In this document: positions 1-64,000 of the stretch, piece by piece
How the letters are laid out: each line of letters begins with the position of its first letter
Position numbering within the stretch: position 1 is the stretch's first letter
Assembly (NCBI GenBank): GCA_050949505.1
Contig: JBMNFV010000001.1
Coordinates: forward strand, 509,644 to 573,643
Source: Patescibacteria group bacterium
Lineage (GTDB): Bacteria; Patescibacteriota; Patescibacteriia; Patescibacteriales; UBA12465
DNA length: 64,000 bases
Reading direction: 5' to 3'
Position numbers and translations under genes: made by a program
Notes under the pieces: generated by a model
Databases searched by the model: none
Told to the model about the DNA's origin: nothing
Seen by the model: only the letters and a program-made list of their open reading frames with translations

Positions 1-1
1 C

Positions 2-193
2 AAATTAAATGTTAATATCCCCCTGCTAGGGATCTCCGAGCTAGGAGGAGATCAGTTAGTTTGGCCAGCCCATACTAAGCGAGAGCTTAAAAACTTAGCC
101 ACCAGTCTTAAACCCCTGCTACTGCAAATGCGTGATGAAGCTCACCGCTTCGCTAATCGTGGTCGGCAAAGTGCTTTTAGAAGTCGTCGGTAA
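2..193 (+). CDS. uvrC: UvrC (excinuclease ABC subunit C), C-terminal fragment; 5' end outside window
   Basis: Frame is open from the window edge to TAA 191-193. Translation ends ...SLKPLLLQMRDEAHRFANRGRQSAFRSRR*, with the RDEAHRFA motif I associate with the UvrC C-terminal half. Absent from the ORF track because no start codon lies in the window. Confidence 0.5.
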   Translation, partial: KLNVNIPLLGISELGGDQLVWPAHTKRELKNLATSLKPLLLQMRDEAHRFANRGRQSAFRSRR

Positions 194-211
194 GCAAAAC
201 TCCTTAAGCCC

Positions 212-239
212 TTGACAAATATCCCTGCTTTGCTAAACT
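212..239 (+). promoter_or_regulatory. sigma70-type promoter upstream of rplJ-rplL
   Basis: TTGACA 212-217, 16-nt spacer, TAAACT 234-239. Shares the extended cTTGACAAAT context with other promoters in the window. Confidence 0.5.
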
Positions 240-245
240 AAGAAT

Positions 246-357
246 ACTAAGTGAATAATCTCTACCGCAGACCGTAAGCACTCCCATCAGCCTTACCGAG
301 GTAAAAACTAAAATAGTTTTTTTGGTCTGCCGGGGGCAGATTTTTTATTACAATTAT
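246..357 (+). promoter_or_regulatory. rplJ (L10) leader with terminator/antiterminator alternative pairing
   Basis: GC hairpin tctgcc(326-331)/ggcaga(335-340) followed by T6 (341-346), 12 nt before the rplJ ATG. Upstream gcagacc (267-273) is complementary to ggtctgc (324-330), which overlaps the 5' arm of the terminator. Confidence 0.45.
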
Positions 358-888
358 ATGGCAAAAAATAAACAACAAAAACAAGAAATTCTTCGTAATT
401 TAGAGGAGAAGTTAAAGAAGTCCAAGTCAGTAGTTTTTACCGGCTTTAATGCTTTAACAGTTAAGGAAGGTGAACTATTGCGGTCAAAATTAAGGGAAGA
501 GCATAGTGAATACTATGTGGCTAAAAAAACTTTAATGAATCTAGCCTTTAAAGATCAATTGGCTGGAACCGACTTGCGGACTTTAGATGGCCAGCTGGCG
601 GCTATTTTCTCCTATGAAGATGAGGTCGCTCCTGCTAAGGTGGTTGCTAGTTTCAAAAAAGATAAAGAGCTAGCTGACAAGGTGGTCTTTTTGGGAGGAA
701 TTTTAGAAAACAAATTAATTTCTCAAGCCGAGGTAGAGGCTCTTTCTCTTCTGCCTAGTCGCCCTGAGCTTTATGCTAAGGTAGTTGGCAGCCTTAATGC
801 TCCTGTTTCTGGTTTAGTTAATGTACTGGCCGCTAATCTCCGCAATTTAGTCTATGTCTTAAAAGCGATCGAGGAATCAAAGTCATAA
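358..888 (+). CDS. rplJ: 50S ribosomal protein L10
   Basis: MAKNKQQKQEILRNLEEKLKKSKSVVFTGFNALTV... is a typical L10 N-terminus, and rplL follows. The ATG at 358 is preferred over the TTG at 322 because 322-357 holds the leader terminator hairpin. Confidence 0.93.
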   Translation: MAKNKQQKQEILRNLEEKLKKSKSVVFTGFNALTVKEGELLRSKLREEHSEYYVAKKTLMNLAFKDQLAGTDLRTLDGQLAAIFSYEDEVAPAKVVASFKKDKELADKVVFLGGILENKLISQAEVEALSLLPSRPELYAKVVGSLNAPVSGLVNVLAANLRNLVYVLKAIEESKS

Positions 889-928
889 TTAATTTACAAA
901 CTAATTTATAAATATTAATTTTAAACAT

Positions 929-1330
929 ATGGAAGAAGATAAAAAGGTAGAAGTCCCTGCTAAGTTTGAAAAGTTAGTCGGGGAAATCGAAAAAATGAGT
1001 GTTCTAGACTTAGCCGAATTGGTTAAGATCTTAGAAGACAAGTTCGGAGTTAGTGCGGCTGCGCCAGCCATGATGGCGGCTCCTGCTGCCGGTGGTGCCG
1101 AAGCGGCCGCCGAAGAGAAGGATGAGTTTGACGTTGAGATTACCGAAAGCGGTGCTAATAAGATCAATGTCATTAAGGCAGTTCGTGAATTAACCGAGAT
1201 GGGTCTTAAGGAAGCTAAAGACTTAGTTGACGGAGCTCCTCAAATCCTTAAGGAAGGAGTCAAGAAGGCTGATGCTGAAGAAATGAAAAAGAAATTAGAA
1301 GAGGCCGGCGCTAAAGTTACTTTAAAGTAA
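929..1330 (+). CDS. rplL: 50S ribosomal protein L7/L12
   Basis: Ala-rich hinge ([21 protein letters not shown]) and C-terminal domain [27 protein letters not shown]...[10 protein letters not shown]. Confidence 0.95.
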
Positions 1331-1355
1331 TTTAGCTAAGTTAAAGTTAATCAGG

Positions 1356-1386
1356 AAAAAGCCAGTTGTTTAGACTGGCTTTTTTC
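1356..1386. terminator. bidirectional intrinsic terminator between rplL and the convergent gene
   Basis: A5 - gccagt(1361-1366) - loop - actggc(1374-1379) - T7. Confidence 0.7.
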
Positions 1387-1410
1387 TTTAGTAAAATACT
1401 ATTTTTTAAC

Positions 1411-3654
1411 TTACTTTATAGCAAAGGACCAGACGGTTTCATCACTTAAGAGATAAGCTTGTCCCTGAGACTCAGACACACTTAAGTCCTGAATGCTCTC
1501 TGGAAAGTCTAGTTGATATTGAGCTACTAAGGAGCCGGTGTCTAAAGACCTAACTATGAGGCGCTTAGCCTCAAAGTCAAAGACATAGCTGCGTAGTTCT
1601 CCTAAAATCAACTTACTAGCCTGACTAAGGGCTGGTTCCACTGCTCCCGCTTGATAGGTTTCTAGTTTTCCTAGGCGTAATTTTAATAATTGTCCATTTT
1701 TCTTTAGCAGATAGATATTACCGTCTATGGCCATATCACTTACCTCACTAAGGTCTAGCTCTTCAGCTAGCCAAGGTTCGCGCTGTTGATAGCTAGTGCT
1801 TCCCAGGGACTTATAAATTTGATTTTCTGGAATCGCTAAGGTGTATAAATTAGTGCTAAAGAAATCATAGGCCTGAGAATTATTAGCAATCTCTTCACTA
1901 AGAGTTAGCGGGGTACCAGTTAAACTCTTTAAATCAAATTTAATAATCTGATTTCCAGTTAAGTAATAGATCAGGCTTTTGGAGTCAAATTTAGTAGCCC
2001 TTAAATTATCTAACTCCGGCAGGTTAAAGATTTCTGACTGAGCTGAATTCGGAGTGATTTCATATACCTTACCCTGAGCTGCAGCATAAAGTTGTTGACC
2101 AGCCGCTACTAGACTCTTTACCTCTAAGCCGATTAAATCATTGACAGGCTCAAAGTCAGTCACCGTGGTTATTTTATAAATTAGGTTTTCTTTTTCCTGC
2201 AAGGCAGCTACTAGGCGCTCATAGAGCACTAGTTGCTCCTTTTTAGCTTGCGGTAAGTAGCTCACTAGCTCCCAAGCATCTGCTAAGTCTTGTTTAGCGG
2301 CTGTCTCATTTTCATACAACAAATCTTGCTCTATCTTTTCTTGTTTTTCAGTAATGGTTGTTAAGAGGTTTTGATAATGATTTTCAGCGGCCTTTCTTTT
2401 TTGGGCTAGGGAAGAGAAGCTAATACTAGTAATTAAGACTATTAGGGCTACTGCTATTAGACTAATTAGCAGTTTACGGCGCCCGCTTAAGACTCTAAGG
2501 CGCTGCTTAAACTTAGCTAAGAAAGATTTAAGGTAATGGAAGTTAAAGGAGTTTAGCAGACGTTTTAAGAGTTTGATTGGCGCAAACTTAGCTAAACTAG
2601 CCCGCTCAGTTAAAGAGATATTACTACTAGCTATCAAGGAGTCTCTTTTCTTTTTAGCTACCTGCTTAAGGTCAGTGACTACGGGAGAGGCAGATTCTGT
2701 ATCTGATTTTTCTGAGTCAGGATAGGCATAGCGCTTGCTTGGTCTTTGGGGTAGACTAATTTGCTTTTTAAGGCCAAGTAGTCGTTGTCGGAGCTTAGAG
2801 AAGCTCACTAGTCCCGCTGGAGCTAAAAGTCGTTCCGTCTTTTCTTCTAGATTATTAAGTCCGGAAATAGAGCTATGAGCTCCTAAGCCTTGGTCGTCTG
2901 GTTCAGCTAATTCATATTTTTCTTGACCAACAGTATTTTTGATAATAATGCCTAAGAAGGGAATAAAGGAGTTGATGCTGCTTAAGGTGTTCTTTATTTG
3001 CTCAGCCGCCACTACGGGAGGTAGTTTAGAAATAATTTCACTTAACTGTCTTTCAGTTAAGTACTCAGGCAAAGCTTCGCTGGTGAAGAGGAAATAGGCT
3101 TGCTGGGGAATCTCACCAGAGATAACTGAAGAGAAAAGATTGGTCTGATTAGTGGGTAATTTATTCTTTCCCGACTGCTCTGGCTGATCGGTAGCACTAG
3201 CCTCGACATTAATTAACTCATACTGATCTTTTTGTCGGTAAAGCAAGAAAGCCCGATTACGTCCATAATTGGAGAAATATAATTTATTTTCAAAAATGAC
3301 ACCGATAGTTAAATTGGTGGCCTGAGGATTTATTTTTATTTTCTCAAACTTTAGAAAGTCTAATAAATTCTTATTAGTCTTAGAAACCGCCGCTTCAAAG
3401 ATATTTTCTATCTTAAGGCCTTCTATCTTATCTCGTAGAAAGATTTTTTCATCCTCGTAATAAGTTTCCTCTAGGCTCCCAATCAGGAATTCAAATATCT
3501 TTCTCGCTTCGGTCTTTTTTCCCTCCACTTCAGCAATCACGAAGAACTTGCCAGCTAAAGATTCTTTAGCGACATCTGGCTGGGAAATAAAAATATCACC
3601 AAAGCCACTCGCTCGCCCGGTGTTCAAGATAATTGAAGAAATTTTATGATACAT
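1411..3654 (-). CDS. hypothetical single-pass membrane protein (747 aa)
   Basis: Long ORF with one central TM segment (LLISLIAVALIVLITSISFSSL) after a basic stretch. The C-terminal half is beta-rich. No family recognised by eye. Confidence 0.8.
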   Translation of the reverse strand: MYHKISSIILNTGRASGFGDIFISQPDVAKESLAGKFFVIAEVEGKKTEARKIFEFLIGSLEETYYEDEKIFLRDKIEGLKIENIFEAAVSKTNKNLLDFLKFEKIKINPQATNLTIGVIFENKLYFSNYGRNRAFLLYRQKDQYELINVEASATDQPEQSGKNKLPTNQTNLFSSVISGEIPQQAYFLFTSEALPEYLTERQLSEIISKLPPVVAAEQIKNTLSSINSFIPFLGIIIKNTVGQEKYELAEPDDQGLGAHSSISGLNNLEEKTERLLAPAGLVSFSKLRQRLLGLKKQISLPQRPSKRYAYPDSEKSDTESASPVVTDLKQVAKKKRDSLIASSNISLTERASLAKFAPIKLLKRLLNSFNFHYLKSFLAKFKQRLRVLSGRRKLLISLIAVALIVLITSISFSSLAQKRKAAENHYQNLLTTITEKQEKIEQDLLYENETAAKQDLADAWELVSYLPQAKKEQLVLYERLVAALQEKENLIYKITTVTDFEPVNDLIGLEVKSLVAAGQQLYAAAQGKVYEITPNSAQSEIFNLPELDNLRATKFDSKSLIYYLTGNQIIKFDLKSLTGTPLTLSEEIANNSQAYDFFSTNLYTLAIPENQIYKSLGSTSYQQREPWLAEELDLSEVSDMAIDGNIYLLKKNGQLLKLRLGKLETYQAGAVEPALSQASKLILGELRSYVFDFEAKRLIVRSLDTGSLVAQYQLDFPESIQDLSVSESQGQAYLLSDETVWSFAIK

Positions 3655-3690
3655 AAGCGAAATTACCGATTTAAAAACGGCCTTATTTGT

Positions 3691-3719
3691 TTGACTGATT
3701 ACCTAATATATTATACTAT
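3691..3719 (+). promoter_or_regulatory. candidate sigma70-type promoter
   Basis: TTGACT 3691-3696, 17-nt spacer, TACTAT 3714-3719, about 20 nt upstream of the ATG at 3741. Confidence 0.4.
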
Positions 3720-3740
3720 AAAACTATAAATAAATGAAAT

Positions 3741-4370
3741 ATGCTTAAACTTCTTTTTGGCCAAGAGTCTAAAATTAAACTGTTAAACCTCTTCTTATTG
3801 CACCCGGATCGCTCTTATGAATTAGCTAATATCAGCCAAGAAACTGGATTAACGACTGCACAAATTAACAAAGGTTTGCTTAATTTAAAGGAATTAGGCC
3901 TAGTTGAGGAAGTAGTTGTTAAGGCGACTAGTAGCAAGGCAGCGGGGAAGACTAAGGCTCAGACTCCTGCTAAAAAGACTACTGCCCCTAAGGAGTCTAA
4001 AATATTTGTTACTAATAAAAACTTTCTCCTTTATCCTGAACTGCGAGCCTTGCTAGTTAAAGCCCAAATTATTTCCAGTCAACACTTTATCACTAGCTTA
4101 GAAAAAAACTTCCAACCTCAGTTAATTCTCCTTACTGGCCTCTTTGTTAATCAACCCGAAAGCCTAACAGATCTATTGATAGTCGGTAATATTAAGCGCC
4201 CCTTGTTTTTAAAGCTAATTGCTGAACTAGAAAAAGACTTGGGGAGGGAAATTAACTTTACCATCATGTCTGAAGCCGAATTCTATTACCGCCGGGAAAT
4301 TGTTGATATTTTTCTTTATAATATTTTAGAAGGCGAGAAAATAATTCTCATTAACTCACTAAACGACTAG
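3741..4370 (+). CDS. winged-helix (ArsR/MarR-like) DNA-binding protein, C-terminal domain unknown
   Basis: N-terminal ELANISQETGLTTAQINKGLLNLKELGLVEE looks like a wHTH, followed by a Lys/Ala/Thr-rich linker. Its stop lies one nt from the next ATG (TAG-c-ATG). Confidence 0.7.
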   Translation: MLKLLFGQESKIKLLNLFLLHPDRSYELANISQETGLTTAQINKGLLNLKELGLVEEVVVKATSSKAAGKTKAQTPAKKTTAPKESKIFVTNKNFLLYPELRALLVKAQIISSQHFITSLEKNFQPQLILLTGLFVNQPESLTDLLIVGNIKRPLFLKLIAELEKDLGREINFTIMSEAEFYYRREIVDIFLYNILEGEKIILINSLND

Positions 4371-4371
4371 C

Positions 4372-6243
4372 ATGAGACCAGCATTTAAATTATTAGGCAA
4401 ACTAGTTAAATATTTAATTTTGACCCTGCTGGCTTTCTTGGTCATTTTTTTAATTATCTACGCTCGTTTTTATCCTCCCCTTAAAGCCACCTATGAACTC
4501 AGCTTATCGGGAAAACAAGAGTTAATGGCTGCAACTACTAGTTTAAAGGAGCGCTCTTGGTTAGCTGCTGAGCAGCAGGCCAGTGCCGCCAGAAATAATT
4601 TTCAGCAAGCCTTACTGAAACTAGAGCTAGTGAGTGATAATTTTTTTATTAAACAAGTTCCTTTAACCAAGCGATTAATTAATGACTTAGTCTACCTAGC
4701 TAAGTCTGGAGAGATTCTTAGTCAATCCCTAGCTAAGTTAGCTAGCTTAGGAGAGGAATTAGCTACTCTAGATTTTAGCGAAGGGAAAAACCCCTTAGAA
4801 CTTCCGCCTGAGGAGCGGGCTAGTATTTTGCAACTTATTTACGAATCAGGCCCCGAACTTACTGGACTTAAGGCTAATTTACAAATTGCTCTCTATAATC
4901 TCAATCAAGTTCGTCGCTTTGGCTTCCTTTGGCCTCTTTATGATGAGCTATTAGCTTACCGGGCCCAATTAGCTGAAGTGGTGACTTTAAGTGAGAATTT
5001 GGAACCATTATCTAAACTACTACTAGCCCTAGGAGGCTACCCTCAGGCTAGTGACTACCTAATTATACTCCAAAACACTGATGAACTTCGTCCGAGTGGG
5101 GGCTTTATTGGCAGCTTCGCCTTGCTCAGTGTCGCGGCTGGAGATATTTTATCCCTAGAAACTAAAGATAGTTATCATGTAGATATGCCTGCTAGTGAGC
5201 TTTGGCAAAAAGAGCCACCGGCGGCAATAAAAAAGTATTTACAAGTTGATACTTGGTATTTTAGAGATGCTAACTGGTCGCCTGATTGGCCTAGTTCTGC
5301 TAAATTGATTGAAGAAATTTATCGTGGCGAACATGAAGTTTTAGGGCTAACCGTTCCTAACTTTGCTGGGATTATTAGCCTTAACCCCGACTTCATTGCT
5401 GATCTAATTTCTCTAGTGGGTGAAATTGAAATAGAGGGGACTGTTTATCAGGCTGAAGACTTTCAAGCTGTTTTGCAATACAGCGTGGAAATGGGCTACA
5501 AGGAACAAGATATTTCTAGCTGGGAAAGAAAAAATGTTATTAATTTATTAGCTGCCGAGCTTAGAAGTCGTTTGAGCAATTTGCCTCTAAGTGACTGGCC
5601 AGAGTTAATTAAAATTATTAATCGCCAGTTAGCCGAAAAAAATATTCAACTTTATTTCAAAAACCCCGCCTTGCAGGGAATTAGCCACAATCTCAAGGCT
5701 GACGGGGAAGTGAAAAAAACTGACTCTGACTACCTATTAGTGGTTGATGCTAACTTAGCAGCCTTTAAGAGTGATGCGGTGATGCTAAAGGATATTGACT
5801 ATACGGTAAGGCAACATGGCTTAGATAGCGCGGCTGAGCTTAAATTGAAATACCGTCACGAGGGAGGCTTTGATTGGCGAACTACTCGTTACCGTAGCTA
5901 TACTAGAATATACCTGCCCTTAGGAAGCACTTTTGTTTCCTTATCTGGCCTTAATCAAAATACTGCTGACTGGTCGGTAACTGATGACTGGGAATTAGAA
6001 AAAACTGTTTTTTCCTTTTTCCTAAATGTTGAGCCAGGCACCGAGCGAGAATTTGTCTTTCATTATCTTCTCCCTCAAACTATTAGTGAGCAGATTATTA
6101 ATAATCAGTACCAACTACTGGTACAAAAGCAATCTGGACGACGAACTCGTAGCCTAACGGTGAAGCTAGAAACGGAACGAGGCTTTAGTGAGCTAGCTAA
6201 GAGTGAGCTAAAACAAGACCAAGTGTTTAGCTTTAAAGATTAA
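4372..6243 (+). CDS. DUF4012 domain membrane-anchored protein
   Basis: N-terminal TM, then signatures NTDELRPSGGFIGSFALL and WYFRDANWSPDWP as in DUF4012. A paralogue lies at 57170-59698. Confidence 0.85.
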   Translation: MRPAFKLLGKLVKYLILTLLAFLVIFLIIYARFYPPLKATYELSLSGKQELMAATTSLKERSWLAAEQQASAARNNFQQALLKLELVSDNFFIKQVPLTKRLINDLVYLAKSGEILSQSLAKLASLGEELATLDFSEGKNPLELPPEERASILQLIYESGPELTGLKANLQIALYNLNQVRRFGFLWPLYDELLAYRAQLAEVVTLSENLEPLSKLLLALGGYPQASDYLIILQNTDELRPSGGFIGSFALLSVAAGDILSLETKDSYHVDMPASELWQKEPPAAIKKYLQVDTWYFRDANWSPDWPSSAKLIEEIYRGEHEVLGLTVPNFAGIISLNPDFIADLISLVGEIEIEGTVYQAEDFQAVLQYSVEMGYKEQDISSWERKNVINLLAAELRSRLSNLPLSDWPELIKIINRQLAEKNIQLYFKNPALQGISHNLKADGEVKKTDSDYLLVVDANLAAFKSDAVMLKDIDYTVRQHGLDSAAELKLKYRHEGGFDWRTTRYRSYTRIYLPLGSTFVSLSGLNQNTADWSVTDDWELEKTVFSFFLNVEPGTEREFVFHYLLPQTISEQIINNQYQLLVQKQSGRRTRSLTVKLETERGFSELAKSELKQDQVFSFKD

Positions 6244-6250
6244 TTTTCCT

Positions 6251-7555
6251 ATGAACATTATTATCACCATTATTATTCTCCTAGTCTTAAGTCTTTTTTT
6301 AGCCAAACCTCAGCTAGGACTATATCTAAGCGCACTACTTTTGCCTCTCTTAGGCTGGGATATTCAGGTCTACGCTTTCACCTTCCCCTTAATAGACCTA
6401 ATTGCCCTCTTAGCCTGTTTAGCGGTTTTGGGGAATTGGTTGTTTTTTAAGTTAAAAAAATCAACGCCAACACCTTTAAGGTGGCCTTTGTTTATTCCTT
6501 TTCTCATCTTTTTTATAGTTAATCTAATTTCCTCTCTCTGGGCCCCAGCACCCTTAACTAGTCTGTATTACTTTATTCGCTGGCCATTTTTCTTATACTT
6601 TGCCTATATCTTCACTCCCGCTAACTTAATCTCTGATGTAAAAACCTTGCGTAAAACTATTATTTTGGTCTTTATTGGCTCGTTAACGGTTTTATTATTC
6701 GGCTACCTATCTTTGCTTGATCAAAACATTAGTCACTCCTTCTTCCGTTTAAAGTCTATTAGCCTGCTAGGAGTTTATCCCTTTGGAGAAAATCATAATT
6801 TAATTGCTGAATATCTAAATGTCGGCGTCTTCTTTGTTTTAATTATCAAAGAGATGATCAAAGATCAGACCTCACGACGACTCACTGATATTTTATTTAT
6901 CATTATGGCCCTGGGAATTGTTTTAACTTTCTCTCGAGCAGCCTGGATCACTTTAGCTATTCAATTGCTAATCTATTTCCTCTACCAGTTGCGCTACAAT
7001 TTAATTGATAAACAGAATTTATTAACTTTTATCATTCTCGGCTTGATCATTTCTTCACCCCTCATGTTTAAAATGTCTAGCCTGCAAAGTGATAACACTG
7101 GCTCCACTGATAGCCGGCTAGTCTTGAGCGAGATCTCGGTTAAGGCTTGGCAAGAAAAACCTTGGTTTGGTCAGGGCAGTGGGGAGTTTATTAACTTAGT
7201 TGATAAAGACCTGCGCTTCCGAGCCAATTTTGGAGAAGCGATGGACTCACATGGTTCAGTGCAAAAGGTACTTGCTGAAAATGGCACCTTTGGCTTGTTA
7301 GCTTGGCTGGGAATTTTAATCTACCTCGCTAGATTAGGTTATCTAGCCTTAAGAAAGTATTATCCGACTGTCCCCTGGATGCTCCCCTTTGCTTTGGCTG
7401 CCTTTGGGGGAATCTTTTTTCAATTTTTTAACACCTCCTATTACAAAGGGCGAGTCTGGTTTCCCTTAGCCCTCTTTATTATCGCCATTGAGTTATCTGA
7501 AAAAATATCATCTTCTTATGTCAAAGAAAATAAAGATACTTCAAATAATTCCTAA
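6251..7555 (+). CDS. O-antigen ligase / Wzy_C-like polytopic membrane protein
   Basis: 434 aa with about 10 or more hydrophobic segments. TFSRAAWITLAIQLL-type motif followed by a periplasmic-style loop, as in the O-antigen ligase/polymerase family. Confidence 0.75.
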   Translation: MNIIITIIILLVLSLFLAKPQLGLYLSALLLPLLGWDIQVYAFTFPLIDLIALLACLAVLGNWLFFKLKKSTPTPLRWPLFIPFLIFFIVNLISSLWAPAPLTSLYYFIRWPFFLYFAYIFTPANLISDVKTLRKTIILVFIGSLTVLLFGYLSLLDQNISHSFFRLKSISLLGVYPFGENHNLIAEYLNVGVFFVLIIKEMIKDQTSRRLTDILFIIMALGIVLTFSRAAWITLAIQLLIYFLYQLRYNLIDKQNLLTFIILGLIISSPLMFKMSSLQSDNTGSTDSRLVLSEISVKAWQEKPWFGQGSGEFINLVDKDLRFRANFGEAMDSHGSVQKVLAENGTFGLLAWLGILIYLARLGYLALRKYYPTVPWMLPFALAAFGGIFFQFFNTSYYKGRVWFPLALFIIAIELSEKISSSYVKENKDTSNNS

Positions 7556-8603
7556 CCTTGAGCGAGGGGGCGCTGAAAGAATTTGCCTAGAGCTTAGTCA
7601 GGGTTTAGGAAAGAATAATTTTAGCTTAGCAGTACTACTCTTTAAGGACTCGTCTTTAGATAGTCCAGAAAAGTCTCTTTTGCGCTCTCAGGGCATAGAG
7701 ATTTTTTCCCTAAAAAAACGTAGTCGGGTTGATTTTAAAAATTGGCGAGCAATCTTTAAGGTGATTAAGTCTTGGCAACCAGACTTAGTTCACACTCACT
7801 TAGGGGGTGATATTTATGGAGTCTTAGCGGCTAAGTTGGCAGGCGTTAAAACAGTGATCACCACCGAACATAATGTTAATCAGAGTGAACGAAGGTTAAC
7901 CTCTTGGCTTAAAACCCTCTCCTTATTATTCGTTGACCAGGTCGTGGCGGTTTCCCAAGCGGTACAAGCCGATGCTCTGGATCGTTATCATCTTAATCCC
8001 GATAAACTAACTGTGGTCTACAATGGAATTAGTGATCAGTTCTTAGAAGTCAATAAGCGATCGATCTCCAGCCCTATCACCTTAGGCACTTTAGGACGTC
8101 TCAGTCCTCAAAAGGGCCTAAACACTCTAATTGAGGCCGTCTCCTTAAGCCGTCAGTCTAACTATCAACTCTTAATTGGCGGGGCTGGAGAGCTAAAGGA
8201 AGATTTGGAAGCGCAGATCGCTCGTCTAAACTTAAGTGATCGCATTAAGTTACTGGGCCTAGTTGAACCTCTAGACTTCTTTTCACAAATTGATATTTTT
8301 GTTCTTAGCTCTCACTGGGAGGGCTTTGGCTTAGTTGCCCTAGAAGCTGGGGCTCAACGCCGACCCTTGATAGTTAGTCAAATTGATGGCTTAGCAGAGA
8401 TAGTTGATTCCGAACGTGCCTACTTCTTTCCCCCTCAGAAAGCCTCCGCCTTGGCCGAGAAAATAGACTACTTAATTGATAACCTAGAGTCAGCGGAAGT
8501 TTTGGCTAAGGTGGAAAAAAATTATCAGTATATAAAGGAGAACTTTTCTGTAGACAAAATGATCACCGCCTACCAGGACCTTTATTTAAACCTAATTAAC
8601 TAG
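7518..8603 (+). CDS. glycosyltransferase family 4 (GT-B)
   Basis: MSKKIKILQIIPNLERGGAER N-terminus and C-terminal SHWEGFGLVALEAGA motif. The ATG at 7518 is preferred to the TTG at 7488; it overlaps the upstream gene by 38 nt. Confidence 0.85.
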   Translation: MSKKIKILQIIPNLERGGAERICLELSQGLGKNNFSLAVLLFKDSSLDSPEKSLLRSQGIEIFSLKKRSRVDFKNWRAIFKVIKSWQPDLVHTHLGGDIYGVLAAKLAGVKTVITTEHNVNQSERRLTSWLKTLSLLFVDQVVAVSQAVQADALDRYHLNPDKLTVVYNGISDQFLEVNKRSISSPITLGTLGRLSPQKGLNTLIEAVSLSRQSNYQLLIGGAGELKEDLEAQIARLNLSDRIKLLGLVEPLDFFSQIDIFVLSSHWEGFGLVALEAGAQRRPLIVSQIDGLAEIVDSERAYFFPPQKASALAEKIDYLIDNLESAEVLAKVEKNYQYIKENFSVDKMITAYQDLYLNLIN

Positions 8604-8606
8604 CTT

Positions 8607-9869
8607 ATGAGGATTTTACAAGTTAATAAATTCTATTACCCTCAAGGGGGAGCGGATAAATATTTTCTAGACCTTAGTCAGGCCCTAGTAGAGGCTGGTC
8701 ATGAAGTTGCCACCTTTGCGATGGCTGGCCCTAAAAACTTAGCCTCCCCCTTTTCTCCTTATTTCGTCTCTCACTTAGATTTTCATCACTTATCTTTTTG
8801 GGACTATTTCAAAATTCCGGGAAGAATTATTTACAGCCTAGAGGCCAAACGAAAATTTACCGCTCTCTTAAAAGCTTGGCGCCCTGACATCATTCACTTG
8901 CACAATATTTATCATCAAATTTCTCCCTCTATTTTAACGGTCGCAAAGAAATTTAAAATTCCCGTAGTGATGCATGTTCATGATTACAAACTAATTAGCC
9001 CTAACTACCAACTCTTCACTCGGGGAAAAATTGACGAAAGCAGCAAGCCTAATAAGTATTATCGCTGTCTGTTTAACCGTTGTTTTGAAAACTCTTTCTT
9101 AAAAAGCTTGCTGGTCACGTTGGAAATGTATCTTCATCATGAAGTTTTAGATATTTATCGCCAAAACATCAACTACTTCATCACCCCTAGTCAGTTTATG
9201 AAGGATAAGTTAATTGAGTATAATTGGCCTCCTGAGAAAATAAAGGTAATTATCAATCCCTATCCTGCTAATCTAGCCCAGGAGCCTCCAGCTATTTTAG
9301 ATCCAAATCCTGAAACTACTTATCTACTAGCCTTTGGGCGTTTGTCAATAGAGAAGGGAATGGCTACCGCTATTTCAGCTGCCTATCAAGCCCAACAAGT
9401 TCTTAAAATAGCGGGTCGGGGCCCTGAGGAAGAGTCACTTAAGAAGTTAAATGCTAAGTTAAGCCAAGCGCATGGCCGTAATTTAGTAGAATTTTTAGGC
9501 TATCAGGAGCCCCGTGCCTTAACTGAATTAATTAAATCAGCTCAAGCTATACTGCTCCCCTCTATTTCCTATGACAACATGCCCTTAAGCCTCTTAGAGT
9601 CCCTGCGCTTAGGGAAGGTGGTGATTGGAGCAAAGACTGGAGGTATTCCTGAATTAATTGATCCCGGTAAAACTGGCTTCCTTTTTCCAGTTGGTGATGA
9701 CCAAGCGCTAGCTCAAGCGATAAACAATTTAGCTAACTATGACTTAAAAGCAATCGGCCTAGCCGCTTATGAGCGAGTTAAGGACTATAGTCAGGTTAAT
9801 AACTGTCAGGCGGTCCTTGATCTTTATGAAGCTACCTTAGCTAAACTTAAACACCCAACTGCCAGCTAA
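8607..9869 (+). CDS. glycosyltransferase family 4 (GT-B)
   Basis: MRILQVNKFYYPQGGADKY..., with C-terminal PSISYDNMPLSLLESLRLGKVVIGAKTGGIPE. Confidence 0.85.
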   Translation: MRILQVNKFYYPQGGADKYFLDLSQALVEAGHEVATFAMAGPKNLASPFSPYFVSHLDFHHLSFWDYFKIPGRIIYSLEAKRKFTALLKAWRPDIIHLHNIYHQISPSILTVAKKFKIPVVMHVHDYKLISPNYQLFTRGKIDESSKPNKYYRCLFNRCFENSFLKSLLVTLEMYLHHEVLDIYRQNINYFITPSQFMKDKLIEYNWPPEKIKVIINPYPANLAQEPPAILDPNPETTYLLAFGRLSIEKGMATAISAAYQAQQVLKIAGRGPEEESLKKLNAKLSQAHGRNLVEFLGYQEPRALTELIKSAQAILLPSISYDNMPLSLLESLRLGKVVIGAKTGGIPELIDPGKTGFLFPVGDDQALAQAINNLANYDLKAIGLAAYERVKDYSQVNNCQAVLDLYEATLAKLKHPTAS

Positions 9870-9914
9870 CTGAAATAAAGAAGAGTAGTTACAAAAATAT
9901 TAGCCTACAAAACA

Positions 9915-9940
9915 AAAGACTCGCTAATTAGCGAGTCTTT
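9915..9940. terminator. hairpin between convergent genes (probable bidirectional terminator)
   Basis: aaagactcgc(9915-9924) / gcgagtcttt(9931-9940), loop taatta. The T-tract is short. Confidence 0.55.
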
Positions 9941-9979
9941 CTTAATTAATTGTTTACCGTCATTAGAATCTAGTCATCA

Positions 9980-11263
9980 TTACTTAATTGTTAGTGAGGA
10001 GCTATAATGAGCGCCGGTGTCAGCACTAACGGCCTTAAGGTCTGAAACTCCACTAACTCCAGTTGGAATATTTAGCTTTACAGTAAATCGTCCTCGGTGG
10101 TCAGTCTGGGCAGACTCCTTAAGGAGTTCATTATCTAAGTATAGATTGATTGTTTGATTGCTCAAGAAACCGCCACCTGACACCGTGACCTGACTTCCGG
10201 CCAGAACTTGATACTTATCTAAATTCAAAAACAAATTCTCACTAGGCCATTCCTGAGCTTCTTTGGTCATCCGGGCGGTAGCGATTGGCTTTAACTCTTG
10301 GTCTAAGATAGTGATATTAGTATTATTAAAAACCACTAATTGATCGCCATTATTTTGCACCAACTTTATTCCCATTGACCAACTACCTTGACCACCAAAA
10401 TTAGTCGCCCAGGCATAGTCAAGTAGCTTTAATTGGCTATCTAACTTAACCACTCCCACGCCGTTTGAGAAATAAACTTGCCCTGAATTAGGGCTAACTA
10501 AAACATCAAAGCCTTGCTGGTCTAGGTGACGGAAACTAGCTAGCAGTTGACCAGTAGTGCTAAACTTCTTGGTATAAAGGTCATCAGTTACATAAATATG
10601 ACCATTAATATCTTGAGTAGCCCGACGATTACCCTGCGAATAGCGAAAATCTAAGGGAATATTTTTAACTATTTGTCCCTTGCTCTTATCAAAGACCTCT
10701 AAGACACTGCTAGCCTCATTAACATTTAACAAGAAGTTAGCCTGCTCACCGCTCAAATTATAGGGAGCAGCTAAATTGCTAAATTGATAAGTTTTAACAA
10801 ACTCTAGGTCATTGTTTAAAACTCTCACTCCCTTAGCACTAATTAAAATTAATTCATCGGCAAACTTATCCACTCGGTTATACCATTCCCAAAAAGTATT
10901 TTTAAGCTCTTTAACTAAGACCAAACGATTATTAACTAACTCAAATTTAAATACTGTATAGTGGCTAACCGCATAAACATAAAGATGACCTGACTCTTCT
11001 GATAACTTAACATCAAAGAAGTCATCATAGGTATTGTACATTGGCTTAAGAACTTTCTCATCAACTATCAATTCTAAGCGGTCATTATTTAATTGATAAA
11101 TTTCTAGACTGCCGGTATTAGTTGAGGCCACATAAGTCTTGCCCTGATAACTAATAGCGTCTCCAGAATAGTAGCTGGCTAAATAGCTTTTAGCCGGGCG
11201 GCTAAAAAACATTAGAGGTACTACTAAGACTGTAGCGAGAACTATTAATAATACTTTTTTCAT
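9980..11263 (-). CDS. secreted/anchored beta-rich hypothetical protein with C-terminal Ig-like domain
   Basis: N-terminal MKKVLLIVLATVLVVPLMFF signal or anchor. Repetitive beta-strand-like sequence, possibly a propeller. C-terminal VTVSGGGF...GRFTVKLNIP looks Ig-like. Confidence 0.75.
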   Translation of the reverse strand: MKKVLLIVLATVLVVPLMFFSRPAKSYLASYYSGDAISYQGKTYVASTNTGSLEIYQLNNDRLELIVDEKVLKPMYNTYDDFFDVKLSEESGHLYVYAVSHYTVFKFELVNNRLVLVKELKNTFWEWYNRVDKFADELILISAKGVRVLNNDLEFVKTYQFSNLAAPYNLSGEQANFLLNVNEASSVLEVFDKSKGQIVKNIPLDFRYSQGNRRATQDINGHIYVTDDLYTKKFSTTGQLLASFRHLDQQGFDVLVSPNSGQVYFSNGVGVVKLDSQLKLLDYAWATNFGGQGSWSMGIKLVQNNGDQLVVFNNTNITILDQELKPIATARMTKEAQEWPSENLFLNLDKYQVLAGSQVTVSGGGFLSNQTINLYLDNELLKESAQTDHRGRFTVKLNIPTGVSGVSDLKAVSADTGAHYSSSLTIK

Positions 11264-11318
11264 ATCATCTTTATTTTATTTACTAAAAAATGAATTAAGG
11301 AATAAATTCATCCCTATC

Positions 11319-11347
11319 AACATACACTATAATCATTAAATTGTCAA
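11319..11347 (-). promoter_or_regulatory. sigma70-type promoter for 9980-11263
   Basis: Minus-strand TTGACA (11347-11342), 17-nt spacer, TATGTT (11324-11319). Confidence 0.5.
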
Positions 11348-11366
11348 GGACAAATTAATTCTACCC

Positions 11367-11395
11367 TTGACAAATAAAATTAAATGTAGTATAGT
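11367..11395 (+). promoter_or_regulatory. sigma70-type promoter for the Wzz-like gene
   Basis: TTGACA 11367-11372, 17-nt spacer, TATAGT 11390-11395. Confidence 0.6.
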
Positions 11396-11424
11396 GATGG
11401 GGTTATTATTAAACTATTAAACTT

Positions 11425-12201
11425 ATGGAGTTCACTGATTTTTTTGGATTATTAAAGAAAAAAAGACAAACTATTTTTACCATTGTCTTATTAGCGGTAA
11501 TTTTTACCCTATTGGCATCACTAACCCAAACTATGAAATATACAGTTAAGTCTCGCTTGCTGGTAGTACAAAATGCCGCTAGTAGTGATGCCTATGCCTT
11601 ATCTCGTTCTAACGAGTATTTAGGATCCCTGTTTGCAGAAATTGTCTATTCTGGCTCTTTTTATGACCAGGTCATTGCCTCTGACTTTAATGTTAACCAA
11701 GCCTATTTCTCTGGCACCTATAGTCAGCAGGTCAAGCGCTGGCAAAATACCGTTAAGACTAAAACTCATGGCAATACGGGAATAGTCGAAATTCTAGTTT
11801 TTCATCCTCAAGCTAGTGAAGCTAAAAAGATTGCTTTAAGCATTAATGATATTTTGATTAATAAGAATGAAGCTTACCAAGGCGGGAAGGGAGTGAGAAT
11901 TAATATTATTGATCAACCGATTGCTTCTTCCTATCCCAATAAGCCTAATATTTTAAATAATGTTATTATCGCCCTATTTGCTTCATTGTTGTTTTCACTA
12001 TTTTACATCTACATCTTTCCGGAAAGAAAGTATGACCTAAAATTGTTCCGCTCTAGACAACGACCTTATCAAACCGAAACTCTGCTAAGTTACGCTCAGG
12101 CTGAACCCAGTGTCAAAGAAAGTGAAGTCGCTCCTCAAGAGAAAGCTATTCCTGATAATACCGAACAGGAACTACGGGGAGATATTAGTAATTTGCTGTA
12201 A
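11425..12201 (+). CDS. Wzz-like polysaccharide chain-length determinant protein
   Basis: Wzz-type N-terminus (LLKKKRQTIFTIVLLAVIFTLLASL), a second TM near the C-terminus (VIIALFASLLFSLFYIYIF), and no kinase domain. Confidence 0.7.
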   Translation: MEFTDFFGLLKKKRQTIFTIVLLAVIFTLLASLTQTMKYTVKSRLLVVQNAASSDAYALSRSNEYLGSLFAEIVYSGSFYDQVIASDFNVNQAYFSGTYSQQVKRWQNTVKTKTHGNTGIVEILVFHPQASEAKKIALSINDILINKNEAYQGGKGVRINIIDQPIASSYPNKPNILNNVIIALFASLLFSLFYIYIFPERKYDLKLFRSRQRPYQTETLLSYAQAEPSVKESEVAPQEKAIPDNTEQELRGDISNLL

Positions 12202-12289
12202 TAATAATTCTGGACTTGATATAAATTAAGAAATGTGCAATAATGCATTGTTGATAAATTTAACATCAATAGGCGCTCTTTAACAAATA

Positions 12290-12365
12290 ATATTTTTAGT
12301 TAATTATTAAACTCAGTTGCTTGCAACACAGTGAGCAAGTGGTCTTAATAATTGACTAAAGATAT
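12290..12365 (+). repeat. 76-nt imperfect inverted repeat / long hairpin upstream of ORF 12387
   Basis: 12290-12310 (atatttttagttaattattaa) pairs with 12345-12365 (ttaataattgactaaagatat): 19 Watson-Crick plus 2 G-U over 21 positions. An inner stem 12314-12322 / 12333-12341 has one mismatch. Confidence 0.6.
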
Positions 12366-12386
12366 TAACAAAAAAAACGAAAGATA

Positions 12387-13262
12387 ATGAAGAAGCTAAC
12401 ACTGATACTGGTGATGATGCCAGCTTTGGCATTTGGACAATTCAAGAACCCCCTAAGCTTAACGCTTTATGGAGGAACTAGTGTTGCCCAACAAAATGCC
12501 AACAATCAGGGTTATTGGTACGGGCTTTACGCCGACCAAGCCTTGATAGCAGGTAATGGCTGGGCCTTCGGCCTGGCAGTGACTGCTAGTCAAAGCCACT
12601 ATCGTGGTAATGACCTAAGCAGTAAGTATGAAGGAATAAACTCCAATTTAGGAGGCGGTCTCTTTTTAGGAAAATATATTAATTATTTTTTCCCAAAAAC
12701 TGACTCCTACCTAGGAATTAACTCCTTGATACGGCGAGACTTAGAGCGAGGGGAGGGTATTAGTCCCGGCGGGACCTATACCATGAGCCAAGAAGATCTT
12801 CTTTGGACTGGTGAAGTAAATTTTAATTTACTCAATCGTCCAAAAAATATTGGCGACGAGTCGGGCTACAACCCCAACTTATTTCCCAGATTCCAGCTAC
12901 GGGTAGCTGGACAAACCCCTTTAAGATCAGCTAAGACTGACTATTGGAACAATGTTCCTATAACTGAGTCTCTAGTTTGGTCTAAGGCCGCTCTCGTTAT
13001 TGAGGCCAAGCAAAGTCTTTACCAATTCGGTAAAAAGACTTTGTGGGAACCAAAACTTATTGGAGGTTACCATTATTATAATGGTGACCGAAGCAATTGG
13101 ACTCTTTACGGTCTAGAGTTAGGCCTAAAAAGTCCTGGAAAAGATAACTGGCTAGCTATTAACTTTATGGTTAAACAGCAAGTCGGAGTATATCTGGAGA
13201 ATTTAAACAGTCGTCAATTCGTAATTGGACTGGTATTTTCTCCAAGCAATATTGCAAAATAA
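12387..13262 (+). CDS. secreted hypothetical protein, beta-barrel-like pattern
   Basis: Signal peptide MKKLTLILVMMPALAFGQ. Alternating hydrophobic/polar strands (WAFGLAVTASQSHY, LGGGLFLGKYINYF, WTLYGLELGLKS, WLAINFMVKQQVG, QFVIGLVFSP). Rich in G/Y/W/N. Confidence 0.75.
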   Translation: MKKLTLILVMMPALAFGQFKNPLSLTLYGGTSVAQQNANNQGYWYGLYADQALIAGNGWAFGLAVTASQSHYRGNDLSSKYEGINSNLGGGLFLGKYINYFFPKTDSYLGINSLIRRDLERGEGISPGGTYTMSQEDLLWTGEVNFNLLNRPKNIGDESGYNPNLFPRFQLRVAGQTPLRSAKTDYWNNVPITESLVWSKAALVIEAKQSLYQFGKKTLWEPKLIGGYHYYNGDRSNWTLYGLELGLKSPGKDNWLAINFMVKQQVGVYLENLNSRQFVIGLVFSPSNIAK

Positions 13263-13315
13263 AATAAAAAAATACAAACAATTAGAACTCGTGTCCCGTA
13301 GGTTAACGGGGCTAA

Positions 13316-14152
13316 ATGATCATGAAAAAAATGAAAGAACTGGTAAACTTCATCCAACTTAAGGATGTGATAACAGCTATACTGGCCATATTATTGGCCA
13401 TAGCTATTTGGTTTTTGGTAAAAGGCTACTCAAGGCCTTGCCCACCTTACCCAAAAACTTGGGAGGAGGAATACCAAGCAGTCTCTGCTGAGCTGAAAAA
13501 TGCTCAAAAAGAGATTAGTAATTTAAGAGTGGAAGTAGAGATAGTGAGTGGTGAGCTGAAGTGTGCTCAAAGCAAATTATTAGCAGCTGGTCTGCCGATA
13601 AAATGCTTGGAAGCCCCTAAAAAGGCTCCAGAGGCAAAAAAGCCAGCCACTCCAAAACCGCCAGTAAAGAAGGCGCTAGGTAACCCTGCTCCTACTCCTA
13701 CGCCAAAGCAGATAGTTGAACAACCGGTTTCAACTCCTTCACCAAGAATTATTGATGAACCGGCTAATATTAGCCGCGTAGCCGCACCTGCGCCTGTGGA
13801 GGTATCCACCTTTGACGCTCTTAAAGAGGGCGATGGAGGCTTCCGGTTTTGCGTCCGTGTAAACGGTCGAGAGGACCAATATTTCCCTGACTATGCAGTC
13901 AGAAAAGGGAAGTCTGTGATGGGCGCCGAAGATAATGGCCGCCAAGGTCATAATCTTCTCGTCGTAGAACCTACAATAGGTTACGATGACCCTCAGGGTG
14001 GAATTACCGAAAGTGGAGTAATTTATTACCCAGTTTCAGTTGTTGAAAGCTATCTAAAACCGCAATATGTAGACGTGCTCTACAGCAAGCGGTGGGAAGC
14101 ATTACGTATGAAAAAGGAGGGAAATTGGTACGTGTATGACACGAACCAATAG
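13316..14152 (+). CDS. membrane-anchored protein with coiled coil, Pro/Lys-rich spacer and unknown C-terminal domain
   Basis: TM segment VITAILAILLAIAIWFLV, a short coiled coil, the spacer KKAPEAKKPATPKPPVKK...PAPTPTPK, and a C-terminal globular region. Alternative start at 13322. Confidence 0.75.
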   Translation: MIMKKMKELVNFIQLKDVITAILAILLAIAIWFLVKGYSRPCPPYPKTWEEEYQAVSAELKNAQKEISNLRVEVEIVSGELKCAQSKLLAAGLPIKCLEAPKKAPEAKKPATPKPPVKKALGNPAPTPTPKQIVEQPVSTPSPRIIDEPANISRVAAPAPVEVSTFDALKEGDGGFRFCVRVNGREDQYFPDYAVRKGKSVMGAEDNGRQGHNLLVVEPTIGYDDPQGGITESGVIYYPVSVVESYLKPQYVDVLYSKRWEALRMKKEGNWYVYDTNQ

Positions 14153-14163
14153 CCCTCACATAT

Positions 14164-14191
14164 AACCCGAGAAATAATTCTCGGGTTTTTT
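14164..14191 (+). terminator. intrinsic terminator
   Basis: cccgaga(14166-14172) / tctcggg(14179-14185) followed by T6. Confidence 0.75.
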
Positions 14192-14199
14192 ATTAGGTC

Positions 14200-14228
14200 T
14201 TGACAAATATTTGTAAATAGTGTATAAT
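14200..14228 (+). promoter_or_regulatory. consensus sigma70 promoter
   Basis: TTGACA 14200-14205, 17-nt spacer, TATAAT 14223-14228: a perfect consensus. Confidence 0.7.
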
Positions 14229-14251
14229 AGCCTATTAATCACTTAGATTAA

Positions 14252-15385
14252 ATGTTTATGAAAGTAGCTTTTATTGGACAAAAAGGAATACCGGCTAAAA
14301 GTGGAGGAGTTGATATTCATGTAGAGAATCTCGCTGTCTTTTTAGCTAAGAAGAATCAAGAAGTAATTGTCTATAATCGGTTTGGATATTTAACTGAGAA
14401 GACTAAAGAATGGCAGGGAATTAAGTTAGTTTCTCTACCTTACATCAACCACAAGAACTTAGCCGCTATTACTCATGGCTTTCTAGCCACTATTCACGCG
14501 ATGATAAGTCGGGTAGATGTTATTCATTTTCATGGCATTGGGCCTTCTTTGCTAGCTTGGCTGCCACGTCTATTTACTCCTAGAATAAAAGTAGTCTCTA
14601 CCTTACACAGCTTTGACTATGGTAATGATAAGTGGGGAAGATTTGCTAAGTTTATGCTCCGACTAGGCGAGGGAACTATGTGCCGCTTTGCTCATCAGGT
14701 AATTGTTTTAACTCCCGTCATGCATGACTACCTGCTACAACGCTACGGACGAGAAAGTATTATTATCCCTAATGGCGCTCATATCCCCGAGAATATTGGC
14801 TCTGACCAGCTAGCCGCCTTAGGACTTGAGCCTGGTAAATATATCCTAAGTCTCAGCCGCATTATTCGCCTTAAGGGTATTCAGTATTTAATTGAAGCTG
14901 TTAATAATCTGCCAGACTCTGACCTAAAGCTAGCCATTGTTGGCGACGGAGAATATTTACCCGAACTAAAGAAATTAGCAGCTAATAATCCTCGCATCAT
15001 CTTTACCGGCAATCAAAGTGGCGACACCTTACATCAGCTATACGCTAATGCTAAATTATTTGTTCAGTCTTCAGAAATGGAGGGCCTATCTATCGCCCTG
15101 CTAGAAGCGATGACTCACGGCTTGCCTTGTTTGGCCAGTGATATTATTGCTAATCAAGAAGCCACGGCTGAGACCGCTGTTTATTTCAAGTCAAAGAATG
15201 TCGCTGACCTTCAAGAGAAGCTAGTTGCCTTAATAACTGACTCCGCTAAATTAAAGAGTTTGGGAGCCAGTGCTAAGCGTCGTGCTCAAGAGAACTTTGA
15301 TTGGGGAATTATTAGCGATAAGATCATTGATGTTTATAAAACAAGCCCTGAGCCAGTCTTAGCCGAAGACTCCCTTAGTTATTAA
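14252..15385 (+). CDS. glycosyltransferase family 4 with DUF1972-like N-terminus
   Basis: MKVAFIGQKGIPAKSGGVDIHVENLAVFLAKKNQEVIVYNR, with C-terminal SSEMEGLSIALLEAMTHGLP. Alternative start at 14258. Confidence 0.85.
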   Translation: MFMKVAFIGQKGIPAKSGGVDIHVENLAVFLAKKNQEVIVYNRFGYLTEKTKEWQGIKLVSLPYINHKNLAAITHGFLATIHAMISRVDVIHFHGIGPSLLAWLPRLFTPRIKVVSTLHSFDYGNDKWGRFAKFMLRLGEGTMCRFAHQVIVLTPVMHDYLLQRYGRESIIIPNGAHIPENIGSDQLAALGLEPGKYILSLSRIIRLKGIQYLIEAVNNLPDSDLKLAIVGDGEYLPELKKLAANNPRIIFTGNQSGDTLHQLYANAKLFVQSSEMEGLSIALLEAMTHGLPCLASDIIANQEATAETAVYFKSKNVADLQEKLVALITDSAKLKSLGASAKRRAQENFDWGIISDKIIDVYKTSPEPVLAEDSLSY

Positions 15386-15389
15386 ATTG

Positions 15390-15415
15390 ATTAGTCTAAA
15401 AATACTTAGACTAAT
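15390..15415 (+). terminator. perfect 10-bp AT-rich hairpin after the GT4 gene (weak terminator candidate)
   Basis: attagtctaa(15390-15399) / ttagactaat(15406-15415), loop aaatac. No strong T-tract follows. Confidence 0.35.
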
Positions 15416-15461
15416 TAGATTTGGTAATTAAAGTTCATTAACAATTAAATAAACAATAAAA

Positions 15462-16637
15462 ATGAAGAAGTTACTTTTTCTTTTGGCAATCGCAGCGATA
15501 GCTGTTGGTTGCGAGGTAGTAGACTATCAAGGCCTAGAGCCAGGCTTTGATGAGACAGTTGGTGGCTCACAGTTGATTATGAAGGTATCCTCTGGATACT
15601 CTTCGGATCAAGCTCTAGAAGATGCCCCAATTTACGTCGAGCAAGACGTAATGACGGGGATAAGTATTGCCAGCAAAACTGAAAGCAATCCCTTGCTTTC
15701 GGCTAGCTGGACGATAGAGGGGAAGACTTATGATGGTCTGAGTATAGGCCATAAGTTTAGCTCTCTAGGGAAAATAGCCATCTCTATCTCGGCTCACTTT
15801 GCCGATGATAAGGTGGAAACTCGGGTCTTTACGATTGAAGTCGTTAAAGACTTGAGTCAAGCAGGCCCAATCTTCTTAACGAGCCGAAAAAACGGCTCCT
15901 CCTACGATGTGTTCGTAGGCTGGGAGCGAAGATGGCTCAAGAATTACGCCGGTGATCCTTGGAGCATCATCGGTGACCCTACTAGTTGGCAAAAGGTTTC
16001 TCTTAATCAGCCATATTACAATGTGGGTGATAACTGGAATCCTATTGCTAGTACTGACCCAGCCAGCAAGTATGTTGGTGCTTGGGTCAATATAAGAGAG
16101 ATTGGCAGTCTTAACAAGATTGCCCTAGTTGACTGGAAGGGTAATTGGGTGAATATTGGAGGTAGTCCTTACGCTATGAAGGACGACCCAGGATTGGTGT
16201 ATTTCGTGGTGTTCAAAGATGGAACCATCGGCTCCAGTGGAGACGGTGGAGACGTAATTGAGCCAGAAGAACTACCGGGGAGTAACGGAGATAGCTATTT
16301 CCGTTATGACGAGGTAGCTGATAGAGACGGAAAGGTCTCCATCTATTTTCTCTTAGATAACGATTGGACTAACAAGTCCTTTGTTGTTAGAGAGATAATC
16401 GGTGGAGAGTATGGTGATCCAGTTTTGTTAAGCTCAGTTGCTAATTTTACCAACTGGGGTCAAATTAAGACCACTAAAGCCGGCCTCCTTGAGGTAGTTT
16501 CTGGTTGGAGATACGGAGAAGATGTTAGTAAACCTTCTGAATACTCATTTAATATGAAAAGATCTTCATATTATGATCAGCCTTCAAACAGCCTACGCCT
16601 ACAGCTAGTAGGACTACAGGCTATTAAGAAGAAATAG
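15462..16637 (+). CDS. lipoprotein, hypothetical (possible PKD/Ig-like domain)
   Basis: Lipobox MKKLLFLLAIAAIAVG-C, followed by the acidic EVVDYQGLEPGFDE. SWTIEGKTYDGLSIGHKFSSLGKIAISISAHF resembles a PKD-like segment. Confidence 0.75.
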   Translation: MKKLLFLLAIAAIAVGCEVVDYQGLEPGFDETVGGSQLIMKVSSGYSSDQALEDAPIYVEQDVMTGISIASKTESNPLLSASWTIEGKTYDGLSIGHKFSSLGKIAISISAHFADDKVETRVFTIEVVKDLSQAGPIFLTSRKNGSSYDVFVGWERRWLKNYAGDPWSIIGDPTSWQKVSLNQPYYNVGDNWNPIASTDPASKYVGAWVNIREIGSLNKIALVDWKGNWVNIGGSPYAMKDDPGLVYFVVFKDGTIGSSGDGGDVIEPEELPGSNGDSYFRYDEVADRDGKVSIYFLLDNDWTNKSFVVREIIGGEYGDPVLLSSVANFTNWGQIKTTKAGLLEVVSGWRYGEDVSKPSEYSFNMKRSSYYDQPSNSLRLQLVGLQAIKKK

Positions 16638-16649
16638 GAAGGGAGAAAA

Positions 16650-16680
16650 ATAAGCCGTTTAATAATAAACGGCTTTTTTA
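16650..16680 (+). terminator. intrinsic terminator
   Basis: agccgttt(16653-16660) / aaacggct(16667-16674) followed by T5. Confidence 0.75.
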
Positions 16681-16733
16681 TTTCCTAAATTAAGCTTTAC
16701 TAATGTCGTTTTTTGTAATAAACTAAGGGTATT

Positions 16734-17495
16734 ATGGTTAATATTTTAGGTATTCGCCTAGACAATTTGAAACCCAGTGAAACCTTGTCTCAGTTAAAGG
16801 CTTGGCTTAACGAGACAGAGCAACATTATCTGGTCACTCCTAACCCAGAGATAATCTTAGCAGCTCAGAAAGATCCCGAATTAGTCAAAGTTATCAACCA
16901 AGCCTCCTTGTCACTACCTGACGGGATTGGTTTGATTTTAGTAGCTCGCTTAGCTGGCAAGAAATTAATACGACAAACTGGCTCTGACCTAACTCCTCAA
17001 GTCTTAGCCTTGGCTATGAAGCAGGGAAGTCGGGTGATGATTTTAAATAGGGTTGACGGCCTATCAAGTGCTAGTAGTCTTAAACCAGTAATTCAAGCTC
17101 AGTATCCGGAACTTGATTTTAAAATATTAGATATTGAGCGATCGGCCAAGTTAAGTGAGGAGATAAAGAGAGAAATTAATGACTATGCTCCGGCTATCCT
17201 TTTTAACACCTTAGGCTTTCCTGAACAAGAAAAACTAATCGCTTATAATCTAGAATTCTTACCGACTGTTAAGCTGGCCTTAGCGGTTGGGGGCTCTTTT
17301 GATTATTTAAGTGGACGCATAGACCGTGGCCCCAAGGTCTTTCGCCAACTAGGACTAGAATGGCTTTGGCGCCTGCTTAATGCTCATCGTTTTGAAAATA
17401 GTCGGGCGCGACGACGGCGTATTTATCGGGCGACAATAATTTTCCCCCTAACCGTCTTACGTAATTATTTTTCCCAATTAAGAACTAAACATTAA
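16734..17495 (+). CDS. WecG/TagA/CpsF family glycosyltransferase (GT26)
   Basis: NILGIRLDNL...LVTPNPEIILAAQKD...LPDGIGLILVARL... is the typical TagA/WecG pattern. Confidence 0.8.
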   Translation: MVNILGIRLDNLKPSETLSQLKAWLNETEQHYLVTPNPEIILAAQKDPELVKVINQASLSLPDGIGLILVARLAGKKLIRQTGSDLTPQVLALAMKQGSRVMILNRVDGLSSASSLKPVIQAQYPELDFKILDIERSAKLSEEIKREINDYAPAILFNTLGFPEQEKLIAYNLEFLPTVKLALAVGGSFDYLSGRIDRGPKVFRQLGLEWLWRLLNAHRFENSRARRRRIYRATIIFPLTVLRNYFSQLRTKH

Positions 17496-17503
17496 TTAAT
17501 TCT

Positions 17504-18994
17504 ATGACAACTGACAAGCAAATTACCGACAATGAAATAACTAAACCAAAAGTGGCTCGTCTACGCTTTGCTCCCTCTCCAACCGGCTTTATGCATCTTG
17601 GTAATTTTCGCACCGCTTTATTTGGCTATCTATTAGCCAAGAGTTTAGGAGGAGAATTTATCTTACGCTTAGAAGATACTGATCAAAAAAGGGAAGTGGC
17701 TGGAGCATTGGATAAGCTTCTCGCTATCTTAGATTGGGTGGGAATAAGATTTGACGAAGGTCCGCACCTAGGTGGCCCGCATGCTCCTTACGTTCAATCA
17801 GAGCGTTTGGCTATCTATAATGAATATTGCAACCAACTATTAGCCACTGGCCAAGCTTATCGCTGTTTTTGCAGCTCAGAGCGTTTAACTAAGATGCGCG
17901 AAGAGCAAGCAGCTAAAAAGCAAGCTCCTCGCTATGACGGGACTTGCCGAGATTTAAGTGAGGCAGAGATTACCCAGCGATTGTCTAAAGGTGAACAGTT
18001 TGTAATTAGACAAAAAATGCCTCTTGATGGGGAAGTGGTAGTGGTTGATGAGCTTAGAGGGGAGATAAAGTTTTTAGCTAAAGATTTAGATGACCAAGTG
18101 TTAATTAAATCTAATGGGGTGCCTACCTATCACTTTGCTAGTGTCGTTGATGACCATTTAATGGAAATTACTCATGTTACTCGTGGTGATGAATGGTTAC
18201 CTTCTTATCCTAAAAACATTCTCCTTTATCGAGCCTTTAACTGGACGCCCCCTAAATTTATCCATCTCCCCTTAATCCTAAATAAAGTGGGAGGAGGGAA
18301 GCTAAGCAAGCGGCAGGGTGATGTCTTTTTAGAACAATATAAAGACCAGGGCTATCTCCCCGAAGCTTTAATTAATTTTAGCGCTCTTTTAGGTTGGCAT
18401 GGTAAAGATGATAAAGAAATCTATAGCCTCGCAGAACTGGAGAAAGTTTTTTCTCTAACTGGCCTAGGCGCTAGTCCAGCGGTTTTTGATATAGAAAAAC
18501 TAGACTATTTTAACGCCCTTTATATTCGTCAAAAAAGTTTATCAGAATTAACCGACTTAACTATTCCATTCCTACCTGACTTTATGAGAAATTATCCTCG
18601 TCAACAACTAGAAAGCTTTCTGGCCTTAGCTCAAGAGCGAATGAAGCGTTTAAACGAGGCTCCGGAATTAATCAGTTTTCTCTTTAAGCTACCTGACTAC
18701 GACAAGTCTTTGCTTTTCTGGAAAGACTTAACGGCGACTGATATAGTTAGCAACCTTCAGGGTCTTCAAGAACTACTCACTACCGTGCCTGAGACTGATT
18801 GGCAAACCGAAGAGTTAAGTGAATTAATTTTTGCCTGGATAGTGGAACGTGGCAAAAAGAATGGTCCAGTCTTATGGCCCCTGAGAGTGGCCTTAAGTGG
18901 TCTTAAACATAGCCCCACTCCCTTTGAAATTGCTAGCGCTCTAGGCAAGACGGAAAGCCTTAAAAGAATTCAGTTAGCCCTAGACTGGTTTTAA
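17504..18994 (+). CDS. gltX: glutamate--tRNA ligase
   Basis: RFAPSPTGFMHLGNFRTALF (HIGH region) and KLSKRQG (KMSKS region). Confidence 0.93.
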   Translation: MTTDKQITDNEITKPKVARLRFAPSPTGFMHLGNFRTALFGYLLAKSLGGEFILRLEDTDQKREVAGALDKLLAILDWVGIRFDEGPHLGGPHAPYVQSERLAIYNEYCNQLLATGQAYRCFCSSERLTKMREEQAAKKQAPRYDGTCRDLSEAEITQRLSKGEQFVIRQKMPLDGEVVVVDELRGEIKFLAKDLDDQVLIKSNGVPTYHFASVVDDHLMEITHVTRGDEWLPSYPKNILLYRAFNWTPPKFIHLPLILNKVGGGKLSKRQGDVFLEQYKDQGYLPEALINFSALLGWHGKDDKEIYSLAELEKVFSLTGLGASPAVFDIEKLDYFNALYIRQKSLSELTDLTIPFLPDFMRNYPRQQLESFLALAQERMKRLNEAPELISFLFKLPDYDKSLLFWKDLTATDIVSNLQGLQELLTTVPETDWQTEELSELIFAWIVERGKKNGPVLWPLRVALSGLKHSPTPFEIASALGKTESLKRIQLALDWF

Positions 18995-19037
18995 TTCTAA
19001 TATTTACAAAGTGCCTAAAAAATTATATAATAATCTT

Positions 19038-20267
19038 ATGAACAAGAAAATTATTCTTAGTATAATTGGCATTTTAATTATTGGCGGGCTGGGGCGGTCG
19101 CCGCTTTGGGTAGCTGGCCAATATCAAGACATTGATGCTGAGATAGAAATTCTTAACCAACAGATTATTAGTCAAAAGAGTCAAATTGAGGCTTTAAAAG
19201 CTAAACAAGCCGAGTATCAGGAGCAAATCAAGCTTAAGCAGGGAGAAAAATCAACTTTAAATAATCAGTTAGCGATTATCAATGATCGTCTCTTAAAGGC
19301 GGAAATTGATATTGATAGCGCTAACTTAGAAATTGATAAAACTAATTTAGAGATCAGAAAAGTAGAAATAGATGGCTTAAATATTGATGCTGAGATAGAG
19401 GCCCGCAAACAACATCTCGCTAGTCTGTTAAAGCAAATCTACAAACAGGATCAAATTTCTACCTTAGAAATTCTTTTGCTTAATGACTCTTTAGCTGAGT
19501 TCCTTAATCAATTTAAAAATCTAGAAGATACTAGTCGAGAAATTAACCTTAATGTTACCAATCTTCAATTAGATAAAGAACGTTTAGAAAAAAACAAGCA
19601 AGAGTTAAAGGAAAAAACTCAAGAATTGGCAGCTTTACGTAAAAAATTAGAAGACAAAAAGGATGACTTGGTTTATGAGCAAATCAATAAGGCCTTTATT
19701 CTAGAGGAAACTAAATCCTCAGAGCAGGCCTACCAAGCTCTTTTAGCTAAGGCTCAACGTGATCAAGAGCAAGCTAAAAGAGATATTGCTAACGCGGAAG
19801 TTTTGATCAGGAAAAAGCTATCAGAGAAAGATCAAAATAAGTTAAACGCTGGGCCAACTGACATTGCTTGGCCAGTCCCTAAGAATGTAATTACCGCCTC
19901 TTTCCGAGACGCTAGCTACCCTTATGCCCACCTCATTGGTGAGCACTCTGCGGTTGATATTAGGGCCGGACAAGGGACCACTATCCGCGCCGCCGCTGAT
20001 GGCTATGTCGCTAAGGTGAAATTTGAGGGTAATTCTAACTATGCCTATATCATGTTAATTCACGGCAATAGTCTTTCCACTGTCTATGGTCACGTTTCTG
20101 CGGTCTTGGTCGCTCAAGACCAATTTGTAGTTCAAGGTGAGCCAATTGGTCGGACTGGAGGAATGCCAGGGGGAATCGGCTCCGGCCCCTTTACCACTGG
20201 GCCCCATCTTCACTTTGAGGTGAGAAAAGATGGAATTCCGGTTAATCCAGAAAATTACCTACCTTAA
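19038..20267 (+). CDS. M23 family metallopeptidase with N-terminal coiled coil (EnvC-like)
   Basis: N-terminal anchor, about 250 aa of coiled coil, then HSAVDI...GHVS...GPHLHFEV (M23 HxxxD / HxH motifs). The ATG at 19038 is preferred to the GTG at 19011. Confidence 0.85.
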   Translation: MNKKIILSIIGILIIGGLGRSPLWVAGQYQDIDAEIEILNQQIISQKSQIEALKAKQAEYQEQIKLKQGEKSTLNNQLAIINDRLLKAEIDIDSANLEIDKTNLEIRKVEIDGLNIDAEIEARKQHLASLLKQIYKQDQISTLEILLLNDSLAEFLNQFKNLEDTSREINLNVTNLQLDKERLEKNKQELKEKTQELAALRKKLEDKKDDLVYEQINKAFILEETKSSEQAYQALLAKAQRDQEQAKRDIANAEVLIRKKLSEKDQNKLNAGPTDIAWPVPKNVITASFRDASYPYAHLIGEHSAVDIRAGQGTTIRAAADGYVAKVKFEGNSNYAYIMLIHGNSLSTVYGHVSAVLVAQDQFVVQGEPIGRTGGMPGGIGSGPFTTGPHLHFEVRKDGIPVNPENYLP

Positions 20268-20302
20268 TTGCTATCTACTCTCTAACCTTATTTTATTAAC
20301 AT

Positions 20303-20331
20303 AAAAACCACTAATTTCTTAGTGGTTTTTT
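20303..20331. terminator. bidirectional intrinsic terminator
   Basis: A5 - ccactaa(20308-20314) / ttagtgg(20319-20325) - T6, between convergent genes. Confidence 0.75.
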
Positions 20332-20348
20332 GTAATATTAGCCAAATA

Positions 20349-21347
20349 TTAGTCAGAAGCTACTTCTTTTAGGGGGTGGAATTTTTGTTGAGTTTTCTCA
20401 GCATAACGATCAGAAGCGTGAACATAACGAGTGGTAGTGTCCAGGGACTCATGACCAAGCAGAATTTGAATAGCGGCCGGATTAGCTCCAGCTTCAGCTA
20501 AGTAGGTGGCAAAGCCATGGCGCAGAGAATGGGCGGAGATAGGGACATTGATTCCCAACAGTTCTCGGTATTGCTTTATTTTAGCCTGTAAATAGTTGGG
20601 GGATATTTTCTTGTGCTTAAGTTCTTTGGCCCTAAGCCCCCGGTAGGGAACAAAGGCATAGGGGGAGTCATCTAATCTAGTATTTAAATATTCAGTTAAG
20701 ATCTTCAGTGCCCGAGGAGTGAGGTAGACAAAACGCTCTTTCTTGCCTTTTCCTAAAATAAATATCCGACCGCTCTTATCTACTTGAGAAATTTTCAGAT
20801 TAACTAGCTCGGAAATACGCATCCCCGTAGAAAACAATACTTCCAGCATCGCCCTATTCCTTAAAGCTACTCGCTGGTCTTTCTCTATTTGCGAAGGATA
20901 CTCTATTAATCTAATTAATTCATCCAGCTCGGCTACCTGAGCCCTTTTCTTGATAGTTTTAATCATCTTGATCGCATCTGGTGGTAGGGGGGTATCATGG
21001 TCCATATCTATTAGATATTTCAAATAACTTCTTAGGACTGATAACATCCGATTGACTGAATAGGCGTTTAGTTGCTTCTCGCCGGGCTCTAAATTAGGGG
21101 TCTTTCTGTCTAAGGAGATTAATAGGGCCTTATAATTTAAAACATCTTTTTTAGTTAATTTAGCAAAAGACAAGCGACTCTCTAGGAGAAAGTTTTCAAA
21201 AACTTTTAAGTCTCGCTCATAATTATATAGAGTTTCTGGTGAGTAATTGTTAACTTGTAAGTTTAACAAAAAATCATCAAGTAGTGGCAGGGAAGACTCA
21301 ATCTGCTGATTAATATTTTTTTGTGACTGACTACTAGAATGATCCAT
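20349..21347 (-). CDS. tyrosine recombinase XerC/XerD-like
   Basis: N-terminal SAM-like domain (YSPETLYNYERDLKVFENFL). C-terminal catalytic AHSLRHGFATYLAEAGANPAAIQILLGHESLDTTTRYVH. Confidence 0.85.
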   Translation of the reverse strand: MDHSSSQSQKNINQQIESSLPLLDDFLLNLQVNNYSPETLYNYERDLKVFENFLLESRLSFAKLTKKDVLNYKALLISLDRKTPNLEPGEKQLNAYSVNRMLSVLRSYLKYLIDMDHDTPLPPDAIKMIKTIKKRAQVAELDELIRLIEYPSQIEKDQRVALRNRAMLEVLFSTGMRISELVNLKISQVDKSGRIFILGKGKKERFVYLTPRALKILTEYLNTRLDDSPYAFVPYRGLRAKELKHKKISPNYLQAKIKQYRELLGINVPISAHSLRHGFATYLAEAGANPAAIQILLGHESLDTTTRYVHASDRYAEKTQQKFHPLKEVASD

Positions 21348-21563
21348 GGTATTAGTTTATCTATAGATTAACTAGGAATAAAGCTTAATCTTTTTAGTGA
21401 TTAACTTTTATTAACACAGATTTTAAGAATTAAGCAGGGGGGAAGAGGTCTTAGTCCTGTTCTTCGCTTACTTACTTGGGTATTCATAACTGAGTATAAT
21501 ATCCCTTACACTCTATTATAGCATAAATAAAAGTCTAGTCTAGGGCTTAGAACTATTAAGTCT

Positions 21564-21707
21564 CTATCTAGTGATAAATAGACCCATGAGGTTAAGGCTG
21601 GGTTGAAAGAGTAAAATCACCTTCAGGATGATTAAAAATATCCCCACCACCACCGCACAGAATATTAAAATAGCTAAGAAAAAAAATGTTTTAAAGGCGC
21701 TTTCCAT
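21564..21707 (-). CDS. possible 47-aa small membrane peptide (below the ORF-track cutoff)
   Basis: My translation is MESAFKTFFFLAILIFCAVVVGIFLIILKVILLFQPSLNLMGLFITR*. The ATG lies 11 nt downstream of the ftsQ-like stop. It has one hydrophobic helix and no other support. Confidence 0.25.
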   Translation of the reverse strand: MESAFKTFFFLAILIFCAVVVGIFLIILKVILLFQPSLNLMGLFITR

Positions 21708-21718
21708 AAGCTTCTTAT

Positions 21719-22567
21719 TTAATTTATATAAATTTTGTCTCCATAACGGAGGTCAATATAGTTAGTGTTTGAAAAATTTTCTTTTATCTTCTCATCTTTG
21801 ATAATAATTAATCGCTCTAGTTGGTCTTGGGCCGAGTCATTAATATTAAAATAAACTAAGGGGCCTTCTTGGCAATCTGCTTTTAAGGTATTAAGCTCTA
21901 GGTCAATGATAAATTTATCAATCTTTACCCCTTGACTAATCTTTAAAAAATCATTCAAAGAGAACATAAAGTCTAAATACTCCTGACTAATCTTAATTCG
22001 GTTAGCGCTAATCATTTCTCGGTCACTTTGATTTTCTAAGATAAAATAACGTCCTAAGTCCTCTTCCCTGACCTCCGCTTCCGGGATCAAATAGGCTTCC
22101 GAGGAGGCATAATATACTTCCTCGCCTTGCTTAAAGATAAAGGCATAAGGACGTTCTTTTATTTTTAGCACTAAGGTTTGGGGTATTTGTTTAATAATTT
22201 TAAGGTCAGAAAAATTATAACTAGCGATAATTTCCTCCTTAAAGTCATCAGCTTTAAAGAGATGAATATTAGTTTGTCTAAAAAATAGTTTAGTTTTTTT
22301 AGCCATTTGCTCATTAACTAAATCAATTATTTCTGTTTCAGAAAATCTCGTCAAGCCCTCTACTTTAATATGCTTAATTTGCCAGACTGGTGAAGCATAA
22401 AAAAACCAAATAAATAGTCCAAGCAGGACTAAGCCGAGCAGGTAAAAGAAAGTCTTTAGCTTGGTATTTAGCTTTTTTGGAGCTGGTCGAAAAAAGGGAT
22501 TGCTTAAGCTCCGACTTTGGTAGTCTCTTTTAATTCTCTTCGGTTTTTTATTAAATCTCGTTAACAT
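21719..22567 (-). CDS. ftsQ: FtsQ-type cell division protein (POTRA domain)
   Basis: N-terminal basic tail, a TM (FFYLLGLVLLGLFIWFFYA), then VWQIKHIKVEGLTRFSETEIIDLV (POTRA_FtsQ pattern). Confidence 0.75.
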   Translation of the reverse strand: MLTRFNKKPKRIKRDYQSRSLSNPFFRPAPKKLNTKLKTFFYLLGLVLLGLFIWFFYASPVWQIKHIKVEGLTRFSETEIIDLVNEQMAKKTKLFFRQTNIHLFKADDFKEEIIASYNFSDLKIIKQIPQTLVLKIKERPYAFIFKQGEEVYYASSEAYLIPEAEVREEDLGRYFILENQSDREMISANRIKISQEYLDFMFSLNDFLKISQGVKIDKFIIDLELNTLKADCQEGPLVYFNINDSAQDQLERLIIIKDEKIKENFSNTNYIDLRYGDKIYIN

Positions 22568-22568
22568 G

Positions 22569-23738
22569 TTACCAAATTATTTCTCGACGAATATTAGCTT
22601 GTAGTTTGACTAATACTTCATAACTAATTGTTCCCATAATTTTTGCTAAGTTTTGCACAGAATTAGGGTCTTCTGTTTGTGGGGAAATGACTAAAACTCT
22701 GTCCCCAACTCTAATCTCCCGAAGACCAAGGTCTAGACAAGTTAAATTCATGCATACCTTCCCCGCTACTCTCGCCCAAACTCTTTCCTGGGGCTTGTGG
22801 GTGGGAATAGCAATAAATTGAGCTTGGTTAGATAGTCGTCGGTCTAGTCCTTCAAAATAGCCTAAGGGGATAATCGCTATTTTAGTTTCCTGGTTAGTTA
22901 TATAGTCAGCATTATAGGAGACAGCTTCATCGCCTTGAAGGGTTTGCAAGTGAGTAATGGTGGAATATAGGCTTAAGGCGGGACGTAGATAGCTCTTCCC
23001 GGCCAAAGGATCCTTAACCTGACCAGCAAAGGGACTATAGCCATAAAGCGCTAGACCAGCCCGATAGGCGGTTAGCAGCGAATTTCTAGACTTAAATACT
23101 GAAGCAGAGTTACCTAAATGAACCCAAGTGGGGTAAAGGCCTTGTTCACGAAGAGCTAAAAGTCCGGCTAAAAACTTATCTTCTTGGTCTTGATTAATAA
23201 TTGTCTCTTCTTCGGCTGAAGATAAGTGTGAGCAAAAACCGGTCACTTTAACTTTTTTTAAAGATGATTCATTCACCTTCAGAAACTCCGCTAAGTCCTT
23301 GATCCCTTCCCTGTTCATGCCAGTATTATAAAATAAATGGACCTTAGCCGCCTCGCCATATTTAGCCAAGTGCTTTAAAACTGCTTGACTATAGACAACA
23401 AACTCCGTTCGGGCTAAGCGACAATAACTATAAACTTTCAAGGGCATCTCATTAAGAATTAACACCTTACCCTTAAAATAACGCCAAACTATTTGAGCTT
23501 CAGGGAAAGAGTCTACTGCCACTAGTTTAGCTGAGGTCTGATTAAGAATTTGGCAGACCTCTTTTAGGCCGTGCCCGTAGGCATTAGATTTAAGCACCGG
23601 AATAATTTCTGCTCCCCGCTGCTCTTGTTTTAAATAATTATAATTAGCAATAATTTTCTGAGTCTCTATCTTAATTACATTAAGTGACTCATACTTAGGT
23701 TTAATTATTTTTCGTAAATAGTCTTTTAATCTGCTCAT
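22569..23738 (-). CDS. alr: alanine racemase
   Basis: PLP-lysine motif IPVLKSNAYGHG and a typical length of 389 aa. Confidence 0.88.
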   Translation of the reverse strand: MSRLKDYLRKIIKPKYESLNVIKIETQKIIANYNYLKQEQRGAEIIPVLKSNAYGHGLKEVCQILNQTSAKLVAVDSFPEAQIVWRYFKGKVLILNEMPLKVYSYCRLARTEFVVYSQAVLKHLAKYGEAAKVHLFYNTGMNREGIKDLAEFLKVNESSLKKVKVTGFCSHLSSAEEETIINQDQEDKFLAGLLALREQGLYPTWVHLGNSASVFKSRNSLLTAYRAGLALYGYSPFAGQVKDPLAGKSYLRPALSLYSTITHLQTLQGDEAVSYNADYITNQETKIAIIPLGYFEGLDRRLSNQAQFIAIPTHKPQERVWARVAGKVCMNLTCLDLGLREIRVGDRVLVISPQTEDPNSVQNLAKIMGTISYEVLVKLQANIRREIIW

Positions 23739-23742
23739 ATAT

Positions 23743-24816
23743 TTAAGGCAGGGCGACCGTTCCTTGGCCGCGACTTAAATGGTCATAGTCTAAATTAGTG
23801 GTAACATTGTTAAGGTTATAGTGACTAACTTCAGCAATAATAGGGTCATAGGCATAGTATTTTACCTCATTAACTAGGGTAGGAATTTTACCTAACTGTC
23901 CTTCACTGGGAATAAATCTCACCTCAAAGCCTAGGCGGTAGGAGTCACCTGCTCCACTTAGCTCGGGTAAGGTCCAAACCATTTGTCGTAAAGAGGCATT
24001 ATAGGTGAAATTACCAGCTAACACCGAACGCTTCCCCGTTAGCTCTACACCTGGGGCTAATTTGCCACTAAATACCAAGTCCTTAAAGTCTCCATTACCC
24101 TGAACCTTAAAGAAGATCCAATAATTAGTCGGAATAGCCACTAATGGTGGTAAGGGACCAGTCCCTAATTGGTCTCCTTGGGGACTATGGTAATAGGCCT
24201 CAGCTGAGCCAGTTAATTGCGAAGCTAATTGAATATTATCTAGTTTAAGCTCTTTTTGCAGGGTTTGATTTAAGGCTAAATATTCTAATTCTGCTTGCCA
24301 AGATATTAGCTTTAAAGACTCAACTCGTGAACGCAAACTTAAGATCAGTTTCAAGTTTAGACTCTCTTGGGCGGTTAACTTGCTAATTAACAACTCATTA
24401 TTATTAATTACGACCCCCAATTCACCCTCAGCTAACTCTAGTTTATCTAACGATACCTGACGATCTGGAAAATTTAAATTAACCTTAATATCCTTAAGCT
24501 CTATAGGGCTGTCGTTAAATAATTCTAACTCTAACTCTACCGCCTCAGTTAAGTCTCGTAGCGCCCGGGGACTGCTAGCCTCTACCACTAGCGGCGGCGC
24601 TTCCTCATCTAATTGATACTTCGGTCCAGCCGACCAACTAAGCAGGCGATCACTAAATTCTGGTCGGAAATAGATAACTGCAATAAATAGGCCTAGTAAT
24701 AATAAAATTAAGCCAGCTAAGGATAGGTCATATAACATATTCCAGCGACTCTTAAAGAAATAGTGGTCTCGACGTCGCTTGAAATAATGTTTTTCTGGCT
24801 TAGGTTCGGTAGTCAT
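23743..24816 (-). CDS. single-pass membrane protein, 'GTGPLPP' family (paralogue of 55175-57151)
   Basis: TM segment LAGLILLLLGLFIAVIYF. The C-terminal block QLGTGPLPPLVAIPTNYWIFFKV...MVWTLPEL aligns with the C-terminus of the 658-aa protein. Confidence 0.8.
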   Translation of the reverse strand: MTTEPKPEKHYFKRRRDHYFFKSRWNMLYDLSLAGLILLLLGLFIAVIYFRPEFSDRLLSWSAGPKYQLDEEAPPLVVEASSPRALRDLTEAVELELELFNDSPIELKDIKVNLNFPDRQVSLDKLELAEGELGVVINNNELLISKLTAQESLNLKLILSLRSRVESLKLISWQAELEYLALNQTLQKELKLDNIQLASQLTGSAEAYYHSPQGDQLGTGPLPPLVAIPTNYWIFFKVQGNGDFKDLVFSGKLAPGVELTGKRSVLAGNFTYNASLRQMVWTLPELSGAGDSYRLGFEVRFIPSEGQLGKIPTLVNEVKYYAYDPIIAEVSHYNLNNVTTNLDYDHLSRGQGTVALP

Positions 24817-24842
24817 AGAATTTTAAGAATTTAATTAATTGA

Positions 24843-26876
24843 TTAAAATAAAAAGTCTCTAATTCCCACTAAAATATCCGCTTGACCACGAGCATTAGCC
24901 TCGCTAACTCCCACTCTCACTCCCCCGCGATAATTATGGTCAAAGGCAAAAAACTGCGAGACTACCTGACCCTGAGCGGTAAAAACTCTAACATGGGGAC
25001 CACCGCCAGCTCCGGGGCCGGTAATAATTTCCAATTGACCATTACCATTAACATCAGCGACCGCTACATTGACCCCGCCTTTAAAATTTTTATCGTAGGC
25101 CAAAAAGCTGTGCTTCAAAACTCCCCCTAAGGTAAAAATTTTAATCAGCGGTTCAGTTCCAGCTCCGGGGCCGGTAATAATTTCTGCTTGACCATCACCA
25201 TCAAGGTCGCCAACCGCAACACTTACTCCCGTGCGTAAATTTTTATCATAAGCAAAGAAACTCCCTAACAATTTTCCTGAAGCTGAGTTAATGGTAACTT
25301 GCGGGCCACCACGATAAGGGCCGGCAATTATTTGATCTAGGTTCCCGGCCTTGTTAAGTAGGGCGATGTTAATTCTATCTCGGTAATTTTTAGAAAAAGG
25401 ATAGAAACTCGCTAGGGTTTGACCATTGCTCTGCACTTTAATCTCTCCAAAGCCTGCGGAGACCGCTAACTCTGACTGACCACTTAAATTATTTAAAATA
25501 GCGACCTCGGCCTCTCCCGGAAAACTATTTAAATAGGAAAAAAAACCATTTCTAGTTTGCTCTCCCTGAGGATTAAAAACCCGATAGAAATAACCGTTAA
25601 CAAAGGGGGTATTATTAACACTAGCACTCTGACTTCTAATAAAAATGCCATCCTGAGGAGCTAACTTAATATAGGTTATTTTGCTACCATCATTAACCTT
25701 GGGGTCCTGAGTGCCTCTAATTTTTTCAACCTCCTCTTTAGAGAAAACATAAATTTGATCTTGATTAGTAGAATTAATAATTACTGAACCAGATTGAAAG
25801 TCTCGTCGCCAAAGACCAGGTTTCAGTTCAGCACTCTTCCCTTCTAATAGGTTATAGGGGCCAGACTGAGGTGTTCCGAGGAAAAAGCCATATTCATCAT
25901 ACCAATTGCTATGACTATAATCTTCTGTACCATAATTAAAGGTATAAAAGCCATTGCCCATTAAGGCACTCCCAAAGGTAAAGCGGAAAAAAGCATAGTC
26001 ATTATAGTTACCACTATAACTATTAATAATTGATGTCTGCGGGTGCAGATTGGACTGCTCTAAGCCTAGATAAGTCTTCATGGAACCAGTCCAAGTCCCC
26101 CCACTTTCCCAAGGGGCCGGAAAACCTTCAAACATCATGCCATTGATTATCTTTTGATATCCCTGATAAACTGTCCCATTACCAACAATAATAAATTCTG
26201 GGCCAGCTAACTCTCTGGTCTTGCTTAAGGTCTTCATAAAGCCGGCTTGCCAAGCTTGATTGAGTGCATTAATCTCATCAGCTCGTCCATCATTATTAGC
26301 ATCAATATTCCCCCCATTAACCCAAGCCACATCTCCCCAGGCATTATCAAAGAAAATCCCATCCCACAGACCACTAGCCTTAATATTATTAATCACAAAG
26401 TCTGCTAAGTAGTCATTAAATCGTTGCCCTTGAGCATTAACTGCTGCGTAGTCAGTTAAATTAAGCATGGAGGTAAAGGGCCAATTGCTAATCTTATTAC
26501 CCTGACTATCTCTAAGCCACCAAGACTCGCTTAAGCCTCTAGCTAAAGCATTACGCATCTCCGCTCCTCGGTAATTATGAATATCATCTATTATCTCCAC
26601 TGAGTTAAGATAGGCGAGAATGATAATCTGAGGATTAAGTTGGCGAATTTTAGCTATTTGCTCTGGACTATTGGTTTGAACTTCCATATCCAAGGTTAGC
26701 AGATCAAAGCGAGCTAGCTCCGCCACCTCTTTGTCTAAAATTTCCCACTTAATAAAGTGACTAGCTAATTTAGGGTAGTTATTATCCACCTGAGCCGCCT
26801 GAGCCTGACCCAATAAGAGTCCGACTCCACCAAGTAGTATCACTAAACTTAATTGTATCCGGCGAAGAGTTTTCAT
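24843..26876 (-). CDS. secreted protein: N-terminal TIM-barrel glycoside-hydrolase-like region + C-terminal FG-GAP/VCBS repeats
   Basis: Signal peptide. The C-terminus has repeated GDLDGDGQAEIITGPGAGTEP / ADVNGNGQLEIITGPGAGGGP (FG-GAP-type). The N-terminal hydrolase assignment is weak. Confidence 0.75.
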   Translation of the reverse strand: MKTLRRIQLSLVILLGGVGLLLGQAQAAQVDNNYPKLASHFIKWEILDKEVAELARFDLLTLDMEVQTNSPEQIAKIRQLNPQIIILAYLNSVEIIDDIHNYRGAEMRNALARGLSESWWLRDSQGNKISNWPFTSMLNLTDYAAVNAQGQRFNDYLADFVINNIKASGLWDGIFFDNAWGDVAWVNGGNIDANNDGRADEINALNQAWQAGFMKTLSKTRELAGPEFIIVGNGTVYQGYQKIINGMMFEGFPAPWESGGTWTGSMKTYLGLEQSNLHPQTSIINSYSGNYNDYAFFRFTFGSALMGNGFYTFNYGTEDYSHSNWYDEYGFFLGTPQSGPYNLLEGKSAELKPGLWRRDFQSGSVIINSTNQDQIYVFSKEEVEKIRGTQDPKVNDGSKITYIKLAPQDGIFIRSQSASVNNTPFVNGYFYRVFNPQGEQTRNGFFSYLNSFPGEAEVAILNNLSGQSELAVSAGFGEIKVQSNGQTLASFYPFSKNYRDRINIALLNKAGNLDQIIAGPYRGGPQVTINSASGKLLGSFFAYDKNLRTGVSVAVGDLDGDGQAEIITGPGAGTEPLIKIFTLGGVLKHSFLAYDKNFKGGVNVAVADVNGNGQLEIITGPGAGGGPHVRVFTAQGQVVSQFFAFDHNYRGGVRVGVSEANARGQADILVGIRDFLF

Positions 26877-26885
26877 GGCTAACTA

Positions 26886-28166
26886 TTATTTAAGCTTAGG
26901 TTTAATTTCCTGTAAACCACCGACCAGGTATTTTTGTAAAATTGACGGAATCTTTATAGAGCCATCTGCTTGCTGATTATTTTCCATAATGGCAATTAGG
27001 CATCTAGTAATTGCTATGGCGGTTCCGTTAAGCGTATTTACTAAGTGCTTATTCCCCGCCTCATCTTGATATTTAATATTTAACGCTCGGGCCTGATAGT
27101 CGCCACAATCAGAGGTAGAGGTCACCTCCGCCCAATCACCCTGACTACCATCGGCAGCCGGCTTACCTGGCAACCAAGCTTCTAGATCAAAGGTTCGTCT
27201 AGCTGGTGTTCCTAAGTCAGCGGTACAGTGGTCCACCACCCGAAAAGGAATCTCTAAACCTTGAAAGATTTCCTTCTCTATTGCCAACAATTCCTGATGA
27301 GCTGACTCTGCCAATTCAGGTTTAACATATTGAAACATCTCTACTTTAGTAAACTGATGAACTCTAAAGATTCCCTTGGCAAACTTAGAGTATGAACCCG
27401 CTTCCGTTCTAAAGCAGTGAGACACCGCTGCATACCTCTTGGGCAGCTCACTAGCTAGCAAGACCTCATTTTGGTGATAGCCCCCTAGGGTGATCTCAGC
27501 GGTCCCTATCAAGCTCAGGTCTGAGTTCTCTAGATTATAAACTTGAGTAGACTCACCACGGGGATTAAAGCCTAAGCCCTCTAGGACTTCTCGCTTAGCT
27601 AAGTCTGGGGTTGTAAAGATAGTAAAACCTTTTTGCACTAAAATATCTAAAGCGTATTGAATCAAGGCAAACTCTAGTAGGGCTAATTCATTTTTTAAAT
27701 AATAAAACTTGGCCCCCGTCACTTTAGCGGCTCGCTCTAAGTCAATTAAATCTAATTCTTGCCCTAACTCTACATGGTCTTTAGGGGGAAAAGAAAACTT
27801 AGTTGGTTCTCCACTAATCTCTAGCACCGGGTTATCAGTTTCATCAGCACTAACCTTAACCTCTGGATGAGTTAAATTAGGGATAGTGATCATTATTTTT
27901 CTAAATTCTACTTGCTTATCTGCTAGGCTCACCTCTTCTTTTTTAAGCGCTTCGCCTAATTGCTTCATAGCCGTTATTATCTCAGCACTAGGTTTAGTCT
28001 TAGAAAAAGAATTGCGCTCCGCTCGCTTTTGGTCTATCCCTGCTTTAAGTTCCCGTATCTCCTCATCTAGTTGTAGCAGCCTATCTACATCTACCTCCAC
28101 TAGACGTTGGCGATTATTAGTTTTAATTAATTCCGGGTTTTCTCTAATTGTTTTTATATCTAACAT
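26886..28166 (-). CDS. serS: serine--tRNA ligase
   Basis: MLDIKTIRENPELIK..., an N-terminal coiled-coil arm and a class II core (FRVHQFTKVE, GTAIAITR). Confidence 0.93.
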   Translation of the reverse strand: MLDIKTIRENPELIKTNNRQRLVEVDVDRLLQLDEEIRELKAGIDQKRAERNSFSKTKPSAEIITAMKQLGEALKKEEVSLADKQVEFRKIMITIPNLTHPEVKVSADETDNPVLEISGEPTKFSFPPKDHVELGQELDLIDLERAAKVTGAKFYYLKNELALLEFALIQYALDILVQKGFTIFTTPDLAKREVLEGLGFNPRGESTQVYNLENSDLSLIGTAEITLGGYHQNEVLLASELPKRYAAVSHCFRTEAGSYSKFAKGIFRVHQFTKVEMFQYVKPELAESAHQELLAIEKEIFQGLEIPFRVVDHCTADLGTPARRTFDLEAWLPGKPAADGSQGDWAEVTSTSDCGDYQARALNIKYQDEAGNKHLVNTLNGTAIAITRCLIAIMENNQQADGSIKIPSILQKYLVGGLQEIKPKLK

Positions 28167-28171
28167 ATAAT

Positions 28172-29809
28172 TTATGAAGCGACTTCTCCACCAAAAGTCT
28201 TTAAAATATTATTAACTAAAGAATCAGTCACTGGCGAGTCAGCTACTGGCTCCTCCTCACTGACCTCTATCTTCTCCTCGGTCACTGACTTATTATTAGC
28301 TAGCTCTAAGTTCTCATTAACCGCTGGCTTAAAATCTAGCTGGCCAGCAAAAACCTCTTTAAGGGTAGCTAGAACCATCTCTCTAATAGCTGGGTCATTA
28401 ATGCGGTCATAGTGAAATTTATATTTAAAAGTTAAGTCTAGACAACCATCTTTCACTGCCCCTGGGGAACAATTTTGTAAAATAAAGGACAAGGAATGAT
28501 TATGCTTTTTTATTTTCACTAAAACCTCTGGCCACTTATCACTCACCTTGGCCTGACTTAAGCTATCTACTTTAGCTAAAGACTGCTTTTGACTAGCGGA
28601 ACTAAGTTCTTCCCTCTTATTAACTGGCTCTTTAGTGGCTGTTAACTGACTGGGTTCTTTACTAACTATTTGCTCAGTAGCCCTTGGTCTTGACAGGTCA
28701 AGTTCTTTACTTGAAGCTAAGTCTTGGCTTAAATTAATAATTGCTAGCTCAAAAGGTAATTGGGGAATGGCAGTATTTGGTCGCTCTAAAACTGTCAAAA
28801 AACTCTCTAAATACTGCACTATTTTTTCCCAACTCAGCTGGTCCACTAAAGCACTAATTTTAATTTCTAAAGACTCACCTAAATCCAATCCCAACTTATT
28901 GGCTAAACCTGGGCTAACTTTATCTAACATTATTTTTCTGAGCAGATAAATTAATTCATTATTAAACACTGACAAATTCACTCCTGCATCTACCAGCCTA
29001 TTTATCAAGGCAATCGCTTGGTCAGCATTTTTTTTGGCCAGTAAGTCAAGCAATTCTAAAGCCTCATGATTATTATGGTGAGGAATTATTAATTCCGCTT
29101 GCTCTAGACTAATCTTTTTATCCCCTAAAGCTAACACTTGTCCTAAGAGGCTTTCCGCATCACGTAAGTGGCCTGAAGATTTTCTGGCAATTGTTTCTAA
29201 CACTTCTTGGTCAACGGCTACCTGCTCGGTGGTGGTGATAAATTGAAGTTTTTTTACCACCTCCGCAATGCTAATTCTTTTAAAGTCAAAGCGTTCGCAA
29301 CGAGAAATGATTGTGCTAGGCACCTTTTGAATTTCTGTGGTACATAAAATGAAGATCACATAAGCTGGTGGCTCTTCAATGATTTTTAGTAAAGCGTTAA
29401 AGGCCGGTAAGGACAACATGTGGACCTCATCAATGATAAATACCTTATACCGAGAATTACTAGGACTAAGTCGGGAAAAGTTAATAATATTCTCCCGCAC
29501 ATTATCCACTCCAGTATTAGAGGCGGCGTCTATTTCCACTACATCCAGATTCTTACCTAAGTTGATATTTAGACAATTATCACACTCATTGCAAGGCTCA
29601 AACTCACCTGGCTGCCGCTTAAGACAATTAACTGACTTGGCCACCACTCGGGCTAAGGTGGTCTTCCCCACTGCTCGGGGTCCACAGAAAAGCAAAGCCT
29701 GAGCTATTTTATCAGCCTTAATTTCATTTTGTAAAGTTATTTTAATATGATTTTGCCCCAAGACTTCAGCAAAATTTTTGGGACGATAATCGCGATACAA
29801 GGTAGCCAT
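28172..29809 (-). CDS. dnaX: DNA polymerase III subunit gamma/tau
   Basis: LYRDYRPKNFAEVLGQNHI, Walker A GPRAVGKTT, FIIDEVHML, and a zinc module CNECDNC. Confidence 0.92.
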   Translation of the reverse strand: MATLYRDYRPKNFAEVLGQNHIKITLQNEIKADKIAQALLFCGPRAVGKTTLARVVAKSVNCLKRQPGEFEPCNECDNCLNINLGKNLDVVEIDAASNTGVDNVRENIINFSRLSPSNSRYKVFIIDEVHMLSLPAFNALLKIIEEPPAYVIFILCTTEIQKVPSTIISRCERFDFKRISIAEVVKKLQFITTTEQVAVDQEVLETIARKSSGHLRDAESLLGQVLALGDKKISLEQAELIIPHHNNHEALELLDLLAKKNADQAIALINRLVDAGVNLSVFNNELIYLLRKIMLDKVSPGLANKLGLDLGESLEIKISALVDQLSWEKIVQYLESFLTVLERPNTAIPQLPFELAIINLSQDLASSKELDLSRPRATEQIVSKEPSQLTATKEPVNKREELSSASQKQSLAKVDSLSQAKVSDKWPEVLVKIKKHNHSLSFILQNCSPGAVKDGCLDLTFKYKFHYDRINDPAIREMVLATLKEVFAGQLDFKPAVNENLELANNKSVTEEKIEVSEEEPVADSPVTDSLVNNILKTFGGEVAS

Positions 29810-29813
29810 AGGA

Positions 29814-32309
29814 TTATTTTTTTAATTGTTTGTTAGCCTCTTTAGCTCGTTGACTAATATCTGCTTCTACTAACTGCCGACTTTGCCCATACTTCAAGCG
29901 GCTAAGGGTTCTTATCTTCTCTCTAATTCCCTCTCGTTTCACCCCCAGAAGCGGCCAAGTGGTGTTTAGGGAAAAGGGCCGCAAGGAAGTATTATCTACC
30001 AACAACTTAACATTAGCCACAAACTTATCAACATTAATTAGGTCAAATTGATTGAAGACTGGAGAAAACTCTTTAACCAAAAATTCAGCATCCTCTGAGC
30101 CCACTTTAAAGCTAATCATGGTTCCCACATTACCAAAGACCGCATCCTTAATGGCTGTATCATTGTTTTTAGAAAGCTGTCCAATATATTGATGGGCAAT
30201 GATTAGATTCAGGGCATATTTTCTTGCTTCTGATAATATTTGACAAATGGAATTAGTGGTAAAGTTTTGAAACTCATCAATGTATAGGTAAAAATCTTTA
30301 CGCTTATCTGGATCCATGTCCGTCCTTGATAAAGCGGCTATCAAAATCTTTCCCACCAAAATCATTCCTAGCAAATTAGCATTGGTTTCACCAATAGTTC
30401 CTTTGGGGAGGTCCACTAACAAGATTTTTTGCTGGTCCATTAGTTCTCGGATATTGAAGGCGCTTTTTTGCTGACCAATAATCGGACGCATCATATCATT
30501 GGAGATAAAGGGGGTAAGCTTAGAGGTGATATAAGGAACTATATTAGCTAAAGCAGCTTCTCCTCCCGCCTTCTCGGCCTCCTTGTGCCAGAAGTCCACT
30601 ACTGTCTGATTGCTGCAGCGACTTAACTTATAGCGTCTAAAATCCTCATCAGCTAGCACCTTAGGAATCTCCATCAAGGTCGCCCCTGACTCGGGGTCAT
30701 CCATAACTAACAACATAGCATTTCTCATGTATTGCTCAAACATCGGTCCACCAGTGGCCTTGAGGTCATATAGCTTATCTAAAATACTAATCATTTCGTT
30801 AATCACAAAAGACCTTTGCTCTGGATAATTTTCATCGTATTCTAGTAAATTTAATGCGAGCGGACGCTCTAAGTCTCCCGGAGAAAAAATGATTACATCC
30901 TCAGCTCGCTCAGGAGGAATTCTATCTAAGACGTCTTGGATTAAGTCTCCATTAGGATCAAAGACACAAACCCCTTCCCCGGCCTGCACGTCTTGAATGA
31001 TCATATTAGCTAGCAAGACCGACTTTCCTACTCCTGACTTACCGACTATGTAAGTATGTCGCCGCCTATCAGCTCGCTTGATTCTAATCTCTTTTTTCAC
31101 TCCCCGATAAATATTATTCCCCAAAGAGATTCCCTCGCTAGGCACCTCACTTGGAGCCGGAGCTGACTTAGAGGCTAGCCATAAAATATTAGGAGTCTCG
31201 GTAGACTTCAGGGGAAAATGAAAAATACTAGCTAGCTCCTCACTGTTTAACAAAAAACTTTGCTTCTCCTGAAACCGTCGGTAGATAAAGTCGGAAATTA
31301 AGCGATTGCTCCGTCCCCGACGAGCCCGAGAAAAATTATTGCCATAAGTATAATTATTGTACTCAGCAAAGTGTGAGGCAATGTTTTCTAAATACCGATT
31401 AGAATTTTCTATTGATTGAGTGTTAACGATAATTCGCAAATTAACATCCAGGCCGGTTTTAAGGTTCTTCTCTTCAATCGCCTTTACCATCTCGCTCTCT
31501 ACCGCTGACAATTGCTTAGGTTCTTCTAGGTTAGGCTTATCGGTTTTTTTAGGGGGGTTAATAATTTTAAATATTTTATCAAAGCGACGAAAAGGATTAT
31601 TGCTTTTTAACCCAGCTGATACTGAGCCACTTTTGTTAATCGCCCTAACCACCTCTTGTGACTTCTTGTGCCAACTGGCTCGGGCACTTCTAACTAAATA
31701 CTGAAGAGCAATACTTTCATCTTTATCTAGCTTAGACAAGGAGTTAATGAGTGAGTTAAGGGGGTCAACCTCCATTTTTTGATAAGTTTTAAGCGGAAAG
31801 AATGATTGCTTTTTAGTCTTAAGAAAAGCGGCCGCTGTGCAGCTTTGAGGACTAAAGATATTATAGTCTTCAATAGGCTCTATTACTGCCTCTGGGTAAT
31901 AGGCTTGAATTTGTTGCTCTAAATAACGAACGTGGTGTTTAGTGGCAGTCACATAAAAAGCAATACGCTGTTGATTGGCTACTATTTCAAAGGAAAAGAT
32001 GTCTCGCCGACCAAATAACCAAGCCTTAAAGCCCTTCTCAGCTCTTAGTCCGCCAATGGCCGAGAAAACAGTTTCTCCACGAGCAATCTCCTCTTTAATT
32101 TCTGCCAAAGAAAAGCCTTTTTGAGCATCCTCTGGCTTTTCTTTAGGTAATTTAACTAAAAATACTTGATGGTCAGAATAGCTTTTTCCCGAAAGAACCC
32201 TTCTTAAGATATTTAAAATTAAGACTAATAAACTGGCAACTAAAAATAACAATAGGACTAAGCCAATGATATTGGGAACTAAAGATAGATAACTATTAGT
32301 CATTTCCAT
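29814..32309 (-). CDS. membrane-anchored VirD4/TraD/TrwB-like P-loop NTPase with large lineage-specific N-terminal domain
   Basis: N-terminal TM. Walker A YIVGKSGVGKS (aa 420-430, nt ~31020-31050) and Walker B FYLYIDEFQNF. The N-domain (aa ~45-375) is homologous to the ORF at 60890-62311. Confidence 0.8.
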   Translation of the reverse strand: MEMTNSYLSLVPNIIGLVLLLFLVASLLVLILNILRRVLSGKSYSDHQVFLVKLPKEKPEDAQKGFSLAEIKEEIARGETVFSAIGGLRAEKGFKAWLFGRRDIFSFEIVANQQRIAFYVTATKHHVRYLEQQIQAYYPEAVIEPIEDYNIFSPQSCTAAAFLKTKKQSFFPLKTYQKMEVDPLNSLINSLSKLDKDESIALQYLVRSARASWHKKSQEVVRAINKSGSVSAGLKSNNPFRRFDKIFKIINPPKKTDKPNLEEPKQLSAVESEMVKAIEEKNLKTGLDVNLRIIVNTQSIENSNRYLENIASHFAEYNNYTYGNNFSRARRGRSNRLISDFIYRRFQEKQSFLLNSEELASIFHFPLKSTETPNILWLASKSAPAPSEVPSEGISLGNNIYRGVKKEIRIKRADRRRHTYIVGKSGVGKSVLLANMIIQDVQAGEGVCVFDPNGDLIQDVLDRIPPERAEDVIIFSPGDLERPLALNLLEYDENYPEQRSFVINEMISILDKLYDLKATGGPMFEQYMRNAMLLVMDDPESGATLMEIPKVLADEDFRRYKLSRCSNQTVVDFWHKEAEKAGGEAALANIVPYITSKLTPFISNDMMRPIIGQQKSAFNIRELMDQQKILLVDLPKGTIGETNANLLGMILVGKILIAALSRTDMDPDKRKDFYLYIDEFQNFTTNSICQILSEARKYALNLIIAHQYIGQLSKNNDTAIKDAVFGNVGTMISFKVGSEDAEFLVKEFSPVFNQFDLINVDKFVANVKLLVDNTSLRPFSLNTTWPLLGVKREGIREKIRTLSRLKYGQSRQLVEADISQRAKEANKQLKK

Positions 32310-32312
32310 ATT

Positions 32313-32786
32313 TTAAAATCTATTCTTAATTTTAATTATTTTATCAGCCTTGATTTTTGCCTCCTGCTCTAAGAAAAATTTATTAACCCCCGGAATTAAT
32401 TTTAACCAATCTTTAATTAGCTTAACAATTTTATTAACCCGCACTTTAGTCTCTGATAATAACTGATTTATCTTCAGTACAGTTTTTTCTCCCTCAGCTT
32501 TAAACCTCTCTTGTTGCTTAGTCTCTAGTTGTAAAAAAATATTATGCAAACCATCCGCTAAAATATTATCTATCTCCTTAATGCGCTCGCTAAGACCTTC
32601 ATCCGCCGCAACTGGTGCTGGCCGAGGGGGAGCTAAGGGTTTAGTGGGACTAATCGGCTTAACTGCTTCACTGGGTTTTTCTAGAGCCGACTTCTCCCCT
32701 ATCTGCTCCTGACTAGGCTCAGTCTCTAAAGGAGTACCGACTTGCTCAGGAGATAGCTTAATTTTTTCTAAAGAGGACTCTGGCAT
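32313..32786 (-). CDS. hypothetical protein (Pro-rich N-terminus, coiled-coil C-terminus)
   Basis: 157-aa ORF, 3 nt upstream of the ATPase gene. No family recognised. Confidence 0.65.
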   Translation of the reverse strand: MPESSLEKIKLSPEQVGTPLETEPSQEQIGEKSALEKPSEAVKPISPTKPLAPPRPAPVAADEGLSERIKEIDNILADGLHNIFLQLETKQQERFKAEGEKTVLKINQLLSETKVRVNKIVKLIKDWLKLIPGVNKFFLEQEAKIKADKIIKIKNRF

Positions 32787-32828
32787 AGAATAATTTGGAT
32801 AATAATAAAAATAATTAGCCAGTCATCT

Positions 32829-32857
32829 ATTTTAGCTGTTTGCTAATTAACTGACAA
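32829..32857 (-). promoter_or_regulatory. sigma70-type promoter for the long minus-strand gene string starting at 32786
   Basis: Minus-strand TTGTCA (32857-32852), 17-nt spacer, TAAAAT (32834-32829). Confidence 0.5.
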
Positions 32858-32961
32858 AGTTTTATAAATTTCTTTTTATTTAACCTAAGAGTATTATAGC
32901 ATAATTTTAAAATAATAAAAGGCTAAAATTAGCCTGACAGCTTCCTAAATTCCCCTACTAG

Positions 32962-32990
32962 TTGACATTTTGATTGAAGTAAGTTAATAT
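32962..32990 (+). promoter_or_regulatory. sigma70-type promoter for rpmA
   Basis: TTGACA 32962-32967, 17-nt spacer, TAATAT 32985-32990. Confidence 0.55.
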
Positions 32991-33072
32991 TTCTTTAGTA
33001 ATAAAAATTAATTAAGTTAATTGTTATTAAATAGCTAAATTATCGTTTTTGGCTATTTAAATTTGTATAAAT

Positions 33073-33435
33073 ATGGCAACTAAGAAATCGGGTGGCTCAA
33101 CTTCTTTAGGCCGAGATTCACAAAGCAAGCGCCTAGGGCTTAAGAAAACTGATGGCGAGTGGACTAAGTCTGGGTCTATTATTATCAGACAGCGAGGGAC
33201 TAAATATCATCCTGGCCTTAATGTTGGCATTGGTAAAGATGACACCTTATTTGCCCTAGAGTCCGGCTTCGTCAAGTTCACTACTCGGAAATTGAGAAAG
33301 TTTGATAACTCCCTGAAGTCTACTAAAATTGTGAATGTTATTCCTCTGACCAAGGAAAAGCAGGCTGAGTTAGATAAAATTAGCCAAGCCAAGCAGGCTC
33401 GTAGTCAGGTCAAGTCAACAACTCCGGTTAAATAA
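33073..33435 (+). CDS. rpmA: 50S ribosomal protein L27 (with ~30-aa C-terminal extension)
   Basis: [25 protein letters not shown]...[26 protein letters not shown]. No rplU upstream. Confidence 0.92.
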
Positions 33436-33463
33436 ATTATAACTTTAACTAGTTGGTAATTAT

Positions 33464-33494
33464 AAAAAAAAGCGAACCTTGGTTCGCTTTTTTG
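33464..33494. terminator. bidirectional intrinsic terminator
   Basis: A7 - agcgaac / gttcgct - T6, between convergent rpmA and ctpA. Confidence 0.75.
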
Positions 33495-33513
33495 CTACTC
33501 TAAAATTAAATTA

Positions 33514-34746
33514 TTACTTTCTAGCCTTAATTATCTCCTTAAGAGTCTTAATTGCCTGATCAAGCTGCGGATCTCGGTCATTGTTAAAGTCATCTATTGT
33601 TAACCCCACCTCTATATCTGGACTGATACCTTTGTCGTTAATAAAGTCTCCTGCAGGTGTGAGCCACTTAGCAACGGTAATCTTTAAAGAAGAGCCATCA
33701 CTGAGGCCTTGAATGGACTGAACCGAGCCTTTGCCAAAGGTCTGCTCTCCGACCAAGGTGGCTTTTTTGTAATCTCGCAAAGCACCAGCAACAATCTCTG
33801 AAGCCGAGGCACTGCCACCATTAAGGAGCACTACTGTAGGTATTTCTGCTAAGCGAGCTACCCCTCGGGCAAAATATTCCTCTCGCTTGTTATCAGCAAA
33901 CTGCTCAGCCACTATCGGTCCTGAACTTATCCAAGCAGAGGCAATATCAATTGAGGTATCTAAATATCCTCCGGGATTATTACGCAGGTCTAAGATGATG
34001 CCTTTAGCTCCTGCCGCTAAAAGCTCATCAGTTGCTCGGTTAAAGAGTTTAAGGGTGTCATCATTAAAATTACTAATTCTAACCACCGCTAAGCCATCTG
34101 CTCGCAGCTCTGTCTTAACTGACTTAACTACAATTACCCCTCTCTCTATTTCTATCTCCTTGGTCTCCCCTGTCCCTCTAATAATCGTTAAGGTGACTAT
34201 GGTCCCTTTTGGCCCCTTAATTCTTTTGACCGCTTCATCTAGGGTGAGTCCAATAGTGGGCTCGCCATCAATGGCATAGATACGATCGCCGGCGAGAACA
34301 CCAGCTTGCTTAGCAGGCATATCGTCTAAGGGGGCAATCACGGTAATGATGTCATCCCGTAACCCTATTTCCGCACCAATTCCCTCAAAGACTCCCGTCA
34401 AGTCTTCTAACAAATCTTGAGTGTCAGCTGGGTCTAAAAAGACAGTATAGGGGTCGTCAACTGCTTGAGCGAGTCCCTTGAGCGAGCCATAAAACAATTC
34501 CTGATCCTTTATTTTATTCTTATCAACATGTCCGGTTTTTAAAGCATCCCAAACCTCAAAATACATGTTAGCCACAAAGCTATCTTGAGTATCCCCGCTC
34601 GCCCTAGAGTTCTCAGAATAGGCTAACAACTGTGCTGTTAGTGACCCTAACTTGCTCCCCTGCCCTATTTTAAAACCTAAATTAAAAGACAAAGGGACTG
34701 CTAATAATAAGGCAATGGCAATAATGATTTTCTTTGTTTTACTCAT
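33514..34746 (-). CDS. ctpA: S41 family C-terminal processing peptidase
   Basis: PDZ segment (MPAKQAGVLAGDRIYAIDGE) and catalytic region LLNGGSASASEI...FGKGSVQ. Confidence 0.88.
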   Translation of the reverse strand: MSKTKKIIIAIALLLAVPLSFNLGFKIGQGSKLGSLTAQLLAYSENSRASGDTQDSFVANMYFEVWDALKTGHVDKNKIKDQELFYGSLKGLAQAVDDPYTVFLDPADTQDLLEDLTGVFEGIGAEIGLRDDIITVIAPLDDMPAKQAGVLAGDRIYAIDGEPTIGLTLDEAVKRIKGPKGTIVTLTIIRGTGETKEIEIERGVIVVKSVKTELRADGLAVVRISNFNDDTLKLFNRATDELLAAGAKGIILDLRNNPGGYLDTSIDIASAWISSGPIVAEQFADNKREEYFARGVARLAEIPTVVLLNGGSASASEIVAGALRDYKKATLVGEQTFGKGSVQSIQGLSDGSSLKITVAKWLTPAGDFINDKGISPDIEVGLTIDDFNNDRDPQLDQAIKTLKEIIKARK

Positions 34747-34772
34747 ACTAATAATTAATTAACTTAAACTTT

Positions 34773-35300
34773 CTAGGCGCCCCCCTTGAGCAGGGATAAT
34801 ATTGGTGGCAAGAGAGGGAGAATTAGGTCAACTATTTTTAATAAAAATGGCACGACAACCGAATGAGCTAAGCGTTCGCTAACATTGATTAAATTACCCA
34901 AAATTGCGTAGTTAGTGGCAATAAAAATAATTAAGCCTAAAAATAAAGTTCCCTCAAAAAAGCCTAAGATTGCTCCAATGGCATTATTTATATATTTACT
35001 CCCTGGCACTATGGCTAATATTTTAAATATCTTTTCTAGTAGTCTAAATAAAGCCTGAATTAAATAGGTGGTGATAATAAAGACTACGATAAAGGTAATT
35101 AGTTTACCAAAAAATTCGTTAGCTGACCAGGCAAAGACCTCTTTAGCCCAATAGTAAATAGCGGCATGAAAATTACTAGACACATAAATGCTAATAAACA
35201 GGCCAAAGACTCGTCCCAGCAGTCTAAACATCCCCCGACGCAAACCATTAAAGGTAAAGCCTAATAATATAATTAATAAAACAATATCTAATAATGACAT
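34773..35300 (-). CDS. cvpA: CvpA family membrane protein
   Basis: MSLLDIVLLIILLGFTFNGLRRG... plus four hydrophobic segments. Confidence 0.75.
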   Translation of the reverse strand: MSLLDIVLLIILLGFTFNGLRRGMFRLLGRVFGLFISIYVSSNFHAAIYYWAKEVFAWSANEFFGKLITFIVVFIITTYLIQALFRLLEKIFKILAIVPGSKYINNAIGAILGFFEGTLFLGLIIFIATNYAILGNLINVSERLAHSVVVPFLLKIVDLILPLLPPILSLLKGGA

Positions 35301-35301
35301 A

Positions 35302-35979
35302 TTATTTTTTTATTAAAACTACAAATTCTCCTTTTAATTCCTCGGGAGAAGTTTGAAATTTAGTTAACACTTCTAAAACACTGCCTTGATAAACTGACTC
35401 ATGAATTTTAGTCAACTCACGCATCACCACTAACTGTAACTCCTTATTTAGGGATGAAAGCTCAGTTAATAATTTTAAAAACCGATGCTTAGACTCATAG
35501 ATAACCACTGAATGTTCACTAGCGATTATCTGCTTTAATAAAGACTGTCTTCCCTTTTTATGTGGCAGGAAGCCCAAGAACAAAAACTGATCAAAACCTG
35601 TTCCAGCGATTGCTAAAGAGGTGCTCAGGGCTGATGGCCCAGGAATACTTTCTATGGTTATCTCTAGGTCTGACTCCTTTCTTAACTGCTCTATCAAGCG
35701 ACTACCGGGGTCTGATATTCCGGGAGTGCCCGCGTCACTGACTAGGGCTAAATTCTTGCTCGCTTGAAGTAGTTCTTTAATCTTAGCTACCTTCATTTTT
35801 CCCGAGTGGTCATGATAAGAAAGAGTGGGTGTCTTTATTTGATAATGATTTAATAATTTTTGAGTAACTCTAGTGTCTTCCGCTAAAATGTAATCTGCTT
35901 CAGTTAAAGTTCGCTTAGCCCTAAAACTTAAATCTTCTAGATTACCAATTGGCGTGGCTACTATTCGTAAATAAGCCAT
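35302..35979 (-). CDS. rsmI: 16S rRNA (cytidine1402-2'-O)-methyltransferase
   Basis: MAYLRIVATPIGNLEDLSFRAKRTLTEADYILAEDTR. The ATG at 35979 is preferred; the track start at 36030 would overlap the upstream gene. Confidence 0.88.
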   Translation of the reverse strand: MAYLRIVATPIGNLEDLSFRAKRTLTEADYILAEDTRVTQKLLNHYQIKTPTLSYHDHSGKMKVAKIKELLQASKNLALVSDAGTPGISDPGSRLIEQLRKESDLEITIESIPGPSALSTSLAIAGTGFDQFLFLGFLPHKKGRQSLLKQIIASEHSVVIYESKHRFLKLLTELSSLNKELQLVVMRELTKIHESVYQGSVLEVLTKFQTSPEELKGEFVVLIKK

Positions 35980-35983
35980 AAAA

Positions 35984-37708
35984 TTAATCCATACTATCTC
36001 GCCGCTCTCTAACATACTTAGTCCAATCATCGGCGATCTCCACTAAAATCTTAAACGGCGCTTCTAAGATAAAGTCAAAAATGAAAATAAAAATATTAAT
36101 TTTAGAGAAACTATTGGACAGCCACTTTCCAGCCATAATAATAGGCATGTAGAATAGATCAACTAAAAAGGTTAACAAATTTTCCCGTCGATCAATTATA
36201 ATCAAATCTTTCACTCCCTTAGTAACTACGATACTAAAGAAACTAACAAAGGCCAAGAAAAATAGGAAGATAATGACGCTTACCCAATTAAAGTTGATCA
36301 AATATAGTACTCGTGTAATTAAATAGACAGAAAAGACGAAAGAAGCGAAATAAAGTAGACCAAAGAAAACTGATAAAACCATATTACGCTTAGCTGGTTT
36401 TCGCAAGATAATTGGTGTTTTTCGAGCCTGACCGGCAAAGGAAATTTCCTTAATTCCCTTAACTATTTTATCGGTATTATTATCCTTGGGCAATCTAATT
36501 AACAAAACCATGAAGAATAGTAGTACGGCGGGAAAAGAAATATTAATTGCTAGCGCCAAAGCATTAACTGACTCGCCAAACCAAGCTACCGCTGGTAGTT
36601 CTATAGCTACTACAAAAATAGATTTAGTGAGAAATATATAAATAATACTTCTAATCGCGGCTCGCCAGAGACGACTTTTAGCTTTTTTGTATTTAGACTG
36701 ACAAGTCTTACGGAGATTGGCAATAAAATCCTGGTCACCAGTTTGCAAGTCTTGATATAGTTTAGCTGGGTCATTTTCAATAGTTTCTGCTAAAACTGTA
36801 TAATACAAAGAATATACTCTAGTAATTTTATCCAGCTGTCTCCTTAGAGGATGCTTTAGCTGCTCCTTTATCTGATCATTAAGTTCTATTATCTGACTAG
36901 CCACTAAATTTATTTTCCCTTGCTCTTCCTCATTTAAACCGGACTCTTGGCCAATTTCCAGCCAACCAGCATTATAATACTTAAACAAAACAAAGCTAAG
37001 CAAGTCTTCATCTGATTTTAGATAAGTTCTGCCAATGCTTAAATAAATTTGAATTGCCAGATCTTGACGATAAGGTAGGCCAGTAGAAAGTTCAATATTT
37101 TTAGATAAAACCTCAAATAAATTATTAACAATTACTTGCTTAACCTTATTAGGCGATAAATTTTCTTCTATCTCACAAGCGGCTAAGACTAAAAGCCAAT
37201 TGTTAATCTTGTTCTTTTTATTAATCAAGTCCCGAGCCGTTGCTAAATCAGCTTTAAATGACAAGGTTGGCGACAAGTTCTCAGAAACTTGGTCTCGTAA
37301 ATATATATATTTTTCTAAAATAGTTTCAATCTCTCCTATTTTAGCTTCGGGAATCTGATTATTAGGCAAATAACTACCCCTGATTAATTCTGTTAATAGG
37401 TGAGTGGCTAGCTGTTCACTGCTAGCTTCCTTGATTACCCCTTCAATCATTATCTGCCGTCGCAGAATACGAGCAATTGCATTTTTTCTCAGCCGATGGT
37501 CCTCGTCATAGTCAACCGCATTACGAACTTTTTCATAAATAAAAGCTAAGCGAGAGACTAGATTAGAAACTTTAATTTTTGGAGCATCATCAGTCACTTC
37601 TGCCTTGTTTTGCTCACTATAAATTACCTGAAAAAGCCTTTTGGCACTATCAGTTAATTCCACTGCTTCTGCTACCTTCTTTCTTTTGATTAAATTTGGA
37701 CTAACCAT
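35984..37708 (-). CDS. hypothetical polytopic membrane protein
   Basis: Long ORF with a soluble N-terminal half and about 6 TM segments in the C-terminal half. The ATG at 37708 is preferred because the track's TTG at 37765 is the -35 hexamer of a promoter. Confidence 0.75.
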   Translation of the reverse strand: MVSPNLIKRKKVAEAVELTDSAKRLFQVIYSEQNKAEVTDDAPKIKVSNLVSRLAFIYEKVRNAVDYDEDHRLRKNAIARILRRQIMIEGVIKEASSEQLATHLLTELIRGSYLPNNQIPEAKIGEIETILEKYIYLRDQVSENLSPTLSFKADLATARDLINKKNKINNWLLVLAACEIEENLSPNKVKQVIVNNLFEVLSKNIELSTGLPYRQDLAIQIYLSIGRTYLKSDEDLLSFVLFKYYNAGWLEIGQESGLNEEEQGKINLVASQIIELNDQIKEQLKHPLRRQLDKITRVYSLYYTVLAETIENDPAKLYQDLQTGDQDFIANLRKTCQSKYKKAKSRLWRAAIRSIIYIFLTKSIFVVAIELPAVAWFGESVNALALAINISFPAVLLFFMVLLIRLPKDNNTDKIVKGIKEISFAGQARKTPIILRKPAKRNMVLSVFFGLLYFASFVFSVYLITRVLYLINFNWVSVIIFLFFLAFVSFFSIVVTKGVKDLIIIDRRENLLTFLVDLFYMPIIMAGKWLSNSFSKINIFIFIFDFILEAPFKILVEIADDWTKYVRERRDSMD

Positions 37709-37736
37709 AATAATTTTTATCTTAAATGCTACGGCT

Positions 37737-37765
37737 ATTATAGTCTTTTTTTTTAAAAAAAGCAA
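37737..37765 (-). promoter_or_regulatory. sigma70-type promoter for 35984-37708
   Basis: Minus-strand TTGCTT (37765-37760), 17-nt spacer, TATAAT (37742-37737). Confidence 0.55.
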
Positions 37766-37891
37766 TCTTTATTTAGAGACTATTTGCTTCCTTATTAACC
37801 TTTATTTACTAAAAATTATAAGTAATCTTAGCCTAATCTAACTGATTTAAGCTAAGATAGTCTCCTCTAATCGGCTCTTAGACCATCCTGC

Positions 37892-37920
37892 TTGACAAGG
37901 CTTGGCTAATTTTGTATGAT
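37892..37920 (+). promoter_or_regulatory. sigma70-type promoter for secE-nusG-rplK-rplA
   Basis: TTGACA 37892-37897, 17-nt spacer, TATGAT 37915-37920. Confidence 0.6.
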
Positions 37921-37965
37921 AAAGACAGATTAAGTTATGACCGTGAGGTCATTTTTAGATACTTT

Positions 37966-38151
37966 ATGAACAAACTATCAAACTATCTTAAGGAGTCCGT
38001 TCTAGAAATGAAAAAGGTCACTTGGCCTAGCAAAAAAGAGACTAGAAGCTATACTTTTTTAGTGATCACTATTAGTTTAGCGACTATGATCTTTTTGGGT
38101 CTATGGGACTTTGTTTTTATGTCTGCTTTTCAATATTTAGTGGTTCGCTAA
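37966..38151 (+). CDS. secE: preprotein translocase subunit SecE
   Basis: MNKLSNYLKESVLEMKKVTWPSKKETRSYTFLVITISLATMIFLGLWDFVF, and nusG follows. The track start at 37912 lies inside the -10 element. Confidence 0.85.
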   Translation: MNKLSNYLKESVLEMKKVTWPSKKETRSYTFLVITISLATMIFLGLWDFVFMSAFQYLVVR

Positions 38152-38225
38152 TTATAAGCTTTATTTACCTACCTAGCGTTAAGCTTAATTTTTTAAGATT
38201 AACCGTTAGTTAACTTTTTATTATT

Positions 38226-38771
38226 ATGGCCAAACAGCTACTTAACCAAGGACGACGTTGGTATGTAATTCACACCTACTCTGGCTATGAGGAAAATGTC
38301 GCCCAAAACTTAAAACAACGCGTGGAGTCTTTGGATATGGAAGATAAAATCTTTAGTGTATTGATTCCCACGGAAAAAAAGATTAAAATCAAAAACGGCA
38401 AACGCCGCGTCACTGAAGATAAGATTTTCCCTGGCTATATTTTAGTAGAAATGATAGTTACTGACGAATCCTGGTATATTGTTAGAAATACTCCCAATGT
38501 TACTGGCTTTATTGGCACTGGCACCATCCCTACCCCCATAGGCGAGGAGGAGGTTAAGGCTCTACAAAAAAGAATGGGCGTAGAAGATCCTAAGTTCCAA
38601 ATTGACGTTGTGGTTGGTAGTCCGGTTAAGATCAATGAGGGTCCCTTCAAGGACATGGAAGGTAAAGTCACCGCCATAGACGAGGCCCGAGGTAAGGTTA
38701 AGGTGTCAGTTTCTCTCTTTGGTCGAGAAACTCCCGTTGAGTTAGATTTCTTACAAATTCAAAAAGGTTAA
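38226..38771 (+). CDS. nusG: transcription termination/antitermination protein NusG
   Basis: RWYVIHTYSGYEENV..., with a C-terminal KOW motif (GSPVKINEGPFKDMEGKV). Confidence 0.93.
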   Translation: MAKQLLNQGRRWYVIHTYSGYEENVAQNLKQRVESLDMEDKIFSVLIPTEKKIKIKNGKRRVTEDKIFPGYILVEMIVTDESWYIVRNTPNVTGFIGTGTIPTPIGEEEVKALQKRMGVEDPKFQIDVVVGSPVKINEGPFKDMEGKVTAIDEARGKVKVSVSLFGRETPVELDFLQIQKG

Positions 38772-38817
38772 CGAATATTATTAGGAGTGATGCTTCTGCA
38801 CTCAGTTTAAAAATTAT

Positions 38818-39240
38818 ATGGCTAAAAAAATAAAAACTATCTTAAAATTACAAATTGCTGGCGGACAAGCTAATCCCGCTCCTCCCGTAGGTCCCGCTTT
38901 AGGGCAACATGGTCTAAATATTGCTGAATTCTGCAAAGAATTTAATGACAAGACTAAGGATAAAATGGGTGACTTAATTCCAGTTGAGATCTCTATTTAC
39001 GAAGATCGCAGCTACTCCTTCATTACCAAGACCTCCCCTGCTGCCGAGATGATTAAAAAGGCCGCTAAAATTAAAAAGGGTTCTAGCAAACCTTTAACTG
39101 AAAAAATTGGCTCTATCACTCAAGCTCAACTAGAGGAAATAGCTAATAATAAAATGCCTGATTTAAGCGCTCATGACCTTGAGGCGGCTAAAAAAATCAT
39201 TGCTGGCACCGCTAGGCAAATGGGTGTGGATATTAAATAA
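38818..39240 (+). CDS. rplK: 50S ribosomal protein L11
   Basis: [33 protein letters not shown]. Confidence 0.95.
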
Positions 39241-39296
39241 TTATTAATCTTTGTGGGAGTTAACTTAAGTTAACGAATAACCACGAAAATAACTAT

Positions 39297-39998
39297 ATGA
39301 ACAAACCTACTATCAAAAAACCAACTACTAAGAAAAAGTCAGACTATTCTGAGCTTTATGACAAATTAGTCGCCTACCCTCTGCCCGAGGCTCTGGCTTT
39401 AGTCAGAAAGATGAACAAAACTAAGTTTGATGCCTCACTAGAAGTCCACTTTCGCTTAGGGATTGATAATAAAAAGAGTGACCAGCAAGTCAGAGGCGCG
39501 GTTAGCCTCCCTCATGGCACCGGTAAAGAAATTAAAATAGCCGCCTTTGTTTCTCCTGAAAATGAAGCAGAAGTAAAAAAAGCTGGCGCTGATTACGTTG
39601 GTGGCGAAGAATTAATTGCGGAAATTAAGAAAACAGAAAAAACCGATTTTCAGGTAGCCGTCGCTGAACCTGCTCTAATGAAAAACCTAGCCATGATTGC
39701 TAAAATTTTAGGCACCCGTGGACTGATGCCTTCCCCTAAGAATGAAACCGTTACCACTGACCCAGCTAAGACAGTGGCTGAACTAAAGAAGGGTAAAATT
39801 AGCTTTAAGAACGATGACACCGCTAACATTCATGCCGTGATTGGTAAGTTAAGCTTTAGTGATGATAAGTTAATTGAAAACTATCAAGTACTCTTAGATA
39901 CCATTCTACGCGCTAAACCAACTGCCGCTAAGGGTACCTATCTCCGCAATATCAGCATCTCCTCATCAATGAGCCCTGGAGTTAAGGTTAGCTTCTAG
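39297..39998 (+). CDS. rplA: 50S ribosomal protein L1
   Basis: KFDASLEVHFRLGIDNKKSDQQVRGAVSLPHGTGK... Confidence 0.93.
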   Translation: MNKPTIKKPTTKKKSDYSELYDKLVAYPLPEALALVRKMNKTKFDASLEVHFRLGIDNKKSDQQVRGAVSLPHGTGKEIKIAAFVSPENEAEVKKAGADYVGGEELIAEIKKTEKTDFQVAVAEPALMKNLAMIAKILGTRGLMPSPKNETVTTDPAKTVAELKKGKISFKNDDTANIHAVIGKLSFSDDKLIENYQVLLDTILRAKPTAAKGTYLRNISISSSMSPGVKVSF

Positions 39999-40022
39999 CA
40001 ATCACTCCTAGACTATTTTAAT

Positions 40023-40056
40023 AAAAGAACCCCAGATTAACTATCTGGGGTTTTTG
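40023..40056. terminator. bidirectional intrinsic terminator
   Basis: ccccagat(40030-40037) / atctgggg(40043-40050) followed by T5, with an A-run upstream. Confidence 0.75.
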
Positions 40057-40066
40057 TTATACTACC

Positions 40067-43000
40067 TTACTCTTCTAGGTCAAGTTCCAGATACTCAGCT
40101 GGCTGACCATACCAATTAGGTATTTCTTCCTTAACTATAAAGCCGGATCGTTTTAGGGCGGTGTTAAGTCGCGGGTTAATGCCATGAAGACTGATCTTTT
40201 TGTAGCCTAGTTTCTTTGCCTTCTCCTTTAACTGATTAAGGGTTCTAAAGGGGTCCACTTTACCAGCGATTGAATCAACGTATAAGGTAGCTTCATCTTT
40301 ATCATAATTATGATCAGGAACTTCTAGCAGGTTAGCGCTATAGGCAGACAGATAACCCACCGCCTTGTTTTTTTCAGTAAAGAGAAAAGATATGGCTCTT
40401 GCTTGACTCATATTATTTAAAATATCTTCAATATCTTCGTTTAAGCCTTTATCACCAAAGATGCTATCCTCTATTTCCTCTATCTGTTGAGCCATAGCTT
40501 CTAAAGAAGAATTATGCTGAGCGGTTAAAGTCGCAAAACCTGTTTCTGTATTAGGGTACTCTTCTTGAACTCCTCGTTCTAGATCGTAAGTAATCACTAG
40601 TCCTTCTTGAGTTAAGCTCTCTTTCTTTTCTGGTGTCTTCTTATCTTCTCGCTGGTCCCAAATCTTGCCTAACTCTTGATGGTTAAAGGCTTCTAAATAA
40701 TAGCGGCCAGAACGATTAGCGATGTTAGCGGTGTACTTAGATAGATAGCCAGAAATAGTATCAACCTGAGGAACTCTCATCCGATTATCTTTGCTCCAAT
40801 TTTTCCAATCAATATCATTGGTTCCCACTAGCCCTAAGCCAGCTCCAGCTAGACCAACTTCTTTGGCATAATCTTTAGCAAATTGGAATAGATTATCTCT
40901 GAGACTATTATTGATATGCGGGTCTTTGGTATAGTTATTATTTAACTCAATATTATCAAGAACTAGAATTGGCTCACCATCGGAGTTCTTAGAAACAAAG
41001 ATCCAGGTATTACCAATAGGATCTCGCTTCCCTTCTTCTAAGATTTCAATCACATTAATACCGGTGTCGGCTAGGTACTGCATAACCGTGGAGGGGTCAT
41101 GGGTAGTTAGTCCACCACCAACTGGGGCATCTTTTACACCAACGGCAATACAACACTGAGAATAGTTGCCTTGAAAGAGATCTTTCTTAGGGTCTCTATC
41201 CCAAAGCTTAACTCTAAAACCTCGTTCTCTTTGTTCAGTTTCTTTAAAGTTAGGCTTATTCATATCTACTACCGCTTCTTCTAGATGGCCAAGATATTCA
41301 TAAACTGTGGGCCATTCTGGAAAATTACTATACTCTTCTTTATTCTGTAAATTATTTATTCTTTCTTTTAGATTGTTAAACTGCTCCTGTAACTGATTAG
41401 AACTATTTAATCCCTTTTTGTCTTTACCTTCTAGTATGTGTAATAGTGGTTGATATTCTCTAGAGCTTAGTTTGTCTTTTAGAGGAGCTAAGGCATTGAT
41501 AACATCCGTCACTCTGGCACTTAATATTGATTGGTAATGTTCTTTTCTATCTATCTCTACCTCAGTTGAGACTAGAAAGTCTTGGGTTGCTTCATATTTT
41601 AGCCACTTAGCAAAATCAATACCGTTATCGGTAAATATTTCTTTAACCTTACTATTGTGTAAAGCGACATCTTGTCCCACTTCATCATCTTGATTAGTAT
41701 CAAAAAGAAAATTGTCAAACTCATTTTTAAAGCTGGCTTTTAGAAGGGACCTGTATAGCTCTCTGGCGTTATCCATACCTCTGCTTTCTAACATTTGATC
41801 ATTGGAGACTAAGTTGGGAAGATATTCTGTCTTCCAATCTTCTCTTTTAGTTTTTATTTCATCCTCTGACACGCCTACTTCTTCAGCGATAAAGGCGAGT
41901 AGCTGTTGACTAGCTTGCTCATTGAGGTTGGGACTATTCTCAGCTACTAATTGAGAGAGGGTCTCTATTTTATCACTCTTTTGATAAGCATTAACTATTT
42001 CTAAAAAGGTGCCTAGTTCATGAGGATGGGAGAAGGAGTTATTATCCAGAGCTGCTTGAATCAGCTCTCTATTTCTTGTTTGATCAAAAATGTTTTTGTA
42101 AAGCTCTAGGTAGCCATTAAACTTGGGAAGTCCTTCGTTAATGTGTTCTTTAATGAGTCCGAGTATTAAAGGACTTTCTAAAGATAGCATCTGAGCAATG
42201 GTGATACTATTAGCAGCAAAGAAAGCTTCCGGTTCTCTAACTTTTTTAGATTCTTCTTGTATCCCCTCATTAACTGAAACTCCTAGAGATACTAGAGATT
42301 GATAAGTAGGATAAATACCATTTTTCTTGTTTATGTCTTCTAATGATTTATTATTAAATAGTGATAGCCTAATAGATTCTTGTAAGAAGGACTGATCTTC
42401 TTCTCTCTGCTCTTTTATATATGATTTAATAGATTTAGCGGTGGGATTATTGAAGTTTAAGATATTTGCCTTTTGCATAACTTGAAGTATCTTAGCGTAA
42501 TCGCTCCACCAGCCATTATCAGCACTGCCCTTTAGCCCTACCCTTGCTTCTTCTTCTGTGATATCTAAACCTACCTTTGACATGACTTGAAGTATGCTAG
42601 CGTAACCGTTCCACCAGCCATCATTAGCGCTGCCCTTTAATCCTGCCCTTGCTTCTTTTGTGATATCTAGACCTGCCTCTGACATGGTTTTAAGTATGCT
42701 AGCGTAACTGTCCCACCTGTCCTCATTAACACTACTACTTAACCCTCTCCTTGCTTCTTCTGTAACACTTAAACCTGCCTCTGACATGATTTGAAGTATC
42801 TTAGCGTAATCGCTCCACCAGCCCTTATCAGCACTGCCCTTTAGTCCTACCCTTGCCTCTTCTTCTGTAACACTTAAACCTGCCTCTGACATGATTTGAA
42901 GTATCTTAGCGTAATTGCTCCACCAGCCCTTATCAGCACTGCCTTTTAATCCTGCCCTTGCCCCTTCTTCTGTAACACTTAAACCTGCCTCTGGCATGGT

Positions 43001-43897
43001 TTGAAGTATGCTAGCGTAATTGCTCCACCTGCCCTTATCAGCACTATTCTTTAGTCCTGCCTCTGCTTCTTTTGTGATATCTAGACCTACCTTTGACATG
43101 GTTTGAAGTATGCTAGCGTAATCGCTCCACCAGTCCTTATCAGCACTGCCCTTTAATCCTGCCCTTGCCTCTTCTTCTGTAATGCCTAAACCTGCCTCTG
43201 ACATGGTTTGAAGTATTCTAGCGTAACTGTCCCACAAGCCCTTATCAGCACTGCCCTTTAATCCTACCCTTGCCTCTTCTTCTGTAACACTTAAACCTGC
43301 CTCTGACATGGTTTGAAGTATGCTAGCGTAATTGCTCCACCTGCCCTTATCAGCACTATTCTTTAGTCCTGCCTCTGCTTCTTTTGTGATATCTAGACCT
43401 ATCTCTGATATGGTTTGAAGTATGTTAGCGTAATCGTTCCACCAGCCCTTATCAGCACTGCCCTTTAGTCCTGCCTTTGCCTCTTCTTCTGTAACACTTA
43501 AACCTGCCTCTGGCATGGTTTGAAGTATCTTAGTGTAATCGTCCCACTTATTCTTAGCGGCATTATCTTTTAAATTTTTATCTAAACAAAGCTCTATATC
43601 AATAACTTGGGCAATATTTCTTTTTTCTTGTAAGGCTTCTCGTTCTAGTTTTTTTAGTGCTTCTGAGTCTTCTGAGTTTTTATTATAATAATCAAGAGCT
43701 TCAAAGAAGATTTTACTACTCACATCTTCCATTTTTCTTTTATCTAATAGTTCTCCGTCAAAATTCCATTTGTGAGGCTTAAGGTCTTGGCCATACTTTA
43801 GTTCTAAGTCTGCTGGGATAAACCTTTTAAGAAACTCTCGCTTAGTTTTCTTTTTTTCTATTCTTTGTCTAATATTTAAATTAAATCCTTTTTCCAT
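40067..43897 (-). CDS. giant multidomain protein: ~11 tandem 34/35-aa helical repeats, unknown central Cys-containing domain, GNAT-like C-terminal domain
   Basis: 1276-aa uninterrupted ORF. Repeats occupy aa ~104-480. The central motif is LWDRDPKKDLFQGNYSQCCIAVG. The C-terminal ~150 aa looks like a GNAT fold (AVGYLSAYS...LYVDSIAG...KLGYKKISLHGINPRLNTALKRSGF). No signal peptide. Confidence 0.85.
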   Translation of the reverse strand: MEKGFNLNIRQRIEKKKTKREFLKRFIPADLELKYGQDLKPHKWNFDGELLDKRKMEDVSSKIFFEALDYYNKNSEDSEALKKLEREALQEKRNIAQVIDIELCLDKNLKDNAAKNKWDDYTKILQTMPEAGLSVTEEEAKAGLKGSADKGWWNDYANILQTISEIGLDITKEAEAGLKNSADKGRWSNYASILQTMSEAGLSVTEEEARVGLKGSADKGLWDSYARILQTMSEAGLGITEEEARAGLKGSADKDWWSDYASILQTMSKVGLDITKEAEAGLKNSADKGRWSNYASILQTMPEAGLSVTEEGARAGLKGSADKGWWSNYAKILQIMSEAGLSVTEEEARVGLKGSADKGWWSDYAKILQIMSEAGLSVTEEARRGLSSSVNEDRWDSYASILKTMSEAGLDITKEARAGLKGSANDGWWNGYASILQVMSKVGLDITEEEARVGLKGSADNGWWSDYAKILQVMQKANILNFNNPTAKSIKSYIKEQREEDQSFLQESIRLSLFNNKSLEDINKKNGIYPTYQSLVSLGVSVNEGIQEESKKVREPEAFFAANSITIAQMLSLESPLILGLIKEHINEGLPKFNGYLELYKNIFDQTRNRELIQAALDNNSFSHPHELGTFLEIVNAYQKSDKIETLSQLVAENSPNLNEQASQQLLAFIAEEVGVSEDEIKTKREDWKTEYLPNLVSNDQMLESRGMDNARELYRSLLKASFKNEFDNFLFDTNQDDEVGQDVALHNSKVKEIFTDNGIDFAKWLKYEATQDFLVSTEVEIDRKEHYQSILSARVTDVINALAPLKDKLSSREYQPLLHILEGKDKKGLNSSNQLQEQFNNLKERINNLQNKEEYSNFPEWPTVYEYLGHLEEAVVDMNKPNFKETEQRERGFRVKLWDRDPKKDLFQGNYSQCCIAVGVKDAPVGGGLTTHDPSTVMQYLADTGINVIEILEEGKRDPIGNTWIFVSKNSDGEPILVLDNIELNNNYTKDPHINNSLRDNLFQFAKDYAKEVGLAGAGLGLVGTNDIDWKNWSKDNRMRVPQVDTISGYLSKYTANIANRSGRYYLEAFNHQELGKIWDQREDKKTPEKKESLTQEGLVITYDLERGVQEEYPNTETGFATLTAQHNSSLEAMAQQIEEIEDSIFGDKGLNEDIEDILNNMSQARAISFLFTEKNKAVGYLSAYSANLLEVPDHNYDKDEATLYVDSIAGKVDPFRTLNQLKEKAKKLGYKKISLHGINPRLNTALKRSGFIVKEEIPNWYGQPAEYLELDLEE
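42460..43590 (-). repeat. tandem coding repeat, unit 102/105 bp, about 11 copies
   Basis: Consensus unit GLKGSADKGWWSDYAKILQTMSEAGLSVTEEEARA. It includes a 94-nt perfect duplicate (42995-43088 = 43307-43400). Confidence 0.9.
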
Positions 43898-44047
43898 ATT
43901 GTTTATTAACTATAATTTAATATTATGTTTATTATATAATAAAAAAGTCTATTAAGGAAGCTAATATTTTTTATCAGAAATTTTAGTCATTGACTTTTTT
44001 CTAGCAATGTAGTAGGGTTTAGTTAGGTAAGCTATTTTAAAAGTAAG

Positions 44048-44073
44048 AGCGGCCCCAGGACCGCTTTTTGTTT
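44048..44073 (+). terminator. terminator-like hairpin in the leader of the RRM gene (possible attenuator or end of a short transcript)
   Basis: agcgg(44048-44052) / ccgct(44061-44065) followed by TTTTTGTTT. A weak TTGACT (43990-43995) lies upstream. No plus-strand gene precedes it. Confidence 0.35.
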
Positions 44074-44120
44074 AAAAGGGGTCGTCTTGCTTATTAATAA
44101 AGTTATTGAGAAAAGTAATC

Positions 44121-44378
44121 ATGAAAAAATTATTTGTTGGCGGATTAAACTTTAAAACTACTGACCAAGAATTAGCTGAGGCTTTTTCTAAGGCAGGAAC
44201 CGTTGTTTCTGCGGTAGTTATCATGGACCGCCTAACTAATCGCTCTAAGGGATTTGGTTTCGTAGAAATGGAAGATGAGGCTGCGGCTGATGCAGCTATC
44301 GCCATGTATCACGAAAAGGAATTAGATGGTCGCCGCGTTGTTGTAAACGAGGCTCGTCCTTTGGAAAAGCGCTTCTAA
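44121..44378 (+). CDS. RRM-type RNA-binding protein
   Basis: RNP2 motif LFVGGL and RNP1 motif KGFGFVEM. The ATG at 44121 is preferred to the TTG at 44106. Confidence 0.88.
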   Translation: MKKLFVGGLNFKTTDQELAEAFSKAGTVVSAVVIMDRLTNRSKGFGFVEMEDEAAADAAIAMYHEKELDGRRVVVNEARPLEKRF

Positions 44379-44395
44379 ATTTGTTAGAATTTAAA

Positions 44396-44432
44396 CAAAA
44401 ACCTCCACTAATTTTGGTGGAGGTTTTTGTTA
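44396..44432. terminator. intrinsic terminator
   Basis: acctccac(44401-44408) / gtggaggt(44417-44424) followed by TTTTGTT, with an A-run upstream. Confidence 0.7.
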
Positions 44433-44443
44433 TTTGTCAAAAT

Positions 44444-45181
44444 CTATTTTAATAATTCTATGCTACTTATCACTATTGGTTCTACTGGTCTATCACTAAC
44501 ATCAGTCTCACTGGTCCCAATAGCTTTAACTACCTCTAGTCCAGAAACCACTTCTCCGAAGTTGGTATGAGCGCCATCTAACCAAGGCGTACTAGGGGCG
44601 GTGACTATAAAGAATTGTGAGCCATTGGTGTTTGGCCCGGCATTAGCCATAGCTAAACTACCTTCCACTAGCGGGTGGTGGTTAAATTCATCGGCAAAAC
44701 GATACTCGGGACCACCAGTCCCCCAGTAGCTGAGATTGGCATCATCCTTTGAAAGCGGGTCACCCCCTTGGATCATAAAGTCCTTAATCACCCGATGGAA
44801 CTTGGTGTTATTGTAAAAACCTTGCTGGGCTAAATAAAGGAAGTTATTAACGGTAATTGGTGATTCCGCCGCATATAACTTCACTTGAATATCTCCTAGA
44901 TTAGTTTTGAGGACTGCCTGGGAGTACTCGTTAAGTAAGTTGGGTTGCTCCTGGGGAGCAAGAATATTGCTAGTCATATTGCTTGATTGATTAATATTAT
45001 TTTCTCTAACTTTTTCTCCCTCGGTTTCAGAGATATTGGAATAATCTTCCTCAATTATCTCTAATTCCTCTTGAGTATTAACTAAAGAGTCATTTAAAGG
45101 CTCTTCTTCTGCCTGACGACTGCAAGCTGTCAGACTAAAAACTAGGGCTACCGCTAGGGTGCTAATTATTATTTTTCGCAT
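44444..45181 (-). CDS. cyclophilin-type peptidyl-prolyl isomerase, lipoprotein
   Basis: Lipobox LTAC. HRVIKDFMIQGGDP and NTNGSQFFI cyclophilin motifs. Confidence 0.88.
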   Translation of the reverse strand: MRKIIISTLAVALVFSLTACSRQAEEEPLNDSLVNTQEELEIIEEDYSNISETEGEKVRENNINQSSNMTSNILAPQEQPNLLNEYSQAVLKTNLGDIQVKLYAAESPITVNNFLYLAQQGFYNNTKFHRVIKDFMIQGGDPLSKDDANLSYWGTGGPEYRFADEFNHHPLVEGSLAMANAGPNTNGSQFFIVTAPSTPWLDGAHTNFGEVVSGLEVVKAIGTSETDVSDRPVEPIVISSIELLK

Positions 45182-45190
45182 ACTTTGTTA

Positions 45191-46630
45191 TTAAACTTTA
45201 TAAGATCTTTTAATTTTTAAATCATCGGTCTCTTGCTTATCAGCAATCACCTCCCTAGCCCGTTCTCGCAGATCACTTAACTCTAATTTATTTAACTCTA
45301 GCACTCGCTGCTCTAAATGATTGGAGTTGTTAAGTGCAGGGTCTTCTATTACTTCCGCTAAGAGAACATCTAGCAACGCGCCAATTTTTGGTCCGGGAGA
45401 GATTTGGAGTAGTTTCATAATATCTTCCCCATTAATCTTTAACATTTTAACAGAAACCGGATCATTTTGCACCTTAGCCATCATGTATTGTAAATGACGG
45501 AGTTTATAGGGCATGGCCTTAGGAGTGCCCGAACCGAGACGATCAGCAACCCGCAAGTCTATTAGGTCCTGGAGATTCTCTCGTCCCACTTTAGCAATCA
45601 GTCGCCTCACCGAGGCAGCACTGACCTCGCCGACATTATAATAGAACATATGGTTTCTGACTAGATTAACCACTCTGTCCTTATCGGTATTAGAAAATTT
45701 TAAGCGAGTCATTATCTTAGCCACCATCTTAGCCCCAACATATTCATGATTGTAGAAAGTATCTACCCCCTTAATTCTCTGTTTAGTTCGCGGCTTAGCA
45801 ATATCATGAAGTAAGGCAGCTAATCTCACAGGCCATTCTTGGTTAGGGCAATGCTTCAGCGCTAAGAGATTATGCTTAAAGACAGGATAAATATGATGAT
45901 GGTTTTGCTTGACTCCCACCCCTTCAATTAGTTCTGGTAAAATATACTGCAATAATTTGGTTTCATAAAGAAGCTTTATCCCCTCATAGGGCCGTTCTGA
46001 GGCTAATATTTTTATTAACTCATCCCTAATCCTTTCCTGGGAAACAAATTTTAGACTACCGGCCAGCTTAACAATTGCTCGTTGAGTTTTAGGCTCTAGG
46101 GCAAAACCTAATTGAGCGCTAAAGCGAATCGCCCTTAACATTCGCAAGGCATCCTCTTTAAAGCGATCACTAGGTTCTCCGACGGATCTAATAATCTTTT
46201 TCTTGATGTCTTTTTCTCCACCAAACAAATCTACCAACTCCTTGCTCTCCACCTCTAGCGCTAAAGCATTGATGGTGAAGTCACGTCGCTCTAAATCTTT
46301 ATCTAATTCTGTTTCAAACTTTACCTCATCAGGATGGCGACGATTAGAATAGTTTTGCTCACTACGATAGGTGGTAATTTCTAAAACTGTAACCACCTGC
46401 TCACTGCCTGCCTCTCTAATTGGATACAAAACTGTTCCAAAGTCATTCTCATATTTAGCCTGAGGAAAGATTTTTAAAATCTCCTCTGGGACAGCATTGG
46501 TGGTAATGTCCCAATCATGAGGAGTTTTGCCCATCAATAGATCACGCACACAACCGCCGACTAGATAGGCCTCATAGCCGGCGGTAGTAATATCGTTGAT
46601 TGCTTGTTGTAGATATTTAGGTATGTTCAT
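45191..46630 (-). CDS. cca: CCA-adding enzyme / poly(A) polymerase family with HD domain
   Basis: GGCVRDLLMGKTPHDWDITT, RDFTINALA, and an HD region LLHDIAKP. Confidence 0.85.
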   Translation of the reverse strand: MNIPKYLQQAINDITTAGYEAYLVGGCVRDLLMGKTPHDWDITTNAVPEEILKIFPQAKYENDFGTVLYPIREAGSEQVVTVLEITTYRSEQNYSNRRHPDEVKFETELDKDLERRDFTINALALEVESKELVDLFGGEKDIKKKIIRSVGEPSDRFKEDALRMLRAIRFSAQLGFALEPKTQRAIVKLAGSLKFVSQERIRDELIKILASERPYEGIKLLYETKLLQYILPELIEGVGVKQNHHHIYPVFKHNLLALKHCPNQEWPVRLAALLHDIAKPRTKQRIKGVDTFYNHEYVGAKMVAKIMTRLKFSNTDKDRVVNLVRNHMFYYNVGEVSAASVRRLIAKVGRENLQDLIDLRVADRLGSGTPKAMPYKLRHLQYMMAKVQNDPVSVKMLKINGEDIMKLLQISPGPKIGALLDVLLAEVIEDPALNNSNHLEQRVLELNKLELSDLRERAREVIADKQETDDLKIKRSYKV

Positions 46631-46633
46631 TCT

Positions 46634-47500
46634 TTAATTACTTCTTCTCTTTATTCTCACTAAATCTTGATAGAGCTTATAGAAGAAAATAGGAGCTAGC
46701 AGGTAGGCAATAACACTAAATGATAATAGAGTTAAATTAGCTACTCTAAATATGAGCTCATTCAAAGATTCTGGCCCCAAGTAGGTGATAAGATTAAAAA
46801 ATATTTCTATAAATAAGGTTGCAAGTCCAATGATCATGCTTAAGCCTAAAATATAGAAAAAAACTTGCCACGAATAATTCCTAACTAATTCTTGACTACG
46901 TATAAATATTTCCACCCCTCTCTTTTCCTCGAAAAAGAAAACATATACTGCTAACATATAGTAGACACAAAAGGAGGTATTTACTACCAATATAGCAGAT
47001 ACTGCTAATATATAGTGGATATAAGAAAATATCCCAACCAAAAGCATGGAAAAAAATAAAAATAAAGTAATAATAGTGAACTGTAATCCCACAAAAATTA
47101 AAGCAGATTTTTTAGATTGCTGATAAGACTCTTTGCTAGTTTTTTTATAATCATTTTTTAAAAGATAAAAAATAGCTAATATTCCTCTAGATATAAAATA
47201 AGCGAAAATCAACACAAAAAGTATATTCATCACAATATTTATCACTAAAAAAACTTGTGATTCCTGAGATCCCTCTATTGTAGCAATCAACAGTAACTTT
47301 ACAAACCAAATAACTACCACTACAAGAATCGAGGCCCCAATACTCCACAAGGCTACTCTAAAAAAAATACCAAGTAATTTTCGTAAATTTTGCCACCCCT
47401 CTTTAAGCGTCTCCTTGATTAGACTAAAAAATGGCTTCAATTTAGGCCTAATAATATCAGTCTTAGTGGGTTTTTCTTTTTTACTTTCAATAATTTTCAT
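46634..47500 (-). CDS. hypothetical polytopic membrane protein
   Basis: 288-aa ORF with about 6 hydrophobic segments. No family recognised. Confidence 0.7.
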   Translation of the reverse strand: MKIIESKKEKPTKTDIIRPKLKPFFSLIKETLKEGWQNLRKLLGIFFRVALWSIGASILVVVVIWFVKLLLIATIEGSQESQVFLVINIVMNILFVLIFAYFISRGILAIFYLLKNDYKKTSKESYQQSKKSALIFVGLQFTIITLFLFFSMLLVGIFSYIHYILAVSAILVVNTSFCVYYMLAVYVFFFEEKRGVEIFIRSQELVRNYSWQVFFYILGLSMIIGLATLFIEIFFNLITYLGPESLNELIFRVANLTLLSFSVIAYLLAPIFFYKLYQDLVRIKRRSN

Positions 47501-47531
47501 TTACGCAAGAATTAGATTGATTAAGGTTTGC

Positions 47532-48542
47532 TTAAATAAACTTCTTAACGTAGTCAGCTAGGTCAACTAAGCGATTAGAGTAGCCCCACTCATTGTCATA
47601 CCAAGCAATCACCTTAAGCAGGTCGCCAGCAACAACTGCCGTTGACTGAAGATCAACAATAGCACTATGAGGGTTGCCCACGATATCACTAGAGACTAGA
47701 TAATCATTGCTTGCCTCCAGAATTCCTTTTAGTTTTCCTTGAGAAGCTTTAACAAACTCCGCTTTAACTGCCTCGGGAGTAGTTTTTTTAGCTAAAACAT
47801 AAGTAATGTCGCACAAGGAACCAACAGGAATTGGCACTCGCAAGGCTAGACCATTAAACTTATCCTTAAGACTAGGAATAGTCTCCGCTACTGCTGTAGC
47901 TGCTCCGGTAGTGGTTGGTACTATATTAACCGCTGCCGCCCGAGCGCGACGCAAATCTTTGTGTGGCCCATCAACAATGTTTTGGTCAGCTGTATAAGCA
48001 TGAACCGTGGACATAACTGCTTTTTTAATGCCAAACTTTTCTCTAATTACCTTAGTGGTAGGAGCCAAGCAATTAGTGGTACAAGAGGCACAAGAGAAAA
48101 CATGATCGCTTTTATTTAACTTATTCTCATTAACCCCCATCACTATTGTTTTGCAACCCTTACCTGGAGCTGAGACAATCACCTTCTTAGCGCCTGCTCC
48201 TAGATGGGCGCTGGCTGCCTCCTGAGTGCGAAATATTCCGGTGCATTCTAAAACAACATCCACTTTTAGCTTCTGCCAAGGTAATTGACTAGGGTCTTTC
48301 TCAGAAAAAACTGAAAACTTCTGCTTACCAATTCTTAGAGAATCTTTAGTACTTTTTATCTCCCGATGATATTTCCCATAACAAGAATCAAATTGAAGTA
48401 GTTGGGCAAGAGTCTGGGTGTCAGTTAGGTCATTAATTGCCACTACCTTAAGCTGAGGGTATTTGTCTAAAATAATCTTAAATGAAGCTCGGCCAATCCG
48501 GCCAAAGCCGTTAATCGCTACCTTGAGTTGTTTTTTTGCCAT
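47532..48542 (-). CDS. gap: type I glyceraldehyde-3-phosphate dehydrogenase
   Basis: NGFGRIGR, active-site SCTTNCLAP, and WYDNEWGYS. Confidence 0.95.
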   Translation of the reverse strand: MAKKQLKVAINGFGRIGRASFKIILDKYPQLKVVAINDLTDTQTLAQLLQFDSCYGKYHREIKSTKDSLRIGKQKFSVFSEKDPSQLPWQKLKVDVVLECTGIFRTQEAASAHLGAGAKKVIVSAPGKGCKTIVMGVNENKLNKSDHVFSCASCTTNCLAPTTKVIREKFGIKKAVMSTVHAYTADQNIVDGPHKDLRRARAAAVNIVPTTTGAATAVAETIPSLKDKFNGLALRVPIPVGSLCDITYVLAKKTTPEAVKAEFVKASQGKLKGILEASNDYLVSSDIVGNPHSAIVDLQSTAVVAGDLLKVIAWYDNEWGYSNRLVDLADYVKKFI

Positions 48543-48591
48543 ATAATAAGAAATTAAATTAATAATGTGTTTATTATATCATATTATTAAC

Positions 48592-48630
48592 AAAAAAACA
48601 CCCGCTTTTTAAGAGCGGATGTTTATTTTT
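48592..48630 (-). terminator. intrinsic terminator after tsf
   Basis: Stem cacccgct / agcggatg (one mismatch), followed on the minus strand by T7. Confidence 0.6.
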
Positions 48631-48641
48631 TGCTTAACTAT

Positions 48642-49436
48642 TTAGAAAGTGTAGTTAACAAATTTTAAGACCTTCACCTCTCCTAAGATGTCTTTAACCT
48701 TCTGCTTGTCCTCCTTAATATATTCCTGATCCACTAGACAGACCTCACTATAGTATCTAGCCTCCTTGCCAGCTAAAATTTTAGTTATCATTTCCTCAGG
48801 CTTCCCTTCTTTAGCTAATTGTTCTCGGTGAATAGCCATCTCTCTAGCCAGTTCTCCCGCATCCACCTCGCTAGAGTCTAGATATTTTGGCTGAGCAGCG
48901 GCAACTTGCATCGCTATTTCTTTAGCTAATTCGGCTTGTCCAGGAGTATCTAGCGCCACTAAAACGCCAATTTTTCCACCTAAGTGGGAATAAGCGGTTA
49001 CAGTTGAGCCAGTAATAATGTCAAAGCGCTTAATACTCATCTTTTCACCAATAGTTCCACTTAAATTATCTAAGTCCTCCTGAACACTACCAATAGTCAT
49101 TTTAGCCGCTAATAGTTCTTCTAAGTTTTGTGGCTTAGTTTCTTTAATGACTTTTAAGACTGTTTCTGCAAATTCTTGGAAGGTTTCATTACGAGAAACG
49201 AAGTCGGTCTCAGAATTCATTTCAACTATATACCCCTCTGTTCCCTCTTCATTGGTAGCCACCTTAATCACTCCCTCGTTAGCCTCGCGGTCAGTTCTTT
49301 TAGAAGCCTTGGCAATCCCTTTTTTTCTTAATAAATCTACCGCCTCTTCTAGATTATTATTTGTCTCTTTGAGAGCTTTTTGGCAGTCTACCATACCGGC
49401 TCCCGTGATTTGACGCAATTGCTTTAATAGTTCCAT
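48642..49436 (-). CDS. tsf: translation elongation factor Ts
   Basis: LRQITGAGMVDCQKALKETNNNLEEAVDLLRKKG (UBA-like N-terminus). rpsB lies immediately upstream. Confidence 0.92.
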   Translation of the reverse strand: MELLKQLRQITGAGMVDCQKALKETNNNLEEAVDLLRKKGIAKASKRTDREANEGVIKVATNEEGTEGYIVEMNSETDFVSRNETFQEFAETVLKVIKETKPQNLEELLAAKMTIGSVQEDLDNLSGTIGEKMSIKRFDIITGSTVTAYSHLGGKIGVLVALDTPGQAELAKEIAMQVAAAQPKYLDSSEVDAGELAREMAIHREQLAKEGKPEEMITKILAGKEARYYSEVCLVDQEYIKEDKQKVKDILGEVKVLKFVNYTF

Positions 49437-49459
49437 AGTAATAAAATTAAGTTTATAAA

Positions 49460-50155
49460 TTACTTAGCAGCCGCTTGGCGCGCTGAGAGTAGGGTGGCTC
49501 TAATTGACTCTAAAATAACTTTTATAGTCTTAGTGGAGTCATCGTTAGCCGGAATAGGGTAATTAATTCCCTCAGGATTAACATTGGTATCGCAAATAGC
49601 AATTACTGGAATATTCTTTTTCCGCGCCTCTTTAACTGCAGTTGACTCTTCTCTAATATCCCAAACAAACAGAGCATCAGGTAATTTATTTAAAGAAGTT
49701 ATTCCCCCCACTCGTAACTCTAGTTTGGCAATATCTCGATCAAAATTAAGTTGTTCTTTTTTAGTATATTTATCCAACTTACCTGACTCTTTTTGCTCTT
49801 TAAGGTCTAGATATTTTTTGACAGACTTCTTCACCACCGCAAAATTAGTTAAATATCCCCCTAACCACTTCCCGACCACATAGGGTTGAGAAATTTCTTC
49901 CGCTAATTCTTTTAAGGGTTGTGCTACCTGACTCTTGGTGCCAACAAAAAGAATACTTTTGCTCTCACCAACTAACTTAGCCATAAACTCTAAAGCCTCT
50001 TCTAGCTTGGCTTGAGTTTTTTTCAAATCAATAATATAGACCCCATTTTTATCAGTGTAAATATATGGTGCCATCTTAGGATGCCAACGATTAGTTCGGT
50101 GGCCAAAATGCATGCCCGCTTTGAGCATTTCCTCTAAACTAGGAATTTTAATCAT
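49460..50155 (-). CDS. rpsB: 30S ribosomal protein S2
   Basis: MIKIPSLEEMLKAGMHFGHRTNRWHPKM... The ATG at 50155 is preferred to the track start at 50206. Confidence 0.93.
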   Translation of the reverse strand: MIKIPSLEEMLKAGMHFGHRTNRWHPKMAPYIYTDKNGVYIIDLKKTQAKLEEALEFMAKLVGESKSILFVGTKSQVAQPLKELAEEISQPYVVGKWLGGYLTNFAVVKKSVKKYLDLKEQKESGKLDKYTKKEQLNFDRDIAKLELRVGGITSLNKLPDALFVWDIREESTAVKEARKKNIPVIAICDTNVNPEGINYPIPANDDSTKTIKVILESIRATLLSARQAAAK

Positions 50156-50271
50156 ATTTTTCTTTGTTACGTCGACTCTGTTTAGGTAATATGCAATATT
50201 ACCCAAGAAATTTAATCAGAGCCTGATTTATAAGTAAAAATAACAGACCCTTAGTGAGGATCTCTGCTTTA

Positions 50272-50300
50272 ATAATAAGGTAATCACTCCTGTTTGTCAA
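50272..50300 (-). promoter_or_regulatory. sigma70-type promoter for rpsB-tsf
   Basis: Minus-strand TTGACA (50300-50295), 17-nt spacer, TATTAT (50277-50272). Confidence 0.6.
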
Positions 50301-50473
50301 GGAGTCTAGGCAATGTGTCTACCTAGATAACAATTGCCATAAAGCCCTATCTTTAGCATATTTTTATATTCTTTTTATCTTTACTTGATTTTTTTAGCAA
50401 ATTATGTTATGGTTAATCCAGTACATTAATAATTTAGAGCCTTCTCTCCGGGTTTAAAGGAGAGTAGTATATC

Positions 50474-50815
50474 ATGAGAAAAGACAAAATTCATCCAGCT
50501 ATCTGCTGGACTGCTAAGAGTTTATTAGCTCTGGCAATCGGAGTGGCAGTATTTGTTATTAGCAATTTATTGCTAAACACTGCTACCAGTGCTCTTTTGG
50601 GAGTATCCGTAAGTTATATTTATGTAACTTACCAGGTCTCCTGGAACTCAAGATACCACCAAAATCCTTTGGTGGGGATCTTTATCCTTCTCTCTTTTGT
50701 TGGGTTTTTAGCTGGACTATTTTTTAGTTTAAGCTTTACCCTAATCTCTTTTTGTCTATTTGTTACCAGTTTAATCTTCGGCCTATTCAAAGTGGGCTCC
50801 GAAGAAATGACCTAG
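50474..50815 (+). CDS. hypothetical small membrane protein
   Basis: 113 aa with 3-4 hydrophobic segments. The SD-like aaggagag (50457-50464) lies in the 3' arm of the small hairpin ctctcc(50444-50449)/ggagag(50459-50464). Confidence 0.65.
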   Translation: MRKDKIHPAICWTAKSLLALAIGVAVFVISNLLLNTATSALLGVSVSYIYVTYQVSWNSRYHQNPLVGIFILLSFVGFLAGLFFSLSFTLISFCLFVTSLIFGLFKVGSEEMT

Positions 50816-50820
50816 TAATC

Positions 50821-50853
50821 AAAAATACCCGACTAAACTAGTCGGGTTTTTTA
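50821..50853. terminator. bidirectional intrinsic terminator
   Basis: A5 - cccgacta(50828-50835) / tagtcggg(50839-50846) - T6. Confidence 0.75.
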
Positions 50854-50898
50854 TTAACAATTAATTAGCACTGTTCTGCTGATTAAGGGTTTGTAGGC

Positions 50899-52383
50899 CT
50901 ACTTTTGATAGAGATTGGCTAATAGTGAATTTAGGGTAGCTGCTAAGGAGTTTTGTCGCGAGGCTAGCTGGCGATAACTGGTGGTAAGCTCATTGTATTT
51001 GGCCACTAATTCATTGTAGCTAATTACTCCTTGATTATATTCCTTAAGCTTTCCCTGTTGGTATTGACTAGCTAGTTCTTGTTGCCTCTTGTCTAGCTCT
51101 TCTTTTTTTACCTTTAAAACCTCTAAAGAGGTGGTTAGTTCTAGCTCTAAGCTAGTTAATTCATTTTGAGCCCTTTGAAAGTTAGCAATTTTCTGCTTAG
51201 TACTATCTAGGCCCTGATAAACTAGCCCTGAACTAGTTTGGTATATTTCCAATTCTCCTAAACCCTGGTCGTTAAAAAAGTTATTTTCTTGTGAGATATT
51301 TTGCACCCGACCATCGCTAATGCTCTGAGGAATTACTCCCAAGGGAAAATAGTTAGTGGTTTCTATATAGCAATACCCTGTTTCTCGTAAAGAATCCTCT
51401 CGCGGGCAAGCCACACCAAGGGCACTATGATTAATTTCCGGAAAGTCTAAAATAGCGGCCCCATAACCCAAGTGGCGGAGTATTTTGAGTCCTAGAAAGA
51501 CTTTATCCGAGCAAACTCCTTTGTTAAGGTAGAGGGTTTCGTAGGGGTAATAGGGGTTAGTGTTTAGGCTATGGAGATTTTCCACCTTACCATTATCATA
51601 AGGAATGTATTGGACTAGCGCTAAGGCAAATTCTAGAAACTGATCACTAGACCAGTGTTTATCTTCAGCCAGTTTCTCCAATTTCTTTATTAAGTTTATT
51701 AAACTCTGGTCACCTTCTCGGGCAGAGAGAAACAGGCCATAAAAACTCTCTCGGGGATTGGCTGGCGGTTGATTGCTAGGGTAATATAGGGTTTTAGGGG
51801 ATTTTTGATAAACCTTAAAAAGCTCAGCGGAAAGGTCAAGGCCAACTTGATAGGCTTGATTTTGGTATTTAAAATTATAATAATGACTAGCGCTTTGAGA
51901 CTCTATGACTAACTCTTCTTTAAGGCTCTGCTTAGCCTGAGGAATGCGCGCTAAGTTCTGATTACTAATTCCTAAAGCTTGCTGACGCATTAAGGCAAAA
52001 GCATCCGCTGGTCGGCCCAGATAAAATAGTTTTAAGGTAAGGGGATTAATATAATAGGCTTGCCCTTTATCTTCTACTTGCAAAAGAATGCGGCCCGCTA
52101 AACGCTGGGGAGCAGTTTTGTTTAAGAATGACTCCAAATCACTATTACTCACTCCTAGGCCCCAAGTACGCATTAGCTCAAAAGCATCAGCGGGACGGCC
52201 TAAGTAATAGCGGTGATTATCTAAAGGATTAACATACCAGGCCTGCCCCTGCTCTTCTACTTGTAATAAGATCCGGCCTGATAAGTGCGGTAGTTCTTGA
52301 GCCTGCCCTGATTTAGCAAAAAAGATGCTAACTAATATAGCGAGGCTAATAATCAAGTAGTTTTTATTAATCCTTATTTTCAT
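50899..52383 (-). CDS. secreted protein: duplicated ~50-aa N-terminal module, transglutaminase-like core, C-terminal coiled coil
   Basis: Signal peptide. Two copies of GRILLQVE(E/D)(Q/K)GQA(W/Y)Y(V/I)NPL...YLGRPADAF(E/A)LMR (nt ~51946-52287). KGVCSDKVFLGLKILRHLGYGAAIL...NHSALGV...YIETT resembles a Cys-His-Asp/Glu transglutaminase-like core. Confidence 0.75.
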   Translation of the reverse strand: MKIRINKNYLIISLAILVSIFFAKSGQAQELPHLSGRILLQVEEQGQAWYVNPLDNHRYYLGRPADAFELMRTWGLGVSNSDLESFLNKTAPQRLAGRILLQVEDKGQAYYINPLTLKLFYLGRPADAFALMRQQALGISNQNLARIPQAKQSLKEELVIESQSASHYYNFKYQNQAYQVGLDLSAELFKVYQKSPKTLYYPSNQPPANPRESFYGLFLSAREGDQSLINLIKKLEKLAEDKHWSSDQFLEFALALVQYIPYDNGKVENLHSLNTNPYYPYETLYLNKGVCSDKVFLGLKILRHLGYGAAILDFPEINHSALGVACPREDSLRETGYCYIETTNYFPLGVIPQSISDGRVQNISQENNFFNDQGLGELEIYQTSSGLVYQGLDSTKQKIANFQRAQNELTSLELELTTSLEVLKVKKEELDKRQQELASQYQQGKLKEYNQGVISYNELVAKYNELTTSYRQLASRQNSLAATLNSLLANLYQK

Positions 52384-52409
52384 AACTTATTAACTAATCA
52401 GCCCTACCC

Positions 52410-53082
52410 TTAGTCAGCTAAGGCGGCAAATAAATCTTCCTTAGGAGTCTCTGGTAAGTGTCCAGCATTATTAATATAAGCAATCTTAACATAACCATCT
52501 CGATCTATAACTAATTTAGTGATAGATGACTGATATATCTCTAAGGATAAGAAGCCTAAGACGTCAGCGTTTAAAATTCCGGTTACCATTGCTTTAATTA
52601 AATTACCATGAGAAAAGATCGCTACTTTCTTGCCAAGATGTTTTTTAAAAATACTATTTAAAGTTCTTCTGGTCTTAGCCTGCATTTTGTCCAACTCTAA
52701 GTCGGCCTCTTGGTAATTAGGAAACTTTTTTTCTCTAGTTTTTTCTGACATATTAAAAAACTTAGCTCGCTGCCAATGGATCCAATTAATCTCGTTAAGC
52801 CGTTTGTCCACTATTAGCTTCTTGTTGGTTTTTTTTAAATATAGCTCTGCTGACTCTAAGGCTCTAGTTAGCTCACTAGAGTAGACAGCCGAAAAATTCA
52901 TTTTCACTAATCTATTGGTAAGCATGCTGCCTTTGTTTTAAGCCCGTCTTTGACAAGGGCATTTTTGCCTCACCAACTTTCTTTTCTAAATTATAATCAG
53001 GGTGGCAATGCCTAATTAAATAGATTTCCGTATAAGGCTTACGGGTCTTAGGCTTAACCTTAACGTAAGGATTTTTATACAT
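52410..53082 (-). pseudogene. histidine phosphatase (PGAM-like) gene split by a frameshift
   Basis: The 56-aa ORF 52912-53082 (my translation: MYKNPYVKVKPKTRKPYTEIYLIRHCHPDYNLEKKVGEAKMPLSKTGLKQRQHAYQ*) carries the RH catalytic motif. ORF 52410-52925 carries the rest (...FSAVYSSELTRALESAE...IFSHGNLIK). The two overlap by 14 nt in different frames. Confidence 0.7.
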
Positions 53083-53110
53083 AAAAATTAATTAACTTTA
53101 TTTTTAATAA

Positions 53111-54061
53111 TTATTTATTCGGTAAAATTATCTTAGCGGCCGCTAATTGATCTTTGAGCTTCAGTACTCGCTCTGGAGAGGTAAAGGTAAAGGGGCCAAA
53201 ACTCTGAGGAGCAATTAGTTTCAACTGATAAGCTGAACGATTACTTAATAGCTTAATTAACTGTTGAATGGCCAAGTCCTGGTCATTAATATTTTTTAAC
53301 AGCACATAGCTAAGATTTACCTGTCGCCCTCCTTGCTGTAAGTAGAAATCAATCGCTTTAAATAGGTCATAAATTGGTGAGCTAGCCGTCGCTTCTAAGT
53401 CGCGTCGCAGTTCATCATTGCTAGCCAGCAGAGAGATATTTAAAGAAATGGGTAATTTAGCACTAGCCAATTTTTTTAAGCCCGTAGCTGGTGCTGTGGT
53501 AACTATTCCTAAGCGCCGCCAGCCCTTCCCTAGAGTTTCTGGATTATTCATAAACTTAAGCGCCCTGACAACCTCTTTAACATTTAACAAGGGCTCTCCC
53601 ATGCCAGCCAAAATTATGCGATTAATCTTGTTAGTGGGCTTATTCTCTTTTAAATAGCGCTCCCAAAAAACCAACTGCTCAATAATTTCTTCCGCTTGTA
53701 AGTTACGCTTAGTCTTAAGGCCTGGCTTTAGGGATAGGCCATAAAAATTAGGGGCAGCTACTTGAGAAGCTAGATAAACTACTACCTCCTCTTTCCCAGT
53801 TATAGCTAAACTGGTCATTACTTTTTCGCCATCTTCAAGGCTAATTAGGGCTTGTTGTTGCTTAGCAAAGACCGGCTTTTCCACTAACTCCGCCTTAATG
53901 GTTAAGGGGCAAGCGGCCTCTAATTTAGTTCGCAAGGATTGAGGGAAAGTTGATAGTTCTTGCCAGGAAGAGATAAAGTCTCGCCACAGGGCTTGATAGG
54001 CTTGCTGGTAACGATACTGAGGCTCTTGGCTTAAAATATTTGATAAATTTTTTAAATTCAT
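53111..54061 (-). CDS. RlmN/Cfr-like radical-SAM-fold protein lacking all cluster and catalytic cysteines
   Basis: Collinear with E. coli RlmN as I recall it (ASQV..., KRNLQAEEIIEQL, AGMGEPLLN, LNISLLASNDELR, LSYVLLKNIND). The CxxxCxxC region instead reads YLASQVAAPNFYGLS. The whole protein has only one Cys. Confidence 0.8.
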   Translation of the reverse strand: MNLKNLSNILSQEPQYRYQQAYQALWRDFISSWQELSTFPQSLRTKLEAACPLTIKAELVEKPVFAKQQQALISLEDGEKVMTSLAITGKEEVVVYLASQVAAPNFYGLSLKPGLKTKRNLQAEEIIEQLVFWERYLKENKPTNKINRIILAGMGEPLLNVKEVVRALKFMNNPETLGKGWRRLGIVTTAPATGLKKLASAKLPISLNISLLASNDELRRDLEATASSPIYDLFKAIDFYLQQGGRQVNLSYVLLKNINDQDLAIQQLIKLLSNRSAYQLKLIAPQSFGPFTFTSPERVLKLKDQLAAAKIILPNK

Positions 54062-54071
54062 AACCGCTTAT

Positions 54072-55172
54072 TTATTTAGTCTGTCTTAAATCAGTAATTA
54101 GCTTTTGATAGGCCTCTAGATTATTAAGGCTGGCTAATCTTTGCCCCAAGGGTTCCTGGAGTTTAAATAAGTGATGAAGAAAGGCTAGGTGATTATTCCT
54201 TAATTCTGGTAGCTGACTAAGAGGATTAATGGCTTGAAAATTCTTTTTAAACCTAGTGTTAGAGATGTTAATGGTTTTTAGGCGCTGCTGGCTGGGCAGG
54301 AATAGTCTGCCATGACGCCCTTCTCTAGTGGGAATAACACAGTCAAACAAGTCCCAACCTAGTTTAGCAGAACGCTTAATATCTGCTAGCGTCCCTATTC
54401 CCAGGGCAAACCGAAGCGACTCTTGGGGAATTAGCTTAGCGGTTTCTTTTAGCATCTTGCTCATAAATTTCCCCGTAGTATCTATTGGACTACCCCCAAA
54501 GCCATAACCCGCAAAGCCTAACTTGACCAGCTCGGTGGCACAATATTTTCGCAAGACTAGGTTCTCTCCCCCTTGAATTACTGCAAACAAGAGGGGGCGC
54601 TGGAGACCAGTTAGCCCTCGGGCCACTATTTGCCTTTCATACTCCAACTTAGATCGCTTTGCCCAAGCGATCGTTCTGTCAACTGATCGCTTTAAATCTG
54701 CCTCACTAAAATCGTTAGCAGGACAGTCATCTAAGCAAATCATCGCATCAACCCCTAGGTCAAACTGAATTTGAATAGACTTCTCCGGACTAATTTCATG
54801 CCGTGAACCATCCAGCGGTGACTTAAAAATTGCTCCTTGGTCACTTACCTCTCCTAGTTGGGCCTGACTATGTATTAAGGAAAAAATTTGAAAACCCCCC
54901 GAGTCTGAAATTAGTACTCCCGGCCAATTCATAAAGCGATGAATTCCTCCCGCTCGTTTTATTACCTCTAGGCCAGGCTGAAGATAGAGGTGAAAAGTAT
55001 TAACTACCAGTGCTTCAGTGCCTGTCGTCTTAATTTCTTTAGTAGTTAATAGCTTTAAAAAGCCTCGGGTGGCATCAGGGAGGTAGAGCGGGGTTTTAAT
55101 TTGGCCATGGGCAGTTTTTAATTTTCCCTGACGAATTCCCGCTTCAGTTTCTTTTAATAGTTTAAAGCTCAT
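54072..55172 (-). CDS. tgt: tRNA-guanine transglycosylase-like protein lacking the structural Zn site
   Basis: ISDSGGFQIFS, ICLDDCP and GWDLFDCVIPTREGRHGRLF are conserved. The Zn-ligand positions CxCxxC...H read S319, L321, L324 and N350. Confidence 0.8.
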   Translation of the reverse strand: MSFKLLKETEAGIRQGKLKTAHGQIKTPLYLPDATRGFLKLLTTKEIKTTGTEALVVNTFHLYLQPGLEVIKRAGGIHRFMNWPGVLISDSGGFQIFSLIHSQAQLGEVSDQGAIFKSPLDGSRHEISPEKSIQIQFDLGVDAMICLDDCPANDFSEADLKRSVDRTIAWAKRSKLEYERQIVARGLTGLQRPLLFAVIQGGENLVLRKYCATELVKLGFAGYGFGGSPIDTTGKFMSKMLKETAKLIPQESLRFALGIGTLADIKRSAKLGWDLFDCVIPTREGRHGRLFLPSQQRLKTINISNTRFKKNFQAINPLSQLPELRNNHLAFLHHLFKLQEPLGQRLASLNNLEAYQKLITDLRQTK

Positions 55173-55174
55173 AT

Positions 55175-57151
55175 TTAAGGTTTTATCTGCCCCGTATTAT
55201 TCATCGCTGCTATATCATCATCCTCTAATTTAGTAGTTTTAACGGCAGTCTTTTTTCTAATTAGACCATTAGTCTCCGTGTCATTAGCTTCAATAATTGC
55301 CCCTGGGGAGATAACTAAAATTTTATCAACATCACTATCACTTGGTCTTAAGCTTAAATCAAATTCGGCATCGGCTCGATAAACTGAAACTGGCAAACGG
55401 CCAATCTCCCAAATAACTTGATGCTTGTCTTCATTGTAGCTTAGGCTGCCTACATTGGTATTTAAACGATCTCCCAGATTAATGTAACTAGGCAAAGCTA
55501 AACTTACCTGGGTACCACTTAGCTCATGAAGATTGTTTTTCACTGACCAATAAACTCTGACCGTACTTAGCTCCCCGACCTTAGGTGGCAAGGGGCCAGT
55601 GCCGACTGGTAAGTTATCATCATTGAAATAAAGGATTCGCTCACTTAAAGTAAGGTCGCTATTAAATGGACTAATAATAACATTGCTCTTATTACTCTCC
55701 CCTAAGCTCTCCTTGTTATTAACCCCATACTGAGCATAGGCACTAACTTCGGTGCTTTTCCCTAAATCAAAGTCCTTAAACTCTAAAGTCTTTATAGAAA
55801 AATCTATCTTCCCTTCTTTACCTGATTTAATTTCAGCTAACTCTGGTAATTCTTGTTTAGTCCACATAATCGTCTTTCCCTTAATCTCTCCGGCTGTCGC
55901 CAATTTAAGACTACCGAAGTCTAGAAAATCTCCTTTTAGGGATACTAAAATAACTACGTCTTTAAAACTAGCTTCACCTTGATTATTATAACTAACTGAA
56001 TAGTTTAAGGTTTCTCCAAAATTAATTGCCTGGTCAGACTTGTTGTCATTAAGGGTGATGGTTAAATTAAGGTCACTCTTAACCAACTCTGGTTGAAAAG
56101 ATTTTTCCCAGAAGACATAAGATTGGCCATCCTCAAGTTTCTTTTCCAACCTTACCTTGATTTCCGAATTATTTACCTGAGTCTTAATTTGATAATCAAT
56201 TATAATCGCTTGACGCTTAACCGCCTCAGTTAACTGGCTAATTTGCCAATTATTACCAGTGCCCTTGCTAAGCTGAAAAGATTCCTCAGACTGGTCTTTG
56301 AATTGGTCTAGATTAATACTAACATCACTTTCCTCCGGCAAAGAAAAACTTAAATTTAAATCTCCTAAATTATTATTCTTCACTTCCGATAACCACAAGA
56401 TAATCTGGTTGTCTTGGCCAATAAATGAGGTGCGACTATATTCTAAGTCCGCCTTAAATCCAAAGTCACTTAAAACCGTTGTCGTGATTGCTTCTTTTTT
56501 AAATTGGGCGGAGTAGTCAGCCGGTGAATAGCTTAAACGACTAGTCGCAACATTAACTGACTCTGGCTTGTTAATTAGCCTGCCCATGATCACTAGTTGC
56601 CCCTCTCCATTGGGCCCAATATCTGGCAGATTCCAACCATAGTCTCCATTTTGTGGCTCAAGGGAAAAGTCTGAGATAATAAAATTATCAGGATACTGCA
56701 ATTCTAAATAGACCTGACTTAAGGTGGTGCGATTAGGATTACGGTATTTTATTTCATAAGAAAATTCTTCTCCCACCGCCACTGTTTCGGGAGCGATCAT
56801 CTCTAGTTTTAAGGCCTCATAGTCATTATCAGTGCTTAAATAAATATAAGCGAAATAAGCGGCAATTGCTAAAAGAGCTACCACTAAGAGCTTTCTAAAA
56901 ATTCTAACTAAAAATATTTGGCGCTTTTTTATTTTCATTTTTTTCACATCTATTAAGCTGCCTTGCTTGTCTTTGTAAATTTCCGTTAAGTTATCATCAA
57001 TCTCCTGACCTCGCGCCTCTTTATGGATAACTCGCTCAAAGCTGGAGACCTCCTGATCATTGGGGACCGGTCTTTCTATAAACGCTGATAAGCCGGAAGT
57101 TTTTTCCCGCTCTACCCGAAGAATTTTTTTTACCTTTTTTTTCTCTGCCAT
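55175..57151 (-). CDS. single-pass membrane protein with repeated beta-rich extracellular modules, 'GTGPLPP' family
   Basis: TM segment LLVVALLAIAAYFAYIYL. The C-terminal LPVGTGPLPPKVGELSTVRVYWSVKN...VIWEIGRL is homologous to 23743-24816. Confidence 0.8.
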   Translation of the reverse strand: MAEKKKVKKILRVEREKTSGLSAFIERPVPNDQEVSSFERVIHKEARGQEIDDNLTEIYKDKQGSLIDVKKMKIKKRQIFLVRIFRKLLVVALLAIAAYFAYIYLSTDNDYEALKLEMIAPETVAVGEEFSYEIKYRNPNRTTLSQVYLELQYPDNFIISDFSLEPQNGDYGWNLPDIGPNGEGQLVIMGRLINKPESVNVATSRLSYSPADYSAQFKKEAITTTVLSDFGFKADLEYSRTSFIGQDNQIILWLSEVKNNNLGDLNLSFSLPEESDVSINLDQFKDQSEESFQLSKGTGNNWQISQLTEAVKRQAIIIDYQIKTQVNNSEIKVRLEKKLEDGQSYVFWEKSFQPELVKSDLNLTITLNDNKSDQAINFGETLNYSVSYNNQGEASFKDVVILVSLKGDFLDFGSLKLATAGEIKGKTIMWTKQELPELAEIKSGKEGKIDFSIKTLEFKDFDLGKSTEVSAYAQYGVNNKESLGESNKSNVIISPFNSDLTLSERILYFNDDNLPVGTGPLPPKVGELSTVRVYWSVKNNLHELSGTQVSLALPSYINLGDRLNTNVGSLSYNEDKHQVIWEIGRLPVSVYRADAEFDLSLRPSDSDVDKILVISPGAIIEANDTETNGLIRKKTAVKTTKLEDDDIAAMNNTGQIKP

Positions 57152-57169
57152 ATTATTAAGGCCTAATAA

Positions 57170-59698
57170 TTAATAAATTAATGCTGACCAATATTCGTCT
57201 TGATTTAAAATTGTCTCAATTTTCCACTGACTAGTTTGAGCAGCTTCTGGATAAGACCATAACACTTTTCTATCTTTAGGAAAATTAATCTGAGCGGAAA
57301 AACTGCTAGGCTTGGCTCCTGCTTGTTTTTGTAACAATAAGCTATGGCGATATCTAGTCTCTGATAGTTTAAATAATTTACTCAAATAAGCCAATGACTC
57401 TCCTTGAGGAGCAACTTGCTCCCAAATATTAATTGGTAGTTGATACTTTAAAACAATCTCGGCTGTCTCTCCTGGTTTTAACAATACCCAATTAGCAAAG
57501 ACGGTTTTGCCACTGTCTTCATAGGTTAAGGTTTGGCTAAGAGCGTCTCTAGTCGCCTCTCGCTCTTTAGCTAACTCAGCTAATTGCTCCCAATGACTCT
57601 CCGGTTTTTTTTGTAAAAATTCTTCAGCCGGAGCATTAAAGCCGGTGGCAGAAATTAGCTGACTACCTAAGGGCACATAGACTCTTAGCCAGTCATTATT
57701 CTGTGCCCCGGTAAAGGGCTCACCTTTTAGTCCTTGGTGCGTTCTAGTTATTTTCAAAGTATTGATAATCTCTCCCGAAGGAGCAATGTCGCTACTTAAC
57801 TCTAGATCTTCTACAATGACCTGATCGGTTTTTTGGCCAGCAATATTGGTATGAATAACTGCTAAATAGTCCCCAGGGGTTTCCTTAATTTCCCCACTCA
57901 AATTGTAGCGAGAAGCTTCACTTTGCAAGTCCTGGTTAGAGAAATAGAATAATATTTGCTTAGAACTTAACTCTTGCTGAAGTAGGCTTAATATCTTTGG
58001 CCAAGAGTCTTGATTAATCTTTTCTGGCAAGACTTCTAGAATTCTTACCATTAAGTCACCAATAATTTTCTTAGGCTTGTTATCTGTATTTTGCTCTAAA
58101 TCTTGCTCTAGGGGAATACTGGACTCTATCGCTTCCTGATAATTCGTCAAGTTGCTAACTAACTCTGGAAACTCAGCGACTATATTATCTCTCTCTACCA
58201 TAAGCTGCAGCATCATTTGAAAATTATCACTGGTTATCTTTAGGTCATATTCCGGCAAATCAATCGGACCAGTGATCGTTAGCAGGTCAATAACTACTTG
58301 GGGGGTAAAGCTAATAACCCCATCTACCGTGGGCCCGCCACTTTTCTCATAAAACCACTGTAAGTGTTGAGCAGTCTTAGGCCAGTCAGGCCACCAGTTA
58401 GCATCCCAAAAATACCAACGAGGATTAATTACCCATAAGGGCTCTGGGGCCACTACCTGGACTTGCAGACCCCCTTCTAAGTCATAAGCTCCGCCACCCG
58501 GCACTTCTAAATTCTTTATCTCTCCCTGCTTTAAGTCTAGCAAGGCGTAGCTACCAATAAAACCGCCACTCGCTCGTATTTCCGCATTGTTTTGAAAGAT
58601 TAATAAATAGCGCTGATCGGTATCCCGACCTAAAATAGTTTGAATATTTTCAACTGATGATAATAGGGCCTTAAAGTTATTGCTAAAAAACACCAACTGT
58701 TCCTTAAGTTCAATAAACTTGACTTGGTGCTCTGTCGGTAAATTCTTTAATTTAATCTTGGCTAACTCTAATGACAACTGCTCCGCTTTTATTAAAGCTT
58801 CTTGAGCTAAACTACTAAAATTAGTTAAGCGGGTAGATAAATTTTGCTCAGCCACTGACGGCGATAACCAGGCATCGGTCGCTAAAGAAATGTCCTTAGC
58901 TAGCGCCGTAGCGGTTATTCCCGCGGCTAAAAGCTTCTTGCTCTCACTAGCTAACCTAAGTTTAGGATTATTAGACAAACTCGCTAGGGTTAAGATGACT
59001 TGACTAACTGACTCCAGCTCTGTCTGAGCCTGAGCCAAATAGTCGGTCGCTAAAGAAAAGTCTTGTCCCGCTTGCTGGAAATCCGCTAAAGAAATTTCCT
59101 GCTCCGCTGCTTTTAAACTACTAAAGGCTCCTTGTATCTTTTCTGAAATATTGTTTTCTAGCTCCCGAAAGTTTAAGACCTGCCAGCCTGACAAAGCCTT
59201 AAGTGGCAAGATAATTAAAATTAAAATAGAGATAAAACCAAGCAGTGAGCGGTAAACTAATAACTTGCTTTTTAACCTACTAAGCCCTCGTTCTTCCTGG
59301 GCCTGTCTTTTTCGTTTGGACTTTAGTCGCTTGGCACTATTTTCTAAAATTGGTGACCAACGACTAAGTCGTTTTTGGTAAATTTTTAGCCAACGATTTT
59401 TGGATTGTTTAGTTTTCTTTTTAAATAAACTCTTTGGCCACTTAAACTTTAAGCCTGAGCGCTTAGTGGGACCAATCTTTAGCCAGCTGCTTGAGCGCTT
59501 ATTTCTCTTGCCGGGCCAAAATTTAAAACTAGTCTTTACCTTAGATCGCTTAGGAATACTAATTTTTAGCCTTTTATCTTTCTGACTAGTCTTTTTAGAC
59601 CAGACCTCGGCAACTGGCTGTCGTAAATCTACTACAAAGCTAGAACTCTGGTCCCGTCGTAAAAATGCCCTATTAGTTGTTTGTCTTTTTTTATTCAT
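57170..59698 (-). CDS. DUF4012 domain membrane-anchored protein (second copy)
   Basis: Basic N-terminal tail and a TM segment. QNNAEIRASGGFIGSYALLDL and WYFWDANWWPDWP. The ATG at 59698 overlaps the upstream stop (ATGAATAA). Confidence 0.85.
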   Translation of the reverse strand: MNKKRQTTNRAFLRRDQSSSFVVDLRQPVAEVWSKKTSQKDKRLKISIPKRSKVKTSFKFWPGKRNKRSSSWLKIGPTKRSGLKFKWPKSLFKKKTKQSKNRWLKIYQKRLSRWSPILENSAKRLKSKRKRQAQEERGLSRLKSKLLVYRSLLGFISILILIILPLKALSGWQVLNFRELENNISEKIQGAFSSLKAAEQEISLADFQQAGQDFSLATDYLAQAQTELESVSQVILTLASLSNNPKLRLASESKKLLAAGITATALAKDISLATDAWLSPSVAEQNLSTRLTNFSSLAQEALIKAEQLSLELAKIKLKNLPTEHQVKFIELKEQLVFFSNNFKALLSSVENIQTILGRDTDQRYLLIFQNNAEIRASGGFIGSYALLDLKQGEIKNLEVPGGGAYDLEGGLQVQVVAPEPLWVINPRWYFWDANWWPDWPKTAQHLQWFYEKSGGPTVDGVISFTPQVVIDLLTITGPIDLPEYDLKITSDNFQMMLQLMVERDNIVAEFPELVSNLTNYQEAIESSIPLEQDLEQNTDNKPKKIIGDLMVRILEVLPEKINQDSWPKILSLLQQELSSKQILFYFSNQDLQSEASRYNLSGEIKETPGDYLAVIHTNIAGQKTDQVIVEDLELSSDIAPSGEIINTLKITRTHQGLKGEPFTGAQNNDWLRVYVPLGSQLISATGFNAPAEEFLQKKPESHWEQLAELAKEREATRDALSQTLTYEDSGKTVFANWVLLKPGETAEIVLKYQLPINIWEQVAPQGESLAYLSKLFKLSETRYRHSLLLQKQAGAKPSSFSAQINFPKDRKVLWSYPEAAQTSQWKIETILNQDEYWSALIY

Positions 59699-60887
59699 GA
59701 ATAACTGATAGATAAATTTGCCAAGTATCCATCGCACAGCGCTGCCAATCATACTTCGCCACCTGCTTTAAACCGCGCTTTTGCAATTCTTGGCGCTCGG
59801 CTTCATTATGAAAAATAGCTAACATCTTTTTAACTGACTCTTCTTGGTTGCTGGGGTTAAAATAGACAGCCGCTTCCCCTAGTACTTCGGGGAGAGAGCC
59901 CTGGTCAGAACTAAGCACCGGACACTGATAAGCCATCGCTTCTAAAGGAGGCAGGCCAAAGCCCTCATAAAGTGAGGGGAAAATAAATACTCTGGCCGCT
60001 TGATATAAGCTAGCTAATTGAGCATCACTTACCTGCCCTAAAAATACCACTGGATTATTCTCGGCTCCCTTTTTCCAGAGACCTAAAGACTCTGCCTGCC
60101 TACTTAGTCGTTGATAGAAATAATCACTCTTGCCCACTAGCGCTAACTGGGCCTGCGGCTCTGCTGCTAAAAATAGTTTAAAAATTTCTAACAAAGTCTC
60201 TAGATTTTTATGGGGATAAGCGCTCCCTACATACAAGAAGAATGGCTTGTTTAATAATTTAAATATAGCTAAATTTTCTGCTGCCGATTGTTGAAAAAAC
60301 TTAGTGCCATCTTTGTCTAAGTCTGCCACTCCCTCGTGGGTAACTTTAATTTTCTCCGCTGGAGCGGAAAATTTCTTAATTAAATCCTGTTTGGTAAATT
60401 CTGATACCGCAATGATTACCCGCGCTCGTCTAATTGCCGTTTTAATTACCAAGCGATAGGCTAAATTTTTGAAATAATATTTTATCGGCGACAAGGTACT
60501 AGCTCGCGGTGAGGGGAAATAGGTTAGAATTAAATCATGGATGGTAACAATGAACTTGGTTGGCGTTAAAATTGGCACATTAAAGTGCGGGAAATGAATT
60601 AGGTCTAAGCGTGCTCGCCAAATTAGCCAAGGCAATATTAATTGTTCTTGCCAAGAGTACCAAGGCACTCGCCAGAGTACTTTTTTTACTAAAGGCGAAG
60701 GACAGTGATAGTCAGCAAAGTTATCAGGACTTAAAAAGACCAGAAACTCTATTTCCGTCTGAGTAGTTTTTTTGTTTTCCTGCTCTTTAATGTTAATGGC
60801 AATCACCCTATCTACCACTTCTTGAACATATCTTCCTAAACCCTTACCACTGGGACCATAAAAGCGAGCATCTATTCCTATGCGCAT
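59691..60887 (-). CDS. glycosyltransferase family 4 (GT-B)
   Basis: MRIGIDARFYGPSGKGLGRYVQEVV, with C-terminal PSLYEGFGLPPLEAMA. Confidence 0.85.
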   Translation of the reverse strand: MRIGIDARFYGPSGKGLGRYVQEVVDRVIAINIKEQENKKTTQTEIEFLVFLSPDNFADYHCPSPLVKKVLWRVPWYSWQEQLILPWLIWRARLDLIHFPHFNVPILTPTKFIVTIHDLILTYFPSPRASTLSPIKYYFKNLAYRLVIKTAIRRARVIIAVSEFTKQDLIKKFSAPAEKIKVTHEGVADLDKDGTKFFQQSAAENLAIFKLLNKPFFLYVGSAYPHKNLETLLEIFKLFLAAEPQAQLALVGKSDYFYQRLSRQAESLGLWKKGAENNPVVFLGQVSDAQLASLYQAARVFIFPSLYEGFGLPPLEAMAYQCPVLSSDQGSLPEVLGEAAVYFNPSNQEESVKKMLAIFHNEAERQELQKRGLKQVAKYDWQRCAMDTWQIYLSVIHE

Positions 60888-60889
60888 AG

Positions 60890-62311
60890 TTATACAAATG
60901 GTAAATTATCAGGCGCTCCTTGATTATCTGACTGTTGGCTTGGCTGCTGTTTAAAATCTTCCTCTTTAACTAATAAGTCACTAGTAAAGTCGGGAGTAAT
61001 GGTCTTAGTTAAGTCAGGAATTGGCAGTGAAGAAGGAGCATCTGCCTTTCTCCCGGGCACCTTTTGAATCATCGCTGACTTAACATTAGCTTCAACTGGG
61101 AAGTGCCACAAGGTTGCTAGTTCTTCTATGTTTAGCAGGTAGGGCTCTCGACCACAATTGGAGCGATTAATATAGTTATTAAAAATATTTCGCTTTTTTC
61201 TAGCCAAACGTCTAGCTTTATTAAAATAGACTGCCTTAGTCATGGTTCTTTTAAGGTCTGGTTTAAAGCTATTTAAATCTAGAGAAATAAATTGCTTAAT
61301 GTAGCCAACAAAACCATTAACTACCTTAGCCTTATTCATCACTTCTTTGCGAGCAACGTAAATAATCCTAATTTTAGCATTAAAGCCCATCTTAGTTGAC
61401 TTCTGATGGATGCCCTCTAACTGTCTCGCTTCTACTGGCGTTAAGTCAAACATTGTCTTGCTCGTATCTGGATCCTTGTTAGGTTGGGCATCTTGCCAAA
61501 TAGGAAAAATGACCTCGCTTAAATCTCCAACCCAGCCCAAGAGACGCAAAAAGAGTGAAGGTTTAGCTTTTTTCTTTCTTCCCAAAATTTTATTCATCTG
61601 GTCCTGCGAGCCTTTAACCCAATCAAAGCCCGTGGGAGTCACTATCATTTGAAACCAGAATTGCTCTCCTTGTCGTAAGGTGCTACATAGATCCATAAGC
61701 AAGGCCATCGGGTCTTTAAATTGAGTTTCTAGGGGGCCTGATTTGTATTCAAATTCTGGATAGGTCTTGATCGGAATGTACCAAGGATTTTGTAAGATAA
61801 ATTCTGAACCAAAGATATCCCAATCACTATCTGGATAACTAGGGGGAACCGTATTTACATAGTCATCTACTTCAGAAATTTCCGCATCTGGATATTGAGA
61901 ATAAACAGAAGATTCAATTAGATTTCTATATTCGGCTGGCGTTCTGATTAAAAATTGCGTATAACCCTCTAAACTAACTATCTCATAACTAAATGATTTT
62001 TGATATTCACCTGCTATCCACTTTTCATAGAAATTTTGCGAACCATGCGCTCCTCCCAGATAGGTGAACATATTCTCTACTGCTTTAGGAGTTTGCTCAT
62101 TCCCCTTAGGAATGTCTATCGCTAGTAGTATCCATTTGTGACCCTCACTCCATTTACGGCGAATATAATAAAGCCAAACATCACGGGCCCCAATTAAAAA
62201 AACTATCCCAAAAGCAATCCAGCCATAGTTGCTTAACAATAGCCAAATTGCCTCAGCTGGGGGTAGCTGGATAAAATCTTGAAACGGAGTCCAATCAAAG
62301 ACAATATTCAT
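60890..62311 (-). CDS. membrane protein homologous to the N-terminal domain of the 831-aa VirD4/TraD-like ATPase (no ATPase domain)
   Basis: Shared blocks: FSYEIVSLEG...YSQYPDAEISEVDDY vs FSFEIVANQQ...QAYYPEAVIEPIEDY; IPIKTYPEFE vs FPLKTYQKME; LNIEELATLWHFP vs LNSEELASIFHFP. Confidence 0.8.
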   Translation of the reverse strand: MNIVFDWTPFQDFIQLPPAEAIWLLLSNYGWIAFGIVFLIGARDVWLYYIRRKWSEGHKWILLAIDIPKGNEQTPKAVENMFTYLGGAHGSQNFYEKWIAGEYQKSFSYEIVSLEGYTQFLIRTPAEYRNLIESSVYSQYPDAEISEVDDYVNTVPPSYPDSDWDIFGSEFILQNPWYIPIKTYPEFEYKSGPLETQFKDPMALLMDLCSTLRQGEQFWFQMIVTPTGFDWVKGSQDQMNKILGRKKKAKPSLFLRLLGWVGDLSEVIFPIWQDAQPNKDPDTSKTMFDLTPVEARQLEGIHQKSTKMGFNAKIRIIYVARKEVMNKAKVVNGFVGYIKQFISLDLNSFKPDLKRTMTKAVYFNKARRLARKKRNIFNNYINRSNCGREPYLLNIEELATLWHFPVEANVKSAMIQKVPGRKADAPSSLPIPDLTKTITPDFTSDLLVKEEDFKQQPSQQSDNQGAPDNLPFV

Positions 62312-62350
62312 AAAAATTTTATATAAACTGCTTTTATTTTAGCACATTTT

Positions 62351-62390
62351 TATAAAAATAAAAACCCAATCACTAGTGATTGGGTTTTAT
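62351..62390 (-). terminator. intrinsic terminator after 62414-63454
   Basis: aacccaatcac(62363-62373) / gtgattgggtt(62377-62387), followed on the minus strand by TTTTTATTTTT. Confidence 0.7.
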
Positions 62391-62413
62391 CTAAATAATT
62401 TACTAATTACTGC

Positions 62414-63454
62414 TTAACGAGACCATTCTGTGAGACCATAAGTGCCTCGTCCAGTCAAAACATAACGATTATCTAAAATTAATTCATTATGAACTGTAGC
62501 GGCATTGGCAGTTTTTTTGTCAAATTTAACTTCATTGATTCTAGCCGCTATTTCAGTAAAGTGCAGTGGTTGTTTTTCGTGCTTTAGCACTAAATAGATC
62601 TTATCATTTATTGTCTTAGGCTTAATTTCCTGAGAGTCTGATAGGCCCCAGTCACCAAAGCGATTTTGTCCTAAGTTTTTAATAGCTTGAATAAAAGAGT
62701 ATAGAACCTTATTACTATTAATGATCTCAGCCTTATCAGGGAAAACCTTACTTTTAAAGACTTTGAAAATATTAGACCCGGACTCTTCCTTAAACTTTTC
62801 TTGATACTTGTTATAAGCATCCAGTTGCCTTAATAACTCTAGCAATTCTTCGGTAGTATAAGTTTTCTTAAGCAGGTCCACCTTAGCTAACAAGTCATCA
62901 GCTAATTCTTCTAGATAATTAACTGACTCATCTTTAATTTTATAGGCATCATAGAAATTATCATCCTTAGCAATTAACTCTAAGTCCTTGTCCATTAGTC
63001 TAGATAAAATGAAATCAAAGTGATTATGATAAGTGGCTCGCTTAGCTTCATAATTATCAGACTCATATTTTAACTCCTTATCTATTTCCAGAGACATGAC
63101 GGTTAACATATCTAAGAGGTACTCTCGCCTAACTAAACCACCATGATCTTTTAGAAGCTTGTAGACCGTCTGCTTTAAAATACTAATCTGACCCTCTAGG
63201 TCATCTAGTTTTTTAATTTTCTTAATACTCGCTGACTCTATCTGCCTCACTCGCTCTCTGGTTAATTGATGCTCTTGACCAATTTTCTCTAAGGTCTCCC
63301 GGCGACCACTTAACAAGCCAAAGCGACGAGATAAAATATCTCGCTCTCTATCTAGTAGTTTTGAGAATAGGTCATTAACAATTCGGACGGCATCTAATCG
63401 GGTTAACTCCTCAGTTCTCTCTTTTTTTATCATTTTTTCCAATAAATTCTCCAT
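62414..63454 (-). CDS. sigma-70 region 4 HTH + C-terminal HARE-HTH-like domain protein
   Basis: The N-terminal RERDILSRRFGLLSGRRETLEKIGQEHQLTRERVRQIESASIKKIKKL matches region 4.2 of sigma-70. The C-terminal KIYLVLKHEKQPLHFTEIAARINE...TVHNELILDNRYVLTGRGTYGLTEW resembles the RpoE-delta/HARE-HTH pattern. Confidence 0.75.
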   Translation of the reverse strand: MENLLEKMIKKERTEELTRLDAVRIVNDLFSKLLDRERDILSRRFGLLSGRRETLEKIGQEHQLTRERVRQIESASIKKIKKLDDLEGQISILKQTVYKLLKDHGGLVRREYLLDMLTVMSLEIDKELKYESDNYEAKRATYHNHFDFILSRLMDKDLELIAKDDNFYDAYKIKDESVNYLEELADDLLAKVDLLKKTYTTEELLELLRQLDAYNKYQEKFKEESGSNIFKVFKSKVFPDKAEIINSNKVLYSFIQAIKNLGQNRFGDWGLSDSQEIKPKTINDKIYLVLKHEKQPLHFTEIAARINEVKFDKKTANAATVHNELILDNRYVLTGRGTYGLTEWSR

Positions 63455-63521
63455 ATAATAAAGTGTTTATAGTTCAGTTGAACTTATTTACTCAACAATT
63501 ACTGTATCATAATATTTTATA

Positions 63522-64000
63522 TTAGTCAACAGTTACCTTCTTTTCCTGCCTGGCTTGATAATATTGTCTAATTTTCTGATATTCTTTTAGTAGAAATCTT
63601 TCCAGGCTTAAAGCGTAAATAGCCATCATGCTCACTCTTAACATGATAATTATCTTTCCCCCAATTGATTCTTTTGGCCAGTATTTAATAAATAAATAGT
63701 GCTGATTAACAAAAGATAGGCGCCGCACTGCCTGACTCCGACGACGACGATTTAAAATAAAGGCTAGCGGGTTAACAGTTTCCTTAAAGGCGGTTCGGTC
63801 ATGATAGACAAGGGCGGTGGGCACTAATTGACTTAGTTCTCCAGCTTGAGCTAGCCGCAGAGCGAGGTCGCAGTCCTCTTTGTACATAAAAAAATCTTCG
63901 TCAAAAAATTGCCCAGCGGTCTTAATTTTCCCTAAGGCGGTTAATCTAAACAGTCCCGCTGCTCCTGAAGGGCCGAGAATGGTTTGATGGTCATACTGCC
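63522..64000 (-). CDS. glycosyltransferase family 2, C-terminal part; 5' end outside window
   Basis: The frame stays open upstream of the track's ATG to the window edge (...GPSGAAGLFRLTALGKIKTAGQFFDEDFFMYKEDCDLALRLAQAG), which is the typical GT2 ED...DL region. Confidence 0.75.
   Translation of the reverse strand, partial: QYDHQTILGPSGAAGLFRLTALGKIKTAGQFFDEDFFMYKEDCDLALRLAQAGELSQLVPTALVYHDRTAFKETVNPLAFILNRRRRSQAVRRLSFVNQHYLFIKYWPKESIGGKIIIMLRVSMMAIYALSLERFLLKEYQKIRQYYQARQEKKVTVD

Follow-up and report, generated by a model that had tools for sequence, protein, structure and literature searches.

Is the slightly GC-richer stretch of DNA in the cell-surface glycan locus of a Patescibacteria genome an insert acquired from an organism with an outer membrane, or does it belong to the locus in which it lies? 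The first-pass annotation of the 64,000-nucleotide stretch analysed here (the window) had described positions 12202-16680 as an insert encoding exported proteins of diderm style, and had remarked that a barrel resembling an outer-membrane protein (OMP) would be unexpected in a monoderm cell of the CPR type. That remark is well founded. The source is labelled 'Patescibacteria group bacterium', the host lineage has tiny genomes, and Patescibacteria have been described as monoderm (PMC11665869; PMC6744442) and, according to reports, have neither an outer membrane nor TonB-ExbBD nor PilQ (PMC6744442; PMC11665869). The interest of the locus lies in whether a predicted barrel would occupy a membrane at all, and whose, in a phylum regarded as monoderm.

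The segment in related genomes

The three open reading frames were confirmed on the + strand at 12387..13262 (ORF1, 291 aa), 13316..14152 (ORF2, 278 aa) and 15462..16637 (ORF3, 391 aa), within the gene order DUF4012 - Wzy_C - GT4 - GT4 - secreted 427-aa protein - Wzz/CpsC-like - ORF1 - ORF2 - GT4 - ORF3 - WecG - GltX - M23. DUF4012 is an envelope family enriched in CPR and Gram-positives (PMC6744442). Directly 5' of the module, the gene at 11425..12201 (+ strand) encodes a Wzz/CpsC-like chain-length determinant (PCP; TIGR01006 CpsC family, E=1.2e-11; Pfam Wzz, E=5e-5), and it adjoins the ORF1 orthologues in 12 of 13 loci. Between ORF2 and ORF3 lies a GT4 glycosyltransferase gene (14252..15385, + strand; Pfam Glycos_transf_1, 1.7e-29; Glyco_transf_4, 1.6e-19) of ordinary composition (GC3 0.365), which is 55-75% identical across sister loci. 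A nearby integrase gene is of the Xer type and is found in the same place in those sister loci that reach that far.

The same gene order was present in loci L001, L004, L006, L008-L012 and L016-L018. Identity in the sister loci was 25-59% for ORF1 and 26-53% for ORF2, compared with 62-70% for the neighbouring GltX, and however far ORF1 identity fell (25-30% at the lowest), the module kept its position in each related locus examined. A sample of three genomes, picked solely by GltX similarity, had homologues of ORF1, ORF2 and ORF3 in place in 3/3 (E-values 2e-99 to 3e-34, 2e-62 to 6e-7 and 3e-64 to 1e-5, respectively). Those ORF1 family members whose context was examined all lay in this conserved locus and, one spurious match aside, none lay elsewhere.

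Nothing marks the segment as an insertion: neither a tRNA nor flanking direct repeats nor matches to PHROG phage families were found, and its start regions are without Shine-Dalgarno sequences, as in the rest of the genome. A recent horizontal insert is contradicted by the module's occurrence at one and the same locus in all the related genomes that were examined and by the equal codon bias of the orthologues, and the idea of an insert is not supported for a segment whose homologues are ubiquitous in the same lineage. In our view the segment is probably native: a part of the Wzy-type cell-surface glycan locus in one Patescibacteria lineage that has been inherited vertically and encodes three exported envelope proteins.

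Composition and transcription signals

The segment does differ in composition from its surroundings, as had been noticed by eye, although the shift is small. Its GC content is 0.416, compared with a mean of 0.392 (sd 0.013) in equal-sized windows, which places it in the top 3.5%, and its tetranucleotide distance ranks sixth of 120 windows, so that within the window only 39-44 kb deviates more. The supposed excess of G/C at third codon positions is also real (GC3 0.390 in ORF1, 0.401 in ORF2 and 0.436 in ORF3, against 0.362±0.029 in the other 46 genes; z +1.0, +1.3 and +2.5), but is extreme in ORF3 alone (rank 1 of 49), and codon position 2, where GC is shifted more (z +1.6, +1.8 and +2.1), accounts for most of the excess, reflecting the amino-acid composition of these Gly/Ala/Pro-rich proteins. 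The stretch 13560-13980 (GC 0.50), to which the first-pass annotation had pointed as an example, encodes the Pro/Ala/Lys linker of ORF2.

Codons ending in C are favoured in all three genes. For Asn, Asp, His, Phe, Tyr and Ile, the ratio NNC/(NNC+NNT) is 0.42 in the three ORFs versus 0.26 in other genes (Fisher p=8e-7), and by this fraction they occupy ranks 2-4 of 48 genes; pooled over 11 sister loci, it is 0.37 in the orthologues versus 0.24 (p=1e-38). In nearly all of the genomes compared, the orthologues also exceed their neighbours in GC and GC3, with 5 of 16 z-scores below +0.5, and the genomes in which they keep both GC and codon bias have 33-38% GC. The slight excess of GC belongs to the three genes themselves, with its sources in codon positions 1-2 and in the preference for C-ending codons, and is not a mark of foreign origin. 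Because synonymous sites must be saturated between genomes whose GltX proteins are 62-70% identical, and the bias is equal in them, it cannot be leftover donor signal; that it has been kept across orthologues implies selection. The leading inference as to its cause is very high expression, which is usual for major envelope proteins. This reading is weakly anchored; pooled, the window's ribosomal, EF-Ts and GAPDH genes have an NNC fraction of 0.30 versus 0.26 (p=0.16), and of the single genes only those for L7/L12, NusG and EF-Ts have a high one.

Upstream of ORF1, a promoter-like site (12216..12244, + strand; TTGATA-17-AATAAT with TG upstream, a 10/12 consensus match) has counterparts in L016 and L018 (TTGACA...TATGCT/TATGGT) and could drive ORF1-ORF2. 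Downstream of it lie two copies of a TTAACAA leader motif (12279..12286 and 12364..12371, + strand), the second ending 15 nt 5' of the ORF1 ATG, and a long, near-perfect hairpin occupies the putative ORF1 5' leader (12288..12367, + strand; RNA dG -35.7 kcal/mol, z -8.8; 0/200 shuffles as good). When eight sister ORF1 leaders were folded, non-homologous stem-loops beat shuffles in L006, L008 and L017 (z -4.4 to -5.4) and not in the other five. A further TTAACAA motif (15437..15444, + strand) ends 17 nt 5' of the ORF3 ATG, and the motif lies 5' of 8/12 ORF1 and 8/11 ORF3 orthologues, compared with 1/143 other genes (p=2e-12). The small GC-rich hairpin GUCCCGUAGGUUAACGGGG (13293..13311, + strand), 5 nt 5' of the ORF2 start, recurs in L006 ahead of both ORF1 and ORF3, and in L008 ahead of ORF1. 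As the gap between ORF1 and ORF2 is only 53 nt and holds no terminator, the two genes are likely to be co-transcribed.

The ORF1-ORF2 unit is closed by a terminator-like hairpin and T-run (14164..14195, + strand; 10-bp stem with 5 GC pairs, TTTTTATT tail; z -4.7), and another terminator-like hairpin lies 3' of ORF3 (16652..16683, both strands, with the T-run on the + strand; z -5.2). The interposed GT4 gene does have its own perfect sigma-70 consensus promoter (14200..14228, + strand; TTGACA-17-TATAAT, 12/12 match), which over 28 nt resembles the Wzz promoter at 11366-11393, and TTGACAAA... promoters are conserved 5' of GT4 orthologues. An AT-rich 12-bp hairpin (15388..15417, + strand; dG -12.2 kcal/mol, z -6.1) separates GT4 from ORF3. 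The hairpins or terminators of the earlier description are all present: 14164-14187 and 16652-16675 are terminator-like, and 12288-12367 and 15388-15417 are strong hairpins that fail the terminator-like scan, the latter because it is not GC-rich enough.

Predicted structures of the three proteins

ORF1 is a Sec-exported protein with a mature form of ~274 aa (~30 kDa, pI 9.1) and no Cys in the window copy. It is predicted to be a 12-stranded antiparallel β-barrel of the outer-membrane type. The signal peptide that the first-pass annotation had proposed is present, and the AlphaFold2 (AF2) model, Foldseek and weak Pfam matches agree with its proposal of a barrel. The AF2 model has 12 long strands (pLDDT 73.9, pTM 0.68); its input alignment held five sequences, and the other four models reached a pLDDT of 51-66. 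Hydrophobicity alternates in dyads along the strands. The best Foldseek matches in the PDB were the β-domains of Hbp, NalP, EspP and BrkA (E 4.6e-10 and TM 0.56 at the top, TM ~0.55 in general); 174 PDB entries matched at E<1e-3, and of the matches listed, 50/50 are outer-membrane barrels. By profile search the family is small and unannotated, with 62 credible representatives among 1.84 billion proteins. Against Pfam, neither ORF1 nor its family matched any family above its threshold; weak matches were to Autotransporter (6/61 members) and OMP_b-brl (2/61) and, with PagL, were found in 9/61 members in all. The family profile gave an insignificant match to the E. coli Ag43 β-domain (hhalign, probability 0.8%). 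An [AGS]-Q motif closes the signal peptide in 57/61 members, and in 21/61 an F/W/Y residue ends the protein after an alternating hydrophobic last strand; the window copy ends ...VFSPSNIAK, its last residue not being aromatic.

The alignment of ORF2 orthologues bears out a membrane-tethered envelope protein with a Lys/Pro spacer. Its N-terminal anchor is a TM helix in the window copy and, in most orthologues, a lipobox Cys; the other parts are a coiled coil that contains Cys, a spacer rich in Pro, Lys and Ala, and, at the C-terminus, a novel domain that is conserved (FCVRVNGREDxYFPDY). Searches of Pfam and the PDB returned only coiled-coil noise.

ORF3 is a lipoprotein (signal peptide, AVGC lipobox), as had been suggested, in which Cys17 is invariant in 12/12 orthologues and is followed by conserved acidic residues. 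An N-terminal PKD/Ig-like domain (~residues 55-130) precedes an aromatic-rich domain of ~250 aa. AF2 was confident for residues 60-130 only (overall pLDDT 44), for which Foldseek found the ColG PKD domain (TM 0.70, 22-24% identity); the profile matched PKD in the PDB (E=1.3e-4), and weak Pfam matches among 12 family members were to PKD_4 in four and PKD in two. Foldseek matches to SGBP (TM 0.17) are meaningless. No relatives and no confident fold were detected for the distal 250 residues, and the family was found only within this Patescibacteria lineage.

Discussion

Judged from gene order and sequence, the segment is best read as a native, co-regulated envelope module of a Wzy-type glycan locus. 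The three proteins would form an abundant, co-regulated surface assembly acting with the glycan of the surrounding genes, in which the ORF1 barrel may be a distal anchor element or a pore, a novel surface pore being one possibility that the first-pass annotation had named. ORF2, presumably co-transcribed with ORF1, would be tethered to the cytoplasmic membrane, with its coiled coil and Pro/Lys-rich stalk projecting the conserved globular domain, and may be the stalk that joins the barrel to the cell membrane. ORF3 could be a glycan- or partner-binding lipoprotein, with the PKD domain as spacer and the aromatic-rich domain distal, and it has the TTAACAA leader motif and structured 5' leaders in common with ORF1. 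We infer these ties, among the three proteins and to the glycan, from conserved adjacency and the common motif. As the phylum is reported to be without an outer membrane, the site and folding route of a hydrophobic-girdled barrel are unexplained.

The deviating GC and tetranucleotide composition and the shifted codon usage would also be expected of a horizontally acquired island, with the GC/GC3 excess as un-ameliorated composition of a diderm donor, Bacteroidota for example. The diderm-style traits fit such an origin: the OMP-like barrel, the acidic residues after the lipoprotein Cys and the [AGS]-Q signal-peptide end, which is reminiscent of the Bacteroidota Q-rule. We nevertheless regard it as improbable, since the locus is the same in every related genome examined, however diverged, and in all of those picked by GltX, since the bias is equal in orthologues with saturated synonymous sites, and since the few credible relatives that were examined all share this context; no mobile-element hallmarks were found in the segment. 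Acquisition may have taken place at the very base of the lineage, from a donor that is not detectable.

The nature of ORF1 invites two further explanations. It could be a secreted or wall-associated β-rich protein (a soluble barrel, a sandwich, or an S-layer-like subunit with an oligomerising hydrophobic face), its OMP resemblance being a prediction artefact; moderate AF2 confidence, the shallow alignment, the poor lower-ranked models, the lack of a family-level sequence match, a TM to real barrels of only ~0.55, the missing terminal aromatic residue in the window copy and a host phylum described as monoderm (PMC11665869) all speak for this. We think it unlikely, given that the best 50 of the 174 structural matches are all integral outer-membrane barrels, that weak, independent HMM matches point to three outer-membrane barrel Pfam families, and that the twelve long strands have dyad hydrophobicity and, in one third of members, lead to an F/W/Y end. 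Alternatively, the barrel may be a weapon or conduit that the episymbiont exports and that inserts into a Gram-negative host cell's outer membrane, perhaps by host assembly machinery, as a nutrient pore, with ORF2 and ORF3 as attachment or delivery factors. This would reconcile OMP-like features, including a β-signal-like C-terminus in many members, with a phylum whose members are reported to have no outer membrane (PMC6744442). Patescibacteria live as obligate epibionts, and for many of their surface proteins an action on the envelope of the host has been proposed (PMC11665869); ORF1 and ORF2 have evolved faster than GltX, a typical pattern for interface proteins. The idea is inferential throughout and seems to us a long shot: no delivery system is evident in the locus, and the conserved embedding beside Wzz, GT4 and WecG speaks for the surface glycan of the cell itself.

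Taking the segment as a native envelope module, its surroundings resemble Gram-positive-type Wzy-dependent capsule/EPS loci in the CpsC-like PCP, Wzy, GT4s, WecG/TagA and DUF4012 around it, but no CpsD-type tyrosine kinase gene is adjacent and, to our knowledge, no β-barrel gene is among the members of such loci. Polysaccharide systems do have barrels partnered with PCP/OPX proteins, such as AlgE, Wzi and the Myxococcus Wzp-type porins. Like the genes for these and for PgaA, the ORF1 gene lies within a polysaccharide locus, directly 3' of a PCP/Wzz-like gene; those barrels, however, have 16-18 strands, against the 12 predicted for ORF1, and sit in a true outer membrane, and no OPX/Wza homologue was found in the locus. 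PgaA (4Y25) ranked fifth among the Foldseek matches (E 8e-8), but with a TM of only 0.32. Closer in structure are the β-domains of autotransporters (type Va; Hbp 3AEH, NalP 1UYN/1UYO, EspP 2QOM, BrkA 3QQ2; PF03797), which share 12 antiparallel strands and ~270 residues with ORF1 and are its best matches (E 4.6e-10 to 1e-7, TM 0.54-0.58); PF03797 matched the 6/61 family members weakly (best 4.7e-4, none at the Pfam threshold). Unlike autotransporters, ORF1 has no passenger domain and no α-helical linker predicted inside the pore, and is encoded in a phylum reported to be without an outer membrane.

ORF2, with its membrane or lipid anchor, its coiled coil and Pro-Lys-rich rigid spacer, its small C-terminal domain and its gene beside that of a barrel, recalls envelope-spanning proteins of the TonB/TolA type and Braun's lipoprotein Lpp, the coiled coil of which was among its non-significant PDB matches (E 0.14-0.18). 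Homology to TonB_C or TolA_C was not found, and TonB-ExbB-ExbD has been reported absent from CPR (PMC6744442). The C-terminal domain is a new family, of which the sister genomes also carry small paralogues that stand alone. In ORF3, the lipobox Cys with its acidic residues, the PKD/Ig-like domain and the larger distal domain are arranged as in SGBP/SusE-like surface lipoproteins of Bacteroidota. Its acidic residues only resemble the lipoprotein export signal of that group, and its N-terminal domain matches the ColG PKD domain of the clostridial collagenases.

Gene content of the locus

Judged by gene content, the neighbours of the exported-protein genes ORF1 (12387-13262, 291 aa), ORF2 (13316-14152, 278 aa) and ORF3 (15462-16637, 391 aa) form a Wzy-type surface-polysaccharide locus. 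It includes a DUF4012 gene (4372-6243), a Wzy_C gene (6251-7555), two GT4 glycosyltransferase genes (7488-8603 and 8607-9869), a Wzz/CpsC-like chain-length determinant (11425-12201; TIGR01006, E=1.2e-11), a further GT4 gene interposed between ORF2 and ORF3 (14252-15385) and WecG/TagA (16734-17495), followed downstream by GltX, an M23 peptidase, a Xer-type recombinase, FtsQ and alanine racemase. The remaining genes of the window are the usual housekeeping set of a small genome (L10, L7/L12, NusG, L11, L1, EF-Ts, GAPDH, SerRS and DnaX), and a type IV coupling protein is also encoded. Divergent from the Wzz-like gene, on the minus strand (9980-11263), lies the gene for a conserved secreted/exported protein of 427 aa, which has no real Pfam match, is of ordinary composition and is 41-59% identical across all sister loci; with it the glycan locus gains a further uncharacterised envelope protein. 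The architecture of WecG varies: it is a stand-alone protein of 253 aa in the window and a NUDIX fusion (~400 aa) in several relatives (compared in loci L001, L004, L006, L012 and L017 and in proteins P0189 and P0198), and some clusters carry a WecG-GltX fusion (~750 aa).

Conservation of the three genes in related genomes

The order Wzz - ORF1 - ORF2 - GT4 - ORF3 - WecG - GltX - M23 recurs on the contigs of ORF1 homologues, and is kept as ORF1 identity falls from 59% to 25-30%, with the adjacent GltX 62-70% identical. One 677-kb NCBI contig differs simply by an inversion of the GT4 gene together with a gene of ORF3 size, whose 388-aa product fell below the search threshold. Among the related loci from other genomes (L001-L018), ORF1 and ORF2 were found in every one covering the position and ORF3 in most, with a truncated 167-aa relative occupying the ORF3 slot in L001. 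Homologues of all three genes were also in place in each of three genomes drawn, as an unbiased sample, by GltX alone, through named GltX hits (two labelled Falkowbacteria and one Saccharimonadales). Relatives of ORF1 are few. A 5.8-billion-protein index held five, one of them identical (NCBI ACOX0C_02620), and a profile search of 1.84 billion representatives returned 63 hits, the weakest of which (P0072) is a low-complexity repeat and was discarded as spurious; that hit aside, the homologues are full-length proteins of 264-343 aa and seven shorter fragments, and no donor-lineage homologue was detected among them. All of the ORF1 homologues inspected lie in the same locus type, on small-genome contigs.

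The first-pass annotation had proposed that the segment from 12202 to 16680 is a GC-richer insert, possibly acquired horizontally. Gene order in the sister loci, the three of three genomes sampled by GltX and the missing hallmarks of mobility lead us to reject this proposal. The 64-kb window contains no tRNA gene and no PHROG hits to phage families, and its only repeats are short chance ones, with no direct repeats flanking the segment. The integrase gene at 20349-21347 is Xer-type and occupies the same place in those sister loci that reach that far. A recent horizontal island is therefore rejected, since the genes are not patchy in distribution, tRNA genes, flanking direct repeats and PHROG hits are absent, and the homologues inspected sit in the same locus type. 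ORF1-3 are native, conserved genes. We retain one alternative, in which the lineage gained the module at its base from an undetectable donor.

Three species-representative MAGs, containing L008 (CAZPKN010000032.1), L010 (CAYIZC010000037.1) and L011 (CAZUDJ010000057.1), are titled 'uncultured Gammaproteobacteria bacterium'. Each carries the Patescibacteria-type locus, with proteins 45-60% identical to those of the window. The Gammaproteobacteria label is probably wrong, or the contigs mis-binned.

Composition and codon usage

The compositional shift that had suggested an insert is real, with a segment GC of 0.416 against 0.392±0.013 in equal-sized windows (top 3.5%), but it is mild, and most of the excess lies at codon position 2 and not mainly at third positions. 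Relative to the other 46 genes, GC z-scores for ORF1, ORF2 and ORF3 are +1.6, +1.8 and +2.1 at position 2, and +1.0, +1.3 and +2.5 at position 3. The share of Gly, Ala and Pro is 20-24% in the three proteins against 17%, and the stretch singled out in the first-pass annotation (13560-13980, GC 0.50) encodes the Pro/Ala/Lys linker of ORF2. In tetranucleotide deviation the segment ranks second in the window. The first rank goes to a region at 39000-44500 that contains a giant ORF (40067-43897, minus strand, 1276 aa), for which there was no real Pfam match.

There is also a genuine signal in synonymous choice. For the six amino acids encoded by NNC/NNT pairs, the C-ending fraction is 0.42 in ORF1-3 against 0.26 for the remaining genes (p=8e-7), and the three genes rank second, third and fourth of 48, with L7/L12 alone higher; in composition they overlap native genes, L7/L12 and NusG among them. 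The signature recurs in the orthologues, whose genomes have 33-38% GC. Their GC and GC3 exceed those of neighbouring genes in nearly every comparison (z-scores fell below +0.5 in 5 of 16), and their NNC fraction is raised in all 11 of 11 sister loci (pooled 0.37 vs 0.24, p=1e-38). As divergence among the orthologues would have erased the signature of a donor, the bias must be kept by selection on the genes themselves, and ORF1-3 are thus under gene-specific codon selection. Very high expression is the obvious candidate for a full account but has only moderate support, as the window's ribosomal, EF-Ts and GAPDH genes, taken together, reach just 0.30 against 0.26 (p=0.16). Horizontal transfer, then, need not lie behind a GC shift that is visible within a glycan locus.

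ORF1 encodes a predicted outer-membrane-type barrel

The first-pass annotation had described the ORF1 product as exported and barrel-like, that of ORF2 as having a Lys/Pro spacer and that of ORF3 as a lipoprotein, and each of these descriptions agrees with what we found. For ORF1, the N-terminus reads MKKLTLILVMMPALAFG/Q (the slash marking the putative cleavage site) and was judged by inspection to be a cleavable Sec signal peptide, as carried by the outer-membrane beta-barrel superfamily, Pfam clan MBB; an [AGS]-Q motif closes the hydrophobic segment in 57 of 61 family members. The mature protein of the window is without Cys. An AlphaFold2 model built on a five-sequence alignment (pLDDT 73.9, pTM 0.68) places, after the signal peptide, 12 main antiparallel strands of 9-23 residues, a predicted closed barrel of even strand number. 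No helix of at least 4 residues is predicted after the signal peptide, the nearest to one being a 3-residue helical turn in the loop at 150-168. Searched against the PDB with Foldseek, the model gave 174 matches at E<1e-3, of which the best 50 are integral outer-membrane barrels, led by the 12-stranded autotransporter beta-domains of Hbp (E=4.6e-10, TM 0.56), then NalP, EspP and BrkA; PgaA, CymA, OpcA and Occ porins are also among the matches.

Hydrophobicity alternates along the ORF1 strands (a dyad pattern, averaged over the family), as such a barrel would have it. The C-terminal beta-signal of outer-membrane barrels, an alternating hydrophobic last strand closed by an aromatic residue, is seen in part of the family: 21 of 61 members have F, W or Y as the final residue, immediately behind a strand of this kind (e.g. 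...VVGININFALIF), and 30 of 61 have an aromatic residue within the last 3 positions. In the window copy the terminal strand, ...QFVIGLVF, is followed by a 7-residue tail, SPSNIAK. Independent if weak support for the barrel comes from sub-threshold Pfam matches in nine of the 61 members, to Autotransporter in six (best 4.7e-4), OMP_b-brl in two and PagL in one. The window protein itself had no Pfam, NCBIfam or PHROGs hit, and thus no significant match to a curated OMP family in Pfam or NCBIfam; a PDB sequence search with the 61-member profile returned nothing even at E<=10. We predict with moderate confidence that ORF1 adopts an outer-membrane-type 12-stranded barrel fold.

Anchored proteins encoded by ORF2 and ORF3

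ORF2 of the window has a TM segment at ~17-35; of nine aligned sequences, representing eight distinct genomes, six (from five genomes) have a lipobox Cys in its place. Behind the anchor come a coiled coil that contains Cys, a stretch rich in Pro, Lys and Ala at ~95-160 and a conserved C-terminal domain (FCVRVNGREDxYFPDY...). ORF2 had no Pfam, NCBIfam or PHROGs hit. Several sister genomes have stand-alone paralogues of the C-terminal domain, ~175-180 aa long, in the interval from Wzz to ORF1 (L009, 970-1494; L010, 4300-4824; L016, 2315-2845; L018, 3200-3730 and 12916-13455, the called gene in L018 being 127 aa); the window has none.

The signal peptide of ORF3 ends ...AIAVG-C17, and this lipobox Cys is invariant in 12 of 12 orthologues and followed by the conserved acidic residues E18, D21 and E26 (C-E-x-V-D...). 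Neither Lgt nor LspA was present among the scanned window proteins. ORF3 had no Pfam, NCBIfam or PHROGs hit, and the window copy alone falls below the Pfam threshold for PKD. ORF3 nonetheless carries such a domain, a PKD/Ig-like beta-sandwich, at ~55-130, where Foldseek matched the ColG PKD (TM 0.69-0.70, 22-24% identity), the family profile matched PDB PKD domains at E=1.3e-4 and weak Pfam matches occurred among the 12 members (PKD_4 in four, PKD in two; best 2.4e-5). The AlphaFold2 model is otherwise poor (pLDDT 44) and the PKD domain is its sole usable part, so that Foldseek hits outside it were ignored; the remaining ~250 residues are aromatic-rich and poorly modelled.

Promoters, hairpins and a shared leader motif

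The first-pass annotation had also described regulatory punctuation around these genes, and most of it is confirmed. Terminator-like hairpins, each with a T-run, occur at 14164-14187 and 16652-16675, all four hairpins that had been named fold far better than shuffled controls, and the promoter ascribed to the interposed GT4 gene is perfect (TTGACA-17-TATAAT, 12/12, at 14200-14228). One of these structures, an 80-nt hairpin at 12288-12367 with an unusually long and near-perfect stem, lies between a promoter-like site and ORF1 (dG -35.7 kcal/mol, z -8.8) and may act as a 5' mRNA stabiliser or attenuator. Non-homologous stem-loops exceeded shuffles in three of the eight sister ORF1 leaders folded (L006, L008 and L017). 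No Rfam family matched anywhere in the window, so the leader hairpins correspond to no known riboswitch or leader.

The motif (gaaC)(a/t)TTAACAA occurs 15-60 nt upstream of ORF1 and ORF3 starts, in the window (12279-12286, 12364-12371 and 15437-15444) and across genomes, at the equivalent position in L001, L004, L006, L009, L011, L012 and L016-L018. It precedes 18 of 43 genes matching the ORF1, ORF2 or ORF3 profiles (ORF1 8/12, ORF3 8/11, ORF2-profile 2/20) and 1 of 143 others (Fisher p=2e-12). Both of the ORF2-profile genes with the motif are small ORF2-domain paralogues. ORF2 itself is without the motif and begins 53 nt after ORF1 with no terminator between, so the two are probably co-transcribed. 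The motif was considered as a -35 hexamer and rejected, as many copies lie only 15-20 nt from the start codon with no -10 after them; a leader or regulatory element common to these genes is the probable explanation. In addition, a small GC hairpin, CCCGUA-N(2-6)-ACGGGG, stands 5-10 nt before the ATG of certain ORF1-3 genes: ORF2 in the window (13293-13311), ORF1 and ORF3 in L006 (5422-5437 and 8618-8633) and ORF1 in L008 (5395-5410). Motif, stem-loops, GC hairpin and private terminators together suggest a co-regulated gene set with engineered, possibly stabilised mRNAs.

Shine-Dalgarno sequences were absent upstream of all 23 of 23 gene starts inspected, ORF1-3 included, which agrees with native status for these three, and window leaders are AT-rich (e.g. 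...ttaaactt ATG); translation initiation in the lineage appears to be SD-independent. In other genomes, a GGAGG-containing hairpin is nevertheless seen at the spot equivalent to that of the GC hairpin, although the genome is otherwise without Shine-Dalgarno sequences. The promoters of the Wzz-like and interposed GT4 genes (11366-11393 and 14199-14226) share an extended 28-nt similarity, CTTGACAAATA...TAGTATA, which is conserved upstream of the Wzz-like and GT4 orthologues too and suggests that the glycan genes are under common control, distinct from the ORF1/ORF3 leaders. Stop-codon usage is strongly skewed. Stop codons in the 49 genes of the window were TAA in 39, TAG in 8 and TGA in none, and in the window plus related loci 161, 28 and 6, respectively; among the six genes that end in TGA, four are members of the ORF1, ORF2 or ORF3 families. 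The lack of TGA stops in the window raised the question of an alternative genetic code, which was rejected: in the related loci TGA terminates 6 of 195 genes, and in-frame TGA splits none.

A possible envelope assembly

Patescibacteria (CPR) are grouped with the monoderm Terrabacteria and serve as evidence in the debate over outer-membrane loss or gain. The consensus is that they are monoderm, without outer-membrane-dependent systems (PMC11665869; PMC6744442; bioRxiv 10.1101/2021.05.31.446380), and gene-content surveys have stressed missing outer-membrane components such as TonB-ExbBD and PilQ (PMC6744442). The ORF1 barrel, as predicted, and the assembly reading that follows are at odds with this consensus. 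In the literature on Patescibacteria we found nothing specific on beta-barrels, porins or BamA. In the 64-kb window, which is part of a 706-kb contig, there are no Omp85/BamA, Lpt, Lol or TolC genes and no outer-membrane markers.

We infer that the ORF1-3 proteins form an abundant envelope assembly working with the glycan made by the locus, in which ORF2 would be a stalk that joins the barrel to the cell membrane, and ORF3 a binding lipoprotein. That the lineage makes a genuine membrane-embedded OMP-type 12-stranded barrel, with a tethered stalk and a lipoprotein, wired into a surface-glycan locus, is a tentative proposal about which we are more doubtful than hopeful. If it is true, there are two options: the ultrasmall cells of a phylum treated as strictly monoderm retain or make an outer layer of lipid or glycolipid that has gone unrecognised, or have kept a relic of diderm ancestry; or the barrel goes into the outer membrane of the host cell and conducts nutrients. 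Beside the assembly reading we keep two other explanations. The barrel prediction may be wrong, or the barrel may not be membrane-embedded. Alternatively, the barrel might be inserted into the outer membrane of a host cell.

A conserved, probably abundant OMP-like family would challenge the monoderm picture for at least one clade, or would reveal BAM-independent use of such barrels, or would give a candidate pore for the interface of symbiont and host, where the mechanism of nutrient acquisition is unknown (PMC11665869). Its conservation within a monoderm phylum makes it a genuinely unusual, testable lead, and the small size and clear limits of the family, its conserved partners and the regulatory motif they share put the question within reach of a direct test.

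Comparison with known systems

In Bacteroidota, the lipoprotein export signal (LES) is an acidic motif directly after the +1 Cys. The C-E-x-V-D of ORF3 recalls this arrangement but differs from the published consensus, and the organism is not a member of the Bacteroidota. TonB and TolA have an N-terminal membrane anchor and a Pro-rich spacer, both of which are present in ORF2, and a TonB_C or TolA_C domain, neither of which was found in ORF2 (Pfam, PDB). No ExbBD/TolQR partner genes lie in the 64-kb window, and these have been reported missing from CPR (PMC6744442). As the ORF2 profile and its C-terminal domain gave only coiled-coil noise against Pfam and the PDB, and no relatives, the likeness to TonB/TolA and Lpp stays an architectural analogy.

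The autotransporter beta-domains that lead the structural matches to ORF1 invite a similar comparison. Family-level homology is not established: hhalign against the E. coli Ag43 beta-domain gave a probability of 0.8%, and we have dropped that claim for this reason; the best member match to the beta-domain family PF03797 (E 4.7e-4) is below threshold and the window copy has none. Type Va autotransporters, moreover, carry a passenger domain and an alpha-helical linker through the barrel, whereas mature ORF1, as modelled, is barrel only. ORF1 represents a new family whose predicted fold is a known one, met in a cellular setting where it was not expected and alongside conserved partners.

Follow-up and report, generated by a model that had tools for sequence, protein, structure and literature searches.

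A near-universal Patescibacteria coupling-type ATPase with a predicted VirB4-like N-terminal domain: a candidate domesticated conjugative coupling protein

Introduction

Coupling proteins of type IV secretion systems (T4CPs) may work with small helical partners, as Cag-beta does with CagZ and TraD with TraM (see also the title of PDB entry 8dol). In the Patescibacteria (CPR), host-dependent organisms that account for a large share of bacterial diversity, a genome survey counted 5,713 T4CPs in 2,918 of 3,035 genomes (96%) and VirB4 in 2,417 of the same 3,035 (80%), the latter forming a CPR clade of its own encoded elsewhere; only 148 of the 5,713 T4CP genes lie near virB4, and the orphan status of these T4CPs is already published (Quinonero-Coronel et al. 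2025, PMC12102498). The same study found the t4cp gene of Southlakia epibionticum not essential for epibiotic growth while the T4SS genes are essential, and raised the possibility of exaptation (PMC12102498). For the Patescibacteria T4SS, essential in the sole species screened by Tn-seq, neither a substrate nor a relaxase is known, nor a coupling protein encoded in its cluster (PMC10633639, PMC12102498). The gene described here is a near-universal candidate for that missing coupling function.

Results

Locus and gene order

The window, a 64,000-nucleotide stretch of a Patescibacteria contig (JBMNFV010000001.1), holds the gene in a compact run:

32787-33072, minus strand: divergent intergenic region between rpmA (L27, plus strand) and the partner/T4CP operon
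32313-32786, minus strand: small partner ORF (type A), 157 aa (ORF list)
29814-32309, minus strand: DUF8128-T4CP gene, 831 aa plus stop (ORF list, Pfam, precomputed PF26449, AlphaFold model)
28172-29809, minus strand: DnaX-like gene (clamp-loader tau/gamma), 545 aa (similarity to relatives' genes)
26886-28166: SerS-like ORF, downstream of the DnaX-like ORF

A sequence-only reading of this DNA had placed an 831-aa ORF behind a Pro-rich 157-aa ORF with a gap of 3 nt, followed by dnaX, serS, FG-GAP, alr and ftsQ genes, and the ORFs and domain matches agree with it throughout: the downstream genes are spaced 1-26 nt apart, and those after the SerS-like ORF encode a GHL15/FG-GAP protein, a 357-aa protein with no Pfam match, an alanine racemase and an FtsQ-type POTRA protein. 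The T4CP stop codon lies 4 nt from the start of the DnaX-like ORF, whose counterparts in relatives bear DNA_pol3_delta2/DNA_pol3_gamma3, and the two genes are probably co-transcribed. The best promoter-like site of the divergent intergenic region, TTGTCA-17-TAAAAT at 32857-32829, is a consensus match only and, with 34 such sites seen against 27.6 expected in the scanned region, is not significant on its own. GC content is even across the window (0.34-0.42), in which no tRNA or Rfam match was found. Pfam scanning of 32 window ORFs, the partner and T4CP genes included, returned no VirB4, VirB6, relaxase or pilin, and phmmer searches with plasmid VirB4, TcpC, TcpE, VirB6, PrgI and Replic_Relax queries returned nothing from the 51 window ORFs of at least 120 aa. 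The earlier statements that the window carries no further T4SS or conjugation gene and is not a classical conjugative element thus hold.

The ATPase half

The C-terminal half of the protein has the following parts:

29817-31124, minus strand: T4CP (VirD4/TrwB-type) P-loop ATPase domain with C-terminal helical tail, aa 396-831 (Pfam, Foldseek, profile)
31020-31043, minus strand: Walker A, GKSGVGKS, aa 423-430 (motif position in sequence)
30435-30818, minus strand: all-alpha insertion between the Walker A and Walker B halves, aa ~498-625 (model and TrwB_AAD_bind)
30261-30290, minus strand: Walker B, YLYIDEFQNF, aa 674-683 (motif position in sequence)

Residues 412-746 match the Pfam models TrwB_AAD_bind (PF10412; 40.1 bits, cut-off 20.5), T4SS-DNA_transf (PF02534; 29.6 bits, cut-off 20.1) and TraG-D_C (PF12696; 23.6 bits, cut-off 22), together with DUF87, which at 24.3 bits barely exceeds its cut-off of 23.2. 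Searched against PDB sequences, the A2 profile found TrwB (1.3e-7) and DotL (3.3e-4) and gave no VirB4 match. In Foldseek the C-terminal half matched TrwB with TM-scores of 0.59-0.67 (normalised to TrwB, ~425 residues), and Cag-beta was also matched. The predicted insertion comprises eight helices, from residues 498-514 to 620-625 in the AlphaFold secondary structure, and is placed where TrwB has its all-alpha domain (AAD). Among 150 homologues G423, G426, G428 and K429 of Walker A and D678 and E679 of Walker B are invariant. All curated NCBIfam T4CP models (equivalogs for TraD, TraG, CD1115 and others) fell far short of their cut-offs, with TIGR03743 highest at 55 bits where 366 are required and NF045973 at 33 bits against 250; as judged from these profiles, the T4CP match is at the superfamily level only. 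Walker A lies exactly where the sequence-only reading had put it, the Walker B sequence is the one that it named, and its assignment of this half to a VirD4/TraD/TrwB-type coupling ATPase is confirmed by the Pfam, profile and Foldseek matches.

The N-terminal domain and the membrane anchor

Ahead of the ATPase lie:

32184-32294, minus strand: N-terminal membrane-anchor helix, aa 6-42 (sequence; AlphaFold)
31125-32177, minus strand: DUF8128 N-domain, alpha/beta, aa 45-395 (~350 aa) (precomputed PF26449; model)
31212-31241, minus strand: EELASIFHFP, aa 357-366 (motif position in sequence)

The single N-terminal transmembrane (TM) segment proposed earlier corresponds to a hydrophobic core at aa 8-35 within what AlphaFold predicts as one helix, aa 6-42, and unfused homologues have an N-terminal hydropathy of 2-3.7. 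The core is followed by positive residues (RR..K: R36, R37 and K42) and, with these on the C-terminal side of the anchor, the remainder of the protein should be cytoplasmic.

Residues 1-400 gave no match in the Pfam and NCBIfam copies that we used, that Pfam copy lacking the PF26449 model. The precomputed Pfam annotation of a 100%-identical 831-aa protein assigns the N-domain to PF26449, named DUF8128 in UniRef, and PF26449 is present on all 240 homologues listed and in the gene tables of relatives. The domain ends in EELASIFHFP...TPNILW, and E108, F118, N150, F152, Q203, W213, K281, R344, E358 and H364 are invariant in 150 homologues. A model of the N-domain alone (pLDDT 92.8, pTM 0.89) was compared with the PDB by Foldseek: all 14 hits with E<=2e-4 were TrwK/VirB4 chains (E 4e-6 to 2e-4, TMq 0.42-0.48), the next hit beyond them stood at E=1e-2, and HerA was absent from the fold hits. 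The full-length model aligned collinearly with VirB4 over about 900 columns. HHalign against one VirB4 sequence, that of pBM69, gave a probability of 3% and nothing in the N-terminal half. The predicted structure thus suggests that DUF8128 folds like the N-terminal domain of VirB4, a modelled likeness that is structural only and has TM-scores below 0.5. What the N-domain of VirB4 does is, for its part, known only in outline.

Of what the sequence-only reading said about this region, a large domain ending in ELASIFHFP stands, while its description as unrecognised does not, the domain being already catalogued as PF26449/DUF8128 and VirB4-like in its predicted fold. That reading had also held that a match to a known domain would count against it, and these two results together go part of the way to such a match.

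Two types of small partner

The N-terminal half of the 157-aa protein is Pro/Glu-rich and of low complexity, as had been noted; its C-terminal half reads as helical from the sequence alone and closes with the conserved motif WLxxIPGVNxFFLEQEAKIK. The protein lacks a TM segment and has no match in Pfam, NCBIfam or PADLOC, and the HMM of its family (type A) finds this ORF and no other in the window. Jackhmmer detected type-A homologues in 33 of 86 CPR loci, and in 31 of these the homologue immediately precedes the T4CP gene. A second, type-B protein, unrelated to type A (HHalign probability 0.3%), is encoded upstream in 25 loci, so that types A and B together place a small helical protein upstream in 58 of the 86. 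In 13 further loci the type-B partner is fused to the N-terminus of the ATPase, where the TM helix is missing; the membrane anchor is therefore not universal. Fusion in place of the TM helix marks the small protein as a likely physical partner, and the fused forms argue for direct binding between partner and ATPase. By analogy with TraM for TraD and CagZ for Cag-beta, the partner may act as an adaptor or regulator of the ATPase.

Distribution and inheritance in Patescibacteria

The gene occurs in at least 599 species genomes over the CPR lineages. NCBI names its homologues 'type IV secretory system conjugative DNA transfer family protein' or 'TraM recognition domain-containing protein', and the family is most probably the same as the orphan T4CPs counted previously (PMC12102498). 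How similar a homologue is to the window protein follows how similar its DnaX is (identities, r=0.91), and in 27 of 29 genomes the T4CP identity is the higher of the two (53% versus 46%), which points to strong selection on a gene more conserved than the clamp loader itself. In 38 of the 86 loci, among them nearly all of the 33 with a type-A partner, dnaX follows the gene at a distance of 4 nt to 5.6 kb; this linkage outlasts the decay of the remaining synteny and is missing from most Paceibacteria-type loci. Synteny with housekeeping genes is kept across genomes, and a Xer-like recombinase is part of the conserved gene order. Within 10 kb of the gene in the 86 loci no Replic_Relax, VirB4, TcpC, TcpE or VirB6 was found, and CPR do not keep a nuclease, helicase or channel partner beside it. 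The CPR gene has lost its conjugation context and behaves as a core gene.

Relatives in plasmids, archaea and phages

Relatives are present in 376 plasmids, 27 of which cover at least 80% of the query. Conjugative plasmids of monoderms and archaea encode DUF8128 joined to the ATPase, with 23-28% identity across 80-88% of the length; the pBM69 protein (WP_003349917), for example, aligns to aa 101-828 with E=3e-48. Its operon encodes, in this order, the T4CP, Replic_Relax, TcpC, a 'conjugal transfer protein' whose B. subtilis counterpart is annotated TcpE, AAA_10/VirB4, a VirB6-like protein and a lytic transglycosylase. The plasmid homologue thus coexists with a true VirB4 (AAA_10, 399 bits) and adjoins a relaxase-like gene, which is the position of a T4CP. 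A haloarchaeal plasmid encodes DUF8128 and the ATPase in two adjacent genes (HHalign probability 99.2%). All characterisable cellular contexts outside CPR are conjugation modules. Among Bacillus phages, G (gp156) and JL encode the same two-domain protein and Slash has the N-domain fold; phages are not known to carry a T4SS. From the TM-less fusions and the phage homologues it is evident that the DUF8128-ATPase module need not accompany a membrane channel. Taken together, these relatives define an uncharacterised T4CP architecture common to conjugative plasmids of Bacillus, actinomycetes, cyanobacteria and archaea and to some Bacillus phages.

Discussion

The family is not itself new, PF26449 having been catalogued. 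New here are its plasmid, archaeal and phage relatives, its co-divergence with DnaX, the two partner types and the TM-less fusions, together with the model-based prediction that DUF8128 resembles the VirB4 N-domain in fold; the literature that we searched contains no mention of DUF8128 and no description of the domain make-up, small partner or role of the protein.

On our best reading, the orphan T4CP of Patescibacteria is a vertically inherited chromosomal descendant of the conjugative T4CPs of monoderms and archaea, with a VirB4-N-like module before the ATPase. We put at about even odds (roughly 0.5) that it is a domesticated conjugative coupling protein, probably acting in trans with the relaxase-less CPR T4SS. 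The protein would assemble as a TrwB-like ring at the membrane and hydrolyse ATP. Its VirB4-like N-domain might, as we purely infer, dock onto the VirB4/VirB3/VirB6 platform of that T4SS encoded elsewhere, and a macromolecular substrate, nucleic acid or protein, would be fed into the channel or received from it; relaxase-dependent plasmid conjugation would not be among the activities of the CPR protein. The sequence-only reading had proposed a stand-alone membrane translocation motor, which our results do not demonstrate; the nearest relatives outside CPR are T4CPs in complete monoderm conjugation modules, and, since a VirB4-type T4SS is encoded elsewhere in 80% of CPR genomes (PMC12102498), a role in trans is no less likely.

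A serious rival, which we consider possible though doubtful, is that the protein has been exapted as an autonomous core motor that works with its small partner and has no need of the CPR T4SS, in DNA or RNA handling or translocation at the membrane or in the cytoplasm, in chromosome- or replication-linked processing, or in nucleic-acid uptake. Several observations suit such a motor: T4CPs are more widespread than VirB4 (96% versus 80% of genomes), the S. epibionticum t4cp is non-essential despite an essential T4SS (PMC12102498), TM-less fused forms exist, and phages encode the two-domain protein or its N-domain fold, points that also count against a T4SS link; T4CPs are rarely near virB4 (PMC12102498), conservation exceeds that of DnaX, and dnaX linkage persists. 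Against it, every characterisable non-CPR cellular context is a conjugation module, CPR genomes conserve no nuclease, helicase or channel partner alongside the gene, and the dnaX linkage, missing as it is from most Paceibacteria-type loci, may be inherited gene order and not function. A simple FtsK-replacement role looks unlikely, on the sole basis that the TM7x gene TM7x_00370 is annotated ftsK (PMC10768705). We think it rather unlikely that the protein and its small partner are a T4SS-independent Patescibacteria core machine of conjugative ancestry, a motor for nucleic acid or protein, whose VirB4-like N-domain and VirD4-like ATPase represent a surviving intermediate of the divergence between VirB4 and coupling proteins; were this true, and were the substrate host nucleic acid, it would be a missing feeding component of nucleotide-auxotrophic epibionts.

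It is very improbable that the protein is really a VirB4-type T4SS assembly ATPase mis-scored as a T4CP, in spite of a TM/N-domain/ATPase layout like that of VirB3-VirB4 fusions, a length of ~830 aa typical of VirB4, full-length Foldseek hits in which TrwK/VirB4 comes first (E about 3e-14, ~900 aligned columns) and outranks TrwB, and an N-domain that matches only VirB4 among solved structures. The Pfam T4CP models score above their cut-offs where AAA_10 and CagE_TrbE_VirB give no hit, TIGR00929 reaches 23 bits against a cut-off of 643, the plasmid homologue sits in the T4CP position of an operon that already has a true VirB4, and CPR have their own VirB4 clade elsewhere (PMC12102498).

Less probable still is a HerA- or MADS-like defence or DNA-repair ATPase. 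The PADLOC 'mad8' match (E=1.7e-15), the weak matches to HerA models, the DUF87 match, HerA among the Foldseek hits, and N-domain-less relatives that adjoin a DNA methylase and a recombinase on IMG/VR contigs would suit it, but the matches cover the generic ATPase fold only, mad8 falling on the ATPase half, and the picture of a HerA or FtsK protein with a HAS-barrel or FtsK gamma domain does not fit, FtsK_SpoIIIE scoring 16 bits against a cut-off of 24 and HerA being absent from the N-domain fold hits. Nearby in the window there is no methyltransferase (or other MADS component), nuclease, NurA, Sir2 or other defence partner, and a core gene, syntenic and present in nearly all CPR, does not look like part of a defence island.

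An integrated conjugative or mobile element that serves or once served ordinary conjugation, with the gene as its cargo or remnant, is close to refuted: the family is of conjugative origin and a tyrosine recombinase gene lies 8.5 kb from the T4CP gene (20349-21347), but relaxase, VirB4, VirB6 and TcpC were found neither in the window nor within 10 kb in the 86 loci, no relaxase, VirB4 and integrase module, patchiness or compositional anomaly was found, GC is uniform, the gene is closely packed with dnaX and serS in one operon, the order of genes, with the Xer-like recombinase included, is kept from genome to genome, and the protein co-diverges with DnaX.

Whether the candidate coupling protein serves the CPR T4SS in trans is now a testable question, given a predicted VirB4-like, docking-type domain, a dedicated small partner tied to it by gene fusion, and descent from Replic_Relax-associated plasmid T4CPs.

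Comparison with known systems

Like the orphan T4CPs counted in PMC12102498, the protein is chromosomal, near-universal in CPR, away from virB4 and without a relaxase; that study gives T4CP counts and does not describe the N-domain, small partner, fusions, dnaX linkage or plasmid relatives. The pairing of a T4CP with a small, mostly helical protein recalls Cag-beta/CagZ and TraD/TraM and is seen here in gene order and fusions; homology is not detectable.

With VirB4/TrwK (R388; PDB 7o43, 8rtd) the protein has in common an N-domain of similar predicted fold followed by an FtsK/HerA-type ATPase, about 800 aa in all, but its sequence matches no VirB4 family and its ATPase half is nearer to T4CPs. 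With TrwB, VirD4, TraD, Cag-beta and DotL it shares a membrane anchor at the N-terminus, a P-loop ATPase into which an all-alpha region is inserted, and the TraG-D_C region, at an identity of only 14-16%; it differs in the extra ~350-aa VirB4-like domain between anchor and ATPase, in having no adjoining relaxase or T4SS, and in its one TM helix where TrwB has two.

The plasmid T4CPs encoded beside Replic_Relax genes, annotated as 'DUF87 domain-containing' or 'TraM recognition domain-containing' (Bacillus, Streptomycetaceae and haloarchaeal plasmids; for example Embleya WP_331738717), differ from the CPR protein in lying within complete conjugation operons (Replic_Relax, TcpC, TcpE, VirB4, VirB6, hydrolase) and in having neither a type-A nor a type-B partner, and further in lacking the TM helix in the Bacillus forms and in encoding the haloarchaeal N-domain as a separate gene; yet they have the same two-domain architecture and share with the CPR protein the N-domain motifs SxEIVA, PxKTY and EE(L/M)AxxxxxP.

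Gene and genomic setting

The open reading frames, gaps and motifs described in the sequence-only reading were all reproduced exactly in the window sequence, including the 831-aa coupling ATPase (T4CP), the 157-aa ORF 3 nt upstream of it, and the downstream run of genes with gaps of 1-26 nt encoding DnaX-like, SerS-like, GHL15/FG-GAP, 357-aa, alanine racemase and FtsQ-type POTRA proteins. The names of the DnaX-like and SerS-like ORFs derive from Pfam domains in the corresponding genes of relatives, and the 357-aa protein, which is syntenic among relatives, has no match in Pfam.

29814-32309, minus strand: T4CP, 831 aa
31020-31043: Walker A motif GKSGVGKS, aa 423-430 of the T4CP
aa 674-683 of the T4CP: Walker B motif YLYIDEFQNF
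aa 357-366 of the T4CP: motif EELASIFHFP
32313-32786, minus strand: small ORF of type A, 157 aa
28172-29809: dnaX
23743-24816, minus strand: 357-aa protein

The window comes from an unremarkable part of a Patescibacteria (CPR) chromosome: its GC content is even (0.34-0.42), and it has ribosomal-protein, tRNA synthetase and cell-wall genes. Pfam scans and phmmer searches of the window ORFs bore out the earlier statement that no other type IV secretion (T4SS) or conjugation gene is present; a tRNA and Rfam search of the window found none, and a promoter and terminator scan gave no excess over chance. In two close relatives, a 56-57-aa ORF lies between rpmA and the partner gene (L001:9335-9508, where it encodes a 4Fe-4S ferredoxin, and L003:9289-9459), whereas the 286-nt spacer of the window (32787-33072) contains no same-strand ORF of at least 20 aa. 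Further minus-strand ORFs lack a meaningful Pfam match: 40067-43897 (1,276 aa), 35984-37765 (593 aa, which by its sequence looks like a multi-pass membrane protein), 1411-3654 (747 aa), 60890-62311 (473 aa) and 50899-52383 (494 aa). Two DUF4012 proteins, at 4372-6243 on the plus strand (623 aa) and 57170-59752 on the minus strand (860 aa), flank glycosyltransferase, Wzy and Wzz-like genes in what is probably a surface-polysaccharide region.

A coupling-protein ATPase behind a domain of predicted VirB4-like fold

The domain order and the invariance of the catalytic motifs are established. The earlier assignment of the ATPase was correct, with aa 412-746 scoring above the Pfam cut-offs for TrwB_AAD_bind, T4SS-DNA_transf and TraG-D_C, and by sequence this half is a T4CP (TrwB, 1.3e-7; DotL, 3.3e-4), VirB4 being absent among the matches; scores against the curated T4CP equivalogs of NCBIfam all fell far under their cut-offs. 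Seven listed homologues of 1,267-2,006 aa (P0212, P0220, P0242, P0246, P0256, P0262 and P0265) continue for 400-1,200 aa past the ATPase at their C-terminal end; in the five scanned (P0212, P0220, P0246, P0256 and P0262) this extension has no Pfam match and therefore gives no clue to function.

The N-domain, previously described as unrecognised, corresponds in precomputed annotation to a Pfam domain of unknown function (PF26449, DUF8128), although neither it nor the 157-aa partner matched NCBIfam or a Pfam copy lacking PF26449. Searched alone against 1.84 billion representative proteins, aa 40-395 retrieved 1,926 clusters, and in the best 150 of these the domain starts, fragments aside, ~40-150 residues from the N-terminus. 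AlphaFold2 modelled the full-length protein with confidence (pLDDT 93, pTM 0.87, from a 150-sequence alignment), placing a single long helix at the N-terminus (aa 6-42), then an N-domain of alpha/beta type (aa 45-395), then the ATPase with a helical insertion (aa ~498-625). Foldseek ranked TrwK/VirB4 first for this model (E ~3e-14, collinear over ~900 columns), followed by TrwB, for which only ~425 columns aligned (TM 0.59-0.67, normalised to TrwB). With a model of the N-domain only (pLDDT 92.8), the 14 best matches to solved structures were all TrwK/VirB4 chains (E 4e-6 to 2e-4, probability 1.00, TM-score normalised to query 0.42-0.48), the next match having E=0.011. TrwB, HerA and FtsK chains were absent from these 14, and the likeness is therefore to the N-terminal domain of VirB4 and not to its ATPase. 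HHalign of the sequence profile used for T4CP comparisons against pBM69 VirB4 gave a probability of 3%, its alignment being limited to a portion of the ATPase; sequence methods are blind to the relation, which is thus drawn wholly from predicted structure. On these models DUF8128 is VirB4-like in nature, an assignment newly added by this analysis.

Behavior as a core gene in CPR genomes

A scan with one genome per species found the T4CP gene in at least 599 genomes spanning all major CPR lineages, and 86 loci were retrieved with up to 10 kb on either side of the gene. Within the clade of the window the order L27, small ORF, T4CP, dnaX, serS, GHL15, 357-aa protein, alr, ftsQ, xer is kept, and in remoter genomes the small upstream ORF and downstream dnaX alone persist. 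A downstream dnaX is found in 38 of the 86 loci (window copy, and L005-L067), at distances from 4 nt to 5.6 kb, an association that could be functional or mere ancestral gene order; in L006, dnaB, ybaB and recR are also nearby. Identity to the window T4CP tracks DnaX identity in the same genome (r=0.91) and exceeds it in 27 of 29 cases (mean 53% vs 46%), with 62% for the ATPase half and 45% for the N-domain; strong purifying selection on the protein is established.

Searched by phmmer, none of the 86 loci carries Replic_Relax, VirB4, TcpC, TcpE or VirB6 within 10 kb, and with PrgI added to the queries and the window to the targets the sole match was the P-loop of the T4CP itself, although very divergent homologues could escape because the queries were single sequences. 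Linkage to relaxase and T4SS genes has been lost, and this, together with the synteny and the co-divergence with DnaX, marks the gene as core and inherited vertically, and not as part of a mobile element, in keeping with the initial view that this is not a classical conjugative element. The CPR-type gene also occurs in several TPA_asm MAGs whose titles read 'uncultured Gammaproteobacteria', 'Bdellovibrionales', 'Bacillota' or 'Methylomirabilota' (L013-L015, L017, L023, L026, L028, L030, L040 and others), several with a CPR-type partner ORF upstream, and their organism labels are probably wrong.

Two small partners and a fusion

The T4CP has a dedicated partner. Homologues of the 157-aa ORF (type A) occur in 33 loci, in 31 of them directly upstream of the T4CP gene and either overlapping it or at most 353 nt away, while in 25 other loci the same position is taken by another small ORF, type B, which is 58-167 aa long and has the motif KG..A...A....D.Y.LD.FHD.L. 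The two profiles are unrelated (HHalign probability 0.3%), and both types are absent from the plasmid and viral loci searched. Neither type was found in 15 of the 86 loci, seven of which have less than 200 nt upstream of the T4CP gene. In 13 further loci (L063, L064, L068, L069, L072-L074, L078, L079, L082-L084 and L086) a type-B domain, ~150 aa in these Paceibacteria-type homologues, is fused to the T4CP N-terminus, giving ORFs of 910-968 aa. This fusion provides Rosetta-stone evidence that the small protein may bind the ATPase near its N-domain. Exactly these 13 fused T4CPs lack the TM helix, with a maximum hydropathy of at most 1.13 vs 1.8-3.7 in full-length unfused forms, and membrane anchoring is therefore dispensable in some lineages.

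Relatives on plasmids and in viruses

Relatives were found by tblastn in 376 PLSDB plasmids, with Bacillus (102), Streptomyces (87), Staphylococcus (32), Clostridium (23), Nostoc (16), Sulfolobus (11) and several haloarchaea represented; in 27 of the 376 the alignment spans 80% or more of the query, most of the N-domain included, with identities of 23-28%. The pBM69 protein matches aa 101-828 with E=3e-48 and has N-domain motifs in common. Three plasmids (pBM69, one from B. subtilis and one from Embleya) have the T4CP gene in a monoderm conjugation operon of standard type, with a Replic_Relax (PF13814) gene directly after it and, nearby, genes for TcpC, TcpE, a separate VirB4 (AAA_10, 399 bits), a cell-wall hydrolase and a VirB6-like protein. 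The architecture therefore marks out a class of conjugative coupling proteins, distinct from VirB4, and the conjugative ancestry of the CPR protein is established.

The N-domain model also matches gp156 of Bacillus phage G (825 aa, E=4e-18, TM-score normalised to query 0.64) as well as proteins from JL and Slash, which like G are large Bacillus phages, and the GenBank phage collection yielded matches at 21-24% identity to the ATPase half alone. The fold is present in BFVD entries G3MBM2 (gp156), G3MBM1 (gp155), S5MSQ0 (JL) and U5Q0H6 (Slash); the two phage G genes are adjacent, and gp156 matches the ATPase half too. Eight IMG/VR contigs (L091-L098) encode ATPase-half relatives of 411-582 aa without N-domain and TM helix, which at 34-41% identity are closer than the two-domain plasmid forms and may represent a second paralogue of the T4CP, carried by mobile or defence elements; one copy (L092:4953-6701) adjoins a serine recombinase and an N6/N4 DNA methylase.

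Proposed mechanism

We propose, with a probability of about one half, that the protein forms a TrwB-like ring ATPase at the membrane, that its VirB4-like N-domain would dock it onto the VirB4/VirB3/VirB6 platform of a CPR T4SS encoded elsewhere, that the small partner may serve as adaptor or regulator, and that the substrate would be nucleic acid or protein, and not a relaxase-piloted plasmid.

The main rival, a motor exapted to work independently of any T4SS, is a serious but less probable candidate. It is supported by the wider distribution of the T4CP than of VirB4 (of 3,035 genomes of Patescibacteria, 2,918 have VirD4-type T4CP homologues, 5,713 in total, and 2,417 have VirB4; Quinonero-Coronel et al. 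2025, PMC12102498), and by the t4cp gene of Southlakia epibionticum being dispensable for epibiotic growth where T4SS genes are essential (PMC12102498). The TM-less fused T4CPs, the phage homologues and the persistent dnaX linkage also speak for it, and exaptation 'cannot be ruled out' according to the same study (PMC12102498). The readings as a true VirB4 and as an ICE remnant are both poorly supported. So is a HerA/MADS-type defence ATPase; the match to PADLOC 'mad8' (E=1.7e-15) is confined to the ATPase half. Replacement of FtsK was dropped as a main reading, TM7x having one gene annotated ftsK (PMC10768705), an annotation that comes from TM7x and not from the lineage of the window.

Comparison with known systems

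Both the family and its orphan status were documented before. An identical protein is present in public databases, along with over 3,600 homologues, and in all 240 listed homologues PF26449 (DUF8128 in UniRef) followed by T4CP domains is precomputed; their NCBI names are 'type IV secretory system conjugative DNA transfer family protein', 'TraM recognition domain-containing protein' or 'DUF87 domain-containing protein'. Only 148 of the 5,713 Patescibacteria homologues lie near virB4, and relaxases are nearly absent (PMC12102498); the literature gives about two T4CPs per CPR genome. The N-domain is not discussed by Quinonero-Coronel et al. 2025 (PMC12102498) or Wang et al., no mention of 'DUF8128' was found in the searchable literature, and a T4SS nomenclature review mentions neither a DUF87 nor a Replic_Relax T4CP. 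New here are the VirB4-like DUF8128 suggested by the models, the link to Replic_Relax plasmid T4CPs, the two partner types with their fusion, and the core-gene behavior.

On a Halorussus limi plasmid (NZ_CP096663.1, L090), DUF8128, matched by HHalign with 99.2% probability and E=2e-19, is encoded by a gene of its own that overlaps the beginning of the ATPase gene.

7866-8996: DUF8128 gene, 376 aa
8986-12009: 'TraM recognition domain' ATPase gene, 1,007 aa

Upstream of the DUF8128 gene are a second ATPase gene (1,092 aa) and a pilin gene, and the locus looks like an archaeal T4SS. The free-standing DUF8128 gene recalls TrsD, a free-standing fragment of VirB4.

Follow-up and report, generated by a model that had tools for sequence, protein, structure and literature searches.

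In Escherichia coli the tRNA-guanine transglycosylase gene, tgt, lies in the queA-tgt-yajC-secD-secF operon together with genes for membrane and export proteins, to which it has no known biochemical link. Its product shares a target with RlmN: both enzymes act on the tRNA anticodon loop, Tgt at G34 and RlmN at A37. Another theme concerns the DUF4012 domain, which is among the families enriched in the CPR (PMC6744442), and which also occurs in the exopolysaccharide (EPS) cluster of Bifidobacterium longum 105-A (PMC5412050).

The locus described here, in a 64-kb stretch of Patescibacteria DNA that we call the window, combines elements of these systems. As in the E. coli operon, tgt is joined to membrane-protein genes; unlike there, the partner genes are others, queA is not adjacent, and the arrangement belongs to one clade of Patescibacteria only. 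As in the capsular and exopolysaccharide loci of Gram-positive bacteria, such as that of B. longum 105-A (PMC5412050), DUF4012 adjoins GT4 glycosyltransferases. In contrast to those loci, the string encodes no priming transferase, flippase, polymerase or chain-length regulator, and has genes for a protein resembling the VirB4 N-terminal domain (NTD) and for an Ig-domain surface protein where they have assembly genes.

Layout and boundaries of the gene string

The features on which the analysis rests are, in the direction of transcription:

62361..62388, minus strand: intrinsic terminator hairpin AAAACCCAATCACTAGTGATTGGGTTTT with T-run, ending the upstream Sigma70_r4/HARE-HTH gene
62336..62346, minus strand: extended -10 promoter element TGTGCTAAAAT, 25 nt 5' of the DUF8128 start codon
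60890-62311, minus strand: DUF8128 gene, 473 aa
59691-60887, minus strand: GT4 gene, 398 aa
57170-59698, minus strand: DUF4012 gene, 842 aa (the longest ORF starts at 59752)
55175-57151, minus strand: gene for the 658-aa surface protein (S658)
54072-55172, minus strand: tgt (TGT), last conserved gene of the block
53111-54061, minus strand: RlmN-like gene, 316 aa
52410..53082, minus strand: His_Phos_1 (phosphoglycerate-mutase-like) gene, split by a 1-nt insertion at about 52922-52931
50899..52383, minus strand: 494-aa gene with a weak transglutaminase-like (DUF553) domain, last of the packed string
50821..50852, minus strand: hairpin terminator AAAAAACCCGACTAGTTTAGTCGGGTATTTTT, first terminator-like site downstream, scoring on both strands

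The initial annotation had described six minus-strand ORFs, from DUF8128 to the RlmN-like gene, and both their coordinates and their spacings hold: from 5' to 3' the junctions measure 2 nt, an 8-nt overlap (cATGAATAA, between the DUF4012 start and the GT4 stop), 18 nt, 2 nt and 10 nt. The weight then placed on this packing as evidence for an operon has to be reduced, because tight spacing is weak evidence by itself in a window with a coding density of about 93%, where co-directional gaps have a median of 17 nt and 21 of 40 are ≤20 nt. The string was also thought to end at 53111, which is not so, as the packing runs on through the 494-aa gene, syntenic in relatives, to the terminator near 50830. 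What had looked like a 185-nt gap 3' of the RlmN-like gene holds the frameshifted N-terminus of the His_Phos_1 gene, which is broken in this assembly into an N-terminal (53082-52912) and a C-terminal fragment (52925-52410) and is an intact 223-aa ORF, free of the frameshift, in a second strain, L089. The co-directional gaps beyond 53111 are thus 28 nt and then 26 nt.

Upstream, the terminator reported to precede the six genes was located at 62388-62361. A terminator-like hairpin occupies the spacer 5' of DUF8128 in 61 of 79 related species, and the pattern TGnTAnnnT is present there in 77 of 79 relatives versus 0-2 at each internal junction; across relatives this spacer has a median length of 114 nt and is never ≤50 nt. 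Within the six-gene string of the window no convincing minus-strand terminator was found, in agreement with the earlier reading, nor was any found at the four internal junctions from DUF8128 to tgt in 69-79 species. The conserved upstream terminator and promoter and the terminator-free internal junctions are consistent with the proposed co-transcription, and the unit would start at the extended -10 element TGTGCTAAAAT.

The conserved block and its probable envelope proteins

Gene order was compared at 72 independent TGT-containing loci, drawn from 80 GTDB species representatives and 8 metagenome contigs; from 214 loci the best 80 were taken, so that the comparison covers the nearer relatives only. 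Conservation of gene order, the check that the initial annotation had itself put forward, was strongly positive for DUF8128-GT4-DUF4012-S658-TGT. All loci reaching far enough have the order sigHARE-DUF8128-GT4-DUF4012-S658-TGT on one strand, and the five-gene order is unbroken in every one of the roughly 70 species of ultra-small, Falkowbacteria-type Patescibacteria with sufficiently long contigs. The conserved unit thus consists of five genes, DUF8128, GT4, DUF4012, S658 and tgt, and RlmN is not part of it. Inside the block the gaps have medians of 7, 2, 11 and 5 nt across relatives, and almost all internal junctions are ≤90 nt, the one exception being 825 nt between DUF8128 and GT4. The S658-TGT junction (median 5 nt) is ≤50 nt in 67 of 71 cases and uninterrupted in more than 70 species. 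The junction 3' of tgt is looser, with a median of 45 nt, and leads in the 72 relatives to PK (50), Metallophos (8), RlmN (3), Eno (1) or other genes (10).

The tgt junction is as tight and invariant as those between the envelope genes, and simple hitchhiking does not account for that.

The wider neighbourhood is itself syntenic in the clade, from the dcw genes (mraZ-rsmH-PBP-murE) to rpsB-tsf, so that a shared gene order does not fully distinguish function from inertia.

An envelope or surface role, as first suggested for the leading four genes, would fit their domains and topology; an experimentally characterised homologue was found for none of the four proteins. The 473-aa protein, which had no match in the local Pfam copy, is assigned to DUF8128 (PF26449) by precomputed annotation, together with 2690 homologues, and shows 57-72% identity across Patescibacteria. 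A TM helix at its N-terminus is followed by a globular domain and a disordered tail, a conserved P-x-NLPF[VA] motif lies at the C-terminus, and the basic residues that follow the helix suggest that the globular domain is cytoplasmic. When its AF2 model (pLDDT 69.7) was compared with the PDB using Foldseek, the top 13 matches were all TrwK/VirB4 chains or VirB4-containing assemblies of the R388 type IV secretion system (T4SS), with E 1.5e-4, probability 1.0 and TMq 0.31; a sequence profile run against the PDB did not find VirB4. The fold is hence predicted to resemble the VirB4 N-terminal domain, from a model of moderate quality (pLDDT 70) and with a low TM-score (0.31). This likeness extends to an 831-aa DUF8128 paralogue in which the same N-terminal domain is fused to a T4SS-type P-loop ATPase. 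Unlike VirB4/TrwK, the 473-aa protein has no ATPase domain, and unlike T4SS loci the string encodes no other T4SS components, DUF8128 being instead accompanied by glycosyltransferase and surface-protein genes.

The GT4 gene, present in 81 of 81 relatives, encodes a putative cytoplasmic glycosyltransferase of the GT-B fold (Glycos_transf_1 9e-34, Glyco_transf_4 2e-12), whose NCBIfam matches are all sub-threshold and include many GT4 families of EPS, teichuronic-acid and protein glycosylation pathways. The 842-aa protein (DUF4012 profile 7e-30) begins with a region rich in lysine and arginine, crosses the membrane by a single TM helix and carries the DUF4012 domain in its large C-terminal part; no relative of solved structure was found for it. 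S658, 33-60% identical in 71 relatives, is bitopic: its N-terminus is disordered, a TM helix spans residues 79-105 or so, and four or five all-beta Ig-like domains of the DUF11/CLIPPER and DUF7619 types follow, the DUF11 and DUF7619 matches being weak. Foldseek searches with its AF2 model (pLDDT 79) gave nothing more specific than tandem Ig-like domains, as in integrin alpha legs, alpha-2-macroglobulin and the S-layer protein SbsB. The last part of the protein contains an invariant V-G-x-G-x-L-P-P motif (VGTGPLPP in the window; invariant columns V516, G517, G519, L521, P522 and P523).

The observation that these families recur elsewhere in the window was borne out by BLASTP. The 473-aa protein aligns with the first 400 aa of the 831-aa ATPase encoded at 29814-32309 (1e-20), the DUF4012 protein matches 4372-6243 (3e-42), the C-terminus of S658 matches 23743-24816 (4e-06), and GT4 matches three further GT4 genes. 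The second DUF4012 gene sits in a Wzy_C/GT4/GT4/Wzz locus.

Tgt and the RlmN-like protein

The initial annotation had regarded tgt and its neighbour as a degenerate pair, and alignments to solved structures do show that metal ligands are lost in both enzyme homologues. The two proteins are otherwise in very different states. Like the E. coli and Zymomonas mobilis enzymes (TIGR00430, PF01702), the window Tgt has a (beta/alpha)8 TGT domain and is homologous to them over its full length, with 37% identity to E. coli TGT, PDB matches at 2e-69, a TGT score of 4.8e-93 and a TIGR00430 score of 313.4 bits that passes the NCBI equivalog cut-off of 306.75. Three aspartates with catalytic or substrate roles, D89, D143 and D264 in E. 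coli numbering, are present both here and in all 72 relatives. It differs from those enzymes, throughout the clade, in the replacement of the Zn ligands (CxCxxC...H) and in an altered preQ1/guanine pocket. In the window, S, L, L and N stand in place of the ligands C302, C304, C307 and H333. The 72 relatives have S at the first of these positions, L/I/F/M at the second, L/V at the third and, at the fourth, N in 69 and H in 3, so that three of the four ligands are absent in every relative and the histidine in 69. Being common to all 72 relatives, the loss is a trait of the clade and not decay. In the pocket, GGLAVGE/RYLMG has become GGSPIDT/RFALG in the window and G-[AG]-[RS]-P-[VI]-D-x (also written G-A-R-P-V-x-K) with RFALG in the clade, the substitutions being L-A to R/S-P, Y..M to F..L and E to K/T.

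Among the 150 nearest TGT cluster representatives, 37 keep ≤1 Zn ligand, some of these being fragments, and some relatives that do contain Zn, P0288 and P0290 among them, have comparable pockets (G-[RW]-P / F-L). The window Tgt deviates at 6 of 116 near-invariant columns, against a leave-one-out maximum of 7.6% among the relatives, and between strains its pN/pS is 0.10, with no more than 3 synonymous differences and 1 nonsynonymous one to go by. The term degenerate is hence misplaced for a protein with intact catalytic residues, an equivalog score above the cut-off and a deviation within the range of its relatives; Tgt appears to be a functioning tRNA-guanine transglycosylase in a clade-specific form without the structural Zn site.

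The RlmN-like protein retains, in common with RlmN/Cfr (TIGR00048; 6fz6, 3rfa), the N-terminal domain, the GMGEP and RNL motifs and the syntenic position of rlmN, and its best PDB match is 6fz6 (1e-25). It differs in having neither the cluster motif CxxxCxxC nor either mechanistic cysteine: the equivalent of C118 is missing, and the C-terminal AACGQL segment with C355 has gone in a deletion of about 20 residues. With these elements gone it cannot be a radical-SAM enzyme, and it scores 142 bits on TIGR00048 versus a cut-off of 290. All other full-length homologues in the database keep CxxxCxxC, as do 13 syntenic relatives, the Cys-less, C-terminally truncated form being confined to this species (two strains). 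Identity to the relatives is 40-46%, compared with 53-77% among the relatives themselves, and 53 of 108 clade-invariant columns (49%) have changed; residues 1-69 keep 13 of 13 such columns, and the N-terminal domain has evolved at the normal family rate.

In a comparison with strain L089, whose protein is also Cys-less, 17 of the differences were synonymous and 3 nonsynonymous; the resulting pN/pS of 0.05 matches that of 11 neighbouring genes pooled, and a binomial estimate against neutrality is about 6e-9. Neutral drift simulated to the same divergence left a stop-free frame in 0 of 1000 runs, with about 12 stop codons expected. Purifying selection together with the untouched N-terminal domain marks a pseudoenzyme rather than a pseudogene: the protein is catalytically dead and has a retained function under strong purifying selection, which is likely to be RNA binding. 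Its degeneracy thus stands as regards the metal ligands, but the protein is restricted in this form to one species and selectively maintained, and the loss can be counted neither as common to the module nor as decay. Nor is the pair ancestral, since pyk adjoins tgt in 50 of 72 relatives and rlmN does so in the three closest only. Most relatives carry pyk-eno-metallophos between tgt and rlmN; the ancestral order was tgt-pyk-eno-metallophos-rlmN-sod, and successive deletions brought rlmN beside tgt.

Alternative explanations and a model for the locus

We consider it probable that the string is the 5' part of a long conserved unit, combining an envelope module with a working Tgt and, in this species, an RlmN pseudoenzyme. 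Four other readings were weighed against this account. Tgt could instead be a functional part of the module, acting on a non-tRNA substrate or tuning, through position 34, the translation of surface proteins rich in Asn/Asp/His/Tyr, with all five genes co-selected. The tight, uninterrupted S658-TGT junction, the rearrangement of the junction 3' of tgt in at least four ways and the distinctive, Zn-less pocket of the clade speak for it. Nevertheless, we regard it as improbable, given the equivalog score, the retained catalytic residues and the identity to E. coli TGT; similar pockets in Zn-containing relatives imply that the pocket is, as far as visible, not tied to the operon, and E. coli tgt likewise shares an operon with membrane-protein genes to which no functional link is known. 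Slightly less probable still is a string without functional unity: frozen synteny of a compact genome, with each of the four envelope genes working on its own. The short gaps and high coding density, the extension of synteny to mraZ-rsmH-PBP-murE on one side and rpsB-tsf on the other, and the presence of unrelated housekeeping genes (tgt, pyk, eno, rlmN) would all suit such inertia. It accounts poorly for the conserved promoter/terminator boundary and missing internal terminators in 69-79 species, for internal junctions that stayed short (825 nt once) while the flanks were rearranged, for the recurrence of three of the four families near one another or in the polysaccharide locus of the window, and for DUF4012 in polysaccharide loci of other phyla (PMC5412050).

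The remaining two readings concern the RlmN-like gene. That the Cys-less protein serves as a non-catalytic partner of Tgt, binding the tRNA anticodon stem-loop in the manner of the inactive QTRT2 of eukaryotic TGT, seems to us doubtful, at about the level of frozen synteny. Both strains have a spacing of 10 nt between the two genes, their families share the anticodon loop as target, and a conserved N-terminal domain beside a remodelled core under strong purifying selection is what such a partnership might leave. However, the adjacency is older than the degeneration, three loci (L009, L011 and L013) having tgt-rlmN with an intact RlmN; the window Tgt has changed only modestly, within the range of its relatives; and RlmN also acts on 23S rRNA, making a ribosome-related role equally possible. 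Decay of the gene in a shrinking symbiont genome, as a pseudogene still free of stops, would agree with the loss of pyk, eno, metallophos and sod from the same region, the frameshifted His_Phos_1 neighbour and the disappearance of 49% of invariant residues and the C-terminus. We find it scarcely credible in view of the low pN/pS, the neutral simulations and the normal rate of the N-terminal domain; moreover, His_Phos_1 is not frameshifted in L089 and Tgt is free of any decay.

In the account that we favour, the six genes would form the 5' part of a long co-directional transcription unit found in a large clade of Falkowbacteria-type Patescibacteria. Transcription would begin at the extended -10 element, just past the terminator of the sigma-r4/HARE-HTH gene, and proceed free of terminators through DUF8128, GT4, DUF4012, S658 and tgt into a variable housekeeping tail. 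There, deletions brought RlmN beside tgt before it lost, in this species alone, all its Fe-S and catalytic cysteines and its C-terminus. Tgt, which gives no sign of a biochemical task shared with the envelope proteins, would be tied to them by operon history, as E. coli tgt may be to its own neighbours. The first four genes, to judge from domains and topology, may constitute an envelope module. In it, a scaffold anchored in the membrane, VirB4-NTD-like but without ATPase, would be joined by a sugar transferase of the GT4 family in the cytoplasm and by two bitopic proteins, one with DUF4012, as in the Gram-positive exopolysaccharide loci, and one exposing four or five Ig-like domains on the outer side. 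This module most likely builds or decorates a surface glycoconjugate or adhesin layer.

The packed minus-strand genes and their limits

The initial annotation described six tightly packed minus-strand ORFs between 62311 and 53111, preceded by a terminator. All six were found at exactly those positions, with a strong hairpin upstream and an extended -10 element 3' of it:

Features of the packed minus-strand region
62388-62361, minus strand: strong terminator hairpin
62346-62336, minus strand: extended -10 element, TGTGCTAAAAT, 3' of the terminator hairpin
60890-62311, minus strand: 473-aa protein, no Pfam family in the release used
59691-60887, minus strand: GT4, Glycos_transf_1 (116.9 bits) and Glyco_transf_4 (47.8 bits)
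57170-59698, minus strand: DUF4012 (PF13196), 104.9 bits against a cut-off of 28
55175-57151, minus strand: 658-aa protein, weak DUF11/DUF7619 match
54072-55172, minus strand: Tgt, TGT PF01702 at 4.8e-93
53111-54061, minus strand: RlmN-like ORF, Radical_SAM below threshold; best solved relative RlmN 6fz6 (1e-25)

The junctions described between these genes (2 nt, an 8-nt overlap with the sequence cATGAATAA, 18, 2 and 10 nt) were likewise reproduced, and the protein families said to recur elsewhere in the window were matched by an all-versus-all BLASTP comparison of its ORFs. The 473-aa protein belongs to DUF8128 (PF26449), an assignment precomputed for this exact protein and its homologues with a model newer than the Pfam release used for the window ORFs. 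Packing of this kind is normal for the window, where co-directional neighbors are separated by a median gap of 17 nt and the coding density is about 93%.

While the genes themselves stood, the end assigned to the string at 53111 did not. Within the apparent 185-nt spacer past this point lies the N-terminal piece of a His_Phos_1 gene broken by a frameshift, after which the packing runs on with gaps of 28 and 26 nt, includes a 494-aa gene and ends at a terminator (50852-50821). The His_Phos_1 gene (52410-53082, minus strand) is split by a 1-nt insertion near 52922-52931, where the window reads GGCAGCATGC as against GGCATC-TGC in L089, a second strain of the same species in which the ORF is intact (223 aa); the split reflects either pseudogenisation in the very recent past or an error in the assembly. 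In both strains the RHG motif of this phosphoglycerate-mutase-like family has become RHC.

Gene order across the clade

Three sets of loci were compared: 1) contigs bearing RlmN homologues; 2) contigs bearing DUF8128 homologues; and 3) the best 80 of 214 loci from GTDB species representatives scanned with a DUF8128 alignment. Annotation was by tblastn and ORF assignment throughout, and the searches for homologues of DUF8128 and of the 658-aa protein covered relatives of at least 50% identity. Every locus of sufficient length displays one invariant order on a single strand, namely a Sigma70_r4/HARE-HTH gene, DUF8128, GT4, DUF4012, the homologue of the 658-aa protein and TGT, the last being included in 72 independent loci. 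The conservation anticipated from the window is thereby borne out in related genomes, where the five-gene block DUF8128-GT4-DUF4012-658aa-TGT is unbroken wherever the locus extends far enough. Our literature searches found no publication on this block.

Within the block the median gaps are, in gene order, 7, 2, 11 and 5 nt, and across the relatives its four internal junctions contain no terminator and only 0-2 occurrences of TGnTAnnnT. The spacer 5' of DUF8128 has a median length of 114 nt and is never 50 nt or shorter; it bears a hairpin resembling a terminator in 61 of 79 species and TGnTAnnnT in 77 of 79. The spacer 3' of TGT is looser than the internal ones (median 45 nt). The genes thus combine a single strand, short spacers, absence of internal terminators and conservation across genomes, as is typical of operons, and one conserved transcription unit would be the best-supported reading of the sequence data.

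The Sigma70_r4 protein with a C-terminal HARE-HTH (RNA polymerase delta-like) domain, encoded directly 5' of DUF8128 in 79 of 79 relatives, is 346 aa long in the window (62414-63454, minus strand); its gene has its own terminator, and the protein could regulate the block. Further upstream in the relatives are dcw genes and genes for an RmlD-like epimerase, a nucleotidyltransferase and a GT2 protein, which is consistent with a cell-envelope neighborhood.

More than 70 species have tgt tightly fixed to the envelope genes, and everything after it is fluid. The next gene among the 72 loci is that of pyruvate kinase in 50, Metallophos in 8, rlmN in 3, enolase in 1 and another gene in 10. The common downstream order, tgt-pyk-eno-metallophos-rlmN-(ygjP)-sod-His_Phos_1-DUF553-like-rpsB-tsf, is inferred to be ancestral. 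As pyk, eno and metallophos lie between tgt and rlmN in this order, the 'pair' that had been proposed is not an ancestral one. Pyk and eno are missing in closer relatives, and in the closest ones (L009, L011 and L013) metallophos has been lost as well, so that tgt there adjoins an intact rlmN; the window's lineage has additionally lost sod. Relative to L001, L003, L004, L006 and L009, the region 53111-55172 shows stepwise loss, first of pyruvate kinase and enolase, next of the Metallophos phosphoesterase and last of the Fe/Mn superoxide dismutase, with GAPDH retained at 47532-48542; this pattern suggests an ongoing dismantling of lower glycolysis and of oxidative-stress defence in the lineage. 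A few genes 3' of tsf, the relatives L001 and L004 encode a protein of more than 1100 aa; the window has a 1276-aa ORF devoid of credible Pfam domains at 40067-43897 (minus strand).

In L090, from another patescibacterial lineage, rlmN has an unrelated context, which places the block in one large Falkowbacteria-type clade rather than in the whole phylum. The public titles of many contigs of this clade (L009, L011-L013, L017, L018 and others) read 'uncultured Gammaproteobacteria bacterium', and one each names Bacillota and Clostridia; such record titles look wrong.

The products of the first four genes

DUF8128 has 2690 homologues, with identities of 55-72% among the 120 listed. In the AF2 model of the window protein (pLDDT 69.7), a long TM helix at the N-terminus precedes a mixed alpha/beta domain, and the tail is disordered. 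The model's top 13 Foldseek matches are all TrwK/VirB4 or R388 T4SS assemblies containing VirB4 (best E 1.5e-4), with probabilities of 0.87-1.0 but TMq values of only 0.25-0.33 on a model of pLDDT 70; a sequence-profile search against solved structures gave nothing meaningful and no VirB4 match. BLASTP aligns the protein with the N-terminal 400 residues of an 831-aa protein (29814-32309, minus strand), whose C-terminal half is a T4SS-type P-loop ATPase of the VirD4/VirB4 superfamily (TrwB_AAD_bind, T4SS-DNA_transf, TraG-D_C). This ATPase domain is missing from the 473-aa protein and occurs only in the paralogue. The modelled VirB4-like fold would fit with this paralogue, where a T4SS-type ATPase is joined to that domain. 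The DUF8128 tail (60890-61090; compared in L006-L088) consists of a disordered linker of about 60 residues and a conserved terminal P-x-NLPF[VA], which looks like a short docking peptide. No paper on DUF8128 was found in literature searches.

The GT4 translation shows an E-x7-E motif (EGFGLPPLEA), and this protein is a generic GT-B transferase. The DUF4012 protein combines a basic N-terminal part with a single TM helix and an extensive C-terminal region. A sequence search with the protein against solved structures returned nothing meaningful; by BLASTP it matches 4372-6243, within a Wzy_C/GT4/GT4/Wzz-like locus. DUF4012 has been reported among the families enriched in CPR bacteria (PMC6744442) and in an EPS cluster of B. 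longum (PMC5412050). In the model of the 658-aa protein (pLDDT 79), a TM helix spans residues 79-105 and leads into four or five beta-sandwich domains of Ig-like type; a fold search returned only generic strings of Ig domains. The C-terminus of the protein matches, again by BLASTP, a 357-aa protein (23743-24816, minus strand), which is encoded about 5 kb downstream of the 831-aa gene on the same strand, with dnaX, serS and a GHL15/FG-GAP protein gene in between; this pairing may repeat the same association in a looser form. A tyrosine recombinase gene (20349-21347, minus strand; Phage_integrase and a SAM-like N-terminal domain) lies between M23 peptidase and FtsQ-like genes, and may be XerC/D-like rather than derived from a mobile element.

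Judging by their domains and topology, the first four products may form an envelope or surface-glycoconjugate module. Unlike a Wzx/Wzy-type assembly locus, the string has no priming transferase, flippase, polymerase or chain-length regulator detectable by Pfam, and Wzy_C, Wzz-like and WecG/TagA proteins are encoded elsewhere in the window. A separate polysaccharide locus at 3741-12201 (plus strand) comprises an HTH protein, a second DUF4012, a Wzy_C O-antigen-ligase-like protein, two GT4 and a Wzz-like protein, and additional GT4 and WecG/TagA genes are present at 14252-17495.

Tgt and its RlmN-derived neighbor

A structural zinc site is regarded as a hallmark of the Tgt family. Alignment to E. 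coli TGT upheld the initial observation of metal-ligand loss, as all four ligands of the CxCxxC...H site (C302, C304, C307 and H333 in E. coli) are replaced, by S, L, L and N. The three cysteines are missing in 72/72 relatives and the histidine in 69/72, and replacement extends to the more distant L091. In the base pocket, GGLAVGE has become GGSPIDT in the window and G-A-R-P-V-x-K in the relatives, and RYLMG is RFALG clade-wide (Y..M to F..L). The further description of this Tgt as degenerate was not sustained: the catalytic and substrate-binding aspartates (D89, D143 and D264 in E. coli) are intact in the window and in 72/72 relatives; the protein scores 312.5 bits against PF01702 (cut-off 26.3) and passes the NCBI equivalog TIGR00430 (313.4 vs 306.75); the zinc loss is clade-wide; and the six deviations at 116 clade-invariant columns are all conservative and inside the leave-one-out range of the relatives. 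Among the 150 nearest 50%-cluster TGT representatives, 107 keep all four ligands (CCCH) and 37, some of them fragments, keep none or one, which indicates that this part of the family has lost the site repeatedly. The nearest zinc-containing relatives already carry the R/W-P and F-L pocket. Across these representatives (P0288-P0437) about a quarter are without most or all of the ligands, and a G-[WR]-P/F-L pocket is common among those that keep them. There would seem to be an uncharacterised subfamily of TGT in which the zinc site was lost more than once. A DpdA-type DNA transglycosylase was also considered and set aside: the protein scores as a bacterial Tgt, and no dpdB- or dpdC-like gene is present among its annotated neighbors. 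Searches for literature on Tgt or queuosine in CPR/Patescibacteria, and on zinc-less Tgt in the latter, gave nothing relevant.

The RlmN-like protein descends from RlmN, as its best matches are patescibacterial RlmN proteins and it follows tgt just as in L009, L011 and L013. It falls below both family cut-offs (TIGR00048, 142 vs 290; PF04055, 29.4 vs 29.5). The CxxxCxxC [4Fe-4S] site, present in 13/13 syntenic relatives and every other full-length database homologue, reads ASQVAAPNFYGLS in the window and SSQVGCPLACEFCAT in the relatives. Of the mechanistic cysteines, the equivalent of E. coli C118 is a tyrosine and the AACGQL segment with C355 is deleted; both the upstream cysteine and the C-terminal AACGQL are kept in the syntenic relatives and in nearly all full-length homologues. 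Altogether one cysteine remains against six or seven in the relatives, and the last ~20 residues are gone. On this sequence the protein cannot function as a radical-SAM enzyme. Its identity to the relatives is 40-46%, against 53-77% among the relatives themselves, and it deviates at 53 of 108 clade-invariant columns (leave-one-out maximum 14%). The change is uneven: residues 1-69 keep 13/13 invariant columns and are 49% identical to L009, the same as between relatives, whereas in the cluster-binding segment (residues 70-130) the identities are 38% vs 89%.

Such divergence could reflect a decaying pseudogene, as the term degenerate had implied for RlmN too. The loss of metal ligands is real, though confined to this species; decay is contradicted by the following evidence. 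L089, which comes from another sample, carries the same gene without these cysteines, identical in 313 of 316 residues. The strains differ by 17 synonymous and 3 nonsynonymous changes (pN/pS 0.05), matching a pool of 11 neighboring genes (102 vs 18 differences), and at most 3 nonsynonymous of 20 has a probability of ~6e-9 under neutrality by a binomial estimate. When the L009 gene was drifted neutrally in a crude simulation until it reached the observed divergence, ~12 stop codons accumulated on average and none of 1000 sequences stayed open. The strain comparison and the simulation lead us to reject the pseudogene reading and indicate that the gene is under selection. Nor is there a proteome-wide depletion of cysteine, which makes up 0.42% in the window against a median of 0.49% in the relatives, with normal counts in neighboring genes. 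The RlmN-like protein is shown to be a pseudoenzyme private to this species and brought beside tgt by deletions. Literature searches for RlmN pseudoenzymes or cysteine-less RlmN found nothing relevant.

In the mechanism we favor, the fifth gene is predicted to encode a functional, zinc-independent Tgt held in place by operon history, and the tail in this species would include the RlmN-derived pseudoenzyme beside tgt as a result of deletions. We consider it very improbable that the dead RlmN is an RNA-binding subunit or chaperone of the zinc-free Tgt, with position-34 tRNA modification co-regulated, through the five-gene unit, with surface-structure synthesis in Falkowbacteria-type Patescibacteria. 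If the partnership were true, it would parallel in a bacterium the eukaryotic QTRT1/QTRT2 arrangement, with a partner taken from an unrelated enzyme family.

The components are of known kinds (operon, Tgt, pseudoenzyme and DUF4012 loci), and the RlmN pseudoenzyme and the zinc-free Tgt clade are the most testable parts. They also counsel caution in method: metal-ligand loss and tight packing alone prove neither decay nor functional coupling. The RlmN-like protein offers a clean example, from one species, of a radical-SAM enzyme that became a pseudoenzyme, with selection supported at the population level, and can be used to ask what roles RlmN has besides methylation. That an entire Tgt clade has no hallmark zinc site and an altered base pocket is relevant to the question of which 7-deazaguanine can be salvaged by these organisms. 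Cell-surface structures are believed to play a central part in host attachment by such organisms, and the five-gene unit, undescribed and strictly conserved throughout a large clade of bacteria that are ultra-small and probably symbiotic, provides a testable gene set for the CPR envelope, where DUF4012 had earlier been flagged only as CPR-enriched.
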